Shown here piece by piece: positions 1 through 64,000 of a DNA stretch of 64,000 nt. The DNA lies in contig CAMVNQ010000003.1 of the NCBI GenBank assembly GCA_947168885.1, positions 189,140 through 253,139 of the forward strand. Reading direction: 5' to 3'. The notes below the pieces were generated by a model that saw only the letters and a program-made list of their open reading frames with translations, did not search any database and was not told where the DNA came from. How positions within the stretch are numbered: the stretch's first letter is position 1; each line of letters starts with the position of its first letter. Source of the stretch: an uncultured Clostridia bacterium. Lineage in GTDB: Bacteria > Bacillota > Clostridia > Oscillospirales > Ruminococcaceae. The position numbers and the translations under genes were made by a program.

Positions 1-800
1 ATTTCTTCGAGCTGGTTCTCATAGTGCCGCCAAGCAATCTCAAGGTCTTCTTCCTTTTGTTTACGGTAGATGCTGTAACTGCCCTTATAGACGGTAAGCC
101 GCTTGTTTTCAAGCTCGAATGTCCGGTTCGTGACCGTGTCAAGAAAATAACGGTCATGCGAGATGATGATATACGCGCCGCGGTATTCGAGCAGGAACTT
201 TTCGAGCCATGTCGAAGCCGCTATATCGAGGTGGTTGGTAGGCTCGTCGAGAAGCAGGAGATTTGCGCCCGAAAGCAGGAGTTTTGCAAGCTGGACCTTC
301 GCTTTTTCACCGCCGCTCAGCACCGAGACCGGCTTTTCCTGCTCCGCGAGAGAAAAGCCGAGACCGAGAAGGCTGCTCATTGCGCGGGTGCGGTAGGTCA
401 GACCACCGTCCGCCTCAAAGCGCTCGCGGAGCTGCATCTGCTTTTCAAGCATTTCGTGGGAGTTGTCGCCCGCGTCGATCAGCGAGTTCACTTCGTCGAG
501 CTCACGTTCGAGCTCCATAACCGGAGCGAACACCGAAAGCACCTCATCATAAACGCTCACCGAGCTTTCACGGATGACGTGCTGCTCCATATAGCCGAGA
601 ACGGCATCCTTCGACTTGACGAACTCGCCGCCGTCGTATTCCACTTCACCGCATATCGCCTTGAAAAGCGTGGTCTTGCCGCAGCCGTTTACCCCGACGA
701 GACCTATGCGGTCATCTTTTTCTACCTCAAATGTTACTCCGCCGAAGATAAGCTCCGCGCCGAAGTAAAGAGTTATGTCCTTTGCGTTGAATATTGCCAT
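1..800 (-). CDS. ABC-F family ATP-binding protein, 5' part (runs off window start)
   Basis: ATG at 800, MAIFNAKDITLYFGAELIFGGVTFEVEKDDRIGLVGVNGCGKTTL (Walker A); no stop before position 1, so absent from ORF track. Confidence 0.85.
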   Translation of the reverse strand, partial: MAIFNAKDITLYFGAELIFGGVTFEVEKDDRIGLVGVNGCGKTTLFKAICGEVEYDGGEFVKSKDAVLGYMEQHVIRESSVSVYDEVLSVFAPVMELERELDEVNSLIDAGDNSHEMLEKQMQLRERFEADGGLTYRTRAMSSLLGLGFSLAEQEKPVSVLSGGEKAKVQLAKLLLSGANLLLLDEPTNHLDIAASTWLEKFLLEYRGAYIIISHDRYFLDTVTNRTFELENKRLTVYKGSYSIYRKQKEEDLEIAWRHYENQLEE

Positions 801-834
801 TTTTTCTTCCGTTCTGTTTGCCTTTTCTTTTTTG

Positions 835-2124
835 TCACAGTCTGACTGTGATCGTAAAGCTTTTCCCGTCCTTGCTGACCGCGTCTGTCTTACCGCCGTG
901 AGTCTGGACTATTGACTGCGCCATGGAAAGCCCGATGCCATATCCCGGAGTATCGCTGTTGCGCGACGCGTCACCTCGCCGGAAGCGGTCGAAGAACTCG
1001 GGGTGAGCGCCCTTTTCTATGCCCTCCGCCGTGTTCTCGGAAACAATATATATACGCCTGCCCTTTTTCGTGAGCGTAAACGTTATTGTCCCGCCCTCGG
1101 GAGTGTATTTCACCGCGTTGTCCGCAATTATCGAACACAGCTTGGCGATAAGACCCTTGTCGCCCCTGAAGCTTATATCAGGCATTATCTCGGTTTTAAG
1201 CGTTACGCCTTTTAGCTCTGCCGGTATTACAAACGGGTCGAGGATCTCCGTTACCGTTTCAGACAGCCCGAACACTTCAAAATCGGGTTTTGCACCGCTC
1301 TCGTCCATTCTCGCAAGCGCGACGAGTTCCTTCGTCAGAGTCGCAAGCCGTTCGGTCTGTGCGGCGATTCCCTTTGTCCACTTGCTTTCTCCCTGCTCCA
1401 TTTCAATGACTTCGTTGCAGGAATTGATTACCGCGAGCGGAGTTTTAAGTTCATGTCCCGCGTCGGTGATAAATTTCTTCTGCTTCTCATAGCTTTCGGC
1501 AGCAGGTCTTATCACTGCGCCAGAAAGTATGAATATCAGCACGAAGATCGCTGCCGACGCACCGAGCGAAACGAGAATGCTTATCGTCATAAATCCGCGC
1601 ATATCGCGAAGCGCCCGCGAACGGTCAACAAACACGCAGAGATTGTTGTCTGTCTGGCGTGTTATCAGGAATCTGTAATCACCGTAATATCCGCTCTCTG
1701 CGCCCTGCGAGAAAAGGGTCTGTGCAAGTCCGAGGGCTTCATCGGAACCTACCGCGGCTATCTTTCCTGTATCTATCGTCACAGGGTCGCCGTTGTCTTT
1801 AAGGATCACCGTGAAAAAGCGCGTTTCATACGGCGTTTCAGCAGTCATAAATCCACGCTGACCGATGCCGTACCGGTGATCGCGCAGAAACTCGCCCTCC
1901 GGAAGTTCCGGAGGTGCCGCGTCGTCACGCTGCCAATCATCCTTGCCGCGGGGAAACGCACCGAAGCTTCCGCCGTTATCCGCGAGATAACGCAGGAGCA
2001 TATCGGCTTCGTTTGCGGAATTGATACGGTTTATTATGTTTATTGCCGCGACTATCAGCGCGAGCACCGCGATGACAGAGATCATTGATGTGACAATGAA
2101 GCTCCGTCTTAACTTCTTTATCAT
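835..2124 (-). CDS. Sensor histidine kinase (HisKA/HATPase), no adjacent response regulator
   Basis: Two TM segments, H-box DAGHELKTPL, N-box DNAVKY, G2 GYGIGLS. Confidence 0.9.
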   Translation of the reverse strand: MIKKLRRSFIVTSMISVIAVLALIVAAINIINRINSANEADMLLRYLADNGGSFGAFPRGKDDWQRDDAAPPELPEGEFLRDHRYGIGQRGFMTAETPYETRFFTVILKDNGDPVTIDTGKIAAVGSDEALGLAQTLFSQGAESGYYGDYRFLITRQTDNNLCVFVDRSRALRDMRGFMTISILVSLGASAAIFVLIFILSGAVIRPAAESYEKQKKFITDAGHELKTPLAVINSCNEVIEMEQGESKWTKGIAAQTERLATLTKELVALARMDESGAKPDFEVFGLSETVTEILDPFVIPAELKGVTLKTEIMPDISFRGDKGLIAKLCSIIADNAVKYTPEGGTITFTLTKKGRRIYIVSENTAEGIEKGAHPEFFDRFRRGDASRNSDTPGYGIGLSMAQSIVQTHGGKTDAVSKDGKSFTITVRL

Positions 2125-2160
2125 AATAATTCTCCATACGATATTTAATGTCTGCTCATC

Positions 2161-2399
2161 AACCGCGAATCGGCTTCAAAGCGCAGCTTGAAGCTAATTC
2201 GCGGTTGCAAAAGTGCAAGGGAAATCACAAAAATTCAAATTTGCCTTGCACTTTTGTTCGCCCGAAGGCGAAATGAGCTTGACATCAAGGAATGTGTCCG
2301 CTGTAAAACTCGCTGAAGGCGCGTTTTACAGCGATCCCAAATCCTGTAAAACAAGATTTGGGACAACAACTGCCAAACGGCAGTTGTTGAGGACACATT
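2161..2399 (-). ncRNA. Highly structured intergenic element / candidate leader RNA or repeat
   Basis: Three consecutive hairpins (one with C(UUCG)G on the minus strand) plus a closed four-way junction, between a consensus promoter and the kinase start. Confidence 0.4.
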
Positions 2400-2408
2400 T
2401 TTTATATG

Positions 2409-2437
2409 ATTTTACCATATAATCGGAAAAATGTCAA
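2409..2437 (-). promoter_or_regulatory. Sigma-A promoter facing the structured element and kinase
   Basis: TTGACA-17-TAAAAT on minus strand. Confidence 0.7.
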
Positions 2438-2463
2438 CGTTTTGCGCGTTCAGAGTCCCGCCG

Positions 2464-2492
2464 TTGACAATCGGCTCGTTATGCGGTATAAT
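2464..2492 (+). promoter_or_regulatory. Sigma-A promoter of rmuC
   Basis: Perfect TTGACA-17-TATAAT. Confidence 0.8.
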
Positions 2493-2520
2493 GTTGTTAT
2501 CAGATAAATCGGAGGTCATT

Positions 2521-3984
2521 ATGGAAATAGCTATACTTGCGTGCTGTGCAGTCATCATAATACTGCTGATAATAATACTCATTCGTACCGGCACAAAAAA
2601 CAGCGGTGATGCGGACAAGATAAAGGACAGCGTCGAATCCGGAAACCGCGCCGTACTCGATCAGCTTGCGCGGCAGAACGATTCGGTCTCGGGAATGATC
2701 GAGCGTCATGTCGGACTTCTCGGAGACAAGATCGGAAGCGAACAGAACGGTATGAAAACGTCGCTCACCGAAAACCTCGAAAAGCTTTACGCCGAGATGA
2801 CAGAGCTTCGCAGAGAGAACCGCGAGGGAATCGAGAGCATCAATAAGATCGTGACCGAGAAGATGCAGCAGACACTCACCGACTCTAACGCCGGTATCGT
2901 GCGCAACGTCTCGGAACTCGGCAGGAACCTCAGCACCGAGCAGGAAAAGCAGCTCCGGCTCACCGAGGAGAAGCTGAAAAAGCTTGAGGACGGTTTCGAC
3001 AAGATAAGAATGGATATTCTCGGCGCGCTTAAATCAATGAATGAAACCAACTCCGCAAATATGACGAAGCTTATGTCCGAGAACCGCGAGAGCCTTGACC
3101 GCATAAACGGCACGGTCAACGAGAAGCTCCAGAAAACGCTTGACGACAAGATCACCCAGTCATTCGAGACGGTAAACAAGCGTCTCGCCGAAGTATATGA
3201 AGGTCTCGGCGAAATGAAGAATGTCGCTTCCGGCGTAAACGACCTCAAAAACGTGCTCTCGAACGTAAAAACGCGCGGCATCGTCGGTGAATTCCAGCTC
3301 TCCGCGATACTCGCCGAGATACTCGCGCCGGAGCAGTACTGTGAGCAGGAAGCGATGATACCGGGAAGCACCGAACGCGTCGATTTTGCGATAAAGCTTC
3401 CGGGGCTTGAAAACGGCGAGTATGTTTATCTGCCGATAGACTCGAAGTTCCCCGGAGATACATATTCCGCACTTGTGCAGGCTTACGAAGGCGGCAGCGC
3501 CGACGACATCAGGGATAAGCGCGTAAAGCTCGAACGCCGCATAAAAGACGAAGCAAAGAGCATCCGCGACAAATACATCTCCCCGCCGCACACGACTGAT
3601 TTCGCGATAATGTTCCTGCCTTTCGAGGGGCTGTATTCCGAGGTCGTGAATATGGGACTCGTTGAAGTTCTCCAGCGCGACTATAAGGTCAATATAGCGG
3701 GACCTTCGACAATGGCGGCTATGCTGAACAGCCTTCGTATGGGCTTCCGCACGCTCGCGATACAGAAAAAGAGCGGTGAGGTATGGCAGATACTCGAAGC
3801 GGTTAAAAAGGAATTCTCGACATTCGGGGATGTTCTCTCAAAAACGAGAAACAATCTGCGTCTTGCGGACGAAAGCCTTGATAAGCTCATCGGTACCCGC
3901 ACCAACGCAATAAACCGCAAGCTCCGCAACGTCTCCCAGACAGACAGCCTTGAGACTGCCCAGGAGATCATAGATTCGGACTGA
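2521..3984 (+). CDS. rmuC: DNA recombination protein RmuC
   Basis: GGAGG RBS; N-terminal TM, long coiled coil, NVKTRGIVGE, LPIDSKFP and PPHTTDFAIMFLPFEGLY motifs. Confidence 0.92.
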   Translation: MEIAILACCAVIIILLIIILIRTGTKNSGDADKIKDSVESGNRAVLDQLARQNDSVSGMIERHVGLLGDKIGSEQNGMKTSLTENLEKLYAEMTELRRENREGIESINKIVTEKMQQTLTDSNAGIVRNVSELGRNLSTEQEKQLRLTEEKLKKLEDGFDKIRMDILGALKSMNETNSANMTKLMSENRESLDRINGTVNEKLQKTLDDKITQSFETVNKRLAEVYEGLGEMKNVASGVNDLKNVLSNVKTRGIVGEFQLSAILAEILAPEQYCEQEAMIPGSTERVDFAIKLPGLENGEYVYLPIDSKFPGDTYSALVQAYEGGSADDIRDKRVKLERRIKDEAKSIRDKYISPPHTTDFAIMFLPFEGLYSEVVNMGLVEVLQRDYKVNIAGPSTMAAMLNSLRMGFRTLAIQKKSGEVWQILEAVKKEFSTFGDVLSKTRNNLRLADESLDKLIGTRTNAINRKLRNVSQTDSLETAQEIIDSD

Positions 3985-3985
3985 A

Positions 3986-4110
3986 TCCGCGGGCGCGCAC
4001 GGGGTTCCGCCCCGTGACCCCGCGGGGGAGGAAGAAAACCTTTTTGTAGAACGAAAAGGCTTTTCTCCCTCCCCTCGACCCCTCTCTCTTTCCAAAAAAA
4101 CTTTAATAGC
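3986..4110. repeat. GC-rich REP-like hairpin cluster (copy A)
   Basis: CACGGGG-ttccg-CCCCGTG and GGGGAGG...CCTCCCC stems; same module architecture as 12855 and 54653. Confidence 0.6.
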
Positions 4111-4206
4111 TGCCGCGTATGGCTCGACAGTTTCTGCACAATACATAAAAACAGCAGGCCCGAATGTACAGGTCTGCTGTATTTTTTGGATCAACCGGTG
4201 CGGCGA

Positions 4207-4719
4207 TCACCATAAATGAAGCAGCATCATAACTCCGGGTATCCACGCCGTAACAACGCCCTCGAATATCTGGAGCACGGGAACGAACTTTCCGAGCTTC
4301 TTCCCGAAAAGCGCGGGAAGAGATGTTCCCCAGAGAAGCGCCCAGAGCCACCATATCGCCGCCCAGCGTATATCCGGCGTTATGCCGAGCGCCGCACAGC
4401 CGGTAATGCCTTCGACGATACCGAAGACGACCGCGTTTACCGCGACAAATACCGAGAAGATGTGGAACGGCTTGTCGTCGAGCGAAAACAGATCAAGCGC
4501 CGCTACGAAAAGATAAGTGAAGCAGAACAGCAGTCCCGTTCCCGCAGCATAATAATTGCCCTGTATCAGACTGAGGACATTGATGATGAGCGAGAGTCCG
4601 CCTGTAAAAATGTTCATTACCGCGGCGGAACGCGGACTCGCTTTGAGGAGCGTGCAGGCACCGTTGTTGATAAGTACGGCTCCCACAAAAAGCAGACAAA
4701 CTCCGAGCAATTCAGTCAC
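4207..4719 (-). CDS. AmiS/UreI family urea/amide channel
   Basis: Six-TM protein, LLFVGAVLINNG start, GLLFCFTYLF and WWLWALLW motifs. Confidence 0.85.
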   Translation of the reverse strand: MTELLGVCLLFVGAVLINNGACTLLKASPRSAAVMNIFTGGLSLIINVLSLIQGNYYAAGTGLLFCFTYLFVAALDLFSLDDKPFHIFSVFVAVNAVVFGIVEGITGCAALGITPDIRWAAIWWLWALLWGTSLPALFGKKLGKFVPVLQIFEGVVTAWIPGVMMLLHLW

Positions 4720-4722
4720 CTC

Positions 4723-6465
4723 TCATCGGTCAGCAACGGTCTCCCACTTAAGACCCTTTCCGCTTGTGAATTTTCTCGTTTCTTCCAAAGGCATGGGTTT
4801 TCCGAAGTAATAGCCCTGACACTTATCACAGCCTATCGCTTTAAGGAACTCATAGTGCTCCTGAGTTTCGACGCCTTCGGTAAGCGGCTTTACGCCCATT
4901 TCCACTGCGGCGTAAACTATGTAGTTGATAAGGTTGCCGGTACGGGGATTCTTGTCATAGGTGCGAAGGAATTCCATATCGAGCTTAAGTACGTCGAAAT
5001 CGTATTCCATAAGCGTGTTGAGCGAGGAATAACCGCTTCCGAAGTCGTCTATCCAGATCTGATAACCCGATGTGCGGAACTTCTTGCAATCGCCTTTCAG
5101 ATGATCGGACTTGTCGTTCAGGGCGCTTTCCGTTATCTCAATATCAAGCATCTCGCGCGGCACATTGTAAAAGCGGCGATAGCCCTCTACCACCTCAACT
5201 ATGTTGCAGAGCTCAAAGTCAAGACGCGAAAGGTTGACCGAAACGGGAACTATCGGGTCTCCGCGGTCACGGAGCCGCGCATAGTCCTCGCAGACCTTCT
5301 TCACAACAAAACTGTCTATTTTGTGGATAAGGTGGAATTTTTCGAGTGTTTCGATGAAATCCGCGGGGGACAGAAAGCCGAATTTTGGGTCTATCCAGCG
5401 CGCAAGAGCCTCATATCCGCAGATCTCACCTGTCGCAACGCGGATAACGGGCTGATAGAACACCTTTATGTATTCCTTCTCTACCGCGTCGTCGATATAA
5501 TCGACGATATACTGCTGACGGCGGAGCTTTTCATAAAGCGTTACGTCGTATATGCTGTATATCACATCGTAGCGGTGCTTTACGGTGTTGCAGGCAAGAC
5601 GTGCGTGGTCGCACGCGAGACCTACTTCCGTGCAGGTATCGTCGAGCTCATAGATACCCGCGCGTATCTCAACACGCGTACCCTCGATTATCTGCACGAC
5701 CGCATTGTGCACTTTTTCAACAAGATCCTTAACGTTTTCCGCAACAGTGCATACGACAAAGTGGTCGTTCGAGAAGCGCGCTATGATGCTGTAATCGCCG
5801 AAGATGCCGCGGATAGTGTACGCGACGCGGCAGAGCAGATCATCTCCGCGCTGGAAGCCGTAGCGCTCGTTGAATATCTTGAAATTGGTTATATCGAAGT
5901 GAACGAACGTGAATTTCGCCTGTGAACGCTTTTCGGGGTCAGAGATAAGCTCCTGTACCTTCTGATAGAACGTGGACATATTGTAAAGCCCGGTAAGGCG
6001 GTCTGTGTTCTGGTTCATAGAGAATATCTGTGTCTCCGCGAAGCTGTTGCGGCTTCGGTTCAGATACTCGTTCTTGTCTATATCGACGATGTAAACGTAA
6101 AAGTAGCTTTTGCCGTGCTCGCCGTGGAGCAGATGGCCGAAGTCCTCTATGTAGCGCACCTCGCCTGTCTTTGCGATTATACGGTAGCGCACATAGTCGT
6201 GGCGCTTCTCTATGGTCATAGTCTGTGACTGTATCTCGTTCTGTATCTTATCATAATCTTCGGGGTGGACCATACCCTTGAAGCTGTTTCCGGTATATTC
6301 GCGGAACTCCTCCATCGTCTCACAGCCATACAGCTTTATGACGTTATCCTCTGCGAAGAGTATTTCTTCCTTACCTCCGACGTTGTAGATGAAAAACCCT
6401 CCCGGAAGCCCCGTTGGTATATATTTCTCATTTCCGCTTACTACCCTGCTGCTGTCATCGCTCAT
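4723..6465 (-). CDS. PAS + degenerate GGDEF + EAL c-di-GMP phosphodiesterase
   Basis: PAS (VHPEDY), GGDEF site reads FSNDHF, intact YEALARW and DDFGSGYSS. Confidence 0.9.
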   Translation of the reverse strand: MSDDSSRVVSGNEKYIPTGLPGGFFIYNVGGKEEILFAEDNVIKLYGCETMEEFREYTGNSFKGMVHPEDYDKIQNEIQSQTMTIEKRHDYVRYRIIAKTGEVRYIEDFGHLLHGEHGKSYFYVYIVDIDKNEYLNRSRNSFAETQIFSMNQNTDRLTGLYNMSTFYQKVQELISDPEKRSQAKFTFVHFDITNFKIFNERYGFQRGDDLLCRVAYTIRGIFGDYSIIARFSNDHFVVCTVAENVKDLVEKVHNAVVQIIEGTRVEIRAGIYELDDTCTEVGLACDHARLACNTVKHRYDVIYSIYDVTLYEKLRRQQYIVDYIDDAVEKEYIKVFYQPVIRVATGEICGYEALARWIDPKFGFLSPADFIETLEKFHLIHKIDSFVVKKVCEDYARLRDRGDPIVPVSVNLSRLDFELCNIVEVVEGYRRFYNVPREMLDIEITESALNDKSDHLKGDCKKFRTSGYQIWIDDFGSGYSSLNTLMEYDFDVLKLDMEFLRTYDKNPRTGNLINYIVYAAVEMGVKPLTEGVETQEHYEFLKAIGCDKCQGYYFGKPMPLEETRKFTSGKGLKWETVADR

Positions 6466-6618
6466 ATATTATCCCTCCTTGTCGGGCAACAGATTTCTTG
6501 CTTCAGACATATTTTTACTTGTATATTATACACTATTGTCTTAAAATTTTCAATATTTTTTATTCTGAAAATATATAATTTTTTACAGATGCCGACAAAC
6601 ACACGGACAAAACATCAT

Positions 6619-6655
6619 AACGCCTCTTACCCCCAATTCGGGTAAGAGGCGTTTT
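6619..6655. terminator. Intrinsic terminator-like hairpin
   Basis: AACGCCTCTTACCC/GGGTAAGAGGCGTT stem immediately after the stop at 6656. Confidence 0.7.
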
Positions 6656-7789
6656 TCAGCGGTATTCTCCGTACTCACAGCCTATCCTGTCGGCTTTTAT
6701 CTCATCTATAAGCGTTCTTCTGCCGTCTGACGACTTTTTATACAGGCGTATCAGCCCCACGCCGTTGCCCCCGTTCCAAAGCCGGTTGTGACGCTTCGAA
6801 CCGTCGGGAGCTTCATAGTTCACGAGCAGCATATCCTTTTTCCGGCAGCGCACCCGGGTTGTCATGACGGCATTGTTGTTTTCCTGCACAACGTACCAGA
6901 ATATTTCGCTGCCGGTCTCCTTTGAGCGGAACACAGTCTTTGTGCCCGTCCACGGCTTCGAGAAGTTGAACTCATAGGGCGTGCCCTCATACAGAAATGC
7001 GCCGAGGAGCTTGCGTTTAAGCGGAACGCCGTAAATCTTCGGACAGCCGCCGCCGATGTCGAAAACGCTGTTTTCAAGGCGCTTTCCGGTCCTTGTACTT
7101 ATAAGGCTCCACGACGAGAGCCATACCCACGGACTTGTAAAGTTTCTGCCCCAGTTCTTGTCTGCATAGCCGTAGGAAGTCCCGGGAGTTACGGTATAGT
7201 GCTCGCCGTTGAGGGTCACAGTCCCCTTATACAGCGACTTCATACCTTCGGCGTGCCAGTACATTTCGAATGCTTTCGCCTTACGGAGCGGCTCGCTTGC
7301 GCCATATCCGACGTTGAACGGTATCTTCTTGTCGATGCGAAGATCCCACTGCATACTTCCGACACCACACATATAGCCGGGGTCGAGAGCCTGTTCTTCG
7401 GTGACGGTGACACTTCCGCGGAGGATAGTTTCCGAGACCGTGCAGTCGTCGATATGCACCATAAACGGTACGCTGTCGGTGATGCGCACCTTGTTCCACG
7501 GGAAGAAGCGGTGAAGCTGACATTTTCCCTCGCCCCAGCAGCCGGCTTTTACCATAAGATAGGACGGTCTTTTATGGCGTGCGCGGTTTTCGGGGGATTG
7601 ACCGAGTACAGGAACATCTTTGCCGAGTGCGGGATTGCAGGTGAAGAATTCCACAAAGAACTGTTTTTCCTCGCCTGTTCTGTCATTTACACCGGTGAAG
7701 CTGTGCCACCACCAGTCGTAGCCCTCAAAGGCGAATGTTCCGTCGAGCATGAACGCGTCGCGCTCGATGTCATGTGTGTTGAACGGCAT
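6656..7789 (-). CDS. Tocopherol cyclase-like family protein (function unknown)
   Basis: YDWWWHSF, YWHAEGM, YGYADKNWG and WVWLSS aromatic motifs; start 7789 or 7798 after AAAGGA. Confidence 0.7.
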   Translation of the reverse strand: MPFNTHDIERDAFMLDGTFAFEGYDWWWHSFTGVNDRTGEEKQFFVEFFTCNPALGKDVPVLGQSPENRARHKRPSYLMVKAGCWGEGKCQLHRFFPWNKVRITDSVPFMVHIDDCTVSETILRGSVTVTEEQALDPGYMCGVGSMQWDLRIDKKIPFNVGYGASEPLRKAKAFEMYWHAEGMKSLYKGTVTLNGEHYTVTPGTSYGYADKNWGRNFTSPWVWLSSWSLISTRTGKRLENSVFDIGGGCPKIYGVPLKRKLLGAFLYEGTPYEFNFSKPWTGTKTVFRSKETGSEIFWYVVQENNNAVMTTRVRCRKKDMLLVNYEAPDGSKRHNRLWNGGNGVGLIRLYKKSSDGRRTLIDEIKADRIGCEYGEYR

Positions 7790-7859
7790 TGTTATCATAT
7801 CCTTTCTCATCTGATACATTAATGAATAATCCGGATTTTGCGCGGAGATGAATTCCCGG

Positions 7860-8168
7860 CTACATCAGACTTATTATCAATCCCGTAATATACGCCGCCG
7901 CAGACGCAGAAAGCGCCACAACTATCAGCGGAAGTCCGAAATACGCAAGTATCATCGCCGCAGCGGCACCGACAGCCGCAGAAATAACACTTCCCGTCGC
8001 GAAGAATATTGCCGGTATCGTCATAGCGCTAAGTACCGCGTACGGGATATAATACAGAAAACTCTTCAGGAAGCGCGACTTTATCTTCTCGCGGAACATC
8101 GTGAACGGTACCATTCGTATGATATAGGTGACACCCGCCATTACCGCAATGTATATAACGATGCTCAC
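7860..8168 (-). CDS. azlD: AzlD family membrane protein
   Basis: VTYIIRMVPF and FLYYIPYAVLSAM motifs; overlaps azlC stop. Confidence 0.88.
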   Translation of the reverse strand: MSIVIYIAVMAGVTYIIRMVPFTMFREKIKSRFLKSFLYYIPYAVLSAMTIPAIFFATGSVISAAVGAAAAMILAYFGLPLIVVALSASAAAYITGLIISLM

Positions 8169-8881
8169 GGCTGCACCTCCGTTTCATCGTCTTCGTCAGC
8201 CTGTGGGAAAACAAGCGCACATACCACCGCCGCGATAACCGCGCAGATGATCACCGAAAAGCCCGACGATATGAACGGAAGCAGGAAGTATATTATACAG
8301 CTCACCGCCGCGGCGATAAGCACCGCCACGAGCACGCCCTTTTCCTTCCGCGCGGGAGGTATGATGATCGCAAGGAACATCCCGTACAGCATAAGTCCCA
8401 GCGCGTCAGACACGTCCGCAGGAAGAAGGCTCCCCGCCGCAGCGCCGAGTATCGTCCCGAGCACCCACCCGACCGTTGAGATAAGTATCATTCCGTACAT
8501 ATACCACGGCGTTATCTTCCCGGGCTGTGCGGACGCAAGAGCGAATATCTCGTCCGTGATACCGTATGAAACGATAAGCCTGCGCGGAGTCGTAAAGCTC
8601 TTGTCTAGCTTCTGCGAGAGCGAGAGCGACATAAGCGAATAGCGAAGATTTATCGTGAACTGTGCAAGTATCATCTCGACAAGCGAGCCGCCTGCCGCGA
8701 TTATACCTACGCCCGCAGCCTGACCGGCAGAAGTGAGATTGAAAAGCGAGACCGCGGCGGCTTCCATTACTGTAAGCCCCGATTTTACCGCGGTTATGCC
8801 GAATCCGAACGAAACAGAAAGATACCCGAGAAAAATGGGTATCCCGTGTACAAGACCTTTCAGAAAGTGCTGGAATTTCAA
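8165..8881 (-). CDS. azlC: AzlC family branched-chain amino acid exporter
   Basis: TTG start after GGAG; GIPIFLGY, SAGQ, NLRYSLMS, ITDEIFA. Confidence 0.9.
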   Translation of the reverse strand: MKFQHFLKGLVHGIPIFLGYLSVSFGFGITAVKSGLTVMEAAAVSLFNLTSAGQAAGVGIIAAGGSLVEMILAQFTINLRYSLMSLSLSQKLDKSFTTPRRLIVSYGITDEIFALASAQPGKITPWYMYGMILISTVGWVLGTILGAAAGSLLPADVSDALGLMLYGMFLAIIIPPARKEKGVLVAVLIAAAVSCIIYFLLPFISSGFSVIICAVIAAVVCALVFPQADEDDETEVQP

Positions 8882-8993
8882 AACTTTGTCTCCTTATATA
8901 TATCTGTACATTCATTCTATCACATCACGGGACGAATGTCAACCGCATAAAAAGCAGGTTCTCCCCCGCAGTAAGCGAGGGAGAACTATCGTT

Positions 8994-10388
8994 TCACTTA
9001 TTCTGTAACGGAAGAGTTATGATGATCTCGGTACCTTCACCAAGGACACTGCTTATGTCTATCGAGCCGCCGTGTATGCGGATTATCTCGTCTGCGACCG
9101 CAAGACCGATACCGGAGCCGCGCACGGTGTTGTTGGCTTTATAGAACTTCTCCTTGACGTGCGGAAGGTCACTCTCCGCTATGCCGACGCCGTCGTCCTT
9201 GACGGAGATACGGATCTTTCCGCCGCTTATCGACGTGCTTACATGGGTATGACCGCCTTTTTTGCCGTACTTTATCGAGTTGTCGATAATGTTGATGAAC
9301 ACCTGACGCAGACGGTTCTTGTCGCCGTAAACTATGGCTATATCCTCGCTGTCGGAGATCGTAAGCTCTATCTGCTCCTCCTTCGCGCGCTCCTCATACA
9401 TGAGCACCGCGTCGGCAAGCTCGGCGATAACATCAAGGTTCGCCCGCTGAAGCGAGAAGTGACCGTTCTGTATGCGCGAGAAATCGAGAAGCTCCTCGAC
9501 CATTTCCGAAAGCCTTCCCGTTTCCTTGTTGATTATCTGCATTCCCTTGCGGCGGGTTTCGGTATCGTCGATCTCCTCCAGCGTCTCGCTCCAGCCCTTT
9601 ATAGCCGTAAGCGGGGTGCGGAGCTCGTGAGACACCGACGAGATGAACTCATTCTTGATATTCTCCGAGTGCTCAAGCTCGTCCGCCATATAGTTGAAGA
9701 TGTTACAGAGCTCACCTATCTCGTCGGAACTCTCATTTCTTATGCGCACCGAGAAATCGCCTGCCGCGAGCTTTCGCGCAGTGAAACCGACACGGTGTAT
9801 CGGCTGGACGATACTTCTTATGAAGTATATACCTATTACGAACAGAAGAAGCAATATGACCGCGCTGACTGCAAGGACACCGAGAGTTATCGCAACGACC
9901 TGTGCATCGATCTTGTCAAGGGACGCAACTATGCGTATTGCACCGCCGGAAAGCGTATTCATGACCGTGTAAGCCATGTACTTCTCGCCGCTTGAAAATT
10001 TGCCGACGTAATAGCCGCTGTGGCTGTCGGACCTCGCCGCGTCTTCGTAATCGGGCATATCGTAATTGTCCGCAGGGGTGAAGCCGCTGCTTGAAAGATA
10101 TACCTTTCCGTCGCGGTTTATCGCCATGAGCTCGGCATGGTTCTTCTTCTCGAACTGTTCTACCGAGTTGATTATCTCGTCGGAAGAATCCGGTCCCGAC
10201 TCCTCATACAGCCTGTCAACGACGCCGACGACTATGTTCGCCTGTGTTGCGATGTACTGCTGGGCTGCGCCGTAGTAATATCCGCGTATTAGGAAAAATC
10301 CCGAAATATCAAGAATAACGAGCAGCACCGCGACTATGCCGAAGCTTCCGAGAAACCAGCGCGCGGCGATGCTTCTTCCGCGTTTCAT
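8994..10388 (-). CDS. HAMP-containing sensor histidine kinase, translationally coupled to iorB
   Basis: ATG at 10388 overlaps iorB TGA (ATGA); SHELRTPL, DNSIKY, GSGIGLA. Confidence 0.9.
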   Translation of the reverse strand: MKRGRSIAARWFLGSFGIVAVLLVILDISGFFLIRGYYYGAAQQYIATQANIVVGVVDRLYEESGPDSSDEIINSVEQFEKKNHAELMAINRDGKVYLSSSGFTPADNYDMPDYEDAARSDSHSGYYVGKFSSGEKYMAYTVMNTLSGGAIRIVASLDKIDAQVVAITLGVLAVSAVILLLLFVIGIYFIRSIVQPIHRVGFTARKLAAGDFSVRIRNESSDEIGELCNIFNYMADELEHSENIKNEFISSVSHELRTPLTAIKGWSETLEEIDDTETRRKGMQIINKETGRLSEMVEELLDFSRIQNGHFSLQRANLDVIAELADAVLMYEERAKEEQIELTISDSEDIAIVYGDKNRLRQVFINIIDNSIKYGKKGGHTHVSTSISGGKIRISVKDDGVGIAESDLPHVKEKFYKANNTVRGSGIGLAVADEIIRIHGGSIDISSVLGEGTEIIITLPLQNK

Positions 10389-10960
10389 ACTCCGCGGCCG
10401 AGCGCGAACGCCTTCTTGTTGATCTCCATAGCCTTCTTCGGAACACACGCGTCAAGAGCTGCCTGCCATGCTTCTTCGGGGAAGCCGGCAGTCTTCGAGA
10501 TAAGCCCCATGAGCACGACATTGACCGCACGCGAGCTTCCTGCCTGCTCGGCAAGAGAAAGCGCGTCTATCGCGGTAATATCAACACCCTTTGCGCGGAT
10601 CTTTTCGGTAAGGTTTTCGGGATATTCCTGAACGCCCATTATAACGGGCATCGGGTTTATCTGCTGAGAATTTGTGATGATCTTGCCGCCCTTTTTGAGG
10701 TACGGGAGCCAGCGCGCAGCTTCGAGCTCCTCGAACGAGATTATCACATCAGCCTCGCCCTTTTCGATAACGGGCGAGAAGATCTTGTCGCCGTACTTGA
10801 TGTATGTTACGACGGAACCGCCGCGCTGCGACATTCCGTGAACTTCGCTCACCTTTACGTCATATCCCGCGGAGAGAAGCACGTTTCCGAGTATGCGGCT
10901 CGCAAGGAGCGTTCCCTGTCCGCCGACACCGACGAGCATTATTGCTTTTGTTTCAGCCAT
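10385..10960 (-). CDS. iorB: Indolepyruvate ferredoxin oxidoreductase beta subunit
   Basis: GVGGQGTLL and HGMSQRGGSV motifs. Confidence 0.93.
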   Translation of the reverse strand: MAETKAIMLVGVGGQGTLLASRILGNVLLSAGYDVKVSEVHGMSQRGGSVVTYIKYGDKIFSPVIEKGEADVIISFEELEAARWLPYLKKGGKIITNSQQINPMPVIMGVQEYPENLTEKIRAKGVDITAIDALSLAEQAGSSRAVNVVLMGLISKTAGFPEEAWQAALDACVPKKAMEINKKAFALGRGV

Positions 10961-10976
10961 TTTGCGTTACCTCCCC

Positions 10977-12716
10977 TTATTCCTCTATTGCGCCGAACCT
11001 GCACATCTGTGTGCAGAGTCCGCAGCCTACGCAGAGCGTGTTGTCTATCTGTGCCTTGCCGTCGGTTATCGAGATAGCGGGGCAGCCTATCTTCATGCAC
11101 GCCTTGCAGGTCTTGCACTTGTCCTTGTTTACCTTGAACGGCGGGTTGTGCTTTACCGTCTTGAGAAGTGCGCAGGGCTTTCTGCAAATAATCACGCTCG
11201 GAGCGTCCGCAGCAAGCTCTTCCTTTATCACACGCTCGGTCTCGGCGAGATCGCCGGGGTTGATAACGGTGACGCGGTCGATGCCGACAGAGTGGCAGAG
11301 CGCCTCAAGATCGACAGCCGCAGCAGGGTCACCGTAGATGTTCTTGCCGTTCGCAGGGTTGTTCTGGTGACCGGTCATGCCCGTGATGCTGTTATCGAGG
11401 ATAAGTACGGTGGAATTGGTGCGGTTGTACGCTATGTTTATAAGTCCGGTGATGCCGGAATGAATGAATGTCGAGTCGCCGATGACCGCAACAGCCTTGC
11501 CCTCATACTCGCCGCGCATAGCCTTGTTGAAGCCGTGAAGTCCGCTCACGGAAGCACCCATACAGACAGTGGTGTCCATAGCTTCGAGCGGAGCCGCCGA
11601 ACCGAGTGTGTAGCAGCCGATGTCGCCGCTTACGAACACGCCGAGCTTCTTCAGCGTATAGAACACGCCGCGGTGAGGACAGCCTGCGCACATTACAGGC
11701 GGACGTACCGGAATAGTATCTTCGAGCTGAACGAACTCGTTCTTCTCTCCGAGTATCTTTTCGCGCAGGTATGTCTGGGAATATTCGCCGATGAATGTGA
11801 AAAGCTCCTTTCCGATCGGATCAAGCCCTATCTTGCGGCAGTGCGTTTCGATAATGTCGTCAAGCTCCTCGACAACGTAGAGCTTCTTCACCTTTGCGGC
11901 GAAATCCTTTATGAGCTTTACGGGGAGGGGGTTGACCATACCGAGCTTCAAGTAGCTTGCCTTCTCGCCGAGAGCCTCGCGTGCGTACTGATAAGCTGCG
12001 CCGTTGGCTATGATGCCGATCTCGTCGCTGAACATCTCGACTCTGTTGAGGGGAGAAGTCTCCGCATATTCACGAAGTTTCTTTGTGCGCTCCTCAACGA
12101 TGATGTGCTTCGGCTTTGCGTTCGCCGGAGTCATGATGTTCTTGCGCGGATTTTTTGTATAATCGTATCTTACGGTCTTTCTGTCTTCAAGCTCAACTAT
12201 GCTCTGAGAGTGAGCGACACGGGTAGAAAGACGAAGAATAACGGGAGTGTCGAACTGCTCCGATATTTCGTATGCGAGTTTTGTGAACTCCTTGCATTCG
12301 CCGGAATCCGACGGTTCGAGCATAGGCACTTTTGCGCCGATAGCGTGGTTGCGCGAATCCTGCTCATTCTGCGAGGAATGCATACCCTGGTCATCCGCGA
12401 CCGCGAGTACAAATCCGCCGTTAACGCCGGTGTAGGATGCTGTGTAGAGCGGATCGGCGGCTACGTTGAGACCAACGTGCTTCATAGCGCAGAAAGAACG
12501 TCTTCCCGCGAACGAAGCGCCTATTGCCGCTTCACAGGCTACCTTCTCGTTCGGAGCCCATTCGCTGTACATTTCGTTTTTGTCGTAAGTGGAAGCAAAT
12601 TCCGTTATCTCGGTGCTGGGGGTTCCGGGATAGCTCGAAACGAACTCAACGCCCGCTTCATACAATCCTCTCGCCACAGCCTGATTTCCGAGCATCAGAC
12701 CTGCCATAATAACCAT
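10977..12716 (-). CDS. iorA: Indolepyruvate ferredoxin oxidoreductase alpha subunit
   Basis: YPGTPSTE, RPPVMCAGCPHR, GDIGCY, TPP-binding GDSTF, two C-terminal 4Fe-4S motifs. Confidence 0.95.
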   Translation of the reverse strand: MVIMAGLMLGNQAVARGLYEAGVEFVSSYPGTPSTEITEFASTYDKNEMYSEWAPNEKVACEAAIGASFAGRRSFCAMKHVGLNVAADPLYTASYTGVNGGFVLAVADDQGMHSSQNEQDSRNHAIGAKVPMLEPSDSGECKEFTKLAYEISEQFDTPVILRLSTRVAHSQSIVELEDRKTVRYDYTKNPRKNIMTPANAKPKHIIVEERTKKLREYAETSPLNRVEMFSDEIGIIANGAAYQYAREALGEKASYLKLGMVNPLPVKLIKDFAAKVKKLYVVEELDDIIETHCRKIGLDPIGKELFTFIGEYSQTYLREKILGEKNEFVQLEDTIPVRPPVMCAGCPHRGVFYTLKKLGVFVSGDIGCYTLGSAAPLEAMDTTVCMGASVSGLHGFNKAMRGEYEGKAVAVIGDSTFIHSGITGLINIAYNRTNSTVLILDNSITGMTGHQNNPANGKNIYGDPAAAVDLEALCHSVGIDRVTVINPGDLAETERVIKEELAADAPSVIICRKPCALLKTVKHNPPFKVNKDKCKTCKACMKIGCPAISITDGKAQIDNTLCVGCGLCTQMCRFGAIEE

Positions 12717-12745
12717 TCCTTTCTTTTTAAAGCGATATTTATACT

Positions 12746-12774
12746 ATTATATCACAAACCCATAAATTTTGCAA
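12746..12774 (-). promoter_or_regulatory. Promoter of iorA operon
   Basis: TTGCAA-17-TATAAT. Confidence 0.6.
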
Positions 12775-12854
12775 TACCAAATATTCCCGCGATTCACGAA
12801 AAACCGCGGGAATAAACAGGAAACTATCGTTATTTACACGCGAAGCGTTCTGCG

Positions 12855-12973
12855 TGTCGCGCCCGCGACCGCGGGTTCCAAGGGCGGCGCAAGCCCTTGG
12901 TCAGGGTGATAGGGGTGAAACCCCTATCATCATGTTGTTCTGCGGGGGTTCGGGGGCGGCAGTCCCCGGGACA
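12855..12973. repeat. GC-rich REP-like hairpin cluster (copy B)
   Basis: GGGTT-CCAAGGGC/GCCCTTGG-TCAGGG-TGATAGGGG/CCCCTATCA modules. Confidence 0.6.
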
Positions 12974-12975
12974 CA

Positions 12976-13893
12976 TCACGCCGCTTTTTCAAGCGATTCT
13001 TCTTTCGGCTTGTCCTTCTTCATGAGAAGTATGATGCAGACGATGCCGACAACTACGCCGATAGTACCTATAAACGGCAAAAATGTCTCGATCGCGGACA
13101 GACCTTCAAGTCTCTGCATCGCTTCCTCGTTTGAGAATAACGAGAACATAATACCCATGCCGAGATTATTGTTCAGCGCGTGTGTGAACGCCGCGGGATA
13201 TACCGACTTCGTCTTCTCCGTGATAAGCGTAAGGAACGCATTCATTACCGTACACATAAGACACATCATACCTATGCCGACGAACGGATAGCCCGGATAG
13301 TCAACCCCGAAATTGTGCCCTGCAACAGTGAGCGGTGCGTGCCAGAGTCCCCATATCACTCCGCCGACGATCACGGCGACCGGCTTCGGCATGAGCTCCA
13401 TGAGCTTCGGCATCATATACCCGCGCCAGCCCCATTCCTCGCCGAACGCCGGGAAAAAGCATATCACCGAGTACCCGAGCTGGAGCATGAGCAGTCCTAT
13501 GCTCTGCATATTTACGTTATTGAACGTGTCGCCGAAGCTGATATCGTTCATGTAAAGCGCCCAGATCAGAAATACGGTAAGGGAAGAATATGCGAGCGGG
13601 GCGATCACCGAAGCCGCGAAATATCCCATTTTTCCCTTTGTGTTCAGTCCGAGGTAAGTGTTTTTAAATCCCTCTTTTGTCACAAGTCGGGTGATAATAT
13701 GTGCTATCGACGGTATCATCATACCGAACACGCCGACACAGTAATTCGCGACGGCCGCGTCGGGATTTTCAGAAACAAATATCGGCTCGCCGAAATATGA
13801 CCACATCACCGGAACAATGATATAGAACGGAAAGAACGCAAGTATAAGGAAGATCACAAGACGCTTTACGGTAATCTTCTTACTATTGCTCAT
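12976..13893 (-). CDS. CPBP (Abi/CAAX) family intramembrane metalloprotease
   Basis: GEEWGWRG, WGLWHAP and HALNN motifs. Confidence 0.9.
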   Translation of the reverse strand: MSNSKKITVKRLVIFLILAFFPFYIIVPVMWSYFGEPIFVSENPDAAVANYCVGVFGMMIPSIAHIITRLVTKEGFKNTYLGLNTKGKMGYFAASVIAPLAYSSLTVFLIWALYMNDISFGDTFNNVNMQSIGLLMLQLGYSVICFFPAFGEEWGWRGYMMPKLMELMPKPVAVIVGGVIWGLWHAPLTVAGHNFGVDYPGYPFVGIGMMCLMCTVMNAFLTLITEKTKSVYPAAFTHALNNNLGMGIMFSLFSNEEAMQRLEGLSAIETFLPFIGTIGVVVGIVCIILLMKKDKPKEESLEKAA

Positions 13894-14611
13894 AGTTCTC
13901 CGCCCCCTTTCTGAAGATCCTGACAGACAGCTTGCACGACAGATAATATGCGGCTACCGAGATAAACGGGAACAGCCCGATAAAGAATACCGTGTTTCCG
14001 TTCTGAAGCATATCCATAATGCCCTTAATGGGATCTTCCGCGTCGAGCATCCACGAAATATCGCCGAACAGGAAGTATATCACACCAAGCATCAATACGC
14101 TTGCCACAACCGCACCCTTTATTTGCATTCCGTGATCCGAGCCGAAGCGTATCATGAACGGTATCTCCACCGCCGAAACCAGCAGTCGCCAGCAGAATAT
14201 CAGGACAAGCACGAGCGTGAGCGAGATCATGCCGCCGGTCATGGCTGTTGAGAATACATCGGTCAGAAATCCCATAAACAGTATCGCGAGGTTTACAATA
14301 AGAATGTAGTAGTATTTCGACTCGACATGTCCTTTCGCGCCGGCGGGAGAGGACATTACGAACGCACAGGCAGGCTTCCCCTCGTCAGTTCTGAAAACCT
14401 CGCCCGATGCCATTGCGGGAAGCATAGAACCGAGATAGTAAACCAGCGTGAAGACGAATATCGTTTCCCGCACAACATCTTCGTTAAGTTCTTTGCCGCC
14501 CGTGAATATGAGCATCAGGATTATCACGAGCGAGCAAACAGCCTGCGTTATAAGAGAGAAGATGAATGATGCGCGGTTGACGTAGAAGTTTTTATAAAGC
14601 AGTCCCGACAT
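13883..14611 (-). CDS. ABC-2 family permease
   Basis: Six-TM hydrophobic protein, GLLYKNFY start, within ytr-like operon. Confidence 0.75.
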   Translation of the reverse strand: MSGLLYKNFYVNRASFIFSLITQAVCSLVIILMLIFTGGKELNEDVVRETIFVFTLVYYLGSMLPAMASGEVFRTDEGKPACAFVMSSPAGAKGHVESKYYYILIVNLAILFMGFLTDVFSTAMTGGMISLTLVLVLIFCWRLLVSAVEIPFMIRFGSDHGMQIKGAVVASVLMLGVIYFLFGDISWMLDAEDPIKGIMDMLQNGNTVFFIGLFPFISVAAYYLSCKLSVRIFRKGAENYEQ

Positions 14612-15402
14612 TACTTCTCCCTCCTTTTGTAAAGTCCGTACATCGCCACGAAGCCGAGCGCAAAAACGCCGAGCACTATCAGCGGCAAAAACGGCATAAG
14701 CGTCTCGCAGAACGCTATGATGCTATCAATCTCTATTTCCTCGTTGTGCTTGCCCATTCCGTTAACAAACGCGTATATCCACATCGGCACCATTATCGTT
14801 CCGAGAAGCGCGAGCATACCCTTTTCCGCACTGTGCAGGATCATCGTGTATATCTGCCCGAGCGTACAGAACAATGCCATTAACGCGACCACAGATAAAG
14901 CGAGCGCGTATTCGCCGCTTGTTACGCCCTTGCCCTGCACCGCGCCGACTATGTTCATATACAGCACAGCAAGGACGATCGAGATGCATAAGTATATCAG
15001 ACTCATCACAGTCTTTGCCGCCGCTCGTCTCACGGGTGACACAGGTGAACAGCGGGCAAAACGCTGCCACGAAACGAGCTCGTCACGTCCCGATACGGAA
15101 ACTCCCGCCATTAAGAACTGACAGCCCATTATCACGGGTAACAGCTTCATCATAGCGAAAATACTCTCGCGCATCGCCGATATCTTTTCCTCGTTGAGCA
15201 GGCGGGCTTCCTCGGTCTCAGCGTTCCCAAAAGTGTATTGTATAAATTTTCCGATGTTTCCGTGCTCGAAGCTTATCATAACAAGTACACAGAACAACGC
15301 GAACGCGAAGAACAATATTGTTCCCAAACGCATATCTTTTTTCGCAAGATATACCTCGCGGTAAAGAAGATTTCCGAACTTTCCTCTCTTGATGCTCTCC
15401 AT
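14611..15402 (-). CDS. ABC-2 family permease
   Basis: TAATG coupling to the ATPase and to the next gene; multi-TM. Confidence 0.75.
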   Translation of the reverse strand: MESIKRGKFGNLLYREVYLAKKDMRLGTILFFAFALFCVLVMISFEHGNIGKFIQYTFGNAETEEARLLNEEKISAMRESIFAMMKLLPVIMGCQFLMAGVSVSGRDELVSWQRFARCSPVSPVRRAAAKTVMSLIYLCISIVLAVLYMNIVGAVQGKGVTSGEYALALSVVALMALFCTLGQIYTMILHSAEKGMLALLGTIMVPMWIYAFVNGMGKHNEEIEIDSIIAFCETLMPFLPLIVLGVFALGFVAMYGLYKRREK

Positions 15403-16280
15403 TATGACCACTCCTTTTTGTCTCTGTTGACGTAGAACAGCATTATCTCCTCCAGCGTGGTCTTTTCTATCGTCGCGCCGGAATATTTCTTCGCCGCCGC
15501 AGTTCTGTCCGCGGTGAGAATCTCCGCGCCGAAGTCATTCACACGCGCGCTGATAAAATCGGCGGGCGCGATCTCCTTGTACTCCGCCTTTGTGCATTTT
15601 ATAACACCGTGGCTGTCAAGAATATCGTCCTTATAGCCCGTAAGCAGAATCTTTCCCTTGTCTATGAATGTCACGCTGTCCGCTATCTTTTCAAGGTCGC
15701 TTGTGATGTGCGAGGACATAAGGATAGAGCGGTCGCCCTCCATAAGATACTCGCGGAACATATCGAGTATCTCGTTTCTTACAACGGGGTCAAGTCCCGT
15801 CGTAGCCTCGTCCATTATCAGAAGTTCGGCATTGTGCGATAGCGCGGTCGCTATCTGCATCTTCATCTTCATGCCTTTTGAGAATTTTCCGAGCTTCTTC
15901 TTTGTCGGAAGCCCGAACCTGTCACACAGAGCAAAGAACTTCTTCTCATCCCACGCCCCGTACAGTCCCGCGAACATTTTCGAGAGCGCGGTACCGGTGA
16001 AGCTGTCGTGGAAAGGGAGCTCATCGAACACCACGGCGACGCGCTCCTTTATATCGTACTCGTATTTTATATGGTCGAGCCCGAGCATATTTATCTCGCC
16101 GCTGTCTGTTTTTATTATGTTGAGCAGAGAGCGTATGGTCGTGGTCTTGCCAGCGCCATTCTGTCCGATAAAGCCCATTATCGAGCCTTTCGGCACCGCG
16201 AAGCTCACGCTGTCGAGCGTAAAGCCGTCATATTTCTTGGTGAGTCCGTTGATCTCAATTGCGTTTTCATAATCAGTCAT
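15402..16280 (-). CDS. ABC transporter ATP-binding protein (YtrB-like)
   Basis: GQNGAGKTT, FSKGMK signature, LIMDEATTGLD. Confidence 0.93.
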   Translation of the reverse strand: MTDYENAIEINGLTKKYDGFTLDSVSFAVPKGSIMGFIGQNGAGKTTTIRSLLNIIKTDSGEINMLGLDHIKYEYDIKERVAVVFDELPFHDSFTGTALSKMFAGLYGAWDEKKFFALCDRFGLPTKKKLGKFSKGMKMKMQIATALSHNAELLIMDEATTGLDPVVRNEILDMFREYLMEGDRSILMSSHITSDLEKIADSVTFIDKGKILLTGYKDDILDSHGVIKCTKAEYKEIAPADFISARVNDFGAEILTADRTAAAKKYSGATIEKTTLEEIMLFYVNRDKKEWS

Positions 16281-16659
16281 TGCCGTTTTCCTCCTCGTAC
16301 ATAAGCTCGATCATCTCTTTGAGCTCGCCGGTGGTAAGCCCGCACATACGGGCTTTGTCGCACGCCTTCGCAAGCAGGTCTTCGATCTGCCTTACCGTCT
16401 CCTCACGCAGGAAATCCGTGTTCTGCGACTTTACGAAGCAGCCCTTTCCCGCATAGTTCTCGATGTAGCCGTCGCGTTCGAGCTCCTCATACGCGCGCTT
16501 TGTCGTTATGACGCTGATACGGAGCTGAGATGCGAGCGTTCTCATTGACGGAAGGGCGTCCCCTGCCGTAAGAGTGCCGTTCATTATCTGCTCCTTTACC
16601 TGCGAGACTATCTGCTGATAGATAGGCTCATCTGATGAGTTTTTTAATACTATATCCAT
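16273..16659 (-). CDS. GntR family regulator (YtrA subfamily)
   Basis: PIYQQI, LPSMRTLA, SVITTKRAYEELE; ATG at 16659 after GAGG. Confidence 0.92.
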   Translation of the reverse strand: MDIVLKNSSDEPIYQQIVSQVKEQIMNGTLTAGDALPSMRTLASQLRISVITTKRAYEELERDGYIENYAGKGCFVKSQNTDFLREETVRQIEDLLAKACDKARMCGLTTGELKEMIELMYEEENGND

Positions 16660-16673
16660 GTGCACCTCAATAT

Positions 16674-16803
16674 TGTATATATACGTTATACACAGTATAG
16701 CATACACATACACACTTGTCAATAGTTTTTTGGAAAAATAATAAAAAAACTATTGACAAAACAAAAAACATCTGTTATAATACAATTGTTATATAACAGA
16801 TGT
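16674..16803. promoter_or_regulatory. Back-to-back promoters with palindromic operators
   Basis: Minus TTGACA-17-TATACT (16694-16722); plus TTGACA-17-TATAAT (16753-16781); ACATCTGTTAT/ATAACAGATGT inverted repeat (16768-16803); TGTAT..ATACA at 16674-16692. Confidence 0.7.
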
Positions 16804-16824
16804 AATTTTATGGAGATGATATCA

Positions 16825-17391
16825 ATGCCGCCAAAAGCCAAAATCACTAAGGAAATGGTAATAGACGCAGGGCTGAACATAGTCCGCGAAGACGGACAGG
16901 AAAACCTGAACGTCCGGAGCATCGCCGCAAAGCTCGGCTGCTCTACCCAGCCCGTGATGTACCACTACGAGACCGTGAACGATCTAAAAGCCGATATCTA
17001 CGCCGCTGCCGACAGTTTTCACACCGGGTTCATCACATCACCCGAGCAGGGCACAGACGACCCTATGCTTTCGATAGGACTTCGCTATATTCGTTTCGCC
17101 GACGATGAAAAGAACCTGTTCCGTTTCCTCTTCCAGTCCGACAAGTTCCGCAATACCGGATTCAGAGAGCTCATCGGGGCGGAAGGAAACCCCGCGATAA
17201 AGCCGCTCTGCGAAGCCGCAAAACTCACCGAGGCGCAGGCAAAGGAAGTTTTCGCGACACTTTTTATCTGCGTTCACGGTATAGCAAGCCTTCTCGCGAA
17301 CAACTCAATAGAGTATGACGAAGAATATTTTTCGGGATTGCTCCGCAACACGCTTTTCGGCGCAGTCGCCGTTCTGAAAGGAAGTAACTGA
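16825..17391 (+). CDS. TetR/AcrR family regulator (WHG-like C-terminus)
   Basis: MPPKAKIT, LNVRSIAAKLGCSTQPVMYHY HTH. Confidence 0.9.
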   Translation: MPPKAKITKEMVIDAGLNIVREDGQENLNVRSIAAKLGCSTQPVMYHYETVNDLKADIYAAADSFHTGFITSPEQGTDDPMLSIGLRYIRFADDEKNLFRFLFQSDKFRNTGFRELIGAEGNPAIKPLCEAAKLTEAQAKEVFATLFICVHGIASLLANNSIEYDEEYFSGLLRNTLFGAVAVLKGSN

Positions 17392-17392
17392 T

Positions 17393-18148
17393 ATGAAAAA
17401 ATTATTTGACAAAAACGAAGTTACGTTTGCTGTAATAATGATAGTTATATACGTCGTCGGTTCAAGCCTTATGATGAATCTGTCCGAGCTCATCGGCATA
17501 CAGTTCCTCGCCGAAACGGTATTCGACCTTGTTCTCGCCGTTGTGATCTTCGCATTTATCAAAAAGAACGGTCTTATGCAGTACCTCGGGCTCTGCAAAA
17601 GCAGCGTTCCCGCATCGAAAATGCTGTTCTATATCCCGCTTTTCGTTATCGGAGCATTCCCCGCGTTCTTCGGCGCAGGGCTCGGCTATGACCCGCTCGG
17701 AATGGTGCTCCATACGGTTATGATGATACTCGTCGGCTTTCTTGAGGAGGTCATATTCCGCGGTCTTCTATTCAAAGGAATAGCGAAGCAGAACATCACC
17801 CGCGCGGTTATAATATCGGCTGTGACGTTCGGCGCCGGACATATCGTAAACCTGATATTCAACCACTATGATATCTTCGACAGCATCACACAAATAATCT
17901 ACGCTGTTGCGGTGGGCTTCATGCTCGTGTTCATCTTTATGCGTACAGAAAGCATAGTAGCCTGCATCGCGTTCCACGGTTTCAACAACGCCATGACCGC
18001 GTTCTCCACCGGAAACGTGCTTAAAAACGCACTCGGCAGCGAACAGACCGCCGAGATGATAATGCTTGCTGCTATGGTAACAATTACCCTGTTATATACA
18101 TTGTACGTTGCGAAAGCGTTCCCGAAGCGCGAACCCGCAAACAGATGA
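17393..18148 (+). CDS. CPBP family intramembrane metalloprotease
   Basis: GFLEEVIFRG, FGAGH and FHGFNN motifs. Confidence 0.88.
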   Translation: MKKLFDKNEVTFAVIMIVIYVVGSSLMMNLSELIGIQFLAETVFDLVLAVVIFAFIKKNGLMQYLGLCKSSVPASKMLFYIPLFVIGAFPAFFGAGLGYDPLGMVLHTVMMILVGFLEEVIFRGLLFKGIAKQNITRAVIISAVTFGAGHIVNLIFNHYDIFDSITQIIYAVAVGFMLVFIFMRTESIVACIAFHGFNNAMTAFSTGNVLKNALGSEQTAEMIMLAAMVTITLLYTLYVAKAFPKREPANR

Positions 18149-18197
18149 CACGAACGCCCCGGTCGGCAGGAATGCCGTTCCGGGGCGCTTTTGTCAT
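18145..18197. terminator. Bidirectional terminator between convergent genes
   Basis: ATGAC..CGCCCCGG/CCGGGGCG..GTCAT stem. Confidence 0.6.
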
Positions 18198-20008
18198 CAC
18201 AGATATTTCCGTTCATAATCGGCGACAGGTATCGGCTTACTGTAATAGTATCCCTGTATCACCTCACAGCCGAGCGCGCAAAGCTTATCGACCTGCTCTT
18301 TACGTTCGGCTCCCTCGGCAAGGCAGATAAATTTAAGTTCCTTAGCGAGGGCTATGATGTGCCGTATCACCGCGATGTCCTTTTCGCTGTCATTCTCCGT
18401 CCCGACCTTGTCAACAAAGCTCTTGTCGATCTTCAGCGTATCGAGCGGCATCTCTGTCAGCAGCGAAAGCGACGAATAGCCCGTACCGAAGTCGTCCATT
18501 GATATACGGAAGCCCCTTGACCGGAGTTCGTCAAGCACCGAGATCATATACTCGGTGTTGTCGTAGGTCGCGCTTTCCGTAAGCTCGAAATCTATCAGAG
18601 AGTGCTCTATGCCGTAAGAATCGACGATGCCGGTCAGATGCGCTATGAGATTCTTGTCATAGAGACGGTTGCGCGAAAGATTTACAGAGATCGGATAAAG
18701 CGCTCTTCCCTCTTCTTTCCACTTGCTCATCGCCGCGCAGACTTTCTTCAGCACAATGTCGTCTATCTTCCCTATCGAGCCGTCTTTCTCAAAGAACGGT
18801 ATGAATCTGTACGGCGAAAGGAGCTCACGATTTTTGTAGTTCCAGCGTATGAGAGCCTCAGCGCCCTTGATTCGCTCGTTTCGGGCATCTAATTTCGGCT
18901 GGAGATACACCACGAACTCGTCGTTTTCCACCGCGGTATCTAAATACGCCTTGATGTAGTTGCTCCAGAGAATGTCGTTATGCATATTGTCATCGTAGAA
19001 TATGATCTCTGTTCTGCTGCGGTTCGTACCGAGTGCCTGCGCCAGTTTTCCCGCGTCGGCAACACGGTTTCCGGAAAGGATAGCGCGCTGCATGGGGACA
19101 ACGCCGCACCTGTAATATATGGTGTAGTTAGGGTCTTCGTCGAGGTGCGAGAGTTCATCAAAGAAATCGCCGAGCTTCGCCAGCATTTCGTCCTGCGGCA
19201 TATCCTTGAGGATCATCGCAAAGTTGTCGTTATGGCAGCGAGCGCTCGCATAGACGAAATCCGCCTTGTTCATAGCATCGACGATCTTTCTGAGCACCCT
19301 GTTCGCCGCGATGTGACCGTAAACTTCGTTTATAACCTTGAACGACTTCACATCGAAGTGGGCGAAAGCGTAATCGCTCAGTCCCAGATCAGTCGGCATC
19401 TCAAGAGCAGGCACGATGTGGTTCCAGTTGTAGTGCCCCGTTATCTGATCGAAGAACGCCATGCTGAACAGCAGTTCCTTGTCAAGCTTGTCCATATCAT
19501 CGTCGATGATATATTTCGCGTCGTCCTTTTCAACGTTGCATTCATACATTATCCTTATCTTGTTGTATCCGCCGCTGGGGAAAATTCCGATAACGTCCGA
19601 CTCGTCCTTTACGGAGAGCCCGCTGCAATAACGTTTAAGAAGATCTCTTTTCTTCGCTATATCCTTGAAGAGCTCTTTTATGTAAGCAACACTTACCGTT
19701 CCCTCATTGTCTATTTCGATCTGATAGAAGAACGACGCGCCAAGCTTCAGGGTCTTGAGATCATCGGGATAAGCGACCCTGCTGTCGTCCGGACGGTATT
19801 CTATGCCTATGACCGGTCTTTCAAGCCCTTTGACGAAGAACACTCCCGGATAATCGTATGTACCGAAAGCGTGTGTGTACTTTCCGAGCTTTTCTGTGAC
19901 ATTTCCGGCATAGAGAGCTTTTATATCGTCGTCGGAGGCTTCGGTATAGAAGAGTATCCGTTCCGGCTTATACAGCTGATTGAGCATATTGATGAACATT
20001 ATTATCAC
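18197..20008 (-). CDS. Degenerate GGDEF + EAL phosphodiesterase with unrecognised N-terminal domain
   Basis: GGDEF site reads CHNDNF; AEALIRW and DDFGTGYSS intact; alternative ATG at 19999. Confidence 0.88.
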   Translation of the reverse strand: MIIMFINMLNQLYKPERILFYTEASDDDIKALYAGNVTEKLGKYTHAFGTYDYPGVFFVKGLERPVIGIEYRPDDSRVAYPDDLKTLKLGASFFYQIEIDNEGTVSVAYIKELFKDIAKKRDLLKRYCSGLSVKDESDVIGIFPSGGYNKIRIMYECNVEKDDAKYIIDDDMDKLDKELLFSMAFFDQITGHYNWNHIVPALEMPTDLGLSDYAFAHFDVKSFKVINEVYGHIAANRVLRKIVDAMNKADFVYASARCHNDNFAMILKDMPQDEMLAKLGDFFDELSHLDEDPNYTIYYRCGVVPMQRAILSGNRVADAGKLAQALGTNRSRTEIIFYDDNMHNDILWSNYIKAYLDTAVENDEFVVYLQPKLDARNERIKGAEALIRWNYKNRELLSPYRFIPFFEKDGSIGKIDDIVLKKVCAAMSKWKEEGRALYPISVNLSRNRLYDKNLIAHLTGIVDSYGIEHSLIDFELTESATYDNTEYMISVLDELRSRGFRISMDDFGTGYSSLSLLTEMPLDTLKIDKSFVDKVGTENDSEKDIAVIRHIIALAKELKFICLAEGAERKEQVDKLCALGCEVIQGYYYSKPIPVADYERKYL

Positions 20009-20045
20009 ATCCCTGATGTTATTTGCCGTGCGGCAGACAGAAGGA

Positions 20046-21173
20046 TCAATCTGCTTTATCGAACATTTCAGACGCTTCTTTAAGGAGATCGATTATTTCA
20101 AGATGCTGAGGACAGACCTCCTCGCACTGACCGCAGCCTATACAGTCCGAAGCGCGGGCAGACGGCACGATATTGGCATTGTAGAAGTTCTTTGCGCGCC
20201 ACCCCTCATTATACATACGAACAGTATTGACAAGACTGAAAATATCGGGTATCTTTATTCCCTGCGGACAGCCGTCGCAGCAATAACGGCAGGCTGTGCA
20301 GCCGACTATCGGATTTCCGATCAGTATGTCTCTTACTTCATTTATGATATTCTGCTCATTTTCGGAAAGAGGCTCGAAATTTGTGAATGTCTTTACGTTA
20401 TCGGTGACCTGTTCGTCGTTGGACATACCGGAAAGTATCGTCATAACTCCCGGCAGCGAGCCCACGAACCGAAGCGCCCATGAAGCGACGGAAGCGTCGG
20501 GGCGGGCGGCTTTGAGCTTTTCGGTTATTTGCGGCAAGGGGTTTGAGAGTGCTCCGCCCTTTACCGGCTCCATAACCACTATCGGGATATTGCGCGAGCG
20601 CAGTATTTCATATAGCTTTCCGGACGCTATCACAGGGTTGTCCCAGTCGGCATAGTTGAGCTGTATCTGGACAAATTCGACCTCGGGATGATCGTCAAGC
20701 ACCTTTTCGAGCAGTGCGGGCGTTCCGTGGAACGAAAAGCCGAAGTGCTTTATTTTGCCCTCTTTTTTCTTTTCAAGTCCCCATTCAAAGCAGTTGAACC
20801 GCTCATAATTCTCATAGTTGCTGCCCTCTTCTATCGAATGGAGCAGGTAGAAATCGAAGAAATCTACACCGGCGCGTTCGAGTTGTTCGTTGAAGATGCG
20901 GTCGCGGTCGTCGGCAGTATTCAGGCACCACGCGGGAAGCTTGGTGGCAAGTGTGAAACTGTCGCGCGGGTAGCGCTTTACGACGCATTCGCGGGCAGCA
21001 ACTTCGGACTTGCCGCCGTGATAGATGTAAGCTGTATCAAAATAGTTAAGACCTGCGGCAAGGTACTTATCGACCATTGCGCACACAGCATCAAAGTCGA
21101 TGCTTCCGTCTTTTTCCGGAAGGCGCATAAGTCCGAATCCGAGCTTAGGCATTTTGGCGAGATCGATAGGCAT
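20046..21173 (-). CDS. Aldo/keto reductase with C-terminal 4Fe-4S dicluster
   Basis: LGFGLMRLP, YFDTAYIY, CTACRYCCDGCP and CIGCGQCEEVCP; ATG at 21173 after GGAGG. Confidence 0.9.
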   Translation of the reverse strand: MPIDLAKMPKLGFGLMRLPEKDGSIDFDAVCAMVDKYLAAGLNYFDTAYIYHGGKSEVAARECVVKRYPRDSFTLATKLPAWCLNTADDRDRIFNEQLERAGVDFFDFYLLHSIEEGSNYENYERFNCFEWGLEKKKEGKIKHFGFSFHGTPALLEKVLDDHPEVEFVQIQLNYADWDNPVIASGKLYEILRSRNIPIVVMEPVKGGALSNPLPQITEKLKAARPDASVASWALRFVGSLPGVMTILSGMSNDEQVTDNVKTFTNFEPLSENEQNIINEVRDILIGNPIVGCTACRYCCDGCPQGIKIPDIFSLVNTVRMYNEGWRAKNFYNANIVPSARASDCIGCGQCEEVCPQHLEIIDLLKEASEMFDKAD

Positions 21174-21482
21174 GAGTGTTTCCTCCTTTTGTTTGGGTGA
21201 AATTATCATTTTGAATATATCGCAGACCTGCGCGGAGCCGCGCGAAGAATTACGATTCTGCAATACTTCGGGTAATACCGCACACTATTTGCGCGGTATC
21301 GCCTTTAGAGGTTCCCTTTAATATATTTTAACATATTTTTCTTCTATAATCAATTGATTTTTTACAAAAAATATCAGATTTTTGTGCGGTATTCCCTATA
21401 CTTTTGTTTTCATCGCAAAACCTTGATTTATATATAAAAAAGTGATATAATCAAATCATGAACACATCCGGAGGTGGCGAAA

Positions 21483-22517
21483 ATGAAACATCGCAGGCTT
21501 ACTGCCGCTATTGCAGCCGTTATTATGGCATTTTCCGGTGCGGTTTACTGTCCGGTCAGCAATGCGCCGCTCTGCATAACAGCCGAAGCGGCTTCAAAGC
21601 TTGAGGCTCCCGTGAATATCACCGCAAACGTGTCCGGAAGTACAGTCAGACTGAAATGGGATGTCGTAAAAGGAGCCGATGCATACCGTATTTTCAGGTA
21701 TAACCCGAAAACAAAAAAATATGAAAGCTTCCGCACTTGCAGCAAGAACAACACTTCAATAAAAGAACTTGCGGACGGAACTTACAAATTCCGCGTCGCC
21801 GCGCTCGTGAAGAAAAACGGCAAATACTCGGCACAGACCAGATCCGCGCCGATAACAGTCACAATAAACACAAAGGAGGACAATATGACAGACCGCATAA
21901 CAGTCAACACCCAGAGCAGCATCCGCATAGACTGCGGCGACCTCGTGATACGCTTCGACCCTTTCCGCATAGAAGGCGAACCCCATGACGCGGACATCGT
22001 GCTCATAACCCACGCACACTACGACCACTTTTCGCCCGAAGACCTCGCAAAAGTATGCAAGCCCGATACCGTTATCGCCGCTCCCGCAACTATGAAAAAA
22101 GACCTCGCAAAAGCAGGCATAAAAGAACCGGTGCTTCTGAAACCCGATGAAAGCACCGAGATACGCGGGATAAAGGTCGAAACGGTGAGAGCGTACAATC
22201 AGCTTAAACCGTTCCACCCGAAATCGAACGACTGGCTCGGATATGTTGTGACTGCCCTCGGCAAGCGCATTTACGCTGCCGGCGACACCGACAACGTTCC
22301 TGAAGCCGAAGCCGTAAGGTGCGACATAGCACTCGTACCGATAGGCGGCACATACACCATGAACGCGAAAACGGCAGCAGCCCTTATAAACACTATCAGA
22401 CCCGAAGTTGTTATACCGATACACTACGGCTCTATCGTCGGCACAAAGTCGGACAGCGGCAAATTCGCCGATCTCGTTGACAGCGGGATAACCGTAGAGA
22501 TTAAGTGCGGTGTATGA
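21483..22517 (+). CDS. Signal peptide + Fn3 domain fused to MBL-fold metallo-hydrolase (internal start at 21885)
   Basis: Promoter TTGATT-17-TATAAT (21423-21451); Fn3 W..Y..Y pattern; THAHYDH, AGDTD, PIHYG; AGGAGG-ATG at 21874-21887. Confidence 0.85.
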   Translation: MKHRRLTAAIAAVIMAFSGAVYCPVSNAPLCITAEAASKLEAPVNITANVSGSTVRLKWDVVKGADAYRIFRYNPKTKKYESFRTCSKNNTSIKELADGTYKFRVAALVKKNGKYSAQTRSAPITVTINTKEDNMTDRITVNTQSSIRIDCGDLVIRFDPFRIEGEPHDADIVLITHAHYDHFSPEDLAKVCKPDTVIAAPATMKKDLAKAGIKEPVLLKPDESTEIRGIKVETVRAYNQLKPFHPKSNDWLGYVVTALGKRIYAAGDTDNVPEAEAVRCDIALVPIGGTYTMNAKTAAALINTIRPEVVIPIHYGSIVGTKSDSGKFADLVDSGITVEIKCGV

Positions 22518-22565
22518 AACCCGCAAAGCAATTATTGCTGTCCTCCAGAGTCTTATTCTGTATAT

Positions 22566-22724
22566 AGGGAACCTCTAAAAACCCATTTTAGAGAAAAAGA
22601 GCTACTTGCGCCGATAGCTGTGTCAAGTCTCCTCACCTTGCGCCAGCAAGCTTTCGGAGCCTTTCCTTGCTCTCGACACAATTATCTCATTTTCTCCTTT
22701 CAAAGCGGTTTTTGGAGGTACCCT
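22566..22724. mobile_element. MITE-like non-autonomous element (long form)
   Basis: 18-bp terminal inverted repeats AGGGAACCTCTAAAAACC / GGTTTTTGGAGGTACCCT with 2 mismatches; no ORF. Confidence 0.7.
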
Positions 22725-22806
22725 ATAGTTAATTTGACTTATTTTGAATTTTGTGATATAATAATGGAATAATCCCGGCAAAAAGCGGAAAGGGGGCACA
22801 GAAAGG

Positions 22807-23934
22807 TTGATAAAAGATGCGTTCCTTCAGAGCCTTGTACAGATAAACTGCATACCTGTGCTTATAATCATCTTCCTTATCTTCTTTCTTCAGACCAACT
22901 ATGCATACGAAAAAGAAATAACCAAAAAGTTCATACCTTCCGTGCTGCTGCTTCTCGCGCTGATACTGGTCGATAACCTTGACTATTACGCCTACGACGC
23001 TCTGGAAGTAACCGGTTTTTTTGATACGCTGCACAGACTTTTCGCCATGCTCGGTTACGATATACGGATAATCCTTATGGCAAGCCTTATATCTGTCGCT
23101 TCGGACCGCGTTTTCGGTCACAAGCACACCGTACTTATCACCTATCTGCCCGCACTGATAAATGTCGCGATCCTGATGCCGTGCCTGTTCACAGACCTGT
23201 TTTTCTACTACAACCCCGACGGCTCCATAGGACGCGGGATCTTCGCGTTTGAACCGCATATCCTGTCCGGAGTATATATGCTGTTCCTGTTCGCGCTCGG
23301 TATCATCTGCAAGAAAAAAGGGCGTGTCGGCGAAACGGGGATACTTCTGCTCTGCGGTCTTCTGACGATATTCGGTTTCCTCGCAGAGTTCCTGTTTGCA
23401 CTGCGCGGCATACTTATCGGAGTCGTGGCGCTCGACATCACGTTCTATTATCTGTATCTGCACATAGAGCACTTCCGCTTCGACTCGCTCACCGAGATAT
23501 TCAACCGTGACGCGTTTATGGCGGATATTGAGAAGTACGGCAGAACAAGCGCCTCGCACCTCATAAGCGTCGATCTCAACGATCTCAAGAAGCTCAACGA
23601 CAAGCTCGGGCACACCGAGGGAGACAAGGCGCTGAAAGCCGTTGCGAGATCTCTGCAGGATTCCTGCCTTAAAGAGTGTTTCGCTTACCGCGTCGGCGGC
23701 GACGAGTTCGCGGTTTTATGTATCGGCAAGACCAACGATCAGGTAAATGAGATGACCCGCCGTATGCGCGAATCCGTGAATGACGCCGGTTATGTCTGTG
23801 CAATAGGCTATACCGAATGGAAGCGCGGCGAAACTTTCAAGGAAGTATATAGAAGAGCCGACGAAACTATGTACAACAATAAACGCGAGCTCAAAGCGCT
23901 AAAAGCCGGAACCGGCAATTCCGAAAAATCATAA
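22807..23934 (+). CDS. Membrane diguanylate cyclase
   Basis: TTG start; about 7 TM segments; DLNDLKKLNDKLGHTEGD and intact YRVGGDEF. Confidence 0.9.
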   Translation: MIKDAFLQSLVQINCIPVLIIIFLIFFLQTNYAYEKEITKKFIPSVLLLLALILVDNLDYYAYDALEVTGFFDTLHRLFAMLGYDIRIILMASLISVASDRVFGHKHTVLITYLPALINVAILMPCLFTDLFFYYNPDGSIGRGIFAFEPHILSGVYMLFLFALGIICKKKGRVGETGILLLCGLLTIFGFLAEFLFALRGILIGVVALDITFYYLYLHIEHFRFDSLTEIFNRDAFMADIEKYGRTSASHLISVDLNDLKKLNDKLGHTEGDKALKAVARSLQDSCLKECFAYRVGGDEFAVLCIGKTNDQVNEMTRRMRESVNDAGYVCAIGYTEWKRGETFKEVYRRADETMYNNKRELKALKAGTGNSEKS

Positions 23935-23991
23935 TTCACAGTCCAGACGCTCCACACGTTGTCTGAACCGCGACAAAAAGAATAAAATGAT

Positions 23992-24030
23992 AACAGACCG
24001 ATGAGAACTTCAATCGGTCTGTTCGTTTTT
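23992..24030. terminator. Intrinsic terminator
   Basis: AACAGACCGAT/ATCGGTCTGTT stem with T-rich tail. Confidence 0.7.
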
Positions 24031-24041
24031 TATTCCAAGCA

Positions 24042-24848
24042 TCATTCTCCTGCATCAAGGCAGAAGAACGCGACTGCGCTCGCAGCCGCAACATTAAGCG
24101 AGTCTATACCGCGCGCCATAGGTATTTTCACGGTATAATCCGCGGCTTTCACCGAAGCGTCCGACAGACCGTCGCCCTCGGTACCGAAGATAAGCGCAAG
24201 TCTCTTCTCCGCTTTGAGCCGCGGGTCGTCGGGACGTATCGAGCTGCCGCGAAGCGCCATTGCCGCTGTCGCAAAACCCGCATTCCGGAGCGTGTGGATA
24301 TACGCGGGAGTGTCGCCGTCTATGAACGTCCACGGAACGCGGAAAACCGCGCCCATGCTCACTCTCACCGTTCTGCGGAAAAGCGGGTCGCTGCACCCGC
24401 GCGTAAGCAGCACAGCGTCCGCTCCGAGAGCTGCGGCACTCCGGAAAATGGCACCGACATTGGTCTGGTTCATAATGTTTTCGAGAACGGCTATACGGCG
24501 AGCGCCGGAGAGAACCGCCGAAGGCTCCGCAAGCGGCTTTCTTCGCATGGCGGACATTATCCCCTGCGTGAAACGGAACCCGGTAAGCTTTTCGAGCGTC
24601 TCCGGCGGTGCGGTATAGACCGGAACACCTTCACATCGCGCAATAATGTCGTCCGCCTGACCGCCGATGTATTTGCGCACCGCAAGGAACGACAGCGGCT
24701 CATATCCCGAATCGAGAGCGGTGCGTATTACCTTCGGGCTTTCGGCGACGAATATCCCGAGCTCGTTTTTAAGCCGAAGCTCCGACGTATCCGTGTACGG
24801 CAGGAGCTCCGGCGCGCCGGTATCGGTTATCTCACGAATATCCTGCAT
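24042..24848 (-). CDS. TrmH/SpoU family RNA methyltransferase
   Basis: TGATG coupling to flavodoxin; NVGAIFRSA, FGTEGDGL, IDSLNVAAA (SPOUT). Confidence 0.9.
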   Translation of the reverse strand: MQDIREITDTGAPELLPYTDTSELRLKNELGIFVAESPKVIRTALDSGYEPLSFLAVRKYIGGQADDIIARCEGVPVYTAPPETLEKLTGFRFTQGIMSAMRRKPLAEPSAVLSGARRIAVLENIMNQTNVGAIFRSAAALGADAVLLTRGCSDPLFRRTVRVSMGAVFRVPWTFIDGDTPAYIHTLRNAGFATAAMALRGSSIRPDDPRLKAEKRLALIFGTEGDGLSDASVKAADYTVKIPMARGIDSLNVAAASAVAFFCLDAGE

Positions 24849-25327
24849 CAGGACAGGATATCCCTTACCCATGTTGCTATAACGAGCGGCTGGGTATTGG
24901 AGAGCATTCTTCCCTCTTTGATGACAGCGGTTTCGGAAACACTTGGCTTGAGCTCCATGAGCGTCTTGCCGAAACGGCTGCCGCCGGATGTCGCAAAAAG
25001 GATTATCGTCTTTCCGGAAAAGTCATAGCTCTCAAGGAACGAGTTTATTATCGTCGGCGCAACATACCACCATATCGGGAAACCGAGGAAAATAGTATCG
25101 TAAGCGGCGATATTCGCGTCCTTGTCCGCGAGCTCGGGACGGAATGACTTATCCGCCATTTCGACGCTCGAACGGGATTCCTTGTTTCTGAAATCGAGGT
25201 CAGCCTCGGTATAGGGCACAGCGGGCTTTATCTCGTAGAGATCGGCCTCTGCGGCTGTCGCTATCGCCTTTGCTTTTTCGGCAGTAACGCCGCTTGCGCT
25301 GAAATATGCAACTAAAACTTTGCTCAT
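24848..25327 (-). CDS. Flavodoxin-like protein
   Basis: LVAYFSASGVT, GFPIWWYVAP, FATSGGS; promoter TTGACG-17-TATAAT at 25399-25427. Confidence 0.88.
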   Translation of the reverse strand: MSKVLVAYFSASGVTAEKAKAIATAAEADLYEIKPAVPYTEADLDFRNKESRSSVEMADKSFRPELADKDANIAAYDTIFLGFPIWWYVAPTIINSFLESYDFSGKTIILFATSGGSRFGKTLMELKPSVSETAVIKEGRMLSNTQPLVIATWVRDILS

Positions 25328-25600
25328 GGTCACGTCCTCCGTACTGAATTGTCTTGTTTATGCGGGAAACACGGCTTTGCGGCATTTCCCTGTATATTAT
25401 TATACACGGTTTTCACTGCTTCGTCAACAGAAAAATCTTATTTTGTAACGCGGTGACATTCCGGTTACGATTTGGCCGTAATTCGGGGTATACAATCTGT
25501 ATAGTCAGCTTTGTGAAGCGGATTGTGAGACTTTTAACATACGAAAATCTGCTTGTTTTGCAAAAAAAGTGTAACATTTACTGTGAATGTTCAACAAAAC

Positions 25601-25668
25601 TGTAACCGATTACATATAATTATTGCTCAAAAATAGTGCTTGCATAATGTTTAACAATATGTTATAAT
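25601..25668 (+). promoter_or_regulatory. LacI/CcpA-type palindrome and sigma-A promoter
   Basis: TGTAACCGATTACA (25601-25614); TTGCAT-17-TATAAT (25640-25668). Confidence 0.55.
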
Positions 25669-25771
25669 GTCTATAATAGAGAGAAATGTAAGTCGGACCT
25701 CCGACAGAATATTATGTAAAACAAAAGTTCGGACACTATACGGCGTCCGGCAAAATGTAAGGAGCTTTTAT

Positions 25772-26233
25772 ATGGCATATTCAGAAGCTTTACCGGCATT
25801 TGACCGCAACGCGGCGATACGCCCCGCCTATGACGGAAGAAATTCCGCAGACAGCACTTCAAAAGAGCCTATCAATTTCAGCGAGATATTCAGAGAATAT
25901 TCCGAAAGCGCTGACAATTCCGAAGTTTCCCATGGAAGCACTTTCTTCACCGGTTCTTCCGTTGATGTATTCGGTGCAGTACCGTTCATGTCGTCACCCG
26001 CTTTCCCCGATGAGCTCGACGCGTTCTCAGAGCATGAAGACCTCGACAGCGCAATAAGCTTTGACGAGATAAGCACCCTCGACGATATTACCGATACCGA
26101 GGCGGCAAAAATAGCTTCGGAAAACGCAAACAACCTCTTCAAAGGCTTTGACGAGCTCTCCGACGCTGTTGCCGAAGCAGAAAGCGTTGAAGAAGATCTC
26201 GATATGTTCAGCGATTTTGAAGAAATAATCTGA
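25772..26233 (+). CDS. Hypothetical highly acidic protein (153 aa)
   Basis: AAGGAG RBS, own promoter, open frame; roughly a quarter D/E. Confidence 0.7.
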   Translation: MAYSEALPAFDRNAAIRPAYDGRNSADSTSKEPINFSEIFREYSESADNSEVSHGSTFFTGSSVDVFGAVPFMSSPAFPDELDAFSEHEDLDSAISFDEISTLDDITDTEAAKIASENANNLFKGFDELSDAVAEAESVEEDLDMFSDFEEII

Positions 26234-26449
26234 CCAAAAGCGATATAACGGCGCACCGTATTTACTGCGTCCTGTGGTTTTACTGTGCGCTTTTTTCGTT
26301 AAAATGACCGTACCTGCCCCTCATGCGGGTCAAATAATCACATATATGCATAAAAATCCCCGTCCGGACGCTTTCGTAAAGCCGAAAAGTGTTGACGAGG
26401 GTTATTTTTTATGATATAATATTGTAATATCTTAAAATGTGAGGGAAAT

Positions 26450-27007
26450 ATGTCACAGCATACCAAAAAACTCATAACGGAATGCGCGATGAGACTTGCG
26501 GAGAAAAAGCCGATAAACAAGATCACCGTCCGCGAGATAGTCGAAGAATGCGAGATAACCCGCAACACCTTCTACTACCATTTCCATGACATCTACGACG
26601 TGTTCACTTCATACCTCGACGACCTTGTCAGCGAGCTTATGAAAAGAGCCGCAGATGACGCGGAATCCGCTATGTTTGATCTCATTGAGATGTGCACGAA
26701 CCACAGGAGAATGCTTCTTAACGTCAAATCGGTCGGTTATGAGGCGCTCGCAAAATACGTGAAGGAAAAGCTGCGGACAATTATACTTCAGTCTATAGAA
26801 AAAGAATACGATATAAGCGAGATGGCGTCGTTTGACCTCGATATAATCTGCACATTCTACGAGGAAGCAATATACGGCATCATGATACGCTGGCTCCTTG
26901 ACAGCAAGTACGACTCCTTCGATGACATGAAGGACAGGATAGAGCGCATAAGAACGCTTTTCGACGGTCAGCTTGAGCTTCTTATCGGCAACGTTTCAAA
27001 GCAATGA
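26450..27007 (+). CDS. TetR/AcrR family regulator
   Basis: KITVREIVEECEITRNTFYYHF HTH; promoter TTGACG-17-TATAAT at 26392-26420. Confidence 0.9.
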   Translation: MSQHTKKLITECAMRLAEKKPINKITVREIVEECEITRNTFYYHFHDIYDVFTSYLDDLVSELMKRAADDAESAMFDLIEMCTNHRRMLLNVKSVGYEALAKYVKEKLRTIILQSIEKEYDISEMASFDLDIICTFYEEAIYGIMIRWLLDSKYDSFDDMKDRIERIRTLFDGQLELLIGNVSKQ

Positions 27008-27022
27008 TAACGGAGGGATCAT

Positions 27023-27676
27023 ATGAATATTGAGTTCTTTACCGCGTGCGCGGCAGCGGCTCTTATCGGTTATCTTCTCGGCGGAATAAACGCCGCGATC
27101 ATAATGTCTCGTCTCATCTACGGCGAAGACATCCGTGAAAAAGGAAGCGGAAATCCCGGCTTCACGAATTTCAAGCGGGTGTACGGCCTCGGAGCCGTGA
27201 CCTGGTCGGTAATGCTGCTCGACATACTCAAGACCGCTGTTCCGGTATGCGCTGCTATGTTTATATTCGACCATATGTTCGGAATGGGTCAGTTCGGCGC
27301 CGCATTCACAGGTCTGTTCGGTATGCTCGGACATTGCTTCCCCGTATATTACGGTTTCAAGGGCGGAAAAGCGTTTATGGCGGGCTTCGGCACGATATGG
27401 TTCGTTGACTGGAGAATGGCTCTGATAGCAACGATAGCTTTCCTTATCCTTCTGTTCACTGTAAAATATATGTCGGTGTCGTCGTGCCTTTCGTCACTCA
27501 TCTGCCCGCTTTCTCTCCTTTTCCTCGGCGCAGACAGTCCGGCAGTTATAGTCGTTTCGGCTCTGTCCGCATTTCTCGTTGTTGCACGGCACAAGGAGAA
27601 CTTCAAGAGACTCCTTAACGGCACCGAATCGAAATTCTCATTCAAGCACTCCGAACCAACGGAAAAAGCAGACTGA
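27023..27676 (+). CDS. plsY: Glycerol-3-phosphate acyltransferase PlsY
   Basis: GSGNPGFTN, DILK, GHCFPVYYGFKGGK, RHKENFKRL. Confidence 0.92.
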   Translation: MNIEFFTACAAAALIGYLLGGINAAIIMSRLIYGEDIREKGSGNPGFTNFKRVYGLGAVTWSVMLLDILKTAVPVCAAMFIFDHMFGMGQFGAAFTGLFGMLGHCFPVYYGFKGGKAFMAGFGTIWFVDWRMALIATIAFLILLFTVKYMSVSSCLSSLICPLSLLFLGADSPAVIVVSALSAFLVVARHKENFKRLLNGTESKFSFKHSEPTEKAD

Positions 27677-27783
27677 AGCAATGCACGATTGTGGAGCCGC
27701 CGGCGTGTCTTAATCGTGACAAGACAGAAATACCGGCCTGAAAAACAATATGAAAATCGTATTACATATCCGGAGGAGCACCG

Positions 27784-37578: not shown

Positions 37579-37679
37579 TTTCGCGAATACGGCGTTCATA
37601 CATCCGGCAGACTTGAAATTTCCCGCGTATTGTGATATACTGTTCAAAGAACGACATTCCGACCGGAGGCGAGCGAAAA

Positions 37680-38762
37680 GTGAGCAGGCTTTACGAGAAA
37701 AGCATAATGGTGCTTTTATGCATACCCGCACTTGCCATGTCCGGCGAGCTTTACGCGCCGGTAATAGCGCTGCTCATTTCCGTATCCGTTTCCGCCGCTG
37801 CCCAGATATTCAACGGAAAGCCCGCGGCATGGGTGCTTCTGGGTCTGTGCGCAGTGATGTGCGGCGTCATGCCGGTTATGTTCTGCACCATGCCGATAAT
37901 ACTATGCGATGCTCTTGCCGAGAAGAAGTGGTGGCTCACCGTACCTGCCGCAGCCGTATTCGTAAACATTGACAGCCTGAGCACGTGGCAGATCATCATG
38001 TCCTTCGTCGGTATCATAGCGGCAGTCGTGATATATCTGAGGATCTCCGGTCTCGAAAAAAAGGTCGGGAAGCTGACGGAACTTCGCGACGACATAACCG
38101 AGAAGAATATGCAGCTCACATCGCAGAACCTGAGACTTGCCGCCGCACAGGACAACGAGGTCCGGCTTGCGACGCTCAAAGAGCGCAACCGCATCGCGCG
38201 TGAGATACACGACAATGTCGGGCATATGCTCACGAGGTCGATACTCCAGACCGGCGCCATTCAGATAATAAACAAGGACGAAACGCTGAAAGAGCCGCTT
38301 GATGAACTCCGCGCGACGCTCGACGGCGCTATGACGAGTATAAGAACAAGCGTTCACGACCTTCACGACAACTCGATCGACCTTAAAAAGACGATAGAAG
38401 AAATGTGCGCCGCAGTAGATGACCGATTCAAAGTGAATCTGAACTACGATGCCGGCGAAGATATTTCCGGTGAGGTGAAGCTCTGCACCGCGGGAATAGT
38501 CAAGGAAAGCATCTCAAACGCCGTAAAGCACTCGTCCGGCGACAGGATAAACATAGTGTTCCGTGAACACCCCGCCTTCTTCCAGCTTCTCGTCGAAGAC
38601 AACGGAAATTGCGGGGAACTTCAGGGCAGATCCCTTTCGGGACACGGCGGGATAGGGCTCGGAAACATGGAAGACAGAGCCGCAGGCATAGGCGGACAGA
38701 TAACGTTTACCCCGTCCGAAGACGGATTCAGAGTATTCATGACCATACCGAAGGAGCGCTGA
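37680..38762 (+). CDS. NarX/DesK-type sensor histidine kinase (HisKA_3)
   Basis: GTG start; ERNRIAREIHDNVGH, ESISNAVKH, GIGLGNM. Confidence 0.92.
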   Translation: MSRLYEKSIMVLLCIPALAMSGELYAPVIALLISVSVSAAAQIFNGKPAAWVLLGLCAVMCGVMPVMFCTMPIILCDALAEKKWWLTVPAAAVFVNIDSLSTWQIIMSFVGIIAAVVIYLRISGLEKKVGKLTELRDDITEKNMQLTSQNLRLAAAQDNEVRLATLKERNRIAREIHDNVGHMLTRSILQTGAIQIINKDETLKEPLDELRATLDGAMTSIRTSVHDLHDNSIDLKKTIEEMCAAVDDRFKVNLNYDAGEDISGEVKLCTAGIVKESISNAVKHSSGDRINIVFREHPAFFQLLVEDNGNCGELQGRSLSGHGGIGLGNMEDRAAGIGGQITFTPSEDGFRVFMTIPKER

Positions 38763-38765
38763 TAT

Positions 38766-39392
38766 ATGGATATTATTGTAATAGACGACGACAGGCTCGT
38801 AGCTATGTCGCTCAGGACAATTCTCGAAAGCACCGGACAGGTGAACGTAAAAGCTACCGGCTCGAACGGCAAAGAGGCGATAGAGCTGTATAAAAAGCAT
38901 ACTCCAGACGTTATACTTATGGATATACGCATGGATGGCATGAGCGGGATTGACGCGGGGCGGGAGATACTTCGCCTTTACCCCGACGCGAAGATACTCT
39001 ATCTCACGACGTTCTCTGATGACGAGTACATTATAGATGCACTTAATATGGGTGCAAAGGGGTATATCCTGAAACAGGACTTCGAGGTCATAGCACCTTC
39101 CCTTGAAGCAGTTATGCGGGGGCAGACCGTTTTCGGCGACAAGATAATCGGCAAACTGCCAGACCTTATGAAGCCGAAGGACAGCTTCGACTTCGAGGCA
39201 CACGGCATAAACGAAAAGGAACGCGAGATAATGGAGCTCGTCGCGGCGGGGCTGTCAAACAAGGAGATCGCCGGCAAGCTCTTTCTCGGTGAGGGAACGG
39301 TCAGAAACTACATCAGCACACTCCTCGACAAGCTCTCACTTCGTGACAGAACGCAGCTCGCGGTGTTCTACTACACCGAGGTGAAAGCGTAA
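38766..39392 (+). CDS. NarL/LuxR family response regulator
   Basis: ILMDIRM receiver; GLSNKEIA..GTVRNYIS HTH. Confidence 0.93.
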   Translation: MDIIVIDDDRLVAMSLRTILESTGQVNVKATGSNGKEAIELYKKHTPDVILMDIRMDGMSGIDAGREILRLYPDAKILYLTTFSDDEYIIDALNMGAKGYILKQDFEVIAPSLEAVMRGQTVFGDKIIGKLPDLMKPKDSFDFEAHGINEKEREIMELVAAGLSNKEIAGKLFLGEGTVRNYISTLLDKLSLRDRTQLAVFYYTEVKA

Positions 39393-39410
39393 GCGCCGAA
39401 TCATAGGTCT

Positions 39411-39456
39411 AATCGGGCATTCCCTGACGGACGACAGGGAATGCCCGATTATTTTC
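39411..39456 (+). terminator. Intrinsic terminator
   Basis: AATCGGGCATTCCCTG/CAGGGAATGCCCGATT + ATTTT. Confidence 0.75.
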
Positions 39457-39648
39457 TGCCGGGAGTAAGCTGAATTCTTTGTGCATTATTATGACAACGC
39501 ACGACCCCAATTGTCCGTTTTGCCTAAAATGCATTAAAATATACACAAATAGTTGACATTATTCACATAATATGATATTATAAGTTTGTATCTTCTATGT
39601 TAGCGGGCACAGTATTACCCGCCTGATTGGGATCGGAGGAAATAAATA

Positions 39649-41637
39649 ATGATAAAAAATCTGAAAATTTCAACTATTATCTCATTTTTCGTCGGACTTA
39701 TCTCGTTTATTTGTATGGCAATATTCTATTTTGTCCTCAGCGGAACTGTTTCGTCCGTAATCGCAAACAAGGCGAGAGACAATATGATGACTGCTCTCGA
39801 CGGACAAGCAAATCTTATAGAGCTTTTCGTTTCGGATTCCGAGACTTTGCTCAAAGAGTATTCGACCGCCAACGAGCTCAAGGAGCTCCTGCTTGACCCG
39901 GACAACGCGCAGAAAGCAGCCGTTGCGCAGAAATACACCGAGGATTACTTCAGAAATCTTTACCAGTGGGAAGGCGTTTACCTCAGCAACTGGGAAACGG
40001 GTGTACTCGCGCATTCAAACGCTGGCGCAGTTGGTATGGTATTAAGGACGGGCGATGCCGTTGCGCCCTATCTCGGAGCCATGACTTCACAGCCGGACGG
40101 GCTTTTCAACGGCGGAGCATTTGTTTCACCCGCTTCCCAGAAGCTTGTTCTCAATATGCGTGCGGCCGTATTCGACGAAAACAAGCAGCCGATAGGTTTT
40201 GTCGGCGGCGGCCCCTTACTCTCGGGAATGAATGAACTTCTCGCAAAAACAAAGGTCGCTTCGTTCGATAACGCCGAGTACTCCGTGCTTGATGCCGCGA
40301 ACGGCATTTACGTTTACAACAGCGACAATTCCAAGATAATGCAGGAGATCGAAGACCCGACACTGAAGGAGATCGTCGGAAAAGCAAGTGCGCAGAACGC
40401 AAACGGCTTCCTCACCGACAACACGAACACATACGCTTATATGTATATGAACGACATCAGTCTTATCGTCTCGATGAAATACGATACCGCAAAGCTTATG
40501 AGCGAAAGCACCGATATCTCAACAAAGTTCATCATATTTGTCATTATTGCCGAACTCGTTATAATCATCGGTACGATAATCATATCCCGCATAGTTACCA
40601 ACCCTCTCGGAAAGGTAACGAGCGCCGTAAACACTCTCGGCGAGCTTTCTCTCCGCAAGAACGCACGCATACAGCGCTACGCGGGTTCAAAGAGCGAAGT
40701 CGGAAAGATCACCGACTCGGTAAACTCGCTTACCGGAACATGGCAGGGCATCATCTCGACGCTCTCCGAGTGCTCTGACAGCCTCGGCGACGGCTCGAAG
40801 GTGATGATGAGCACAGTAACTGCCCTTACCGACAGCGCAACCAACAACACCAAGACCACCGAGCTCCTTTCGTCCGGAGCAAGTACGGCTACCCAGTCGA
40901 TACACTCCGTCAACGCCGAGATCGAGAACATCACCGACATAGTTCGTGAAAGCAAGTCCTCGAACCATCAGCGCATAACCGAAGCTGCGGAGATGATACA
41001 TAACACCGACCGTATGTTCGCATCGGTAGCCGAAAGAACGGAAAAGACCGAAAAGGACATCAACGTGGCGGTAAGCTATCTGAACGCACTGACGGAAATA
41101 AACACAAACGTAAAGATAATTCAGGATATAGCAAGCCACACCAACCTTCTTGCTATAAATGCTTCGGTAGAAGCCGCAAGAGCCGGCGAATCCGGAAAGG
41201 GCTTCTCCGTTGTTGCAACGGAAATAAAGACGCTCTCTGCGAACTCGTCCGAAGCTGCGGACGCTATCTCCGCCGTTTGCAGTGAAATGAACGTAAACAT
41301 CGAGAAAATAAAGACCTGCTTCAATGACATCATCACGTTCATTAAGACCGATATATCCGGAATTTTCAGAGAAATGCACGACATTTCGGATAAGCTCAAG
41401 GCATCTATCGAGGAAGTAAACTCCGATATGGATAGGATGTCCGAGATAATCGCGAATATCCGCACCGAGACCGTACAGCTCAGCACTATCGTCGGCGAGA
41501 ACGAGCGCGGTGTCGGCGACATTCACGCAAAGACACTCGAAACTTACGATATGGTCCGCCAGCTCGACGAGTTCATCATCAAGAACAAGCAGACAGCTCA
41601 GGACATCAGCGACATAGTATCGAAGTTCACACAGTAA
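39649..41637 (+). CDS. Methyl-accepting chemotaxis protein (Cache/HAMP/MCP signal)
   Basis: TM-Cache-TM; [30 protein letters not shown]; promoter TTGACA-17-TATTAT at 39553-39581. Confidence 0.92.
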
Positions 41638-41654
41638 GCGCATGGCGCATTTTA

Positions 41655-41696
41655 AACACCAAAAAAGCTCCCCGAAATTGGGGAGCTTTTGGTGTT
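41655..41696. terminator. Bidirectional terminator
   Basis: AACACCAAAA..AGCTCCCC/GGGGAGCTTTTGGTGTT. Confidence 0.75.
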
Positions 41697-41708
41697 ATTG
41701 GTGGTGCA

Positions 41709-42033
41709 CCTTAGATCTCGGAGAGTTCGGTGTTGCCTTCACTTTGAACTGCGAGGCAGAGAGCCGACTTTTCATGAATCTACCATACGGAGTCGGCGGC
41801 GCCGTCGCGCCTTAGATCTCGGAGAGTTCGGTGTTAAACTCACTCTGAACTGCGAGGCAGAGAGCCGACTTTTCATGAATCTACCATACGGAGTCGGTGG
41901 CGCCGTCGCGCCTTAGATCTCGGAGCCCTCAATGCTGCCTTCACTCTGAACTGCGAGGCAGAGAACCGCCCTGTGATGAATGCATCATACGGAGTCGGTG
42001 GCGCCGTCGCGCCTTAGATCTCGGAGAGTTCGG
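41709..42033. repeat. Tandem array of 101-bp direct repeats (3 units + partial fourth)
   Basis: CCTTAGATCTCGGAG recurs at 41709, 41810, 41911 and 42012. Confidence 0.92.
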
Positions 42034-42448
42034 ATTCGGTGAGGAGTTTGCAACCGGCTTCGGTGAGCGCGGTCTCCGCCTTTTCGTTGTTGTCAACCCG
42101 GAGGATGAGGCAAGCGGAATCCTTCTCCTTGTTGATGAACGCAGCATACATATACTCGACGCTGATATTGTCATTATAGAGAGTTTTCATTATCGAAGCC
42201 ATGCTTCCGGGCTTGTCATCGGCTATCACCGCGAGAACGTTCGCTGCCGATGCTATGAAACCTTTTTCCTTGAGCGCCGCTACCGCCTTATCGGTGTCAT
42301 TCACGATTATGCGCATGATACCGAAATCCTTTGTGTCGGCTATCGACACCGCACGGATATTGATGCCCGCTTCCGCGAGAGTCTCCGTTACAGCGCAGAG
42401 ACGACCGGGTCTGTTTTCAACGAATACGGATAACTGTTTTACTGTCAT
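42014..42448 (-). CDS. ACT domain-containing protein (double ACT)
   Basis: QLSVFVENRPGRL, DKPGSMA; directly downstream of paaK. Confidence 0.9.
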   Translation of the reverse strand: MTVKQLSVFVENRPGRLCAVTETLAEAGINIRAVSIADTKDFGIMRIIVNDTDKAVAALKEKGFIASAANVLAVIADDKPGSMASIMKTLYNDNISVEYMYAAFINKEKDSACLILRVDNNEKAETALTEAGCKLLTESELSEI

Positions 42449-42466
42449 GGTTTATTCCTCCCTTTT

Positions 42467-43777
42467 TCAGACAAGCTTACGCTTGTCTATAACGCGTACT
42501 GCCTTGCCCTCAGAGCGCGGTATTGACTTCGGCTCAACGAGGGTTATCTTTGCCTTGATGCCGAGTATCTGCTGAATATCGGCGCTGAGCTTCTTTTCGA
42601 GCGTAACGACGTCCTTGATAGTGTCGCTGAACATATCGTCAGAGAGCTCGACTTTGATCTCAAACGTATCGGTCGTGCCTATTCTGTCAACGATGATCTG
42701 ATAGTTCGGAGCAGCCTTGAAGTCCTTTATGAGAACGGTCTCTATCTGGGACGGGAATACGTTGACACCCTTGATTATAAGCATATCGTCGCTTCTGCCC
42801 ATAGGCTTCGTCATCTTAACGAGTGTCCTTCCGCAGGAACACTTTTCTCTCGATAAAACACATATATCGCGCGTTCTGTAACGGAGAAGCGGAAATGCTT
42901 CCTTAGTTATGCTTGTGAACACGAGTTCGCCCTTTGAACCTTCCGGAAGGACTTCTCCGGTATCGGGGTCGATTATCTCGGCGATGAAGTGATCTTCGTT
43001 TATGTGCATCCCGTGCTGTTCTTCACACTCGAAAGCAACGCCGGGGCCGCTTGTCTCGGTAAGTCCGTAGATGTCATACGCCTTTATACCAAGAGACTTC
43101 TCGATCTGCTGACGCATTTCCTCTGTCCACGGTTCTGCGCCGAAGATACCGGCTTTGAGCTTTATGTCATCGGGGGTGTATCCCATTTCCGCAAGTGTCT
43201 CGCCGATGTACGCGGCATAAGACGGTGTGCAGCAGAGTATCGTCGAACCGAGATCCATCATGAACTGTATCTGTCTCTCGGTATTTCCGGAAGACATAGG
43301 CAGAGTCAGGCAGCCTACCTTATGAGAACCGCCGTGAAGTCCCGCGCCGCCCGTGAAAAGTCCGTAGCCGTAAGCGACCTGGACAACATCGTCCTTTGTG
43401 CCGCCCGCAGCAACTATAGCTCTTGCTACACAGTTCTCCCAGAGGTCAACGTCGTTCTGTGTATAGAACGAAACAACGCGCTTTCCGGTCGTGCCGCTCG
43501 TGGACTGTATTCTTACACAGTCAGAAAGTGGAGCCGCGAGAAGCCCGTAAGGGTATGAATCACGCAGATCCGCCTTGCTCAGGAACGGGAGCTTGTGAAG
43601 ATCATCTATACCCTTGATGTCATCGGGGGTAATACCTTTTTCTTCCATTTTCTTCTTATAGTACGGAACATTGTCCCATACATGCTTCACCTGTTTTACG
43701 AGGCGTTCGCTCTGGAGCTTTTTCATTTCGGACAGCTCCATGGTCTCAATCTTTTCGTTCCAGTATTTTCCTGCCAT
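42467..43777 (-). CDS. paaK: Phenylacetate-CoA ligase
   Basis: QSTSGTTGK, YGLFTGG, GIFGAEPW, IYGLTE, GRSDDMLIIKGVNVFP; promoter TTGACT-17-TATAAT at 43845-43873. Confidence 0.92.
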   Translation of the reverse strand: MAGKYWNEKIETMELSEMKKLQSERLVKQVKHVWDNVPYYKKKMEEKGITPDDIKGIDDLHKLPFLSKADLRDSYPYGLLAAPLSDCVRIQSTSGTTGKRVVSFYTQNDVDLWENCVARAIVAAGGTKDDVVQVAYGYGLFTGGAGLHGGSHKVGCLTLPMSSGNTERQIQFMMDLGSTILCCTPSYAAYIGETLAEMGYTPDDIKLKAGIFGAEPWTEEMRQQIEKSLGIKAYDIYGLTETSGPGVAFECEEQHGMHINEDHFIAEIIDPDTGEVLPEGSKGELVFTSITKEAFPLLRYRTRDICVLSREKCSCGRTLVKMTKPMGRSDDMLIIKGVNVFPSQIETVLIKDFKAAPNYQIIVDRIGTTDTFEIKVELSDDMFSDTIKDVVTLEKKLSADIQQILGIKAKITLVEPKSIPRSEGKAVRVIDKRKLV

Positions 43778-44034
43778 AGGAATGATCCTCCTTAGATGCC
43801 GACTCTGATTTGAATTGAATTTCTGGTTGTGAACCGGCTATAGTATTATACCACATTTTGCACATTTAGTCAAGATTTTTGATAAAGCGTATCCCGCACA
43901 CGGGACAGTAACCGTCATGCAGCAACGCGATAACGTCATTTTGCGGAGGATATAACGTTTTTCACTTGCCGAGCATAAAAAAATGTTGCTTTTTGAATTA
44001 TTATGTGGTAAAATGAAACGGAGAGGTGATAAAG

Positions 44035-44673
44035 TTGAATATTTTTGCCGTTATCTTTATGAATTTCTGGGGATTTGATATTTTCATCTTCCTTGCAGCG
44101 ATATTCAACGGGATCGTGTTTTATCTGGTCAAGCGCTCGGCGGACGCACTTAAAGGACGTATGACCCACAAAATATTCGTTCCGCACTTCAACCTTTCGC
44201 GCCGCGAATCGGACAGGCAGGCAGCAGAACTTCGCGAAGAGGACGTTCTTGAGCTTCGCGGCTCTATGGACAGGTTTTACGCGCTTTTTGTGAACATCAC
44301 GGGAATATTCCCGCTTCTCGGTATCTTAGGAACGGTCGTGTCGCTGCTCGGGCTCGTTTCCGATATGGAGAACGTTACGGGCAACTTCTACGGTGCGCTC
44401 ACATCGACGTTCTGGGGGCTTATTTTCGCTATTCTGTTCAAGTTCCTTGACGGCGTGATCTCTCCCGAGATCGAGAGCAACGAAAAGAACGTGCGCATAT
44501 ACCTTGACAGCAAAACAGCCGAAGAGACCGGTGCCGCACAGCAAGTACCGGAAGAAGCGGTGAACGAAGCCGACACGGAGAACGCCGAGCCCGTGACAAT
44601 ACACTCCGGACCCTTTGAGCCCGAAGTCATAACGCCGGAAAGCGGCGGTGAAGAGGTCGGCGATGAAGAATAA
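44035..44673 (+). CDS. MotA/TolQ/ExbB proton channel family protein
   Basis: TTG start after GAGGTG; FPLLGILGTV and ALTSTFWGLIFAI; acidic tail; promoter TTGCTT-17-TAAAAT at 43986-44014. Confidence 0.85.
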   Translation: MNIFAVIFMNFWGFDIFIFLAAIFNGIVFYLVKRSADALKGRMTHKIFVPHFNLSRRESDRQAAELREEDVLELRGSMDRFYALFVNITGIFPLLGILGTVVSLLGLVSDMENVTGNFYGALTSTFWGLIFAILFKFLDGVISPEIESNEKNVRIYLDSKTAEETGAAQQVPEEAVNEADTENAEPVTIHSGPFEPEVITPESGGEEVGDEE

Positions 44674-45232
44674 GGGAATAGCGATAGAGCTTACCGCACT
44701 GCTCGACGTTATCCTTATAATGCTGTTCTGGGTGATGCTCAATATGGAGGATCAGACCGAGAAGGCAAAGACGGACGCCGCGGAAGCGATAGCCGCGCAG
44801 CAGGCGGAGTTCGACCGCAAAAGCGACGAACTCAGAACTGAGCTCGACATGGTAAAGGCACAGTATGAGCGATTCCTCGACGAAAACGCCGAAGACACCG
44901 CAGTCGCGAACCAGAAGGCGCTCGACGAGTTTGCGGAAGGCCGTATGATAACGCTGAATTTAAGCTACGACGCGGTCGGAAAGCTCTATATACTTGACGA
45001 AAACGGCGAAATAACGCACACGATGCTTGATTCAGAGGGCAATATCGCCGCAAACATAAAGAAAGTGCTCAGAGAACAGGGGCTCGGGAAAGACGACGTT
45101 ATCCTCTGCGCTCTCGTCTATGACGGAAGCAGGGCGCTCTATCGCGACGTAAACCTTGTTACCTCCGCGGCACAGTCCGTCGGCAAGGACTACAGCAAGT
45201 TCTATTGTACATACATAAACATTTCACGATAA
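44663..45232 (+). CDS. ExbD/TolR-like protein with coiled-coil insert
   Basis: Overlaps previous stop; IELTALLDVILIMLF with the conserved intramembrane Asp. Confidence 0.8.
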   Translation: MKNKGIAIELTALLDVILIMLFWVMLNMEDQTEKAKTDAAEAIAAQQAEFDRKSDELRTELDMVKAQYERFLDENAEDTAVANQKALDEFAEGRMITLNLSYDAVGKLYILDENGEITHTMLDSEGNIAANIKKVLREQGLGKDDVILCALVYDGSRALYRDVNLVTSAAQSVGKDYSKFYCTYINISR

Positions 45233-45296
45233 AAATGCTTTTTCCGGCTGCGGAAAAAGCACGGCAAATCCACATCATACCGAAAAGGAGAACAAA

Positions 45297-45776
45297 ATGG
45301 CAAACTACGAAAAAGAAAACAAGAAGCTTGAAAAGCAGAACGCCAGACTGAAGAAAAAGAACAAGGCAGGCGGCAAGATCATACTGGTCCTGCTGCTTAT
45401 AATCGCGATACTCGCGGCTGTCATATTCTTCTTTGACCCGTTCGGCTTCGGCATCGGACCCAACGCACGACAGAACGGCGGCGGAAACGTAAAGACACCT
45501 GCGGCTACTACGGCGGCGACCGCGCAGGCAGAGACGGAAGCACCTGAAGCAGACCCGACCCTGAGCGAATTCAAGGTCACTGTATCGGGAGCAACCTATC
45601 TTCTTGAAGATAAGACCGAGACAACAGCCGAAAAGATCGTTGCTCTCTTTAAGGAGTCCAACAGCAAGACTCTCGTCCGCATAATCGACGAAAGCGCTAC
45701 ACAGAACGCTATGGAAGACCTCAAAAAAGCTCTCGACGCAGAAAAGATACCGTATTCTATCGGCGACCAAGGGTGA
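45297..45776 (+). CDS. Single-pass membrane protein, Thr/Ala linker, ExbD-like C-terminal domain
   Basis: AAGGAG RBS; basic N-terminus, one TM, TPAATTAATAQAETEAP linker. Confidence 0.7.
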   Translation: MANYEKENKKLEKQNARLKKKNKAGGKIILVLLLIIAILAAVIFFFDPFGFGIGPNARQNGGGNVKTPAATTAATAQAETEAPEADPTLSEFKVTVSGATYLLEDKTETTAEKIVALFKESNSKTLVRIIDESATQNAMEDLKKALDAEKIPYSIGDQG

Positions 45777-45789
45777 CGTACAGGAAACC

Positions 45790-45824
45790 GAGGGATTGTG
45801 TAAAATGCACAATCCCTCTTTTTT
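45790..45824 (+). terminator. Intrinsic terminator ending the three-gene motor operon
   Basis: GAGGGATTGTG/CACAATCCCTC + TTTTTT. Confidence 0.8.
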
Positions 45825-45991
45825 GGCTCCGCGTCCCTAAAAGCCGCAGGACGTGCCGCGGCTCCGGAAATTTGTGTAATATGCTATATTTGATAAAATC
45901 GAAAAACGCTTATTGTAATTTACGGAAAAATATTGTATAATAAATGTGTATAGTTTTGATAGAGTTCTGACCGGACAGGAAGGAGAACAAA

Positions 45992-46366
45992 ATGAAAATA
46001 TCAGATATCACCGTAATGCTTTGCGACGATTCTCCTCTCGTAAGAAAAAAACTCGCAGAGATACTTGCCCGCATCGGTATAACCAAGATCATCCATACCG
46101 AAGACGGAGAACAGGCGATAAACGAATATAAAGAAAAAAAGCCCGACCTTGTTTTCATGGATATTGTAATGCCGAAGAAAACGGGTATCGAGGCGCTTCG
46201 TGAGATACGGGCTTTCGACAGTGAGGCAAAGGTAGTAATGGCATCTACCGTCGGCACACAGGGCAACCTCATAGCCGCGATAAAGGAGGGCGCTTTCGAG
46301 TTCCTCCAGAAGCCGGTCAAGGAAGAGGACGTGCTTAAGATCATAAACCGTATGCTCAAGGGATGA
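45992..46366 (+). CDS. cheY: CheY-like stand-alone response regulator
   Basis: LCDDS, VFMDIVMP, FLQKP; promoter TTGTAA-17-TATAAT at 45913-45941. Confidence 0.85.
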   Translation: MKISDITVMLCDDSPLVRKKLAEILARIGITKIIHTEDGEQAINEYKEKKPDLVFMDIVMPKKTGIEALREIRAFDSEAKVVMASTVGTQGNLIAAIKEGAFEFLQKPVKEEDVLKIINRMLKG

Positions 46367-46376
46367 GGGGGAGCTT

Positions 46377-47252
46377 ATGTACACTCAATTATTCGGACAT
46401 TATCTTCTGAACAACGGCGTTATCGACGCAGACGAGCTTCACGCGGCTCTCACGGCAATGTCGCGTATAAAAGCAAAACTCGGTGCAGCGGCGATAGATG
46501 CCGGGTATATGACCGCCGAGCAGGTGGAGGAAGTCCATGAGGCACAGCACACCGTCGATAAGCGTTTCGGCGATATAGCAGTGGAAAAGGGGTTCCTTAC
46601 CGAAGAACAGGTTCGAAGCCTTCTTTCAAGGCAGAAAAATGCCAACCTCGTGCTCGGACAGGCTCTCATAGACTTCGGGTTCATAACGAACAAACAGTTC
46701 GAGGACTCGCTTTTTGATTACAAGAAAAAATTCTCGCTAATAGCCGGAGACACGGAAGAAGAGCGCCTTGAGAACGAAATGATAGAAGTGCTCGGGATAA
46801 ACTCTATGCCCGACAAGGATTTCTACAGCGAATACGCGCTTCTTTTCATACGCAACCTCATACGCTTCCTCGGGGACGACTTCTCGCTCTCGGGTGTAGT
46901 CCGCAACACTACGATCTCGATGAACTACGGCTGCAGCCAAGACGTGACCGGAGCTGTTAATTTCCGTGTCTCGCTCGGCGGCACGGAGCGCGGATTTCTC
47001 GGTATCGCCGCGAGATATGCAGGTGAAGATCTCAACGAGGTGGACGGCTACACAAAGGCGTGCGTCGGCGAGCTTCTGAACCTTCAGAACGGTCTTTTTG
47101 CGGTGAACGAGTCGAACATCCGCGGTGTTGAACTTGTGCTCTCACCCCAGGTATCGGAAGACAACCTTATGATGAATATTCCCGAAAGCGGTCTCGCCGT
47201 AACGCTGAGCTTCCCGTTCGGTGACATAAAGATAGCGGTAGTAAAGCAATAA
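46377..47252 (+). CDS. cheX: CheX-like phosphatase with four N-terminal MshEN-type motifs
   Basis: 29-aa-period (R/K)LGxxxxxxG motifs; C-terminal GELLN (ExxN). Confidence 0.8.
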   Translation: MYTQLFGHYLLNNGVIDADELHAALTAMSRIKAKLGAAAIDAGYMTAEQVEEVHEAQHTVDKRFGDIAVEKGFLTEEQVRSLLSRQKNANLVLGQALIDFGFITNKQFEDSLFDYKKKFSLIAGDTEEERLENEMIEVLGINSMPDKDFYSEYALLFIRNLIRFLGDDFSLSGVVRNTTISMNYGCSQDVTGAVNFRVSLGGTERGFLGIAARYAGEDLNEVDGYTKACVGELLNLQNGLFAVNESNIRGVELVLSPQVSEDNLMMNIPESGLAVTLSFPFGDIKIAVVKQ

Positions 47253-47270
47253 GATACCACGCATAATATC

Positions 47271-47303
47271 ACGCCCCCGTCTGATCGACGGGGGCGTTTG
47301 TCG
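47271..47303. terminator. Hairpin terminator between convergent genes
   Basis: ACGCCCCGTC/GACGGGGCGT. Confidence 0.6.
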
Positions 47304-48236
47304 TCATATAACAAGAGGAGGTATCCTTGAAATTGTATAGGGTGTTTCCTGATATACACAGAAGTTGAGCCAGTTTGAATAGAGAAGGCTCGCTGCCGTT
47401 CTCCATACATAGGGCGGGGTCTTAGTCGGGTCGTCGTCGGGGAAATAACCGTAGGGCAGATCAACGTCTGTGAGACCCTTGTTCATGTCGCGAAGGTACT
47501 CATTCTTGAGCGTATCGCGCTCGTATTCGCCGTGACCGGTGAGGAAGATCTGCCTTCCGGTCTTGTCCGCGACCGCGTAAACACCCGCAATATCGGAATA
47601 AGCAAGAAGATCGAGCTTAGGGCAGTTCCTTATGTCCTCAAGAGTTACCTCGGAATGGCGGGAATGGGGAACGTAGAATATATCGTCGAAGCCCTTGAAG
47701 AGCGGGTGGTTCTCGACCTCTATCTTGTGTGGGAAGACTCCGAACATCTTCTTTTCAAGGTTGTGCTTCTTTATCCCGTAGTGGTAGTAAAGTCCCGCAA
47801 ACGCGCCCCAGCAGATGTGCACACAGGAATAGGCGTGCTTTTTCGACCATTCCATTATCATGCAGAGCTCGTCCCAGTAGTTCACATCCTCAAACTCGTA
47901 TTTTTCGACGGGCGCGCCGGTAATTATAAGTGCATCGAAGTATTCGTCCTTGATCTCGTCGAAAGTCTTGTAGAAGCGGTCGAGGTATTCGATAGCGGTA
48001 TGGCGCGAGATGTGTGTCTCAGTGCGAAGGAGGGTTATATCGACCTGTAACGGCGAGTTACTCATAAGACGCAGAAGCTGGGTCTCAGTCTCTATCTTTT
48101 TTGGCATGAGGTTGAATATGGCTGCGCGAAGCGGGCGTATATCCTGCTGGACAGCCCTTTCGCTCGGCATAACGAAGATATTCTCGTCAAGAAGCGTCTG
48201 ATACGCGGGCAGATCGCTCGGAATATTTATCGGCAT
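47304..48236 (-). CDS. metA: MetA-family homoserine O-acyltransferase (probably acetyltransferase)
   Basis: QDIRPL, NLMPKK, TGAPVE (Glu specificity residue), ICWGA, HSRH, TGHGEY. Confidence 0.93.
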
Positions 48237-48476
48237 TTATCTCATCTCCTGTATTTTTTCTTTTGTTCTTCTCTTTATAGGCTTTTGTATTCACTGTATT
48301 TATACGATTTTCAAATAATTATACCACAAATGCCCCGATAAATCAATGTTTTTTTGAAAAATTCAGTCTGTCTCACAAAAAATATTGCATTTTGCGGCGC
48401 TTTGTGATATAATAAACTGTATATTTGCGCACTTGTGCAGGATAATAACAGTATTACTATCCGGGAGTGAACGCTT

Positions 48477-49184
48477 GTGTGCAAAGAAAATGACACCGAA
48501 AAGGACGAGAATGTACAGTGCGGCAAGGACGACGCTTCGGACAACGGGCTCACCGCGTCGCGCAATTCCGATCATCTCATACACTGCCTTACCGTTATAG
48601 GTGAGATCGAAGGGCACTATATCCTTCCGCCGCAGAACAAGACGACGAAGTATGAGCACATAATACCCGCACTCGTCGCAATAGAGCAGGACAAGACTAT
48701 CGAAGGGCTTCTGATAATCCTCAATACCGTCGGCGGCGACGTCGAGGCGGGGCTCGCTATTGCGGAACTCATAGCGGGAATGGAGACCCCGACAGTCTCG
48801 ATAGTCGTCGGCGGCGGTCATTCTATCGGAGTGCCGCTCGCGGTCTGCGCGAAGAAAAGCTTTATAGTCCCGACCGCGACCATGACCATACACCCCGTCA
48901 GAATGAACGGGCTTGTGCTCGGAGTACCGCAGACGCTCTCATATTTTGACAGGATGCAGGACAGGATAACCAATTTTGTCACCCGTAACAGCCGCATCAC
49001 CGCCGAACACTTCCGCGAGCTTATGATGAAGAAGGACGAGCTTGTTATGGACGTTGGCTCGGTCGTTGACGGAGAGACGGCGGTGAAAACGGGACTTATA
49101 GACAGTCTCGGCGGACTTTCGGACGCTATAAAGTGCTTATACGCGCTTATCGACGAAAAAAACGATGCCGGGGGTGAGGAATGA
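48477..49184 (+). CDS. tepA: ClpP-like translocation-enhancing protein TepA
   Basis: [32 protein letters not shown]. Confidence 0.88.
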
Positions 49185-49378
49185 TGCTTTTGCATTCTAT
49201 CGTAAGCCTTTCGGACATATTCTGTAATACGGATATGACGGCTCCGGAAATCACTTACAGGCAGATAAACGGCGGCATACTTGAGCTTGACGGAACGAGT
49301 GTGCGGCGGCTCATAAGCACCGATCCGCGGCTTTACCTTGACCCGCGGTACTGCCCTTTTTCGGAATATAAAGACTGA
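49181..49378 (+). CDS. YlzJ-like small protein
   Basis: LHSIV start, [15 protein letters not shown]; conserved position after tepA. Confidence 0.8.
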
Positions 49379-49450
49379 CAATGCCGGTCATCTGTTTCCC
49401 CGCGTAAAACGGGGAAACAGAAAGCTTTACTATACAAGGAGATCTACATA

Positions 49451-50320
49451 ATGGGCGATATTATAAGCGCGGCTATACAAGGCGTGATACAGGGACTTAC
49501 CGAGTTTCTTCCGGTTTCAAGCTCGGGACATCTTTCCGTCGCGCGTCATTTCATGAATGTTTCGGAAGGCGGTATAACGCTTTCTATAGTACTTCACCTC
49601 GGAACGCTTCTCGCGGTGTTCATCATGTTCAGGAAGCGTATATGGGGTATGATAAAGGAATTTTTCCTGTCTATCCGCGATATTTTCACCGGAAGATTCA
49701 AGTGGTCGCAGATGAACGATGACAGGCGGATGATGGTCATGGTCATACTCGCGACATTGATACTTGTACCTTTCGCGCTGATAAAGGACTGGTTCACCTC
49801 GGTTCAGGAGGACAGCGACATCATATTCGAGGGCTGTGCGTTTATCTTCACGGCTATCGTGCTTATACTGTCAGATGCGTGCGTCAAGGGTGCCAAGACC
49901 GGCAAGGACATAAAGATAAAAGATATGCTTGTTGTAGGCTTTTCTCAGGTAGTGGCGCTGTTCCCGGGCGTTAGCCGTTCGGGAAGCACGGTTTCTGCCG
50001 GACTTTTCTGCGGTCTTGCGCGTGATACGGCAGTGGCCTTCTCGTTCATTCTCGGTATCCCCGCTATACTCGGAAGCGCGGTTCTCGAAGCGAAGGACAT
50101 TATCGGTTCCGGCGTTGAGCTCGACATAGTGCCGCTTGCTGTCGGCGCGGTCGTTGCCGCGGCAGTGGGACTTCTCGCGATAAAGCTCGTTCAGGTCATA
50201 ATCAAACACGATAAATTCAAGATATTTGGCATATACACGCTCATACTCGGCATAGCATGCATAGGTGTGGGCATTTATGAGAACGTAACGGGCAACCGTC
50301 TGTTCTTCGTTATGCAGTAA
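49451..50320 (+). CDS. uppP: Undecaprenyl-diphosphate phosphatase
   Basis: QGLTEFLPVSSSGH, LHLGT, PGVSRSGST. Confidence 0.93.
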   Translation: MGDIISAAIQGVIQGLTEFLPVSSSGHLSVARHFMNVSEGGITLSIVLHLGTLLAVFIMFRKRIWGMIKEFFLSIRDIFTGRFKWSQMNDDRRMMVMVILATLILVPFALIKDWFTSVQEDSDIIFEGCAFIFTAIVLILSDACVKGAKTGKDIKIKDMLVVGFSQVVALFPGVSRSGSTVSAGLFCGLARDTAVAFSFILGIPAILGSAVLEAKDIIGSGVELDIVPLAVGAVVAAAVGLLAIKLVQVIIKHDKFKIFGIYTLILGIACIGVGIYENVTGNRLFFVMQ

Positions 50321-50344
50321 AAGGCAATCAAGGAAGGTTAGAAA

Positions 50345-53281
50345 ATGGCAGAAACCAAAAAGAGCGCCGCTTCCGGCAAAAAGCAGTCGGCTGCGGCGCT
50401 CGAAAGAAAAAAAGCAGAACTTATGAGGGCTAACGCTAAGCGCCGCCACACCATATCTGTCGTTATGTTTGCGGCGGGTCTTCTTATATTGGCGCTCGCT
50501 TGCATAGGAGATGCCGCCGCGGAAAAGCCGTCGCTCTGGGACGCGATACACGGATTCCTTTACGGCGTTTTCGGCATAACCGCATTCCTCGTCGGACCTG
50601 TGTTAATCTACATAGCCGTAATGGTCTCGGCTGATATGACGAGATCCACGGTCACGAAGCGAATGATACAGATGCTTCTTCTGATACTGCTGCTCTGTGC
50701 CGCGGCACAGGTCATCTTTGTGGGCTGCATCGGCGACCCCACCGAGCAGGACGCTGGCTTCGGCGAAAAGATAGCCTATACCTATTCCCGCGGAAAAGTT
50801 CTTTCCGGCGGCGGAGTCGCAGGTCTTGTGCTCGGTGTGCCGCTCCTGTTCTTCGGACAGGTCGGAGCGATCATAATTCTTGTACTTGTATCGTTCGTAG
50901 CGTTCATGATAATCGCGGACAAATCCCTCGCGGATCTGTTCAATGCTTTCAGAAAGCCTGCCGAGAAGATAAAGGAACACCACGAAAAGGTGCAGGAGGA
51001 GCAGGCATACATACGCCCCGAGCTCGAACAGCTTGAAGAGCAGAGACGCATACGGCGCGCCGAGGAACGCGACCGCCGCAGCGCAGAGCGCCAGGCAAAG
51101 CGCACCGAACGTGAACTTACCGCCGAAGAAAGGCGCCGCAGCAAGTTCGCGTCTATCGCCGGAGTCACCACCGCCGCACAGCAGGAAGTCACCGAAGATG
51201 ACAAAAAAGAAGCGGCACAGAAAGAGCTTGAAAATAAAGACCCCGTTGCAGAGCAGAAAAAGAAAAGTGCCGAGTTCCAGAAGGACCTTCATGAATATCT
51301 GAACGTAAAATATGACAGCGGAAAAAAAGGCGGTCTTTCACCGAACCTCGCTTTCCCCACAGAGGACAAGCCAGCCGATGCTTACAGCCCCGACGCGCCT
51401 AAATACGCGGACGAAAGCGGCACGGAAAACACCGGCAAACATCTCAATCCTGTTGTTAAGCACGAAAGCCTTATCGACCCCGCAAACGCGGTCAAGGCTG
51501 TTGAACCGCTTATCGCAACACCTGCCGAGACACCTGCCGAGACCGTAAGCATTCCCGAAACGACAAGTGCGGCTCCCGCAGAAGTTACAGAACCGGAGGA
51601 AGATCTTCCGTTCGATCTTGAACCTGCACCCGCGCAGGACAAGAGCGATATTGTCGAAGCGATAAAGGACTTCACCCGCGAACAGGCTGAACGTGCGGCA
51701 GCGGCGGAAGACAACGCACGCGTTCTCGGAACTATAATAAATGAGGACGAAAACGGACAGCAGCGTGTGAGCGAGATCATCGCCGACAGCGACCAGTACA
51801 CACTCCCGCCGCTCGAACTGCTCAACGATGTGATCCACGAGCGCTCGGACGACGACATAAACGCCGAGATCGCACACAACGCCCAGACGCTTGTAAGCAC
51901 ACTCAAAAGCTTCGGCGTAGAAACGAAGTTCCTCGAAGCCGCGCGAGGACCTTCCGTAACGCGTTATGAACTCCAGCCCGCGCCGGGCGTGAAAATATCC
52001 AAGATCACGGGTCTTGTCGATGACATAGCCCTTAACCTCGCAACTGCGGGCGTGCGTATAGAAGCGCCTATCCCGAACAAGGCGGCGGTCGGCATAGAAG
52101 TACCGAACAAGACCGTCGAGACCGTGCCGTTCCGCGAAATGGTGGATACCAAGGAGTTCCGCGAGACGAAGAGCAAGCTCGGCGCGGTGCTCGGAAAGAG
52201 CATCTCCGGCGATATAGTCATTGCGGACATCGCGAAAATGCCGCATATCCTTATCGCGGGAACCACGGGCTCCGGTAAGTCGGTATGCGTGAATTCCATT
52301 ATAATGAGCATCCTATTCCGCTCTACACCGGAGGAAGTACGCTTCCTCATGATCGACCCGAAGGCGGTCGAATTCATGATCTACAACGGCATTCCGCATC
52401 TGCTCATTCCCGTCGTTACCGACCCGAAAAAGGCTTCGGGCGCTCTTGCATGGGCAGTTACCGAGATGCTCAACCGCTATAAACTCTTCTCTGACAACAA
52501 CGTCCGTGACCTTACCGGATTCAACAAACTCGCCAAGACCCGCGAAGACCTTACGGTAATGCCGCAGATCGTCATTTTCATAGACGAGCTCGCAGACCTT
52601 ATGATGGCTTCTCCGGGCGAGGTCGAGGACAGTATATGCCGACTCGCACAGATGGCGCGTGCCGCGGGTATGCACCTCGTTATAGCTACCCAGCGTCCGT
52701 CCGTAAACGTCGTTACAGGTGTCATCAAGGCAAATATCCCGTCCCGTATCGCGCTTAAAGTCGCTTCTCAGGTCGACAGCCGAACCATCATTGACGGCGC
52801 GGGAGCCGAAAAGCTTCTCGGTAAAGGCGACATGCTGTATGCGCCGGTCGGAATGGTAAAGCCGCTCCGTGTACAAGGCTGCTGGATCTCCGACAAGGAG
52901 GTCGAGCGTGTTGTCGAGTTCATCAAAAATTCGTTTATTCTCGACTATGACCAGTCTGTTATCGAAGAGATCGATCGTCAGGCGGAACTCGCCGCGCAGA
53001 AAGCCGATAAGGGCGGCAAGAACCGCGACGATGACGACGACGGCGGTGTTGATGTCAACGACGATAAGCTCGATGAAGCTATCGAGGCCGTTATCGAAGC
53101 GGGACAGGCTTCCACGTCCTATCTCCAGCGCCGCTTAAAGCTCGGCTACGGACGTGCCGCACGCCTTATCGATACAATGGAACAGCTCGGTGTCGTCGGC
53201 GGCTTCGAGGGAAGCAAACCCCGTCAGGTCATCATGACCAAGCAGGAATGGTACGAACGGAAAATGAACAAGAGTGAATAA
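50345..53281 (+). CDS. ftsK: FtsK/SpoIIIE DNA translocase
   Basis: N-terminal TMs, AGTTGSGKS, DELADLM, ATQRPS, C-terminal gamma domain. Confidence 0.95.
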   Translation: MAETKKSAASGKKQSAAALERKKAELMRANAKRRHTISVVMFAAGLLILALACIGDAAAEKPSLWDAIHGFLYGVFGITAFLVGPVLIYIAVMVSADMTRSTVTKRMIQMLLLILLLCAAAQVIFVGCIGDPTEQDAGFGEKIAYTYSRGKVLSGGGVAGLVLGVPLLFFGQVGAIIILVLVSFVAFMIIADKSLADLFNAFRKPAEKIKEHHEKVQEEQAYIRPELEQLEEQRRIRRAEERDRRSAERQAKRTERELTAEERRRSKFASIAGVTTAAQQEVTEDDKKEAAQKELENKDPVAEQKKKSAEFQKDLHEYLNVKYDSGKKGGLSPNLAFPTEDKPADAYSPDAPKYADESGTENTGKHLNPVVKHESLIDPANAVKAVEPLIATPAETPAETVSIPETTSAAPAEVTEPEEDLPFDLEPAPAQDKSDIVEAIKDFTREQAERAAAAEDNARVLGTIINEDENGQQRVSEIIADSDQYTLPPLELLNDVIHERSDDDINAEIAHNAQTLVSTLKSFGVETKFLEAARGPSVTRYELQPAPGVKISKITGLVDDIALNLATAGVRIEAPIPNKAAVGIEVPNKTVETVPFREMVDTKEFRETKSKLGAVLGKSISGDIVIADIAKMPHILIAGTTGSGKSVCVNSIIMSILFRSTPEEVRFLMIDPKAVEFMIYNGIPHLLIPVVTDPKKASGALAWAVTEMLNRYKLFSDNNVRDLTGFNKLAKTREDLTVMPQIVIFIDELADLMMASPGEVEDSICRLAQMARAAGMHLVIATQRPSVNVVTGVIKANIPSRIALKVASQVDSRTIIDGAGAEKLLGKGDMLYAPVGMVKPLRVQGCWISDKEVERVVEFIKNSFILDYDQSVIEEIDRQAELAAQKADKGGKNRDDDDDGGVDVNDDKLDEAIEAVIEAGQASTSYLQRRLKLGYGRAARLIDTMEQLGVVGGFEGSKPRQVIMTKQEWYERKMNKSE

Positions 53282-53339
53282 TGAACAGTGAATAGTGAAT
53301 AGTGAATAGTTGTGGTACCGCCGCTTCTGCGGCGGCGTA
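53273..53339. repeat. Heptamer tandem repeat (AGTGAAT)n followed by GC hairpin
   Basis: About 5 period-7 units crossing the ftsK stop; CGCCGC-TTCT-GCGGCG stem. Confidence 0.75.
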
Positions 53340-53434
53340 TCTGAATCGTGACGAAATACCAGAGAAATGCTAAAAGGGAAAAAAATGGAGCAAAAGGCAG
53401 ACCGATTTTTAGACATAATTTTAAGAGGGAAAAT

Positions 53435-53848
53435 ATGAAGAAAACAATTTCACTTTTTCTTGTTTTGCTTATTATAATCGCTGCATTCGCAGGATGCGGG
53501 AACGTTCAGACAGCGGATTTTGAAGACCCGCAGGCTGTTGTTGATGCATTTCTGGCGGAACATTCTCTTGAAGGAGACAATGTGGCGGATATCTTTAACG
53601 ACTTCGCCGGAAAAACTGTCCGTGTCAAGACGAATGAAAAGAACGACCCGATCTTCGATATTTACAGCAAAGTGACGCTTTACACAGGAGTCTATGTTAT
53701 ATTGGCTGACTCGGATCACGGTGCAGTCACAGACTTTGATTACAATGTGGGTGATACTTTTGTGCTGGAGATATCCGAAATAATGGTTCGCGCATATAAT
53801 GATGGTCAAGTCAGAGATATCTTCATTAATGTCAAACTTCCGGCCTGA
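53435..53848 (+). CDS. Putative lipoprotein, AT-richer than neighbours
   Basis: MKK + hydrophobic stretch + FAGC lipobox. Confidence 0.75.
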   Translation: MKKTISLFLVLLIIIAAFAGCGNVQTADFEDPQAVVDAFLAEHSLEGDNVADIFNDFAGKTVRVKTNEKNDPIFDIYSKVTLYTGVYVILADSDHGAVTDFDYNVGDTFVLEISEIMVRAYNDGQVRDIFINVKLPA

Positions 53849-53867
53849 TGCTGGCAAGGAGCACTGA

Positions 53868-54638
53868 ATGGAAAAGATTCGGATATTCGACCGCGATGCG
53901 GTGAAGTACATAGCGATATTCTTCATGTTCTGGGGTCACCTTGTCGCGTGGCTTACGCTGATGCGTAATCCGGAAATAAGCGATCCGTATGCGGCTATGT
54001 CATGGTGGCAGGGTTTGCTGTCTCACGCGTCACTTCTCTGTCCGCCGGTGATGTTCTTCATGATAACCGACGGCTACAAATACACCCACGACCGCAAGAA
54101 ATACGCTATACGTCTGCTGATATTCGCATTGATAACGCAGATACCGGACTGGCTCGTTTTTGTGCCCATTAACGGTTGGTGGACCGCGAACGTAATATTC
54201 ACGCTGTTTTTCGGGCTTCTCGCAATAATCGCGTGGGAAAGCAAGCTAAAAAAGTGGCAGAGGGTATTGCTCGTTATTCTTTGCAGCGGCGCAACGCTTG
54301 CTATGTCGGCGGCATGGGAGATATTCGGCGTGCTGCTGATATTCTTCCTGCACCTTTACCGCGACAGACCGAAAGCGCGGTTAATATCCTACATAGCCGT
54401 TGCCTGTGTATGGAAGGGGCTTGCCGTTATGTGGCAGCTCATCGGCGGAACGTTCGACGGTGCGGCGATATACCACGACACGCTCGATCTCATATTCGTG
54501 ATGCTCGGATATGTCTTAATGACAGTGTTCTGCAACGGGAAAAAAGGTAAGCACCCCGTATTCGGGAAGTGGTTCTTCTACATATTCTATCCGGTGCATT
54601 ACCTTATAATATGGCTTGTATTCAGATTTGTCGCTTAA
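53868..54638 (+). CDS. TraX family acyltransferase-like membrane protein
   Basis: KYIAIFFMFWGH, THDRKKYAIRLLIFALITQIP, NVIFTL, FFYIFYPVHY. Confidence 0.85.
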   Translation: MEKIRIFDRDAVKYIAIFFMFWGHLVAWLTLMRNPEISDPYAAMSWWQGLLSHASLLCPPVMFFMITDGYKYTHDRKKYAIRLLIFALITQIPDWLVFVPINGWWTANVIFTLFFGLLAIIAWESKLKKWQRVLLVILCSGATLAMSAAWEIFGVLLIFFLHLYRDRPKARLISYIAVACVWKGLAVMWQLIGGTFDGAAIYHDTLDLIFVMLGYVLMTVFCNGKKGKHPVFGKWFFYIFYPVHYLIIWLVFRFVA

Positions 54639-54652
54639 CAATAGATTATTCG

Positions 54653-54750
54653 GACAGGGCTTCGCCCCGTACCCTGACGAGGGCTTACTCAGCCCTCGAC
54701 CCGAGGCAGCGTGACGCTGCACCCGATACCGCTCCGCGGAACCCGACAAG
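54653..54750. repeat. GC-rich REP-like hairpin cluster (copy C)
   Basis: Reverse complement reads GGGT-CGAGGGC/GCCCTCG-TCAGGGT-ACGGGG-CGAAG-CCC, parallel to copy B. Confidence 0.6.
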
Positions 54751-54798
54751 TCACTTCTTATAACACTAAATTCATATTTATAAAAAAGAGGTAGTCTC

Positions 54799-56715
54799 AT
54801 GCCTTTTCTGCCTGTATCGCGCGAGGATATGAAAGCGCGCGGAATTGAACAGTTCGATTTCATCTGCATAACGGGTGACGCGTATGTCGATCACCCGTCT
54901 TTCGGTATTGTTATAATAGCACGGCTGCTCGAAAGCTTTGGCTGTACCGTCGGAATGATACCACAGCCCGTCTCGGACGCTGATTTTAAAAAGCTCGGAA
55001 AGCCGAAGTACTGCTTTATGGTCTCGGGCGGGAACATCGACAGCATGGTCTCGAACTACACCGTCGCCCTCAAAAAGCGCAACGACGATGCGTACAGCGC
55101 AGGCGGCATCGGCGGCAAGCGCCCCGACCGCGCCGTCAACGTGTATTGCAGGACTCTCAAAAGGCTGTTCCCCGATACCGAGATAGCGATAGGCGGTCTC
55201 GAAGCGTCACTGCGCAGATTCGCGCACTATGATTACTGGGACGACTGCGTTATGCCGTCAATACTTGTGTCAAGCGGCGCAGAACTGCTTATGTACGGCA
55301 TGGGCGAGCTTACCGTGACCGAGATATGGAACCGCTTCAAGGCGGGTGACAAGCTTGCCGATATGCACGACATACGCGGAACGTGTTACCTCACCGAACC
55401 GGTGAATACGCCTATCGGCGCGGTTCAGTGCGACAGTTTCGAGCTCGTCCGCGACAACAAGAAAGCTTACGCAAAAGCCTGCCGCAAGCAGTACGACGAG
55501 CAGGACGAAATATACGGCCGCACGATAGTCCAGCGCCACGGGAACGAGATGCTGGTTCAGAACCCGCCCCAGCGCAGCCTGACACAGTCAGAGTTCGACC
55601 GTGCCTATGAGCTCCCGTATATGCGCGCCTATCACCCGATGTACGAAAAAGACGGCGGCGTGCCGTCTATAAAGGAAGTCGAATTCTCGATAACTCACAA
55701 CCGCGGCTGCTTCGGATTCTGTAACTTCTGCTCTATCGCGCTGCATCAAGGCAGACGCGTGCAGACAAGAAGCGCAGAGTCAGTACTGAATGAGGCGCGA
55801 GAGCTTGCCGCTTCCCCGCGGTTCAAGGGCTATATACATGATGTCGGCGGGCCCACAGCCGACTTCCGTCACCCATCCTGCGAAAAGCAGCTTAAAAGCG
55901 GTCTGTGTAAGGGAAAGAAGTGCCTTGCACCTTCGCCCTGCCCGAATATGAAGGTGGATCACACGGAGTACCTGTCGATACTGCGGGAAATGCGCAATAT
56001 TAAGGGTGTGAAGAAAGTATTCATCCGCTCGGGTATCCGTTACGACTATCTGATCGAGGACAAGAGCGACGAGTTCATGAAAGAGCTCATCGCAAACCAC
56101 ATCAGCGGTCAGCTTAAAGTCGCGCCGGAGCACGCTTCCAACAAGGTGCTCGATTATATGGGAAAGCCGCATATCGAGGTCTATGAGCGCTTCGAGAAGA
56201 AGTTCTACGACATAACGAAAGGAATGGGTAAGGAGCAGTATCTCGTCCCGTACCTTATGTCTTCTCACCCGGGCTGTACCCTGAACGATGCTGTGGATCT
56301 CGCCGTGTTCCTCAAAAAGCATAACATACGCCCCGAACAGGTACAGGACTTCTACCCTACCCCGGGAACAATCTCAACGGCTATGTTCTATACGGGACTC
56401 GACCCGTACACTCTCGAACCGGTGTTTGTCCCGCGGAAATATGAAGAAAAGAAGCTTCAGAGGGCACTGCTGCAATATTTCAAGAAAGAGAACCGCGATC
56501 TTGTCGAAAAAGCTCTTACGATAACGGGACGCAGAGATCTTATCGGAAACGGTGCAAACTGCCTTATACCGGCATCTCCGGACAGCAGAAAGGTAGGCGG
56601 TAATGTCAGAGATAAAAGGAACGACCGCGGAAGGACCGCTTCCGGAGCAGGAAAAGCTTCTTCCGGACGCGGACAGCGAAGAACCGGAAAAGCCCCGAAA
56701 AACAAGCGCGGTTAA
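54799..56715 (+). CDS. ygiQ: YgiQ family radical SAM protein
   Basis: GDAYVDHPSFG, RGCFGFCNFC, DVGGPTA, EQVQDFYPTP. Confidence 0.93.
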   Translation: MPFLPVSREDMKARGIEQFDFICITGDAYVDHPSFGIVIIARLLESFGCTVGMIPQPVSDADFKKLGKPKYCFMVSGGNIDSMVSNYTVALKKRNDDAYSAGGIGGKRPDRAVNVYCRTLKRLFPDTEIAIGGLEASLRRFAHYDYWDDCVMPSILVSSGAELLMYGMGELTVTEIWNRFKAGDKLADMHDIRGTCYLTEPVNTPIGAVQCDSFELVRDNKKAYAKACRKQYDEQDEIYGRTIVQRHGNEMLVQNPPQRSLTQSEFDRAYELPYMRAYHPMYEKDGGVPSIKEVEFSITHNRGCFGFCNFCSIALHQGRRVQTRSAESVLNEARELAASPRFKGYIHDVGGPTADFRHPSCEKQLKSGLCKGKKCLAPSPCPNMKVDHTEYLSILREMRNIKGVKKVFIRSGIRYDYLIEDKSDEFMKELIANHISGQLKVAPEHASNKVLDYMGKPHIEVYERFEKKFYDITKGMGKEQYLVPYLMSSHPGCTLNDAVDLAVFLKKHNIRPEQVQDFYPTPGTISTAMFYTGLDPYTLEPVFVPRKYEEKKLQRALLQYFKKENRDLVEKALTITGRRDLIGNGANCLIPASPDSRKVGGNVRDKRNDRGRTASGAGKASSGRGQRRTGKAPKNKRG

Positions 56716-57658
56716 GATAATATTGCTCTGCGCGGCAGGGCTTATCCTGCTTGTTTTCGCTTTTCTTTCGCTGAATCAGCTTCTCGGCATAAATGACGAT
56801 CTCCCGATGTGGGACGAGCTTTATCACGCAGCGGGACTTCGGTCACAAGTTTACGACGGCAGCAGAGATGGCACCGTCTCGGTGCATTTCATTGATGTCG
56901 GACAGGGTGACTGTACACTTATACAGATGGGAAGCAGGAATATACTTATCGACTGCGGCGAGGCTGAGGAATACGCGAATGTCGCCGGCTATCTGAAAAG
57001 TGCGGGAGTGACGCGGCTGGACAGTGTGATAATGTCACACCCGCATTCCGACCACATGGGCTGTATGTACCGGCTCGTACACCGCTATAACGCGTCAGAG
57101 GTCCTTATGCCCGATGTTCCGGAGTATATGCTTCCGGTGACCGGCTCGTTCACAAAACTCGAAGAAGTCGTGGAAAAGATGAAGATACCGCTTACACGCG
57201 TCAAAGAGGGCGCAGTCACTGACACGGGCGGTTCCGGCGAGCTTGAAGTGCTGTCCCCGATAAAACCGTACGACGACCTTAACAACAGCTCGCTGGTGCT
57301 TAAATACACATTCGGCGAAGTAAGCTTTCTGTTCTGCGGCGACATAGCCGAAGAAGCGGAATCCGACCTCGTATATATCGGAAGCGACCTTTCGGCAGAT
57401 GTCATAAAAGTTCCGCACCACGGAAGCGAAACATCAAGCACCCGCCCGTTTGTAAACGCTGTCTCTCCTGTTTACGCTGTGTTCAGTGTCGGCGAGGAGA
57501 ACGATTATGGACATCCGCACGACAGAACTCTGAAACTTTATCGTAATCTCGGTGCGGAGATATACAGAACAGATACAAACGGCGACATTGTTTTCGTCAC
57601 CGACGGAAAAACCATTGATGTCTATACGGAAAAAGAAACTTCCGCCGATGCCGCATGA
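56603..57658 (+). CDS. ComEC/Rec2-like MBL-fold hydrolase, membrane anchored
   Basis: FIDVGQGDC, SHPHSDHMG, KVPHHGS, YGHPH, YRTD; overlaps ygiQ 3' end. Confidence 0.88.
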   Translation: MSEIKGTTAEGPLPEQEKLLPDADSEEPEKPRKTSAVKIILLCAAGLILLVFAFLSLNQLLGINDDLPMWDELYHAAGLRSQVYDGSRDGTVSVHFIDVGQGDCTLIQMGSRNILIDCGEAEEYANVAGYLKSAGVTRLDSVIMSHPHSDHMGCMYRLVHRYNASEVLMPDVPEYMLPVTGSFTKLEEVVEKMKIPLTRVKEGAVTDTGGSGELEVLSPIKPYDDLNNSSLVLKYTFGEVSFLFCGDIAEEAESDLVYIGSDLSADVIKVPHHGSETSSTRPFVNAVSPVYAVFSVGEENDYGHPHDRTLKLYRNLGAEIYRTDTNGDIVFVTDGKTIDVYTEKETSADAA

Positions 57659-57676
57659 GACAATTTATAATTCATA

Positions 57677-57728
57677 AGGGTACCTCTAAAAACCGCTTTT
57701 TCTCTCAAATGGGTTTTTAGAGGTTCCC
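57677..57728. mobile_element. MITE-like element (short, internally deleted form)
   Basis: AGGGTACCTCTAAAAACC...GGTTTTTAGAGGTTCCC; inverted copy of the ends of 22566-22724. Confidence 0.7.
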
Positions 57729-57741
57729 ATAATGCATTGGA

Positions 57742-57768
57742 AAAAGGCTCCCGAGGGAGCCTTTTTTC
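57742..57768. terminator. Bidirectional terminator
   Basis: AAAAAGGCTCC-CGAG-GGAGCCTTTTTT. Confidence 0.8.
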
Positions 57769-58518
57769 TTAAGTGTAATCAACAACGTTTACCCACGAAG
57801 CGAGGAATTCGCGTTCTTGTTCGTTGCCCTTTACGGACTGGGAAGCCGCAACTATCGGCATCCACTTCTGAACATACTGGAGAGCGGTGTCGGTCTTGTC
57901 GCAGAAAGATTTAAGATACTGTTTGCCGATCTCCTCGTTTCCGGAAAGACAGAACGTGAGATACGTTCTCGCCGCGTCGGCAGAGGCATTGCCCTGTGTT
58001 GCGTGTGCCCAGTCGATGATGTACGGCGTGCCGTCCTTCGTGATGATAACGTTCGAGGGGTTGAAGTCGCCATGACAGAGCTTTAAATGCTTTGGCATGG
58101 ATTCAAGCGTAGTATGCAGGTCATAGCGTACGGTCGCGGGGAACTGTGAAGCGGAGATCTTCGCGTGCATCTTGTCCTTCAGGCGGCCGAGAAGCTGGCA
58201 CTTGTGCGACTGGACATCTATCTGAAGGTTCACGAAAAGCTCCATATACTCGTCGAGCTTCGACGGGTTCTCCTGCCACATCTGCATAAGCGTTTTGCCT
58301 TCTATGAAATCGGAGACTATAGTCCACTTGCCGTCTATCGTTATTACTTCGCGTACCTTCGGGATATTGAGTCCGGTAAGTTCGACGCGCGCCTGATTGA
58401 GGGCTTCGTTGAGTATGCCGTGTTTCGGGCAGCTCTCGTCGAACACCTTGAGGCAAAGGTCGCCGTCACGGTATATCGTCTTGTCTCTGCGTTTTGCTAT
58501 TACATTATCAAGCTTCAT
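57769..58518 (-). CDS. Aminoglycoside phosphotransferase / kinase-like protein
   Basis: CHGDFNPSNV and IIDW motifs; downstream of adhE. Confidence 0.85.
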   Translation of the reverse strand: MKLDNVIAKRRDKTIYRDGDLCLKVFDESCPKHGILNEALNQARVELTGLNIPKVREVITIDGKWTIVSDFIEGKTLMQMWQENPSKLDEYMELFVNLQIDVQSHKCQLLGRLKDKMHAKISASQFPATVRYDLHTTLESMPKHLKLCHGDFNPSNVIITKDGTPYIIDWAHATQGNASADAARTYLTFCLSGNEEIGKQYLKSFCDKTDTALQYVQKWMPIVAASQSVKGNEQEREFLASWVNVVDYT

Positions 58519-58532
58519 ATTCTATGCCCTCC

Positions 58533-61430
58533 TTACTGCTTTTTCGCTCTGCCGCGCTTTGCGGGAGTTTTCTCCGTTTTTGCGGAAGTCTCGGTCTTAG
58601 GCTTTCTTCCGCGCTTTGCGGGAACAGGAGCGGGTGCCGCTTTTTCGGCAGCGGGCTTTCTTCCGCGCTTTTTCGGAGCCGTATCGTTCACCGCAGCTTC
58701 GCTTACCGCCGCAGCAGCTTTCGCATATCTTCCGCCGCGCTTTACCGGAGCTTCGGCAGCAGCTTTCTTAGCCGCTGCGGACTTCTTGAGCTGACTGTCG
58801 TCAGGCATATCGGGTTCCTTGAATGAGCCGCCGTAGTACGCGTTCATATACATCTGCTTAAGCTCGCTCATGAGCGGGTATCTCGGGTTGGCACCGGTGC
58901 ACTGGTCGTCGAACGCCGCTTCGGTCATCTCGTCAAGAGTCGCGAGGAAATCCTTCTCCGAAACGCCGTAATCGGCGATTGTCTTCTTGATACCGACGCG
59001 CTCTTTAAGCTTCTCTATCGCGGAAATGAGGTTTTCAAGCTTCTCGCCGTCGGTCTTCCCGCCAAGTCCGAGATAATCCGCGATCTCCGCATATCTCGCG
59101 AGAGCGTGCGGGTGGTCATACTGAGAGAATGTACCCATTTTGACAGGCTTCTCCGATGCGTTGTATCTCATTACGTTGCAGATAACGAGAGCATTCGCGA
59201 TACCGTGAGCGATGTGATGATAAGCACCGAGCTTGTGCGCGAGGGAGTGGGAGATTCCGAGGAATGCGTTGGCAAACGCCATACCTGCCATTGTCGCCGC
59301 GTTCGCCATTTTTTCGCGGGCTTCGACATCGTTCGCACCGTTGTCATACGCGCGCGGCAGATACTCGAATATCGTCTTCAATGCTTTAAGCGCAAGTCCG
59401 TCGGTATAGTCGGTCGCCATTACCGACGCGTAAGCTTCAAGAGCGTGTGTGACTGCGTCAATTCCGGATGCCGCCGTAAGCCCCTTGGGCGCGGTCATGT
59501 GCATATCCGTATCTATTATAGCCATATCCGGAAGCAGCTCGTAATCCGCGAGCGGGTATTTGCAGCCGTCTTCCCTGTCGGTGATTACTGCGAACGGAGT
59601 GACTTCCGAGCCTGTTCCCGCGGAGGTGGGCACGGCAACGAAATAAGCCTTCTCACCCATTTTCGGGAACGTGTAAACGCGCTTTCTTATGTCGATGAAA
59701 CGCATTGCCATGTCTTTGAAATCCGCGTCGGGATGCTCGTAAAGCACCCACATTATCTTTGCCGCGTCCATAGCCGAACCGCCGCCTACCGCGATTATCA
59801 CGTCAGGCTTGAACGACATCATCTGCGCCGCGCCGGCCTTTGCGCTGTCAAGTGTCGGGTCGGGTTCGACATCAAAGAATGTCGCGTGGACTATACCCAT
59901 TTCGTCGAGTTTGTCGGTTATCGGCTTCGTAAAGCCCGCACCGTAAAGGAAGCTGTCCGTTACGATGAACGCGCGCTTCTTGCCCATTACCCTGCCAAGC
60001 TCGTCAAGCGCGACGGGCAGGCAGCCTTTCTTTATATACACCTTTTCGGGTGCTCTGAACCAAAGCATATTCTCTCTCCTTATCGCAACGGTCTTGATGT
60101 TAAGCAGATGCTTTACTCCGACATTCTCGCTGACGCTGTTGCCGCCCCACGAGCCGCAGCCGAGTGTGAGCGACGGTGCGAGTCTGAAGTTGTACAGATC
60201 TCCGATACCGCCGTGCGACGAAGGGGTGTTTACAAGGATACGTCCGGTCTTCATGCGCGACTTGAACTCGTCGAGTATCTCCGTTTCGGTGTGTTCGTTG
60301 AGGTAGATCGAGGACGTATGTCCGTAGCCGCCGTCAGCTATCAGACGCTCTGCCTTGTCGAACGCGTCATGTATATCGTTTGCCTTATACATTGCGAGAA
60401 CAGGAGAGAGCTTTTCATGAGCAAACTCTTCGCTTATATCGACGTTCGTTACTTCGCCGATGAGTATCTTTGTTCCCTCGGGAACGGAAACACCGGAAAG
60501 CTCTGCTATCTTCGCGGCTTTCTGACCGACGATCTTCGCATTCAGCGCGCCGTTGATAATAATAGTATGACGCACCTTGTCGATCTCGTCGCCTTTCAGG
60601 AAATAACAGCCGCGGCGTGCAAACTCTTCTTTCACTTCGTCGTAGATGTCGTCAAGGACGATAACGGACTGCTCGGACGCGCAGATCATACCGTTGTCGA
60701 AAGTCTTTGAGTGTATTATCGAATTGACCGCGAGCACAATATCCGCGGACTTGTCGATTATAGCGGGGGTATTGCCGGCTCCGACACCGAGAGCGGGCTT
60801 TCCGCTCGAATACGCAGCCTTGACCATTCCGGGACCGCCTGTCGCGAGTATAATGTCGGCTTCCTTCATTACAAGCGTCGTCATATCGAGACTCGGCGCG
60901 TCTATCCACGAGATGATGTTCTCCGGAGCACCCGCCTTTATCGCTGCGTCACGGACGATGCGCGCAGCTTCGATAGTGGACTTCTTAGCGCGGGGGTGGG
61001 GGCTGAAGATGATGCCGTTGCGGGTCTTTAAAGCTATGAGAGCTTTGAATATTGCTGTGGACGTCGGGTTGGTAGTAGGTATAACGGCAGCGATAACACC
61101 GATAGGCTCGGCTATTTTCTGTATGCCGTAAGCCTTGTCCTCCTCTATAACGCCGCAGGTCTTGGTGTCCTTATAGGCGTTGTAGATGTACTCGGCGGCA
61201 TAGTTGTTCTTGATAACCTTGTCCTCGACAACGCCCATGCCGGTTTCCTCCACCGCCATTTTAGCAAGCGGAAGGCGCATTTTGTTTGCCGCGGAAGCAG
61301 CGGCAAGGAAGATCTTATCGACCTGCTCCTGCGTAAACGTTGAGTACTTCTTCTGCGCCTCTTTTATCAGCCTGAGTTCGGCTTCAAGGGCGGGAACGCT
61401 GTCAACAACGGCTCTTTCCTTCTTTTCCAT
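58533..61430 (-). CDS. adhE: Bifunctional acetaldehyde-CoA/alcohol dehydrogenase with basic C-terminal extension
   Basis: PTTNPTST, DNGMICASEQ, TLGCGSWGGNS, GGGSAMDAAK, HSLAHKLG; promoter TTGTAA-17-TAGAAT at 61518-61546. Confidence 0.96.
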   Translation of the reverse strand: MEKKERAVVDSVPALEAELRLIKEAQKKYSTFTQEQVDKIFLAAASAANKMRLPLAKMAVEETGMGVVEDKVIKNNYAAEYIYNAYKDTKTCGVIEEDKAYGIQKIAEPIGVIAAVIPTTNPTSTAIFKALIALKTRNGIIFSPHPRAKKSTIEAARIVRDAAIKAGAPENIISWIDAPSLDMTTLVMKEADIILATGGPGMVKAAYSSGKPALGVGAGNTPAIIDKSADIVLAVNSIIHSKTFDNGMICASEQSVIVLDDIYDEVKEEFARRGCYFLKGDEIDKVRHTIIINGALNAKIVGQKAAKIAELSGVSVPEGTKILIGEVTNVDISEEFAHEKLSPVLAMYKANDIHDAFDKAERLIADGGYGHTSSIYLNEHTETEILDEFKSRMKTGRILVNTPSSHGGIGDLYNFRLAPSLTLGCGSWGGNSVSENVGVKHLLNIKTVAIRRENMLWFRAPEKVYIKKGCLPVALDELGRVMGKKRAFIVTDSFLYGAGFTKPITDKLDEMGIVHATFFDVEPDPTLDSAKAGAAQMMSFKPDVIIAVGGGSAMDAAKIMWVLYEHPDADFKDMAMRFIDIRKRVYTFPKMGEKAYFVAVPTSAGTGSEVTPFAVITDREDGCKYPLADYELLPDMAIIDTDMHMTAPKGLTAASGIDAVTHALEAYASVMATDYTDGLALKALKTIFEYLPRAYDNGANDVEAREKMANAATMAGMAFANAFLGISHSLAHKLGAYHHIAHGIANALVICNVMRYNASEKPVKMGTFSQYDHPHALARYAEIADYLGLGGKTDGEKLENLISAIEKLKERVGIKKTIADYGVSEKDFLATLDEMTEAAFDDQCTGANPRYPLMSELKQMYMNAYYGGSFKEPDMPDDSQLKKSAAAKKAAAEAPVKRGGRYAKAAAAVSEAAVNDTAPKKRGRKPAAEKAAPAPVPAKRGRKPKTETSAKTEKTPAKRGRAKKQ

Positions 61431-61707
61431 AGAGATACCTCCTGATTTCTGTACTGATACCGGATCAAGTTCTTATACAGACAGAACTTAATTCAGTATA
61501 AATAATACGCTATATTTATTCTACCACAAACAGGGATTTTTTACAACACCTATATTGTATATTTTTTATTTTGTCGGATCTGTATGGTGATCCGACGCTT
61601 CAAAGACCGCGTGTATTGACAAACGAAATTTCCCGTGTTAAAATACTATTACAGATCATAATTAGATCCGGCTCTGAAAGACCGGAGATCACGGAGAAAA
61701 CAGGACT

Positions 61708-62415
61708 ATGGCTGCGGAAAGAAAGAACATACACGCAAAACACAGGGAGCGCATGAGAAAGAAGTTCGCAAAGCACGGACTTGACGCATTCACCGAGCAC
61801 GAGCTCATCGAATATATGCTTTTCTACGCTATGCCGAGAGGCGACACGAACGCTCTCGCGCACAGGCTTGAAAATGAGTTCGGAGCTGTTGAGAACGTAC
61901 TTAACGCACCGAGCGACCGACTTCTGGCCATAAAAGGCATCGGAGAGAACACTATACAATATCTCAGATTTCAGCGGAGTTTATCCTCGCTGCTCTGTAC
62001 AAGGTCAAGCGCCGCCAGGTTTAACATCGGCGAAAATCCGGATATTAAGGAGTATTTCATCTCGATGTTCATGGACGCGGACAGAGAATGTATATGCGCG
62101 GCGGGACTTGACAACAGTATGAAGATCGTCTGCGGAAGAAAGATAGCGGACGGAGATCTCGTCCACGTCGCTTCTCCGGTAAGGCTTATCTACGACTTTT
62201 CGTGCGCCGTGGGATGCAGCAGGATAGTCATAGCACACAATCATCCTCATTCGGACTGTCTGCCTTCGGCATCGGACGTATATAACACCGCATATCTCGT
62301 AAAGGCGCTCGGTCTGCTCGAAATTGAGCTTACCGATCACATCATAGTCGGAGAGGGCGGTGCAGTTTCACTGCGCGGATCAATGCACGCGAAGGATATA
62401 TGGCAGGAAACATAA
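61708..62415 (+). CDS. radC: RadC (HhH + JAB domain) protein
   Basis: HRERMR, HELIEYML..PRGDTN, AHNHP..PSASD, DHIIV; promoter TTGACA-17-TAAAAT at 61616-61644. Confidence 0.9.
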   Translation: MAAERKNIHAKHRERMRKKFAKHGLDAFTEHELIEYMLFYAMPRGDTNALAHRLENEFGAVENVLNAPSDRLLAIKGIGENTIQYLRFQRSLSSLLCTRSSAARFNIGENPDIKEYFISMFMDADRECICAAGLDNSMKIVCGRKIADGDLVHVASPVRLIYDFSCAVGCSRIVIAHNHPHSDCLPSASDVYNTAYLVKALGLLEIELTDHIIVGEGGAVSLRGSMHAKDIWQET

Positions 62416-62571
62416 AGAAGCAGCGTCCCGTCACTTACCGAATCGGTTCCGTGTTGACAGGAAGAGCTTTTTATGCTATAATTCAATTACCGATACCGGT
62501 ACCGTTCCGGCAGTATTCCTGCTTTACCGACGGAGACCGGTATAAAAAACGTATGGGAGGATCTTAAAAAA

Positions 62572-64000
62572 ATGCAACTGTTCAAAAAAACTGCGGCTCT
62601 TGTTCTTGCCGCTGCGATCTCGTTCGCTTCCGTAAGCGCTGTCGCTTATGCCGATAACAGCGGGATAAGTGCTCTTGAGAAAGTCGAGCTTACATTTGAC
62701 GCTACGAAAAAGCCCTCAAAAACGACTCTTGAAGTCACCGCAACAAAATCAGGCTATAAATTCTCATGGAAAAAGGTCAGCGGAATCAAAGCTTATGAGA
62801 TATATGCGTCAAAAGACGGCGGAAAAACGTACGAGCGCATTGCGACCGCCGAATCCAACAAAACATCGAAGACCATAACCGATCTCGACATCTCGAAGGC
62901 ATATAAGTTCCGCATCCGTTCTTACAAGACCTCCGGAAGCAAGAAGGTATATAGCAAGTTCTCGAACATCGTTTCTATACGACCCGTTACCGTGGCTTCG
63001 ACGGTAGCGCTCGGAAAGGCTTCCGATGCCAACACGACCCCGAAAATGTCCAGCAAGCAGCTCAGCCTTACCAGCGTTCCGGTTTCAAAGATAAACAGCA
63101 ATCTCGCTTACGTCGTAAATTACCTCGGACAGGATCTTTACGTCATAAAGGAAAAGAACTCCGACAAAAAACAGATATATAAGGTCACAAAATCCGCTCT
63201 GCGCAGCTACAAGACTACCGGCAAGCTCAAGGCAGACAAGATAAAGCTCGACAGCTCACTTGATAATGTTGTTTGGGATGTTTATGCGTCGCAGCTTGAA
63301 AAGTGTAACTCTGCTATAATTAAGTATAAGGACAACTTGGGAAAGCTTACGTTTGCTCAACTGCTATACGATCAGAACAGCAAAACGTTAAAGACTGTGC
63401 ATACCACGAACAATCAGGCATATACTCTCACAAGCGAAGGCTATATGTTCGAAGGCTTCTCGACGAACAAAAAAGTCGGCTCGCAGGATCTCAGAGATGT
63501 CAACATAGAGATATACTCTCCTGACGGAAAACTCCACAAATCTTTCAACCATGAAGAATCCAGCGACTATTATTCAAGATGTTTCTATGATCCCGAAGAC
63601 GAAGGAATATGGTACTCTTACGCAGGAAACAGTTACAGCAGAATTCTCTGGATAGACAGAAAAAACAATGAGACCCCATATACTCACATCGGCACCCTTG
63701 GTATCTACGGAAACAGCAAATACCTCGTTTACTATCCTACCACAACAGCGGGACGCTTTGACCCGCCCCTTTCAAAGTATATACTGCTTATCAAGAGCAA
63801 TGAAAAGACCTATAATTTCTCGGACTTTGATGTTATCACGATCGGCACGGACAAGGACTACGATCTCAAGAGCTTTGTCGAGATAAAGGGCAGCATAGCC
63901 ATCGGCAGATACAGATTCGCCACATCATCTGATCTTTACGGTTCCGGATTATACAAATACTCGCTTATAAACTTAGCAAACGGAAAATTGCTTACTCCCG
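62572..64000 (+). CDS. Secreted Fn3-domain surface protein (runs off window end)
   Basis: GGAGG RBS; signal peptide ending AYA; FSWKKVSG..YEIY..YKFRIRSY Fn3; frame open to 64000; promoter TTGACA-17-TG-TATAAT at 62454-62482. Confidence 0.85.
   Translation, partial: MQLFKKTAALVLAAAISFASVSAVAYADNSGISALEKVELTFDATKKPSKTTLEVTATKSGYKFSWKKVSGIKAYEIYASKDGGKTYERIATAESNKTSKTITDLDISKAYKFRIRSYKTSGSKKVYSKFSNIVSIRPVTVASTVALGKASDANTTPKMSSKQLSLTSVPVSKINSNLAYVVNYLGQDLYVIKEKNSDKKQIYKVTKSALRSYKTTGKLKADKIKLDSSLDNVVWDVYASQLEKCNSAIIKYKDNLGKLTFAQLLYDQNSKTLKTVHTTNNQAYTLTSEGYMFEGFSTNKKVGSQDLRDVNIEIYSPDGKLHKSFNHEESSDYYSRCFYDPEDEGIWYSYAGNSYSRILWIDRKNNETPYTHIGTLGIYGNSKYLVYYPTTTAGRFDPPLSKYILLIKSNEKTYNFSDFDVITIGTDKDYDLKSFVEIKGSIAIGRYRFATSSDLYGSGLYKYSLINLANGKLLTP

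Follow-up and report, generated by a model that had tools for sequence, protein, structure and literature searches.

A conserved three-gene operon of monoderm Clostridia that may encode an ExbB/ExbD-type ion-driven motor with a tethered third protein

Results

A self-contained operon on the forward strand

The DNA analysed here (the window) is a stretch of 64,000 nucleotides from an uncultured Clostridia bacterium, in which positions 44035-45824 hold one transcription unit with three open reading frames on the + strand, g1, g2 and g3, as established by an ORF check (Table 1). The initial annotation had already described this region as a self-contained three-gene operon and had quoted short motifs from its products, all of which we recovered (FPLLGILGTV and ALTSTFWGL in g1, LLDVIL in g2, and the C-terminus of g3). 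Together, the three proteins amount to ~560 residues.

Table 1. Features of the operon and their positions in the window
Feature	Position	Strand	Description
Likely operon promoter	43986..44014	+	-35 TTGCTT, 17-nt spacer, extended -10 TGgTAAAAT; read from the sequence
g1	44035..44673	+	TTG start, 212 aa; predicted minimal MotA/ExbB/TolQ-family channel subunit
g2	44663..45232	+	ATG start, 189 aa; predicted ExbD/TolR-type axle subunit
Hairpin between g2 and g3	45235..45262		12 bp
g3	45297..45776	+	ATG start behind AGGAG site, 159 aa; predicted single-pass partner protein
Intrinsic terminator, operon end	45790..45824	+	13-bp stem (45790-45818), then TTTTTT

The operon had also been credited with its own promoter and with a terminator at 45790. 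The terminator is present, with both stem and T-run, and a likely promoter can be read ahead of g1, but with its weak -35 box it was missed by a consensus promoter scan. Metatranscriptome contigs, which report the presence of RNA and not its absence, show that the trio is transcribed in the rumen; they begin at 44032 and 44037, with none spanning 43826-44031, and they end at ~45783 and restart at ~45959, around the terminator. Since no T-run accompanies it on the + strand, the hairpin between g2 and g3 is not an operon terminator. Downstream, cheY is preceded by a separate promoter (TTGTAA-17-TATAAT). Scans of the region for Rfam families and tRNAs returned nothing.

The channel subunit

Three observations agree with the TTG start that the initial annotation had chosen for g1: homologue N-termini open with MNIF(S/A)VIFMNFWG, a GAGAGG ribosome-binding site lies ahead of the codon, and the RNA contigs begin beside it. 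By hydropathy, g1 comprises three hydrophobic segments (3-32, 90-108 and 120-142), and it has a cytoplasmic loop of ~50 aa and a variable acidic tail. The protein scored 38.4 bits against the Pfam family PF01618 (MotA_ExbB; cut-off 22.9), which bears out the earlier reading of an ExbB/TolQ/MotA channel. A search for g1 homologues found 537. Both motifs quoted above are invariant and correspond to the TM2/TM3 family motifs P-x-LG-x-xGT and A-x-x-T; conservation of TM2-TM3 reached 89% across 82 species. When PDB sequences were searched with the g1 profile, the closest solved proteins were flagellar MotA/PomA (best, Aquifex MotA, E=0.006) and not ExbB or TolQ, and no significant ExbB match was obtained. 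The assignment of g1 as a putative MotA/ExbB-family channel subunit is strongly supported by these sequence comparisons.

The Asp-bearing subunit

The g2 frame overlaps that of g1 by 11 nt (4 nt in most relatives). Asp15 lies within its membrane helix, GIAIELTALLDVILIMLFWVM, and this helix with its Asp is invariant in 35 sequences; across 82 species it is 89% conserved, equal to TM2-TM3 of g1. Aligned with hhalign (E=1e-4), the helix lies in register with the ExbD/TolR helix, placing D15 on ExbD D25. On the Pfam ExbD model (PF02472), g2 itself reached 14.2-14.4 bits, below the curated cut-off of 25.4, and weak matches to this model occur in 17 of the 35 g2 family members. The g2 profile, however, retrieved full-length distant relatives (E 1e-13 to 1e-30), which are named ExbD by NCBI and JGI and two of which, P0295 and P0312, score 27.1 and 27.4 bits. 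Because these relatives pass the Pfam cut-off, the membership of g2 in the ExbD family by transitivity is strongly supported, and with it the prediction of an ExbD/TolR-type protein whose invariant helix bears an ion-relaying Asp. This agrees with the earlier description of g2 as ExbD/TolR-like with a transmembrane Asp.

A coiled-coil spacer had been proposed as well, and the AF2 model (pLDDT 80) indeed shows a single long helix followed by a head: a coiled coil of ~60 residues, reaching to about residue 90, separates the membrane helix from a C-terminal head (94-186) with the order beta-beta-beta-alpha-beta-alpha-beta. ExbD is absent from the top 50 fold matches of g2, where RNase-H-like and uS11 folds appear instead, and for the head hhalign gave a weak signal against the ExbD profile (13.7 versus 8.6 +/- 1.5 for shuffles). 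No significant ExbD/TolR match was found among PDB sequences with the g2 profile.

The single-pass third protein

The third protein had been described as single-pass with a Thr/Ala/Pro linker, and AF2 returns just this layout of helix, disordered linker and head. A basic N-terminus (net ~+6) leads into a membrane helix at 27-46, IILVLLLIIAILAAVIFFF, which contains no His or Ser and no acidic residue inside the membrane span. The helix is 43% conserved, versus 89% for that of g2 (82 species), and the wider family does not retain the FDPFG motif that lies at the outer end of the g3 helix. A disordered linker rich in Thr, Ala, Pro and Glu follows at ~55-88 (AF2 pLDDT <50), and the C-terminal head at 91-156 shows an ExbD-like order of strands and helices in the AF2 model (pLDDT ~88). 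A test for co-variation of charge between the g1 tail (acidic) and the N-terminus of g3 (basic) gave rho=-0.18 (p=0.15). Within its neighbourhood, g3 is the fastest-evolving gene.

The head had been said to follow the pattern of the ExbD periplasmic domain, and the order of elements in the AF2 model agrees with it. In favour of an ExbD fold, superposition of the head on the periplasmic domain of E. coli ExbD (8p9r_A) gives a TM of 0.67 and an rmsd of 2.9 A, and its best profile-profile score in hhalign is to ExbD/TolR (22.6 versus 9.4 +/- 1.8 for shuffles). Against this, the Foldseek E-value is 0.37, and hmmsearch of PDB sequences with the g3 and the g3 head-only profiles gave no ExbD match and no significant match to TolR or TonB. 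The score of 22.6 exceeds the maximum of 19.9 over 40 control families, yet an unrelated control family reached 22.5 against ExbD. The small head of g3 probably has the ExbD fold, the match to ExbD being suggestive only. No Pfam model, TonB_C and TolA domain III included, matched g3, and TonB is not among its Foldseek matches.

Conservation and selection

Is the trio a conserved unit? The three genes were found in the same order and on the same strand in 79 of 83 loci, that is, in 79 of the 80 loci that could be checked, and also in 8 of 8 more distant branches sampled from the wider family, which comprises at least 525 sequence clusters. Carriers are ~106 species of Ruminococcus, 'Ruminiclostridium' and Oscillospiraceae, in which the reading frames are intact. 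Values of dN/dS between 0.03 and 0.21 across the trio indicate purifying selection, and positive selection was not detected. Owing to this kept order and strand and to the purifying selection, we consider the trio to be more than a chance arrangement. The initial annotation had made co-occurrence of g3 with the pair a test of its reading; co-occurrence is near-exceptionless, and the view of g3 as an obligate third partner of the g1/g2 pair is strongly supported.

The dS and GC content of the trio match those of the flanking genes, and on these grounds we rejected a recent horizontal transfer of the copy in the window. In the window's own branch, the trio behaves like a vertically inherited chromosomal function. 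A group of three small ORFs upstream of the trio in locus L086, suspected to be a paralogous cassette, turned out to be unrelated. Ruminococcus, Ruminiclostridium and Oscillospiraceae (Bacillota, Clostridia) are monoderm, and the lineage labels of the carriers fit the monoderm host that had been presumed.

Neighbouring genes and mobile-element contexts

In the window, an MCP gene lies 2.4 kb upstream of the trio, and CheY and a tandem MshEN/CheX-like protein are encoded directly downstream, exactly where the initial annotation had placed them. The functional link hinted at there did not hold: of the 83 loci, only 3 have CheY and MshEN-CheX beside the trio and only 3 an MCP, so we regard the adjacency as incidental. 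Neither neighbour clustering nor a Pfam survey of 139 immediate neighbours revealed a conserved neighbour besides the trio; the genes next to it are metabolic or housekeeping genes without a common functional theme, and individual sub-branches retain synteny, with PaaK/ACT in 10 loci and metallophosphatase, shikimate or ComEA genes in others. As had been noted, a TonB, an OmpA-type (peptidoglycan-binding) domain or a Zorya effector is found neither in the trio nor as a conserved neighbour; TonB, TolA and TBDT genes are also missing from its surroundings. The window is also rich in c-di-GMP genes.

Some distant members of the family are found in defence islands or on mobile elements, which the initial annotation had not foreseen. 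Two trios (L089, L090) lie between phage-type repressors, integrases, ParAB and RepA_N, with restriction genes adjoining, two (L091, L092) adjoin a Wadjet-like cluster, and two (L095, L096) lie between serine recombinases. A helicase with the ZorC EH-signature domain is encoded 3 kb upstream of the trio in L089. PADLOC returned nothing significant for g1-g3 or for the mobile-element versions, the trio had no match in PHROGs, and scans of IMG/VR viral contigs with the window branch and one mobile-element branch found no copies.

Discussion

A possible motor of single-membrane bacteria

Here, we propose that the trio encodes an ion-driven motor of the composition (g1)5(g2)2, in which g3 would serve as a tethered cell-wall partner, a reading to which we would give about an even chance. 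The PF01618 match of g1 and the invariant Asp helix of g2 in ExbD register support a motor, as do the g1/g2 overlap, the AF2 models of g2 and g3, the fold and profile matches of the g3 head, the conservation of the trio without other constant neighbours, purifying selection, dS and GC content like those of the flanks, and transcription. Against it speak the sub-cut-off Pfam score of g2 and the weak ExbD signal of its head, the suggestive nature of the g3 match, the MotA-type solved relatives of the g1 profile, and the mobile-element and defence-island surroundings of distant branches, which suggest a different sort of role. Five copies of g1 would encircle a g2 dimer, as in the 5:2 rotary class. 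Protons may move between Asp15 of g2 and the TM2-TM3 helices of g1, which are lined by Thr/Ser, and their passage would turn the g1 ring about the g2 axle. Outside the membrane, the g2 dimer could extend as a coiled-coil stalk of ~60 residues and ~9 nm, which would place the ExbD-like g2 head in the inner wall zone, where it may anchor to or sense the wall. The poorly conserved helix of g3 would anchor this protein, probably next to the g1 ring, and a disordered tether of ~40 residues would bear its small ExbD-type head. The most likely partner of this head would be the g2 head or a wall component; if so, g3 might act as a TolA/TonB-like receiver of work, or as a gate. We speculate that the motor serves an envelope process for which neither an outer membrane nor a flagellum nor chemotaxis genes are required. 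Surface motility, polysaccharide uptake and surface-protein export, which the initial annotation had offered as examples of such a process, are conjecture.

A broader proposal, which we put forward as rather improbable, is that the trio represents a new functional class of 5:2 ion-driven motors native to single-membrane bacteria. g3 would then be a paralogue of ExbD in which the ion-relay helix was lost and which works as a tethered head in the wall; mobile versions may be effector-less, Zorya-like sensors of wall damage that open the channel, and the chromosomal ones may serve wall maintenance by the same mechanics.

Several other explanations have to be weighed against the motor with a tethered wall partner. 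The initial annotation suggested two different ExbD-like axle subunits, i.e. a mixed axle of g2 and g3 in a 5:1:1 complex, as for AglQ/AglS in Myxococcus. Indeed, g2 and g3 are both single-pass with the N-terminus inside and have heads of the same predicted topology, they co-occur strictly, and the profiles of their heads are weakly similar (17.2 versus 8.6 +/- 1.8). However, this reading, which we consider very unlikely, conflicts with the membrane span of g3, which lacks an acidic residue, with its far less conserved helix and unretained FDPFG motif, and with hhalign, which detected no similarity between full-length g2 and g3, helices included. The missing membrane Asp and the poorly conserved helix argue that g3, as judged from its sequence, is an outer partner and not a second axle subunit. 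A flagellar or type IV pilus stator run by the neighbouring CheY, MshEN-CheX and MCP genes would account for the chemotaxis-type surroundings in the window, for MotA and PomA as the closest solved relatives of the g1 profile and for the abundance of c-di-GMP genes, but it is highly improbable given how rarely these neighbours recur and given the terminator and the separate promoter between g3 and cheY. Moreover, three membrane helices rather than four are predicted for g1, together with a short cytoplasmic loop, g2 has no OmpA-type domain, and the trio is found in R. albus and R. flavefaciens, which are non-motile cocci.

A third possibility, unlikely in our judgement, is a defence or mobile-element module: an effector-less, Zorya-like system in which wall heads sense phage damage or DNA entry, and in which the channel collapses the potential (abortive infection) or entry is blocked. 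The surroundings of the distant trios, from phage-type repressors, integrases, ParAB, RepA_N and restriction genes to the Wadjet-like cluster, the serine recombinases and the ZorC EH-signature helicase, point in this direction, and so do the self-sufficiency of a module without conserved neighbours and the fast evolution of g3. On the other side, the window branch sits among housekeeping genes with synteny held within sub-branches, its dS and GC content are those of its flanks, dN/dS stays at or below 0.21 without detectable positive selection, no effector gene was found, and PADLOC, PHROGs and the IMG/VR viral contigs gave no significant match or copy. The last alternative is a decaying, non-functional remnant of a Ton/Tol system, in line with the host having no outer membrane and with the missing TonB, TolA and TBDT genes nearby. 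A survey of Ton components in monoderm Clostridia proposed that these are probably non-functional (PMC12204202). For the trio, such decay is scarcely credible and already contradicted by the conservation data: the frames are intact in ~106 species, dN/dS is low, functional residues are invariant, the genes are transcribed, and the family is large.

ExbB/ExbD and TolQ/TolR motors are currently explained by the need to energise an outer membrane. The trio is intact, transcribed and under purifying selection, it is conserved in ~106 species that are major fibre degraders of the rumen and gut, and the pair nearly always comes with a specific third protein, so that the role of such a motor without an outer membrane is now testable. 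The mobile-element copies hint at a possible defence role, and the small size of the trio makes it suited to structural work.

Comparison with known systems

We found no description of the trio in the literature on Ruminococcus with ExbB/TolQ and on Gram-positive Zorya-like systems. A survey of MotAB defined 'generic ion transporter' (GIT) clades of non-flagellar MotAB/ExbBD homologues, whose B subunits resemble g2 in having compact heads and no plug; in contrast to the trio, no conserved third subunit is described there, and the genome table of the survey contains no Ruminococcus (PMC12505986). Zorya likewise employs a MotAB/ExbBD-like pair (ZorAB) outside motility and transport, and some distant trios lie in defence islands. 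The trio, however, falls outside Zorya: it has neither the long ZorA tail nor the effectors ZorC, ZorD and ZorE, its third gene encodes a predicted membrane-anchored extracellular protein, and its PADLOC matches are insignificant. MotAB/PomAB belong to the same superfamily, and MotA provides the best solved matches of the g1 profile; yet g1 and g2 show neither the four membrane helices and the large FliG-binding domain of MotA nor the plug and the OmpA-type peptidoglycan-binding domain of MotB. With no conserved flagellar neighbours either, the trio does not qualify as a flagellar stator.

The AglR-AglQ-AglS motor of Myxococcus xanthus comes closer in composition, since one TolQ-like and two TolR-like proteins are encoded together. 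AglQ and AglS both carry a membrane Asp, whereas g3 does not, which sets the trio apart from two-axle motors; furthermore, M. xanthus is diderm and its motor is coupled to the Glt complex. The Ton (ExbB-ExbD-TonB) and Tol (TolQ-TolR-TolA) systems are diderm as well, whereas the host of the trio is monoderm, and TBDT, Pal and TolB are missing around the trio. g1 has a cytoplasmic domain roughly half as large as those of its Ton/Tol counterparts, and ExbD/TolR lack the 60-residue coiled coil of g2. g3 is not a TonB/TolA protein, for it lacks TonB_C and TolA domain III as well as an SHLS-type motif and a His in its helix, and its head is nearer to ExbD; what it has in common with TonB and TolA is the layout of anchor, flexible linker and small head. 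Beyond this, the trio shares with Ton and Tol the order of channel, Asp-bearing single-pass subunit and third single-pass protein with flexible linker and small C-terminal domain; g1 falls into PF01618, the helix of g2 and its Asp align with the helix of ExbD/TolR, and in the AF2 models the strands and helices of the g2 and g3 heads follow the ExbD/TolR order.

Results

On re-reading the window, we found three same-strand ORFs within 44035-45824, and both the coordinates and the motifs quoted for them in the initial annotation are correct. We refer to these genes as g1 (MotA/ExbB-type channel), g2 (ExbD-type subunit with the membrane residue Asp15) and g3 (single-pass third protein), and to all three as the trio. 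The preferred g1 start fits the N-termini of its homologues, MNIF(S/A)VIFMNFWG; a GAGAGG site lies just 5' of it, and rumen metatranscriptome contigs have their first bases at 44032 and 44037. The overlap of g1 and g2 is 11 nt. RNA contigs from four rumen metatranscriptomes partly cover g1, g2, g3 and cheY. Between g2 and g3, we observed a 12-bp GC-rich hairpin (45235-45262) with no T-run on the coding strand, which may act in processing or stabilisation within the operon.

Features of the operon and of other parts of the window
Feature	Position	Strand	Details
Candidate operon promoter	43986-44014		TTGCTT-17-TGgTAAAAT, read by eye from sequence
g1	start TTG 44035		212 aa; start preferred from homologue N-termini, GAGAGG site and RNA contig starts
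g2	44663-45232		ATG 44663; 189 aa, homologues likewise 189 aa
g3	start ATG 45297		AGGAG site 5' of start
Operon-ending hairpin	45790-45824		13-bp stem + T6
cheY promoter	45913-45941		TTGTAA-17-TATAAT, downstream of operon-ending hairpin
HisKA kinases	835-2124 and 8994-10448	-
GGDEF-EAL	18197-20008	-
GGDEF	22807-23934	+
EAL	31984-34170	-
Several large ORFs without Pfam match	4216-5925, 6656-7819, 10893-12815, 29876-31980

Judged by its sequence, g1 belongs to the MotA/ExbB family, passing the Pfam MotA_ExbB cut-off with 38.4 bits (cut-off 22.9). Three hydrophobic segments (3-32, 90-108 and 120-142) are accompanied by a basic loop of ~50 residues, a conserved C-terminal helix and a variable acidic tail; the topology is that of ExbB/TolQ, but the cytoplasmic domain is about half the size. 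The motifs FPLLGILGTV and ALTSTFWGL are invariant among the homologues. In a PDB profile search, the nearest solved proteins were flagellar MotA and PomA (best E=0.006) and ExbB and TolQ were absent from the matches, so that 'ExbB-type' is a label of topology and not of closer sequence kinship.

The N-terminal helix of g2, GI(A/V/I)IELTALLDVI(L/M/F)IMLFW, is invariant in 35 sequences, and its conservation across 82 species (89%) equals that of g1 TM2-TM3. The g2 of the window stays under the Pfam ExbD cut-off (14.4 vs 25.4 bits), and ExbD is the commonest weak family match of g2 members (17/35). Searching 1.84 billion representative proteins with the g2 profile yielded 525 clusters at E<=1e-3, 186 of them at E<=1e-10; the helix of distant full-length relatives reads LDFTSLLDVIMIILFFF, two distant relatives score above the ExbD cut-off (27.1 and 27.4 bits), and some are named ExbD by NCBI and JGI. 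By transitivity along these sequences, g2 is an ExbD family member. Using hhalign (E=1e-4, probability 56%), Asp15 was aligned onto ExbD D25 and the TolR Asp, with a template whose E. coli ExbD row was checked against PDB 6tyi and which also includes a presumed E. coli TolR row. The AF2 model (pLDDT 80) consists of a single helix (3-90) followed by a beta-beta-beta-alpha-beta-alpha-beta head, whose best fold matches are uS11 and RNase-H-like proteins, ExbD not being among the top 50; the profile similarity of this head to the ExbD head is weak and in register (13.7 vs 8.6 +/- 1.5 for shuffles, 1/100 as high). We read g2 as a divergent axle subunit of the ExbD/TolR family to which a coiled-coil stalk has been added. 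Two Cys of the head (149 and 182) lie on neighbouring strands, are invariant in the Ruminococcus branch and missing from distant branches, and may form a branch-specific disulfide.

For g3, no family was found in Pfam, NCBIfam, PADLOC or PHROGs. In its AF2 model, a basic cytoplasmic part and the membrane span (27-46) make up an N-terminal helix; then comes a linker that is disordered, with pLDDT <50 for 60-87, and the head is predicted with confidence (pLDDT ~88). The initial annotation had called this protein ExbD-like, which stands in part. The head has the element order beta-beta-(beta)-alpha-beta-alpha-beta and superimposes on the E. coli ExbD periplasmic domain (8p9r_A) with a TM of 0.67 (target-normalised) and an rmsd of 2.9 A over 73 columns. 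In profile-profile comparison with an ExbD/TolR mini-alignment, it aligns whole and in register from beta1 to alpha2 (53-62 columns) with a score of 20.7-22.6, as against 9.1-9.4 +/- 1.8 for 150 column shuffles, none as high; with 40 unrelated real families as controls, the g3 head reached at most 19.9 and the ExbD head up to 22.5 with one of them. However, the 8p9r_A match has E=0.37, uS11-like folds outrank it, the fold search gave no match at E<=1e-3, and a PDB hmmsearch with a head-only profile did not find ExbD. On balance, we lean towards an ExbD-type head. The membrane helix of g3 lacks an Asp and is 43% conserved, which argues against g3 as a second axle subunit in the pore and thus against the two different axle subunits (5:1:1) envisaged initially.

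When one genome per GTDB species was scanned, g2 relatives turned up in 106 species. We retained 80 loci, from Ruminococcus (among them R. albus AR67 and KH2T6, R. flavefaciens MAGs and strains XPD3002 and FC2018), Oscillospiraceae and 'Ruminiclostridium' MAGs of the rumen. The carriers belong to the Clostridia (Bacillota) and are Gram-positive monoderms; R. albus and R. flavefaciens grow as cocci that lack motility. Gene order and strand are kept in 79/83 loci, in three of the four exceptions the contig ends, and in L062 g3 has truly been lost; the third protein indeed co-occurs with the pair, as the initial annotation required.

Clustering of all neighbours revealed that only the trio genes are common to the loci (82, 82 and 78 of 82), the next commonest family reaching 22 loci; metallophosphatase, patatin, PaaK, shikimate-pathway, ComEA-like and amidohydrolase genes occur nearby. 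CheY with MshEN-CheX adjoins the trio only in the window and in two related loci (L002, L003), and an MCP only in the window, L002 and L071. Each being confined to three loci, the chemotaxis neighbourhood is incidental and the suggested tie to it falls away. In the window, a CheY-like receiver (124 aa) and a 291-aa protein form their own transcription unit (45992-47252), a pair conserved only in L002 and L003; the latter protein carries two MshEN-type c-di-GMP-binding motifs (NF053729, E=1e-23) and a weakly CheX-like C-terminus (E=0.006). In L071 (3298-7089), from a divergent species, an MCP-like ORF ends 17 nt 5' of g1; its PaaK is 89% identical to that of the window, its g2 only 39%. Elsewhere in the window, a 101-bp unit repeated in 3.2 tandem copies (41709-42033, 87% matches) occupies the gap between the convergent MCP and ACT-domain genes, where scans found no tRNA or Rfam family, and a dense set of signalling genes spans 835-34170.

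Against loci L002-L005, dN/dS was 0.03-0.09 for g2, 0.10-0.17 for g1 and 0.14-0.21 for g3; metabolic and housekeeping flanks mostly showed 0.03-0.07, with ACT (up to 0.13 vs L005) and MCP (0.15) as exceptions. The dS and GC content of the trio are similar to those of the flanks, and g3 and the g1 tail are evolving several-fold faster than the genes around them. The trio genes at the window locus are functional and vertically inherited.

Eight more distant branches, sampled via g2 family members, all carry the trio (counterparts of 132-185, 186-210 and 128-156 aa). Their third proteins all align with the g3 head, and those of L083 (E=8e-28) and L086 (E=4e-14) match the g3 model. The surroundings are housekeeping in four branches (L083, L086, L093, L097) and ambiguous in one (L099). 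In the L083/L084/L085 branch only, a 200-aa prepilin-type (N_methyl) protein is encoded two genes 3' of the trio (L083 10974-11576).

Discussion

The analysis established what g1 and g2 are, that they are conserved to an equally extreme degree in the membrane and coupled in translation, and that g3 is obligately present. We propose that five g1 subunits would surround a g2 dimer, that ion flow past Asp15 would rotate the ring, and that the g2 coiled coil would put the ExbD-like head into the wall. The separately anchored g3 could then interact through its tethered ExbD-type head with the g2 head or the wall, as an output element (like TolA or TonB) or a gate. The chances that this whole architecture is correct seem to us evenly balanced. 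Flagellar or pilus stator, 5:1:1 mixed-axle and decaying-remnant readings are contradicted by specific tests.

Could the trio serve in defence? Mobile elements or defence islands surround it in three branches: L089/L090 (S24 repressor, integrases, ParAB, RepA_N, Mrr, MutH and methylase genes), L091/L092 (adjoining a JetD_C, Wadjet-like cluster) and L095/L096 (flanked by serine recombinases). In L089, a UvrD/GajB-like helicase of 1004 aa (1545-4559), whose C-terminus has a ZorC EH-signature (E=1.6e-8), is encoded directly upstream of a block of S24 repressor, HTH proteins and trio (L089/L090 4633-9000), which is common to two different mobile/defence contexts. In L091 (8411-15906), a gene for a CAP-domain protein comes after the trio, together with a JetD_C / DUF6063 / 1447-aa cluster resembling a Wadjet system. 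IMG/VR viral contigs, scanned with the window branch and with one mobile-element branch, yielded no trio copies. A Zorya-like role of the trio in the mobile-element branches is a serious possibility, if an unlikely one; for the window branch, we favour a chromosomal envelope function over defence.

Ton components of monoderm Clostridia have been regarded as likely non-functional (PMC12204202), and 'generic ion transporter' clades have been described, their function unknown there (PMC12505986); neither paper covers Ruminococcus, and our literature search found no description of the trio module. Compared with known systems, the trio falls outside TonB/TolA, AglRQS-type double axles, flagellar stators and Zorya, and it is in layout that it resembles Ton/Tol.

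Follow-up and report, generated by a model that had tools for sequence, protein, structure and literature searches.

AT-hook-like RGR repeats in a conserved C-terminal tail of the bifunctional alcohol dehydrogenase AdhE from a Clostridia bacterium, a candidate nucleic-acid tether

The closest described counterparts of the protein analyzed here are the AdhE enzymes of E. coli (6AHC, 6TQH, 7BVP) and C. thermocellum (8UHW), which are the same bifunctional enzyme and form spirosomes. Chains in the solved AdhE structures comprise 861-894 aa, in agreement with the statement of the initial annotation that AdhE is usually under 900 aa. In the E. coli spirosome, F670 lies at the ADH-ADH contact, where the aromatic residue enters a hydrophobic pocket, and the ADH active sites are on the inner surface (PMC6778083). 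E. coli AdhE also binds ribosomes at the 30S head near the mRNA entrance and has RNA-unwinding activity; the fit of its C-terminal region is beside protein S3 (PMC4731797). At this C-terminus, a linker is followed by a short Lys/Ala-rich tail (..yvegetaakkeaapakaekka..) that reaches only ~23 residues past YYG and has no RGR in the aligned part, whereas C. thermocellum AdhE is essentially without a tail.

The hooks described below have counterparts in DNA-binding proteins. HMGA1 and HMGA2 (HMG-I/Y) are disordered proteins that carry several short R-G-R hooks, joined by flexible spacers of 14-25 residues and flanked by Lys, Arg and Pro; their canonical core is P-R-G-R-P, in which the flanking prolines steer the backbone out of the minor groove. 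In bacteria, the R/Q-G-R element of H-NS/Lsr2 enters the AT-rich minor groove from within a folded domain, and a separate domain provides oligomerization. Myxococcus xanthus CarD gained eukaryote-like AT-hooks in an HMGA-like domain as a DNA anchor, and mycobacterial HupB and chlamydial Hc1/Hc2 bear histone-H1-like Lys/Ala/Pro basic tails as add-on DNA anchors. These are dedicated transcription or nucleoid proteins, unlike the fermentation enzyme considered here. The closest single motif is AT-hook 2 (PKKRGRKP, residues 264-273) of the vertebrate chromatin protein MeCP2, which is present in one copy. Experiments showed that the MeCP2 peptide binds DNA weakly, with barely detectable AT preference and ~25-fold more weakly than the HMG-I hook (PMC5028900). 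Further, the accessible part of PMC4615771 describes an extended AT-hook with a G-R-P core and basic residues placed symmetrically 12-15 residues away.

We analyzed a window of 64,000 nucleotides (the whole stretch of DNA under study) from an uncultured rumen Clostridia bacterium of the Ruminococcaceae (contig CAMVNQ010000003.1). The gene and its enzyme domains are as follows.

58533..61430, minus strand: adhE coding sequence, 965 aa, TAA stop at 58533-58535 (open reading frame list and translation)
60219..61364, minus strand: acetylating aldehyde dehydrogenase domain, residues 23-404 (Pfam Aldedh, E=3.5e-25)
58836..60050, minus strand: iron alcohol dehydrogenase domain, residues 461-865 (Pfam Fe-ADH 461-641, ADH_Fe_C 652-865)

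The NCBIfam AdhE equivalog PRK13805 matched residues 4-871 (profile positions 5-870 of 872) with 1399.6 bits against a cut-off of 951. The catalytic Cys250 of the ALDH domain lies in an ICASEQS motif and is invariant across 13 homologues. Judged by the family model, the Pfam domains and the catalytic Cys, the 965-aa protein is the bifunctional acetaldehyde-CoA/alcohol dehydrogenase AdhE. The initial annotation had described a 965-aa AdhE with an Ala/Lys/Pro tail, and this was borne out: PRK13805 ends at 871 and the tail reads as it had been quoted. The interval assigned to the tail there, 58533-58810, starts at about residue 874 and ends with the stop codon.

The core gave a gapless alignment with the spirosome AdhE of C. 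thermocellum (8uhw; 1563 bits), and E. coli AdhE matched the window protein with 1211 bits. In alignments to 6ahc and 8uhw, Y675 coincided with F670 of E. coli, numbered F672 in chain 6ahc_A, at the ADH-ADH filament contact. C. thermocellum AdhE likewise has Tyr at this position, and Y675 is conserved across all tailed homologues. We infer from these alignments that the window AdhE forms spirosomes. Because its core is very close to that of the spirosome-forming C. thermocellum enzyme, display of the tails on filaments may fairly be expected, and the AdhE C-terminus may be exposed at the surface.

The tail consists of all residues past ..NAYYG867 (94-98 aa) and is rich in Ala, Lys and Pro (A24 K19 P10 R8 G6 E6 in 98 residues). 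Its parts are listed from the core to the C-terminus.

58791..58829, minus strand: conserved acidic linker G868-SFKEPDMPDDSQ880, consensus GxFKExDMPDxxQ (tail alignment)
58743..58790, minus strand: Lys/Ala-rich segment L881-V896 (LKKSAAAKKAAAEAPV), which changes faster than any other part of the tail
58725..58742, minus strand: hook 1, decayed, K897-RGGRY902 (tail alignment; DNA repeat copy at 58731-58753)
58653..58676, minus strand: hook 2, P919-KKRGRKP926 (tail alignment)
58596..58622, minus strand: hook 3, P937-AKRGRKPK945, arisen as a lineage-specific copy of hook 2
58536..58565, minus strand: hook 4, terminal, P956-AKRGRAKKQ965 (tail alignment)

Within the linker, P876 is invariant and F870 and E872 nearly so; a related HFxExxMP segment is present in relatives with short and medium tails. 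The window protein and P0002 are 99.7% identical in the core and differ at 10 tail positions, most of them between residues 869 and 896. At the position of hook 1, relatives have KRGRKP or KRGRK. The spacers between hooks diverge, whereas the hook residues R922, G923 and R924 (hook 2, in 13/13 tailed proteins) and G960, R961 and K964 (hook 4) are invariant. Hook 3 was found in the tail alignment only in P0001-P0003 and P0007. In 10/12 main-clade proteins, sampled as protein clusters, the terminal hook is found 6 residues away from the C-terminus, and most tailed members end in ..KRGRAKKQ. When the tail was shuffled 1,000,000 times, at least one RGR arose in 34,712 shuffles, at least two in 275 and at least three in 0.

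At the DNA level, the four hooks are encoded by diverged copies of a 23-nt unit (family D1) that are 70-83% identical and spaced by 57, 54 and 72 nt. Further, a 48-nt direct repeat (58600-58647 and 58654-58701, 71% identical) supports hook 3 as a duplicate of hook 2. Tandem Repeats Finder reported no repeat in the tail DNA; the diverged copies were found by a separate repeat search. The tail would have grown by duplication of a unit of ~18-24 codons containing one hook and its spacer. Two antisense open reading frames over the tail (58165-58794 and 58494-58826, both plus strand) were rejected as by-products of the Ala/Lys/Arg-rich sense frame.

No Pfam family matched the tail, whether at E<=1 or at E<=10. 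An AlphaFold2 model built with 13 close homologues was poor overall (mean pLDDT 45, pTM 0.30) and was set aside for the core, with a pLDDT of 25-35 and no secondary structure in the tail. The low-complexity composition suggests that the tail is intrinsically disordered, to which the poor model adds weak support.

The initial annotation had called the motifs AT-hook-like KRGR. The repeated RGR is indeed present, but its setting is non-canonical: the hook cores are RGGRY, RGRKP, RGRKP and RGRAK, proline never directly follows RGR, and PF02178 (Pfam AT_hook) did not match the window tail even at E<=10. The canonical RGRP occurs only in the relatives L021 (KRGRPVKK) and P0013. By their sequence, the hooks are AT-hook-like rather than canonical. 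The window tail resembles HMGA in its several hooks, spacers and flanking residues and differs from it in the hook core. Its hook 2 is identical over eight residues to AT-hook 2 of MeCP2, which shares the R-G-R core, the proline displaced by one (RGRKP) and the location in a basic disordered region; MeCP2 has a single copy, in contrast to three to four copies on AdhE, and this twin is itself a weak DNA binder. Set beside the extended AT-hook, the window hooks have no GRP core, and neighboring hooks provide basic patches 14-25 residues away. No folded C-terminal domain of the H-NS/Lsr2 type was detected in the tail by Pfam, and the HC2/H1 profiles did not match it; oligomerization, which H-NS/Lsr2 obtains from a domain of its own, would be provided here by the enzyme filament.

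Among 104 AdhE cores compared in a maximum-likelihood tree, one clade of rumen and gut Clostridia (support 0.99) had the RGR tail in 16/16 members, and no member had lost it. The alignment of orthologues proposed in the initial annotation thus found the tail and its RGR motifs to be conserved within a clade and not strain-specific. Of the successive sisters of this clade, L090 has a Lys/Ala tail that lacks RGR, and L080 has a short KKKSSSKKA tail. Another 12 protein clusters, each with up to 30 sequences, and four tailed loci of species-representative genomes (L002, L021-L023) share both the frame and the terminal hook. Tailed relatives were 43-65% identical in the tail and 81-94% in the core. 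The dN/dS was about 0.14-0.25 in the tail and about 0.03-0.06 in the core, at a dS of about 1.1-1.4, where synonymous divergence is saturated. The dN/dS remained well below 1 at a divergence at which neutral sequence would be scrambled. At the level of sequence comparison, these results show that the tail is in frame, conserved in the clade and under purifying selection. The number of hooks varied from 1 to 5 among relatives and one hook has decayed in the lineage of the window; hook dosage is therefore not fixed tightly.

A tail of this kind could also be a non-functional product of read-through or an assembly artefact, since low-complexity tails can come from stop-codon loss and replication slippage. 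The DNA encoding the tail is a repeat that has diverged, and a tail is absent from the majority of close relatives, most congeneric species among them. However, the recurrence of frame and terminal hook in further clusters and species-representative loci, the low dN/dS under saturated synonymous divergence and the lack of any tailless clade member already contradict such an origin, as far as conservation data can, and we consider it hardly credible. Further, the gap between adhE and the downstream kinase gene is only tens of bases in untailed relatives, leaving no separate gene to be fused in error. The downstream gene is listed below.

57769..58518, minus strand: APH/Bud32-like small kinase gene, 249 aa (Pfam APH, E=9.5e-12)

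Its GGAGG ribosome-binding site lies immediately past the adhE stop codon (TAAGGAGGGCATAGAATATG). The kinase was considered as a regulator of the hooks and rejected, because it adjoins adhE in about 85 relatives whether these are tailed or untailed.

Tails as such are not peculiar to this clade. A short basic tail at the C-terminus is a common feature of AdhE, that of E. coli included, and most close relatives are tailless; the initial annotation had overlooked both. We found 14 basic tails of the YRKGKKA type and 6 of other types. A distant AdhE, P0013, grouped elsewhere in the core tree, with L005 (support 0.95), and its tail consists of four 22-residue repeats with canonical SRRGRP hooks. 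This tail scored 11.9 bits against Pfam AT_hook, below the cut-off of 17.4, and as a query it retrieved proteins already annotated with PF02178. Given its position in the tree, P0013 probably gained its RGRP hooks independently. Within the genome of the window, AdhE was the only open reading frame with two or more RGR hooks. This marks the tail as a targeted feature rather than a genome-wide habit. Plain Lys/Ala tails occur on a few other proteins of this genome; one is the long tail of GlgB, for which an HC2 match was below threshold.

These observations bear on whether the tail needs a nucleic-acid partner at all. It might instead modulate the filament by electrostatic or entropic means, neutralizing the core so that spirosomes bundle or condense, tuning the compact and extended states, or binding a polyanion such as polyphosphate. 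The net charge is +17 in the tail versus -16 in the core, which would bring the monomer near neutrality. A generic charge effect also fits the several unrelated designs of basic AdhE tails (the YRKGKKA type, the other types and that of E. coli), as well as the long Lys/Ala tails on other enzymes of the genome, such as GlgB. However, a pure charge effect does not need R-G-R triplets that stay invariant amid fast-evolving sequence, and it does not predict the convergence of P0013 on RGRP hooks. Tailed cores were no more acidic than untailed ones (mean charge -13.6 versus -15.0), and thus there was no sign of charge co-evolution. We regard modulation by charge as unlikely.

We propose instead, with somewhat less than even confidence, that the tail is a multivalent nucleic-acid tether on AdhE spirosomes. 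It would present three intact K/R-R-G-R-K/A hooks and a decayed one on the conserved acidic linker. Each RGR would enter a groove, for which the minor groove of double-stranded DNA is the most plausible candidate, and the flanking Lys and Arg would contact phosphates. A single hook of the RGRKP type would be weak and poorly AT-selective, so affinity would come from avidity: three to four hooks per subunit, multiplied by spirosome polymerization, would give many per filament. As a result, AdhE filaments would be anchored on the nucleoid or another nucleic acid, or would condense together with it. Binding of nucleic acid by the tail, and any physiological role that it may have, we infer from the hooks and their conservation. 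The probable convergence of P0013, the DNA-binding MeCP2 peptide with the sequence of hook 2, the use of the PAKRGRKPK module in proteins unrelated to AdhE and the restriction of multiple hooks to AdhE within the genome also speak for the tether. Several observations weigh against it: the non-canonical hooks, the weak binding of the MeCP2 counterpart, the preference for RNA that AT-hook-type peptides can show (PMC4615771), the decay of one hook and the variable hook number, the tailless state of most close relatives, the inner-surface position of the ADH active sites in the spirosome, and the lack of an obvious benefit in placing an acetaldehyde-making enzyme on DNA. A literature search found no paper tying AdhE to AT-hooks or a DNA-binding tail; in the AdhE papers covered, neither the E. 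coli nor the C. thermocellum C-terminus is given a function, and AdhE is unmentioned in the main text of a nucleoid proteome study (PMC3082553).

The partner of the tail could be RNA: the tail would then fix AdhE on rRNA or mRNA, in an extension of the ribosome association described for E. coli AdhE. In E. coli, AdhE binds the 30S subunit and unwinds RNA, its C-terminal region is placed near S3, and the short Lys/Ala tail of that protein shows that a basic AdhE tail predates the hooks. However, the words "tail" and "lysine" occur 0 times in that report (PMC4731797), and the experiments described there do not address the tail. According to the accessible part of PMC4615771, extended AT-hooks favor RNA over DNA about tenfold in binding. 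The hook module itself is found in other contexts. PAKRGRKPK is repeated 4-13 times in proteins unrelated to AdhE; in one repeat protein, P0014 (KRGRKPK module), the hooks score on the Pfam H-NS C-terminal domain (profile positions 16-26), and in P0017 and P0018 (KKRGRKP module) there are weak matches to the Pfam "RNA binding Region", with no single stretch above threshold. The sequence gives no distinction between RNA and DNA as ligand. We consider anchoring to RNA improbable, at about the same level as modulation by charge.

A different location for the tail has to be considered as well. AdhE is a cell-surface adhesin in Listeria, according to the accessible part of one source, and the accessible part of another reports functional spirosomes from the C. 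thermocellum exoproteome. Where the tailed sequences carry a source title, this is a rumen or gut metagenome in all cases. By analogy, the tail might attach released or surface AdhE to the anionic polymers of the cell wall, to extracellular DNA or to plant fibre. However, the window AdhE has no signal peptide or sorting motif, and nothing points to export in this lineage; we think this possibility, which is argued from analogy, very unlikely.

The proposed tether on nucleic acid admits a broader version, in which the AdhE spirosome doubles as a nucleoid- (or RNA-) associated filament through high-avidity, sequence-tolerant RGR binding, is scaffolded on or compacts the chromosome, and evolved this capacity twice. 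We consider this version unlikely.

The multi-hook tail of AdhE is a variation on kinds of tails and hooks that are already known. If it binds only weakly or non-specifically, it would be an ordinary polycationic disordered tail, one more example of its kind. Few enzymes are more abundant than AdhE in fermenting anaerobes, and the filaments of AdhE are being actively studied. The tail also shows RGRKP-type hook modules to be reusable parts, grafted by bacteria onto proteins of very different kinds. Further, the tail offers a route to ask whether the association of E. coli AdhE with the ribosome runs through the basic C-terminus. A multi-hook tail that is selected across a clade is a natural test case for whether bacterial enzyme filaments are positioned on nucleic acids, and the version with canonical hooks, probably of separate origin on the same terminus, strengthens this case.

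In the window, the tail is part of the following gene product:

58533-61430, minus strand: adhE, 965-codon ORF
AdhE residues 23-404: aldehyde dehydrogenase domain (Pfam)
AdhE residues 461-641 and 652-865: iron alcohol dehydrogenase, two halves (Pfam)

The NCBIfam AdhE equivalog PRK13805 matched residues 4-871 (profile positions 5-870 of 872; 1399.6 bits versus a cut-off of 951). The core, AdhE without the tail, aligned without gaps over 864 residues (1563 bits) with the AdhE of C. thermocellum (8uhw), for which a spirosome structure has been solved. The catalytic Cys250 was kept. Further, Tyr675 occupied the position of E. coli F670, whose mutation abolishes filaments (PMC6778083), and the residue in C. 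thermocellum is likewise Tyr. Judged from these alignments, the core should be that of an ordinary spirosome-forming AdhE. In spirosomes, the ADH active sites are directed toward the inner surface (PMC6778083). The net charge of the core was -16.

After ..NAYYG867 the protein continued for 98 residues (GSFKEPDMPDDSQLKKSAAAKKAAAEAPVKRGGRYAKAAAAVSEAAVNDTAPKKRGRKPAAEKAAPAPVPAKRGRKPKTETSAKTEKTPAKRGRAKKQ), including 24 Ala, 19 Lys, 10 Pro and 8 Arg, with a net charge of +17. The tail sequence quoted in the initial annotation was confirmed as read from the 965-codon ORF, beyond the end of the AdhE family profile (871). It contained three RGR triplets, a number reached by none of one million shuffles of the tail. 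The DNA segments encoding its four RGR-type motifs (hooks 1-4) were diverged copies of a single 23-nt unit (70-83% identical; spacing 57, 54 and 72 nt), and a 48-nt duplication contained hooks 2 and 3. Thus, the tail expanded by duplication, and the copies then diverged; no repeats in the tail DNA were detected by Tandem Repeats Finder. Structure prediction was too poor for use (mean pLDDT 45; tail 25-35) and gave the tail no secondary structure.

A search with the tail region retrieved 12 other protein clusters, drawn from independent assemblies and in some cases comprising 23-30 sequences. All were full-length AdhE (926-989 aa), and all possessed K/R-RGR hooks. Four further tailed loci (L002, L021, L022 and L023) were found in species-representative genomes, which are labelled as rumen or gut metagenome bins of Ruminiclostridium sp. 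or Clostridia bacterium. The architecture was constant among the aligned tailed proteins:

Part 1: acidic linker GxFKExDMPDxxQ
Part 2: variable Lys/Ala stretch
Part 3: hook 1, APAKRGRK, decayed to KRGGRY in the window genome and its two nearest relatives
Part 4: spacer of ~15 residues, including acidic ones
Part 5: hook 2, APKKRGRKPK
Part 6: duplicated hook, optional
Part 7: terminal hook APKKRGRAKKQ, then stop

Ten tail columns were invariant across 13 proteins (P876, A905, P919, R922, G923, R924, K958, G960, R961 and K964), and identity among relatives was 43-65% in the tail versus 81-94% in the core. In a codon analysis against four relatives, dN/dS was ~0.03-0.06 in the core and ~0.14-0.25 in the tail, where alignable columns alone were counted. 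Because dS was ~1.1-1.4, synonymous sites were saturated; had the tail been neutral, both frame and similarity would be gone at such divergence. The initial annotation had proposed an ortholog alignment as a check; the tail and RGR hooks recurred in the 12 other clusters and four loci. A strain-specific, unconserved tail is contradicted by the clade-wide hooks and by dN/dS. By these comparisons, the tail is conserved in the clade and selected.

When 104 AdhE cores, stripped of their tails, were placed in a maximum-likelihood tree, 16 RGR-tailed proteins formed one clade (support 0.99), within which no tail had been lost. That the tail is an artefact or neutral is therefore very improbable, contradicted by the independent assemblies, the conserved hooks, the low dN/dS and this absence of losses. 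The next sister, L090 (support 0.935), had a 42-residue Lys/Ala/Thr tail without RGR, and the following sister, L080 (support 0.954), a 24-residue tail ending KKKSSSKKA. This order looks as if a short basic tail had been elaborated in steps into the RGR tail. In the remainder of the tree, 54 proteins ended within 6 residues past AYYG, mostly as AYYGK, 13 had a short HFxExxMP extension and six had other basic tails. A second conserved tail class (n = 14; L006, L025, L027, L029, L033, L045, L047, L049, L050, L058, L061, L066, L070 and L071) extended 29-34 residues past AYYG, starting HFVExxMP and ending YRKGKKA, and was dispersed over related lineages in which the tail is short or absent. This class and the Lys/Ala tail of E. 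coli AdhE indicate that the AdhE C-terminus gains basic extensions repeatedly.

Among same-genus species representatives with a readable adhE 3' end, the RGR tail was present in G002 only. In G007, a contig end cut adhE, and a separate small contig matched the tail (residues 850-952). AdhE of most same-genus species was 72-78% identical to the window protein and that of G036, from another family, 81%; thus the adhE tree departs from the species grouping. This disagreement suggests horizontal transfer or paralog replacement among gut Clostridia.

A 17th RGR protein, P0013, grouped with L005 (support 0.95) within a mostly tail-less group. Its tail comprised four repeats of 22 residues, with canonical SRRGRP hooks, and a single KKRGRKP, and scored below threshold against Pfam AT_hook (11.9 bits versus a cut-off of 17.4). 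Searching with this tail brought up non-AdhE proteins carrying a precomputed PF02178 (AT_hook) annotation and no further AdhE. Hooks were thus probably gained independently on this AdhE C-terminus, as read from a single sequence and a tree in which the deep nodes separating these groups have low support (0.28-0.42). A role by charge alone, in bundling of filaments or in solubility, would explain why differently designed basic tails recur on AdhE. However, it leaves unexplained both the invariant R-G-R triplets and the convergence on hooks, and tailed cores show no compensating acidification; we consider it unlikely.

In canonical AT-hooks, the core is R-G-R-P (PMC5028900; PMC4615771). The window motifs were RGRKP (twice), RGRAK and the decayed RGGRY, and Pfam AT_hook did not match the window tail even at E ≤ 10, so the tail falls outside the strict AT-hook family. 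Hook 2, PKKRGRKP, is the exact peptide studied as MeCP2 AT-hook 2, which binds DNA, although ~25-fold more protein is required than with the consensus hook of HMG-I; poly(dA-dT) is only a slightly stronger competitor than poly(dG-dC), and the authors attribute this behavior to the displaced proline (PMC5028900). Of the motifs that the initial annotation called AT-hook-like, hook 2 shares its peptide with a DNA-binding protein; all lack the RGRP core and a Pfam match.

Searching 1.84 billion representative proteins with the tail alone yielded seven matches only, including proteins with ~4-13 copies of a PAKRGRKPK module separated by spacers of ~20 residues or more. Of these repeat proteins, P0014 matched the Pfam H-NS C-terminal domain via its hooks, and P0018 is an unrelated DUF6465 protein with about seven KKRGRKPK hooks. 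As the repeats occur in unrelated proteins, the hook-plus-spacer unit is a reusable bacterial module. The seven matches also included P0015 (99 aa), whose last 42 residues were 93% identical to the end of the window tail (..PAKRGRKPKTETSAKTEKTPAKRGRAKKQ) and whose first 57 were unrelated to AdhE; possible origins are a chimeric contig, an ORF called wrongly and a tail module that was transferred.

In the window's own genome (G000), no ORF other than AdhE had two or more hooks. Plain Lys/Ala/Pro tails occurred in GlgB, an SCP2-domain protein and two DUF6465 proteins. The following were also observed:

C5:75669-77828, minus strand: GlgB (glycogen branching enzyme, 719 aa), with a ~90-residue Lys/Ala/Glu-rich tail (..KKTSAKKPAAKKTAEKAPAAEKK..KKTGAKK) below threshold for Pfam HC2 (histone H1-like; 24.3 bits versus a cut-off of 40)
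C2:19515-20009 and C23:6832-7488, minus strand: DUF6465 proteins with long Lys/Ala/Pro arms, that on C23 with KKAGRKPA motifs
C19:66752-67423, plus strand: MobC/NikA-like mobilization protein with an N-terminal canonical AT-hook KKKRGRPPK (METEKKKRGRPPKHK), the sole canonical RGRP hook seen in the scan of this genome

DUF6465 may be a hook-bearing nucleic-acid-binding family in Clostridia.

Two other genes in the window were as follows:

57769-58518, minus strand: APH/Bud32-like small kinase gene, 249 aa (Pfam APH, E = 9.5e-12)
54799-56715, plus strand: YgiQ-type radical SAM protein (Radical_SAM_N, Radical_SAM, DUF3362)

The best NCBIfam match of the kinase, TIGR02172, was far under its cut-off. 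The kinase gene follows adhE after 14 nt, its GGAGG ribosome-binding site lies immediately after the adhE stop codon, and no terminator-like site was seen in the gap on the minus strand. The pair was kept in ~85 of 100 Clostridia loci (43-93% identity), tail present or not, which rules out the kinase as a component of a tail system. The YgiQ-type protein has an Arg/Gly/Lys-rich C-terminal tail (..RDKRNDRGRTASGAGKASSGRGQRRTGKAPKNKRG). Its ORF overlaps the next, a metallo-beta-lactamase-fold ORF, by 113 nt, so the listed start of the latter (56603) was probably called too early.

In the mechanism we propose, each subunit would add a flexible tail of ~95 residues with a charge of +17 and three working hooks, and a filament would bear many tails. 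RGRKP hooks would be weak singly, with affinity supplied by avidity, which would favor long grooved polyanions, namely double-stranded DNA or structured RNA; for this reason nucleic-acid tethering is ranked first. We tentatively prefer tethering of AdhE filaments to DNA, at somewhat less than even likelihood. [quoted passage not shown] By analogy, the tail might instead serve as a surface or extracellular anchor, which we regard as improbable. The nucleic-acid-binding tail of the initial annotation is thus upheld in part: the tail is conserved and selected, but a canonical AT-hook match is absent.

Our literature search found no paper linking AdhE with AT-hooks or DNA binding. By its sequence, AdhE with a multivalent, AT-hook-like basic tail appears to be a new combination of known kinds, probably convergent. 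If the tail is merely a generic polycation, the finding is ordinary; tethering of spirosomes to nucleic acid, if borne out, would make it both surprising and useful.
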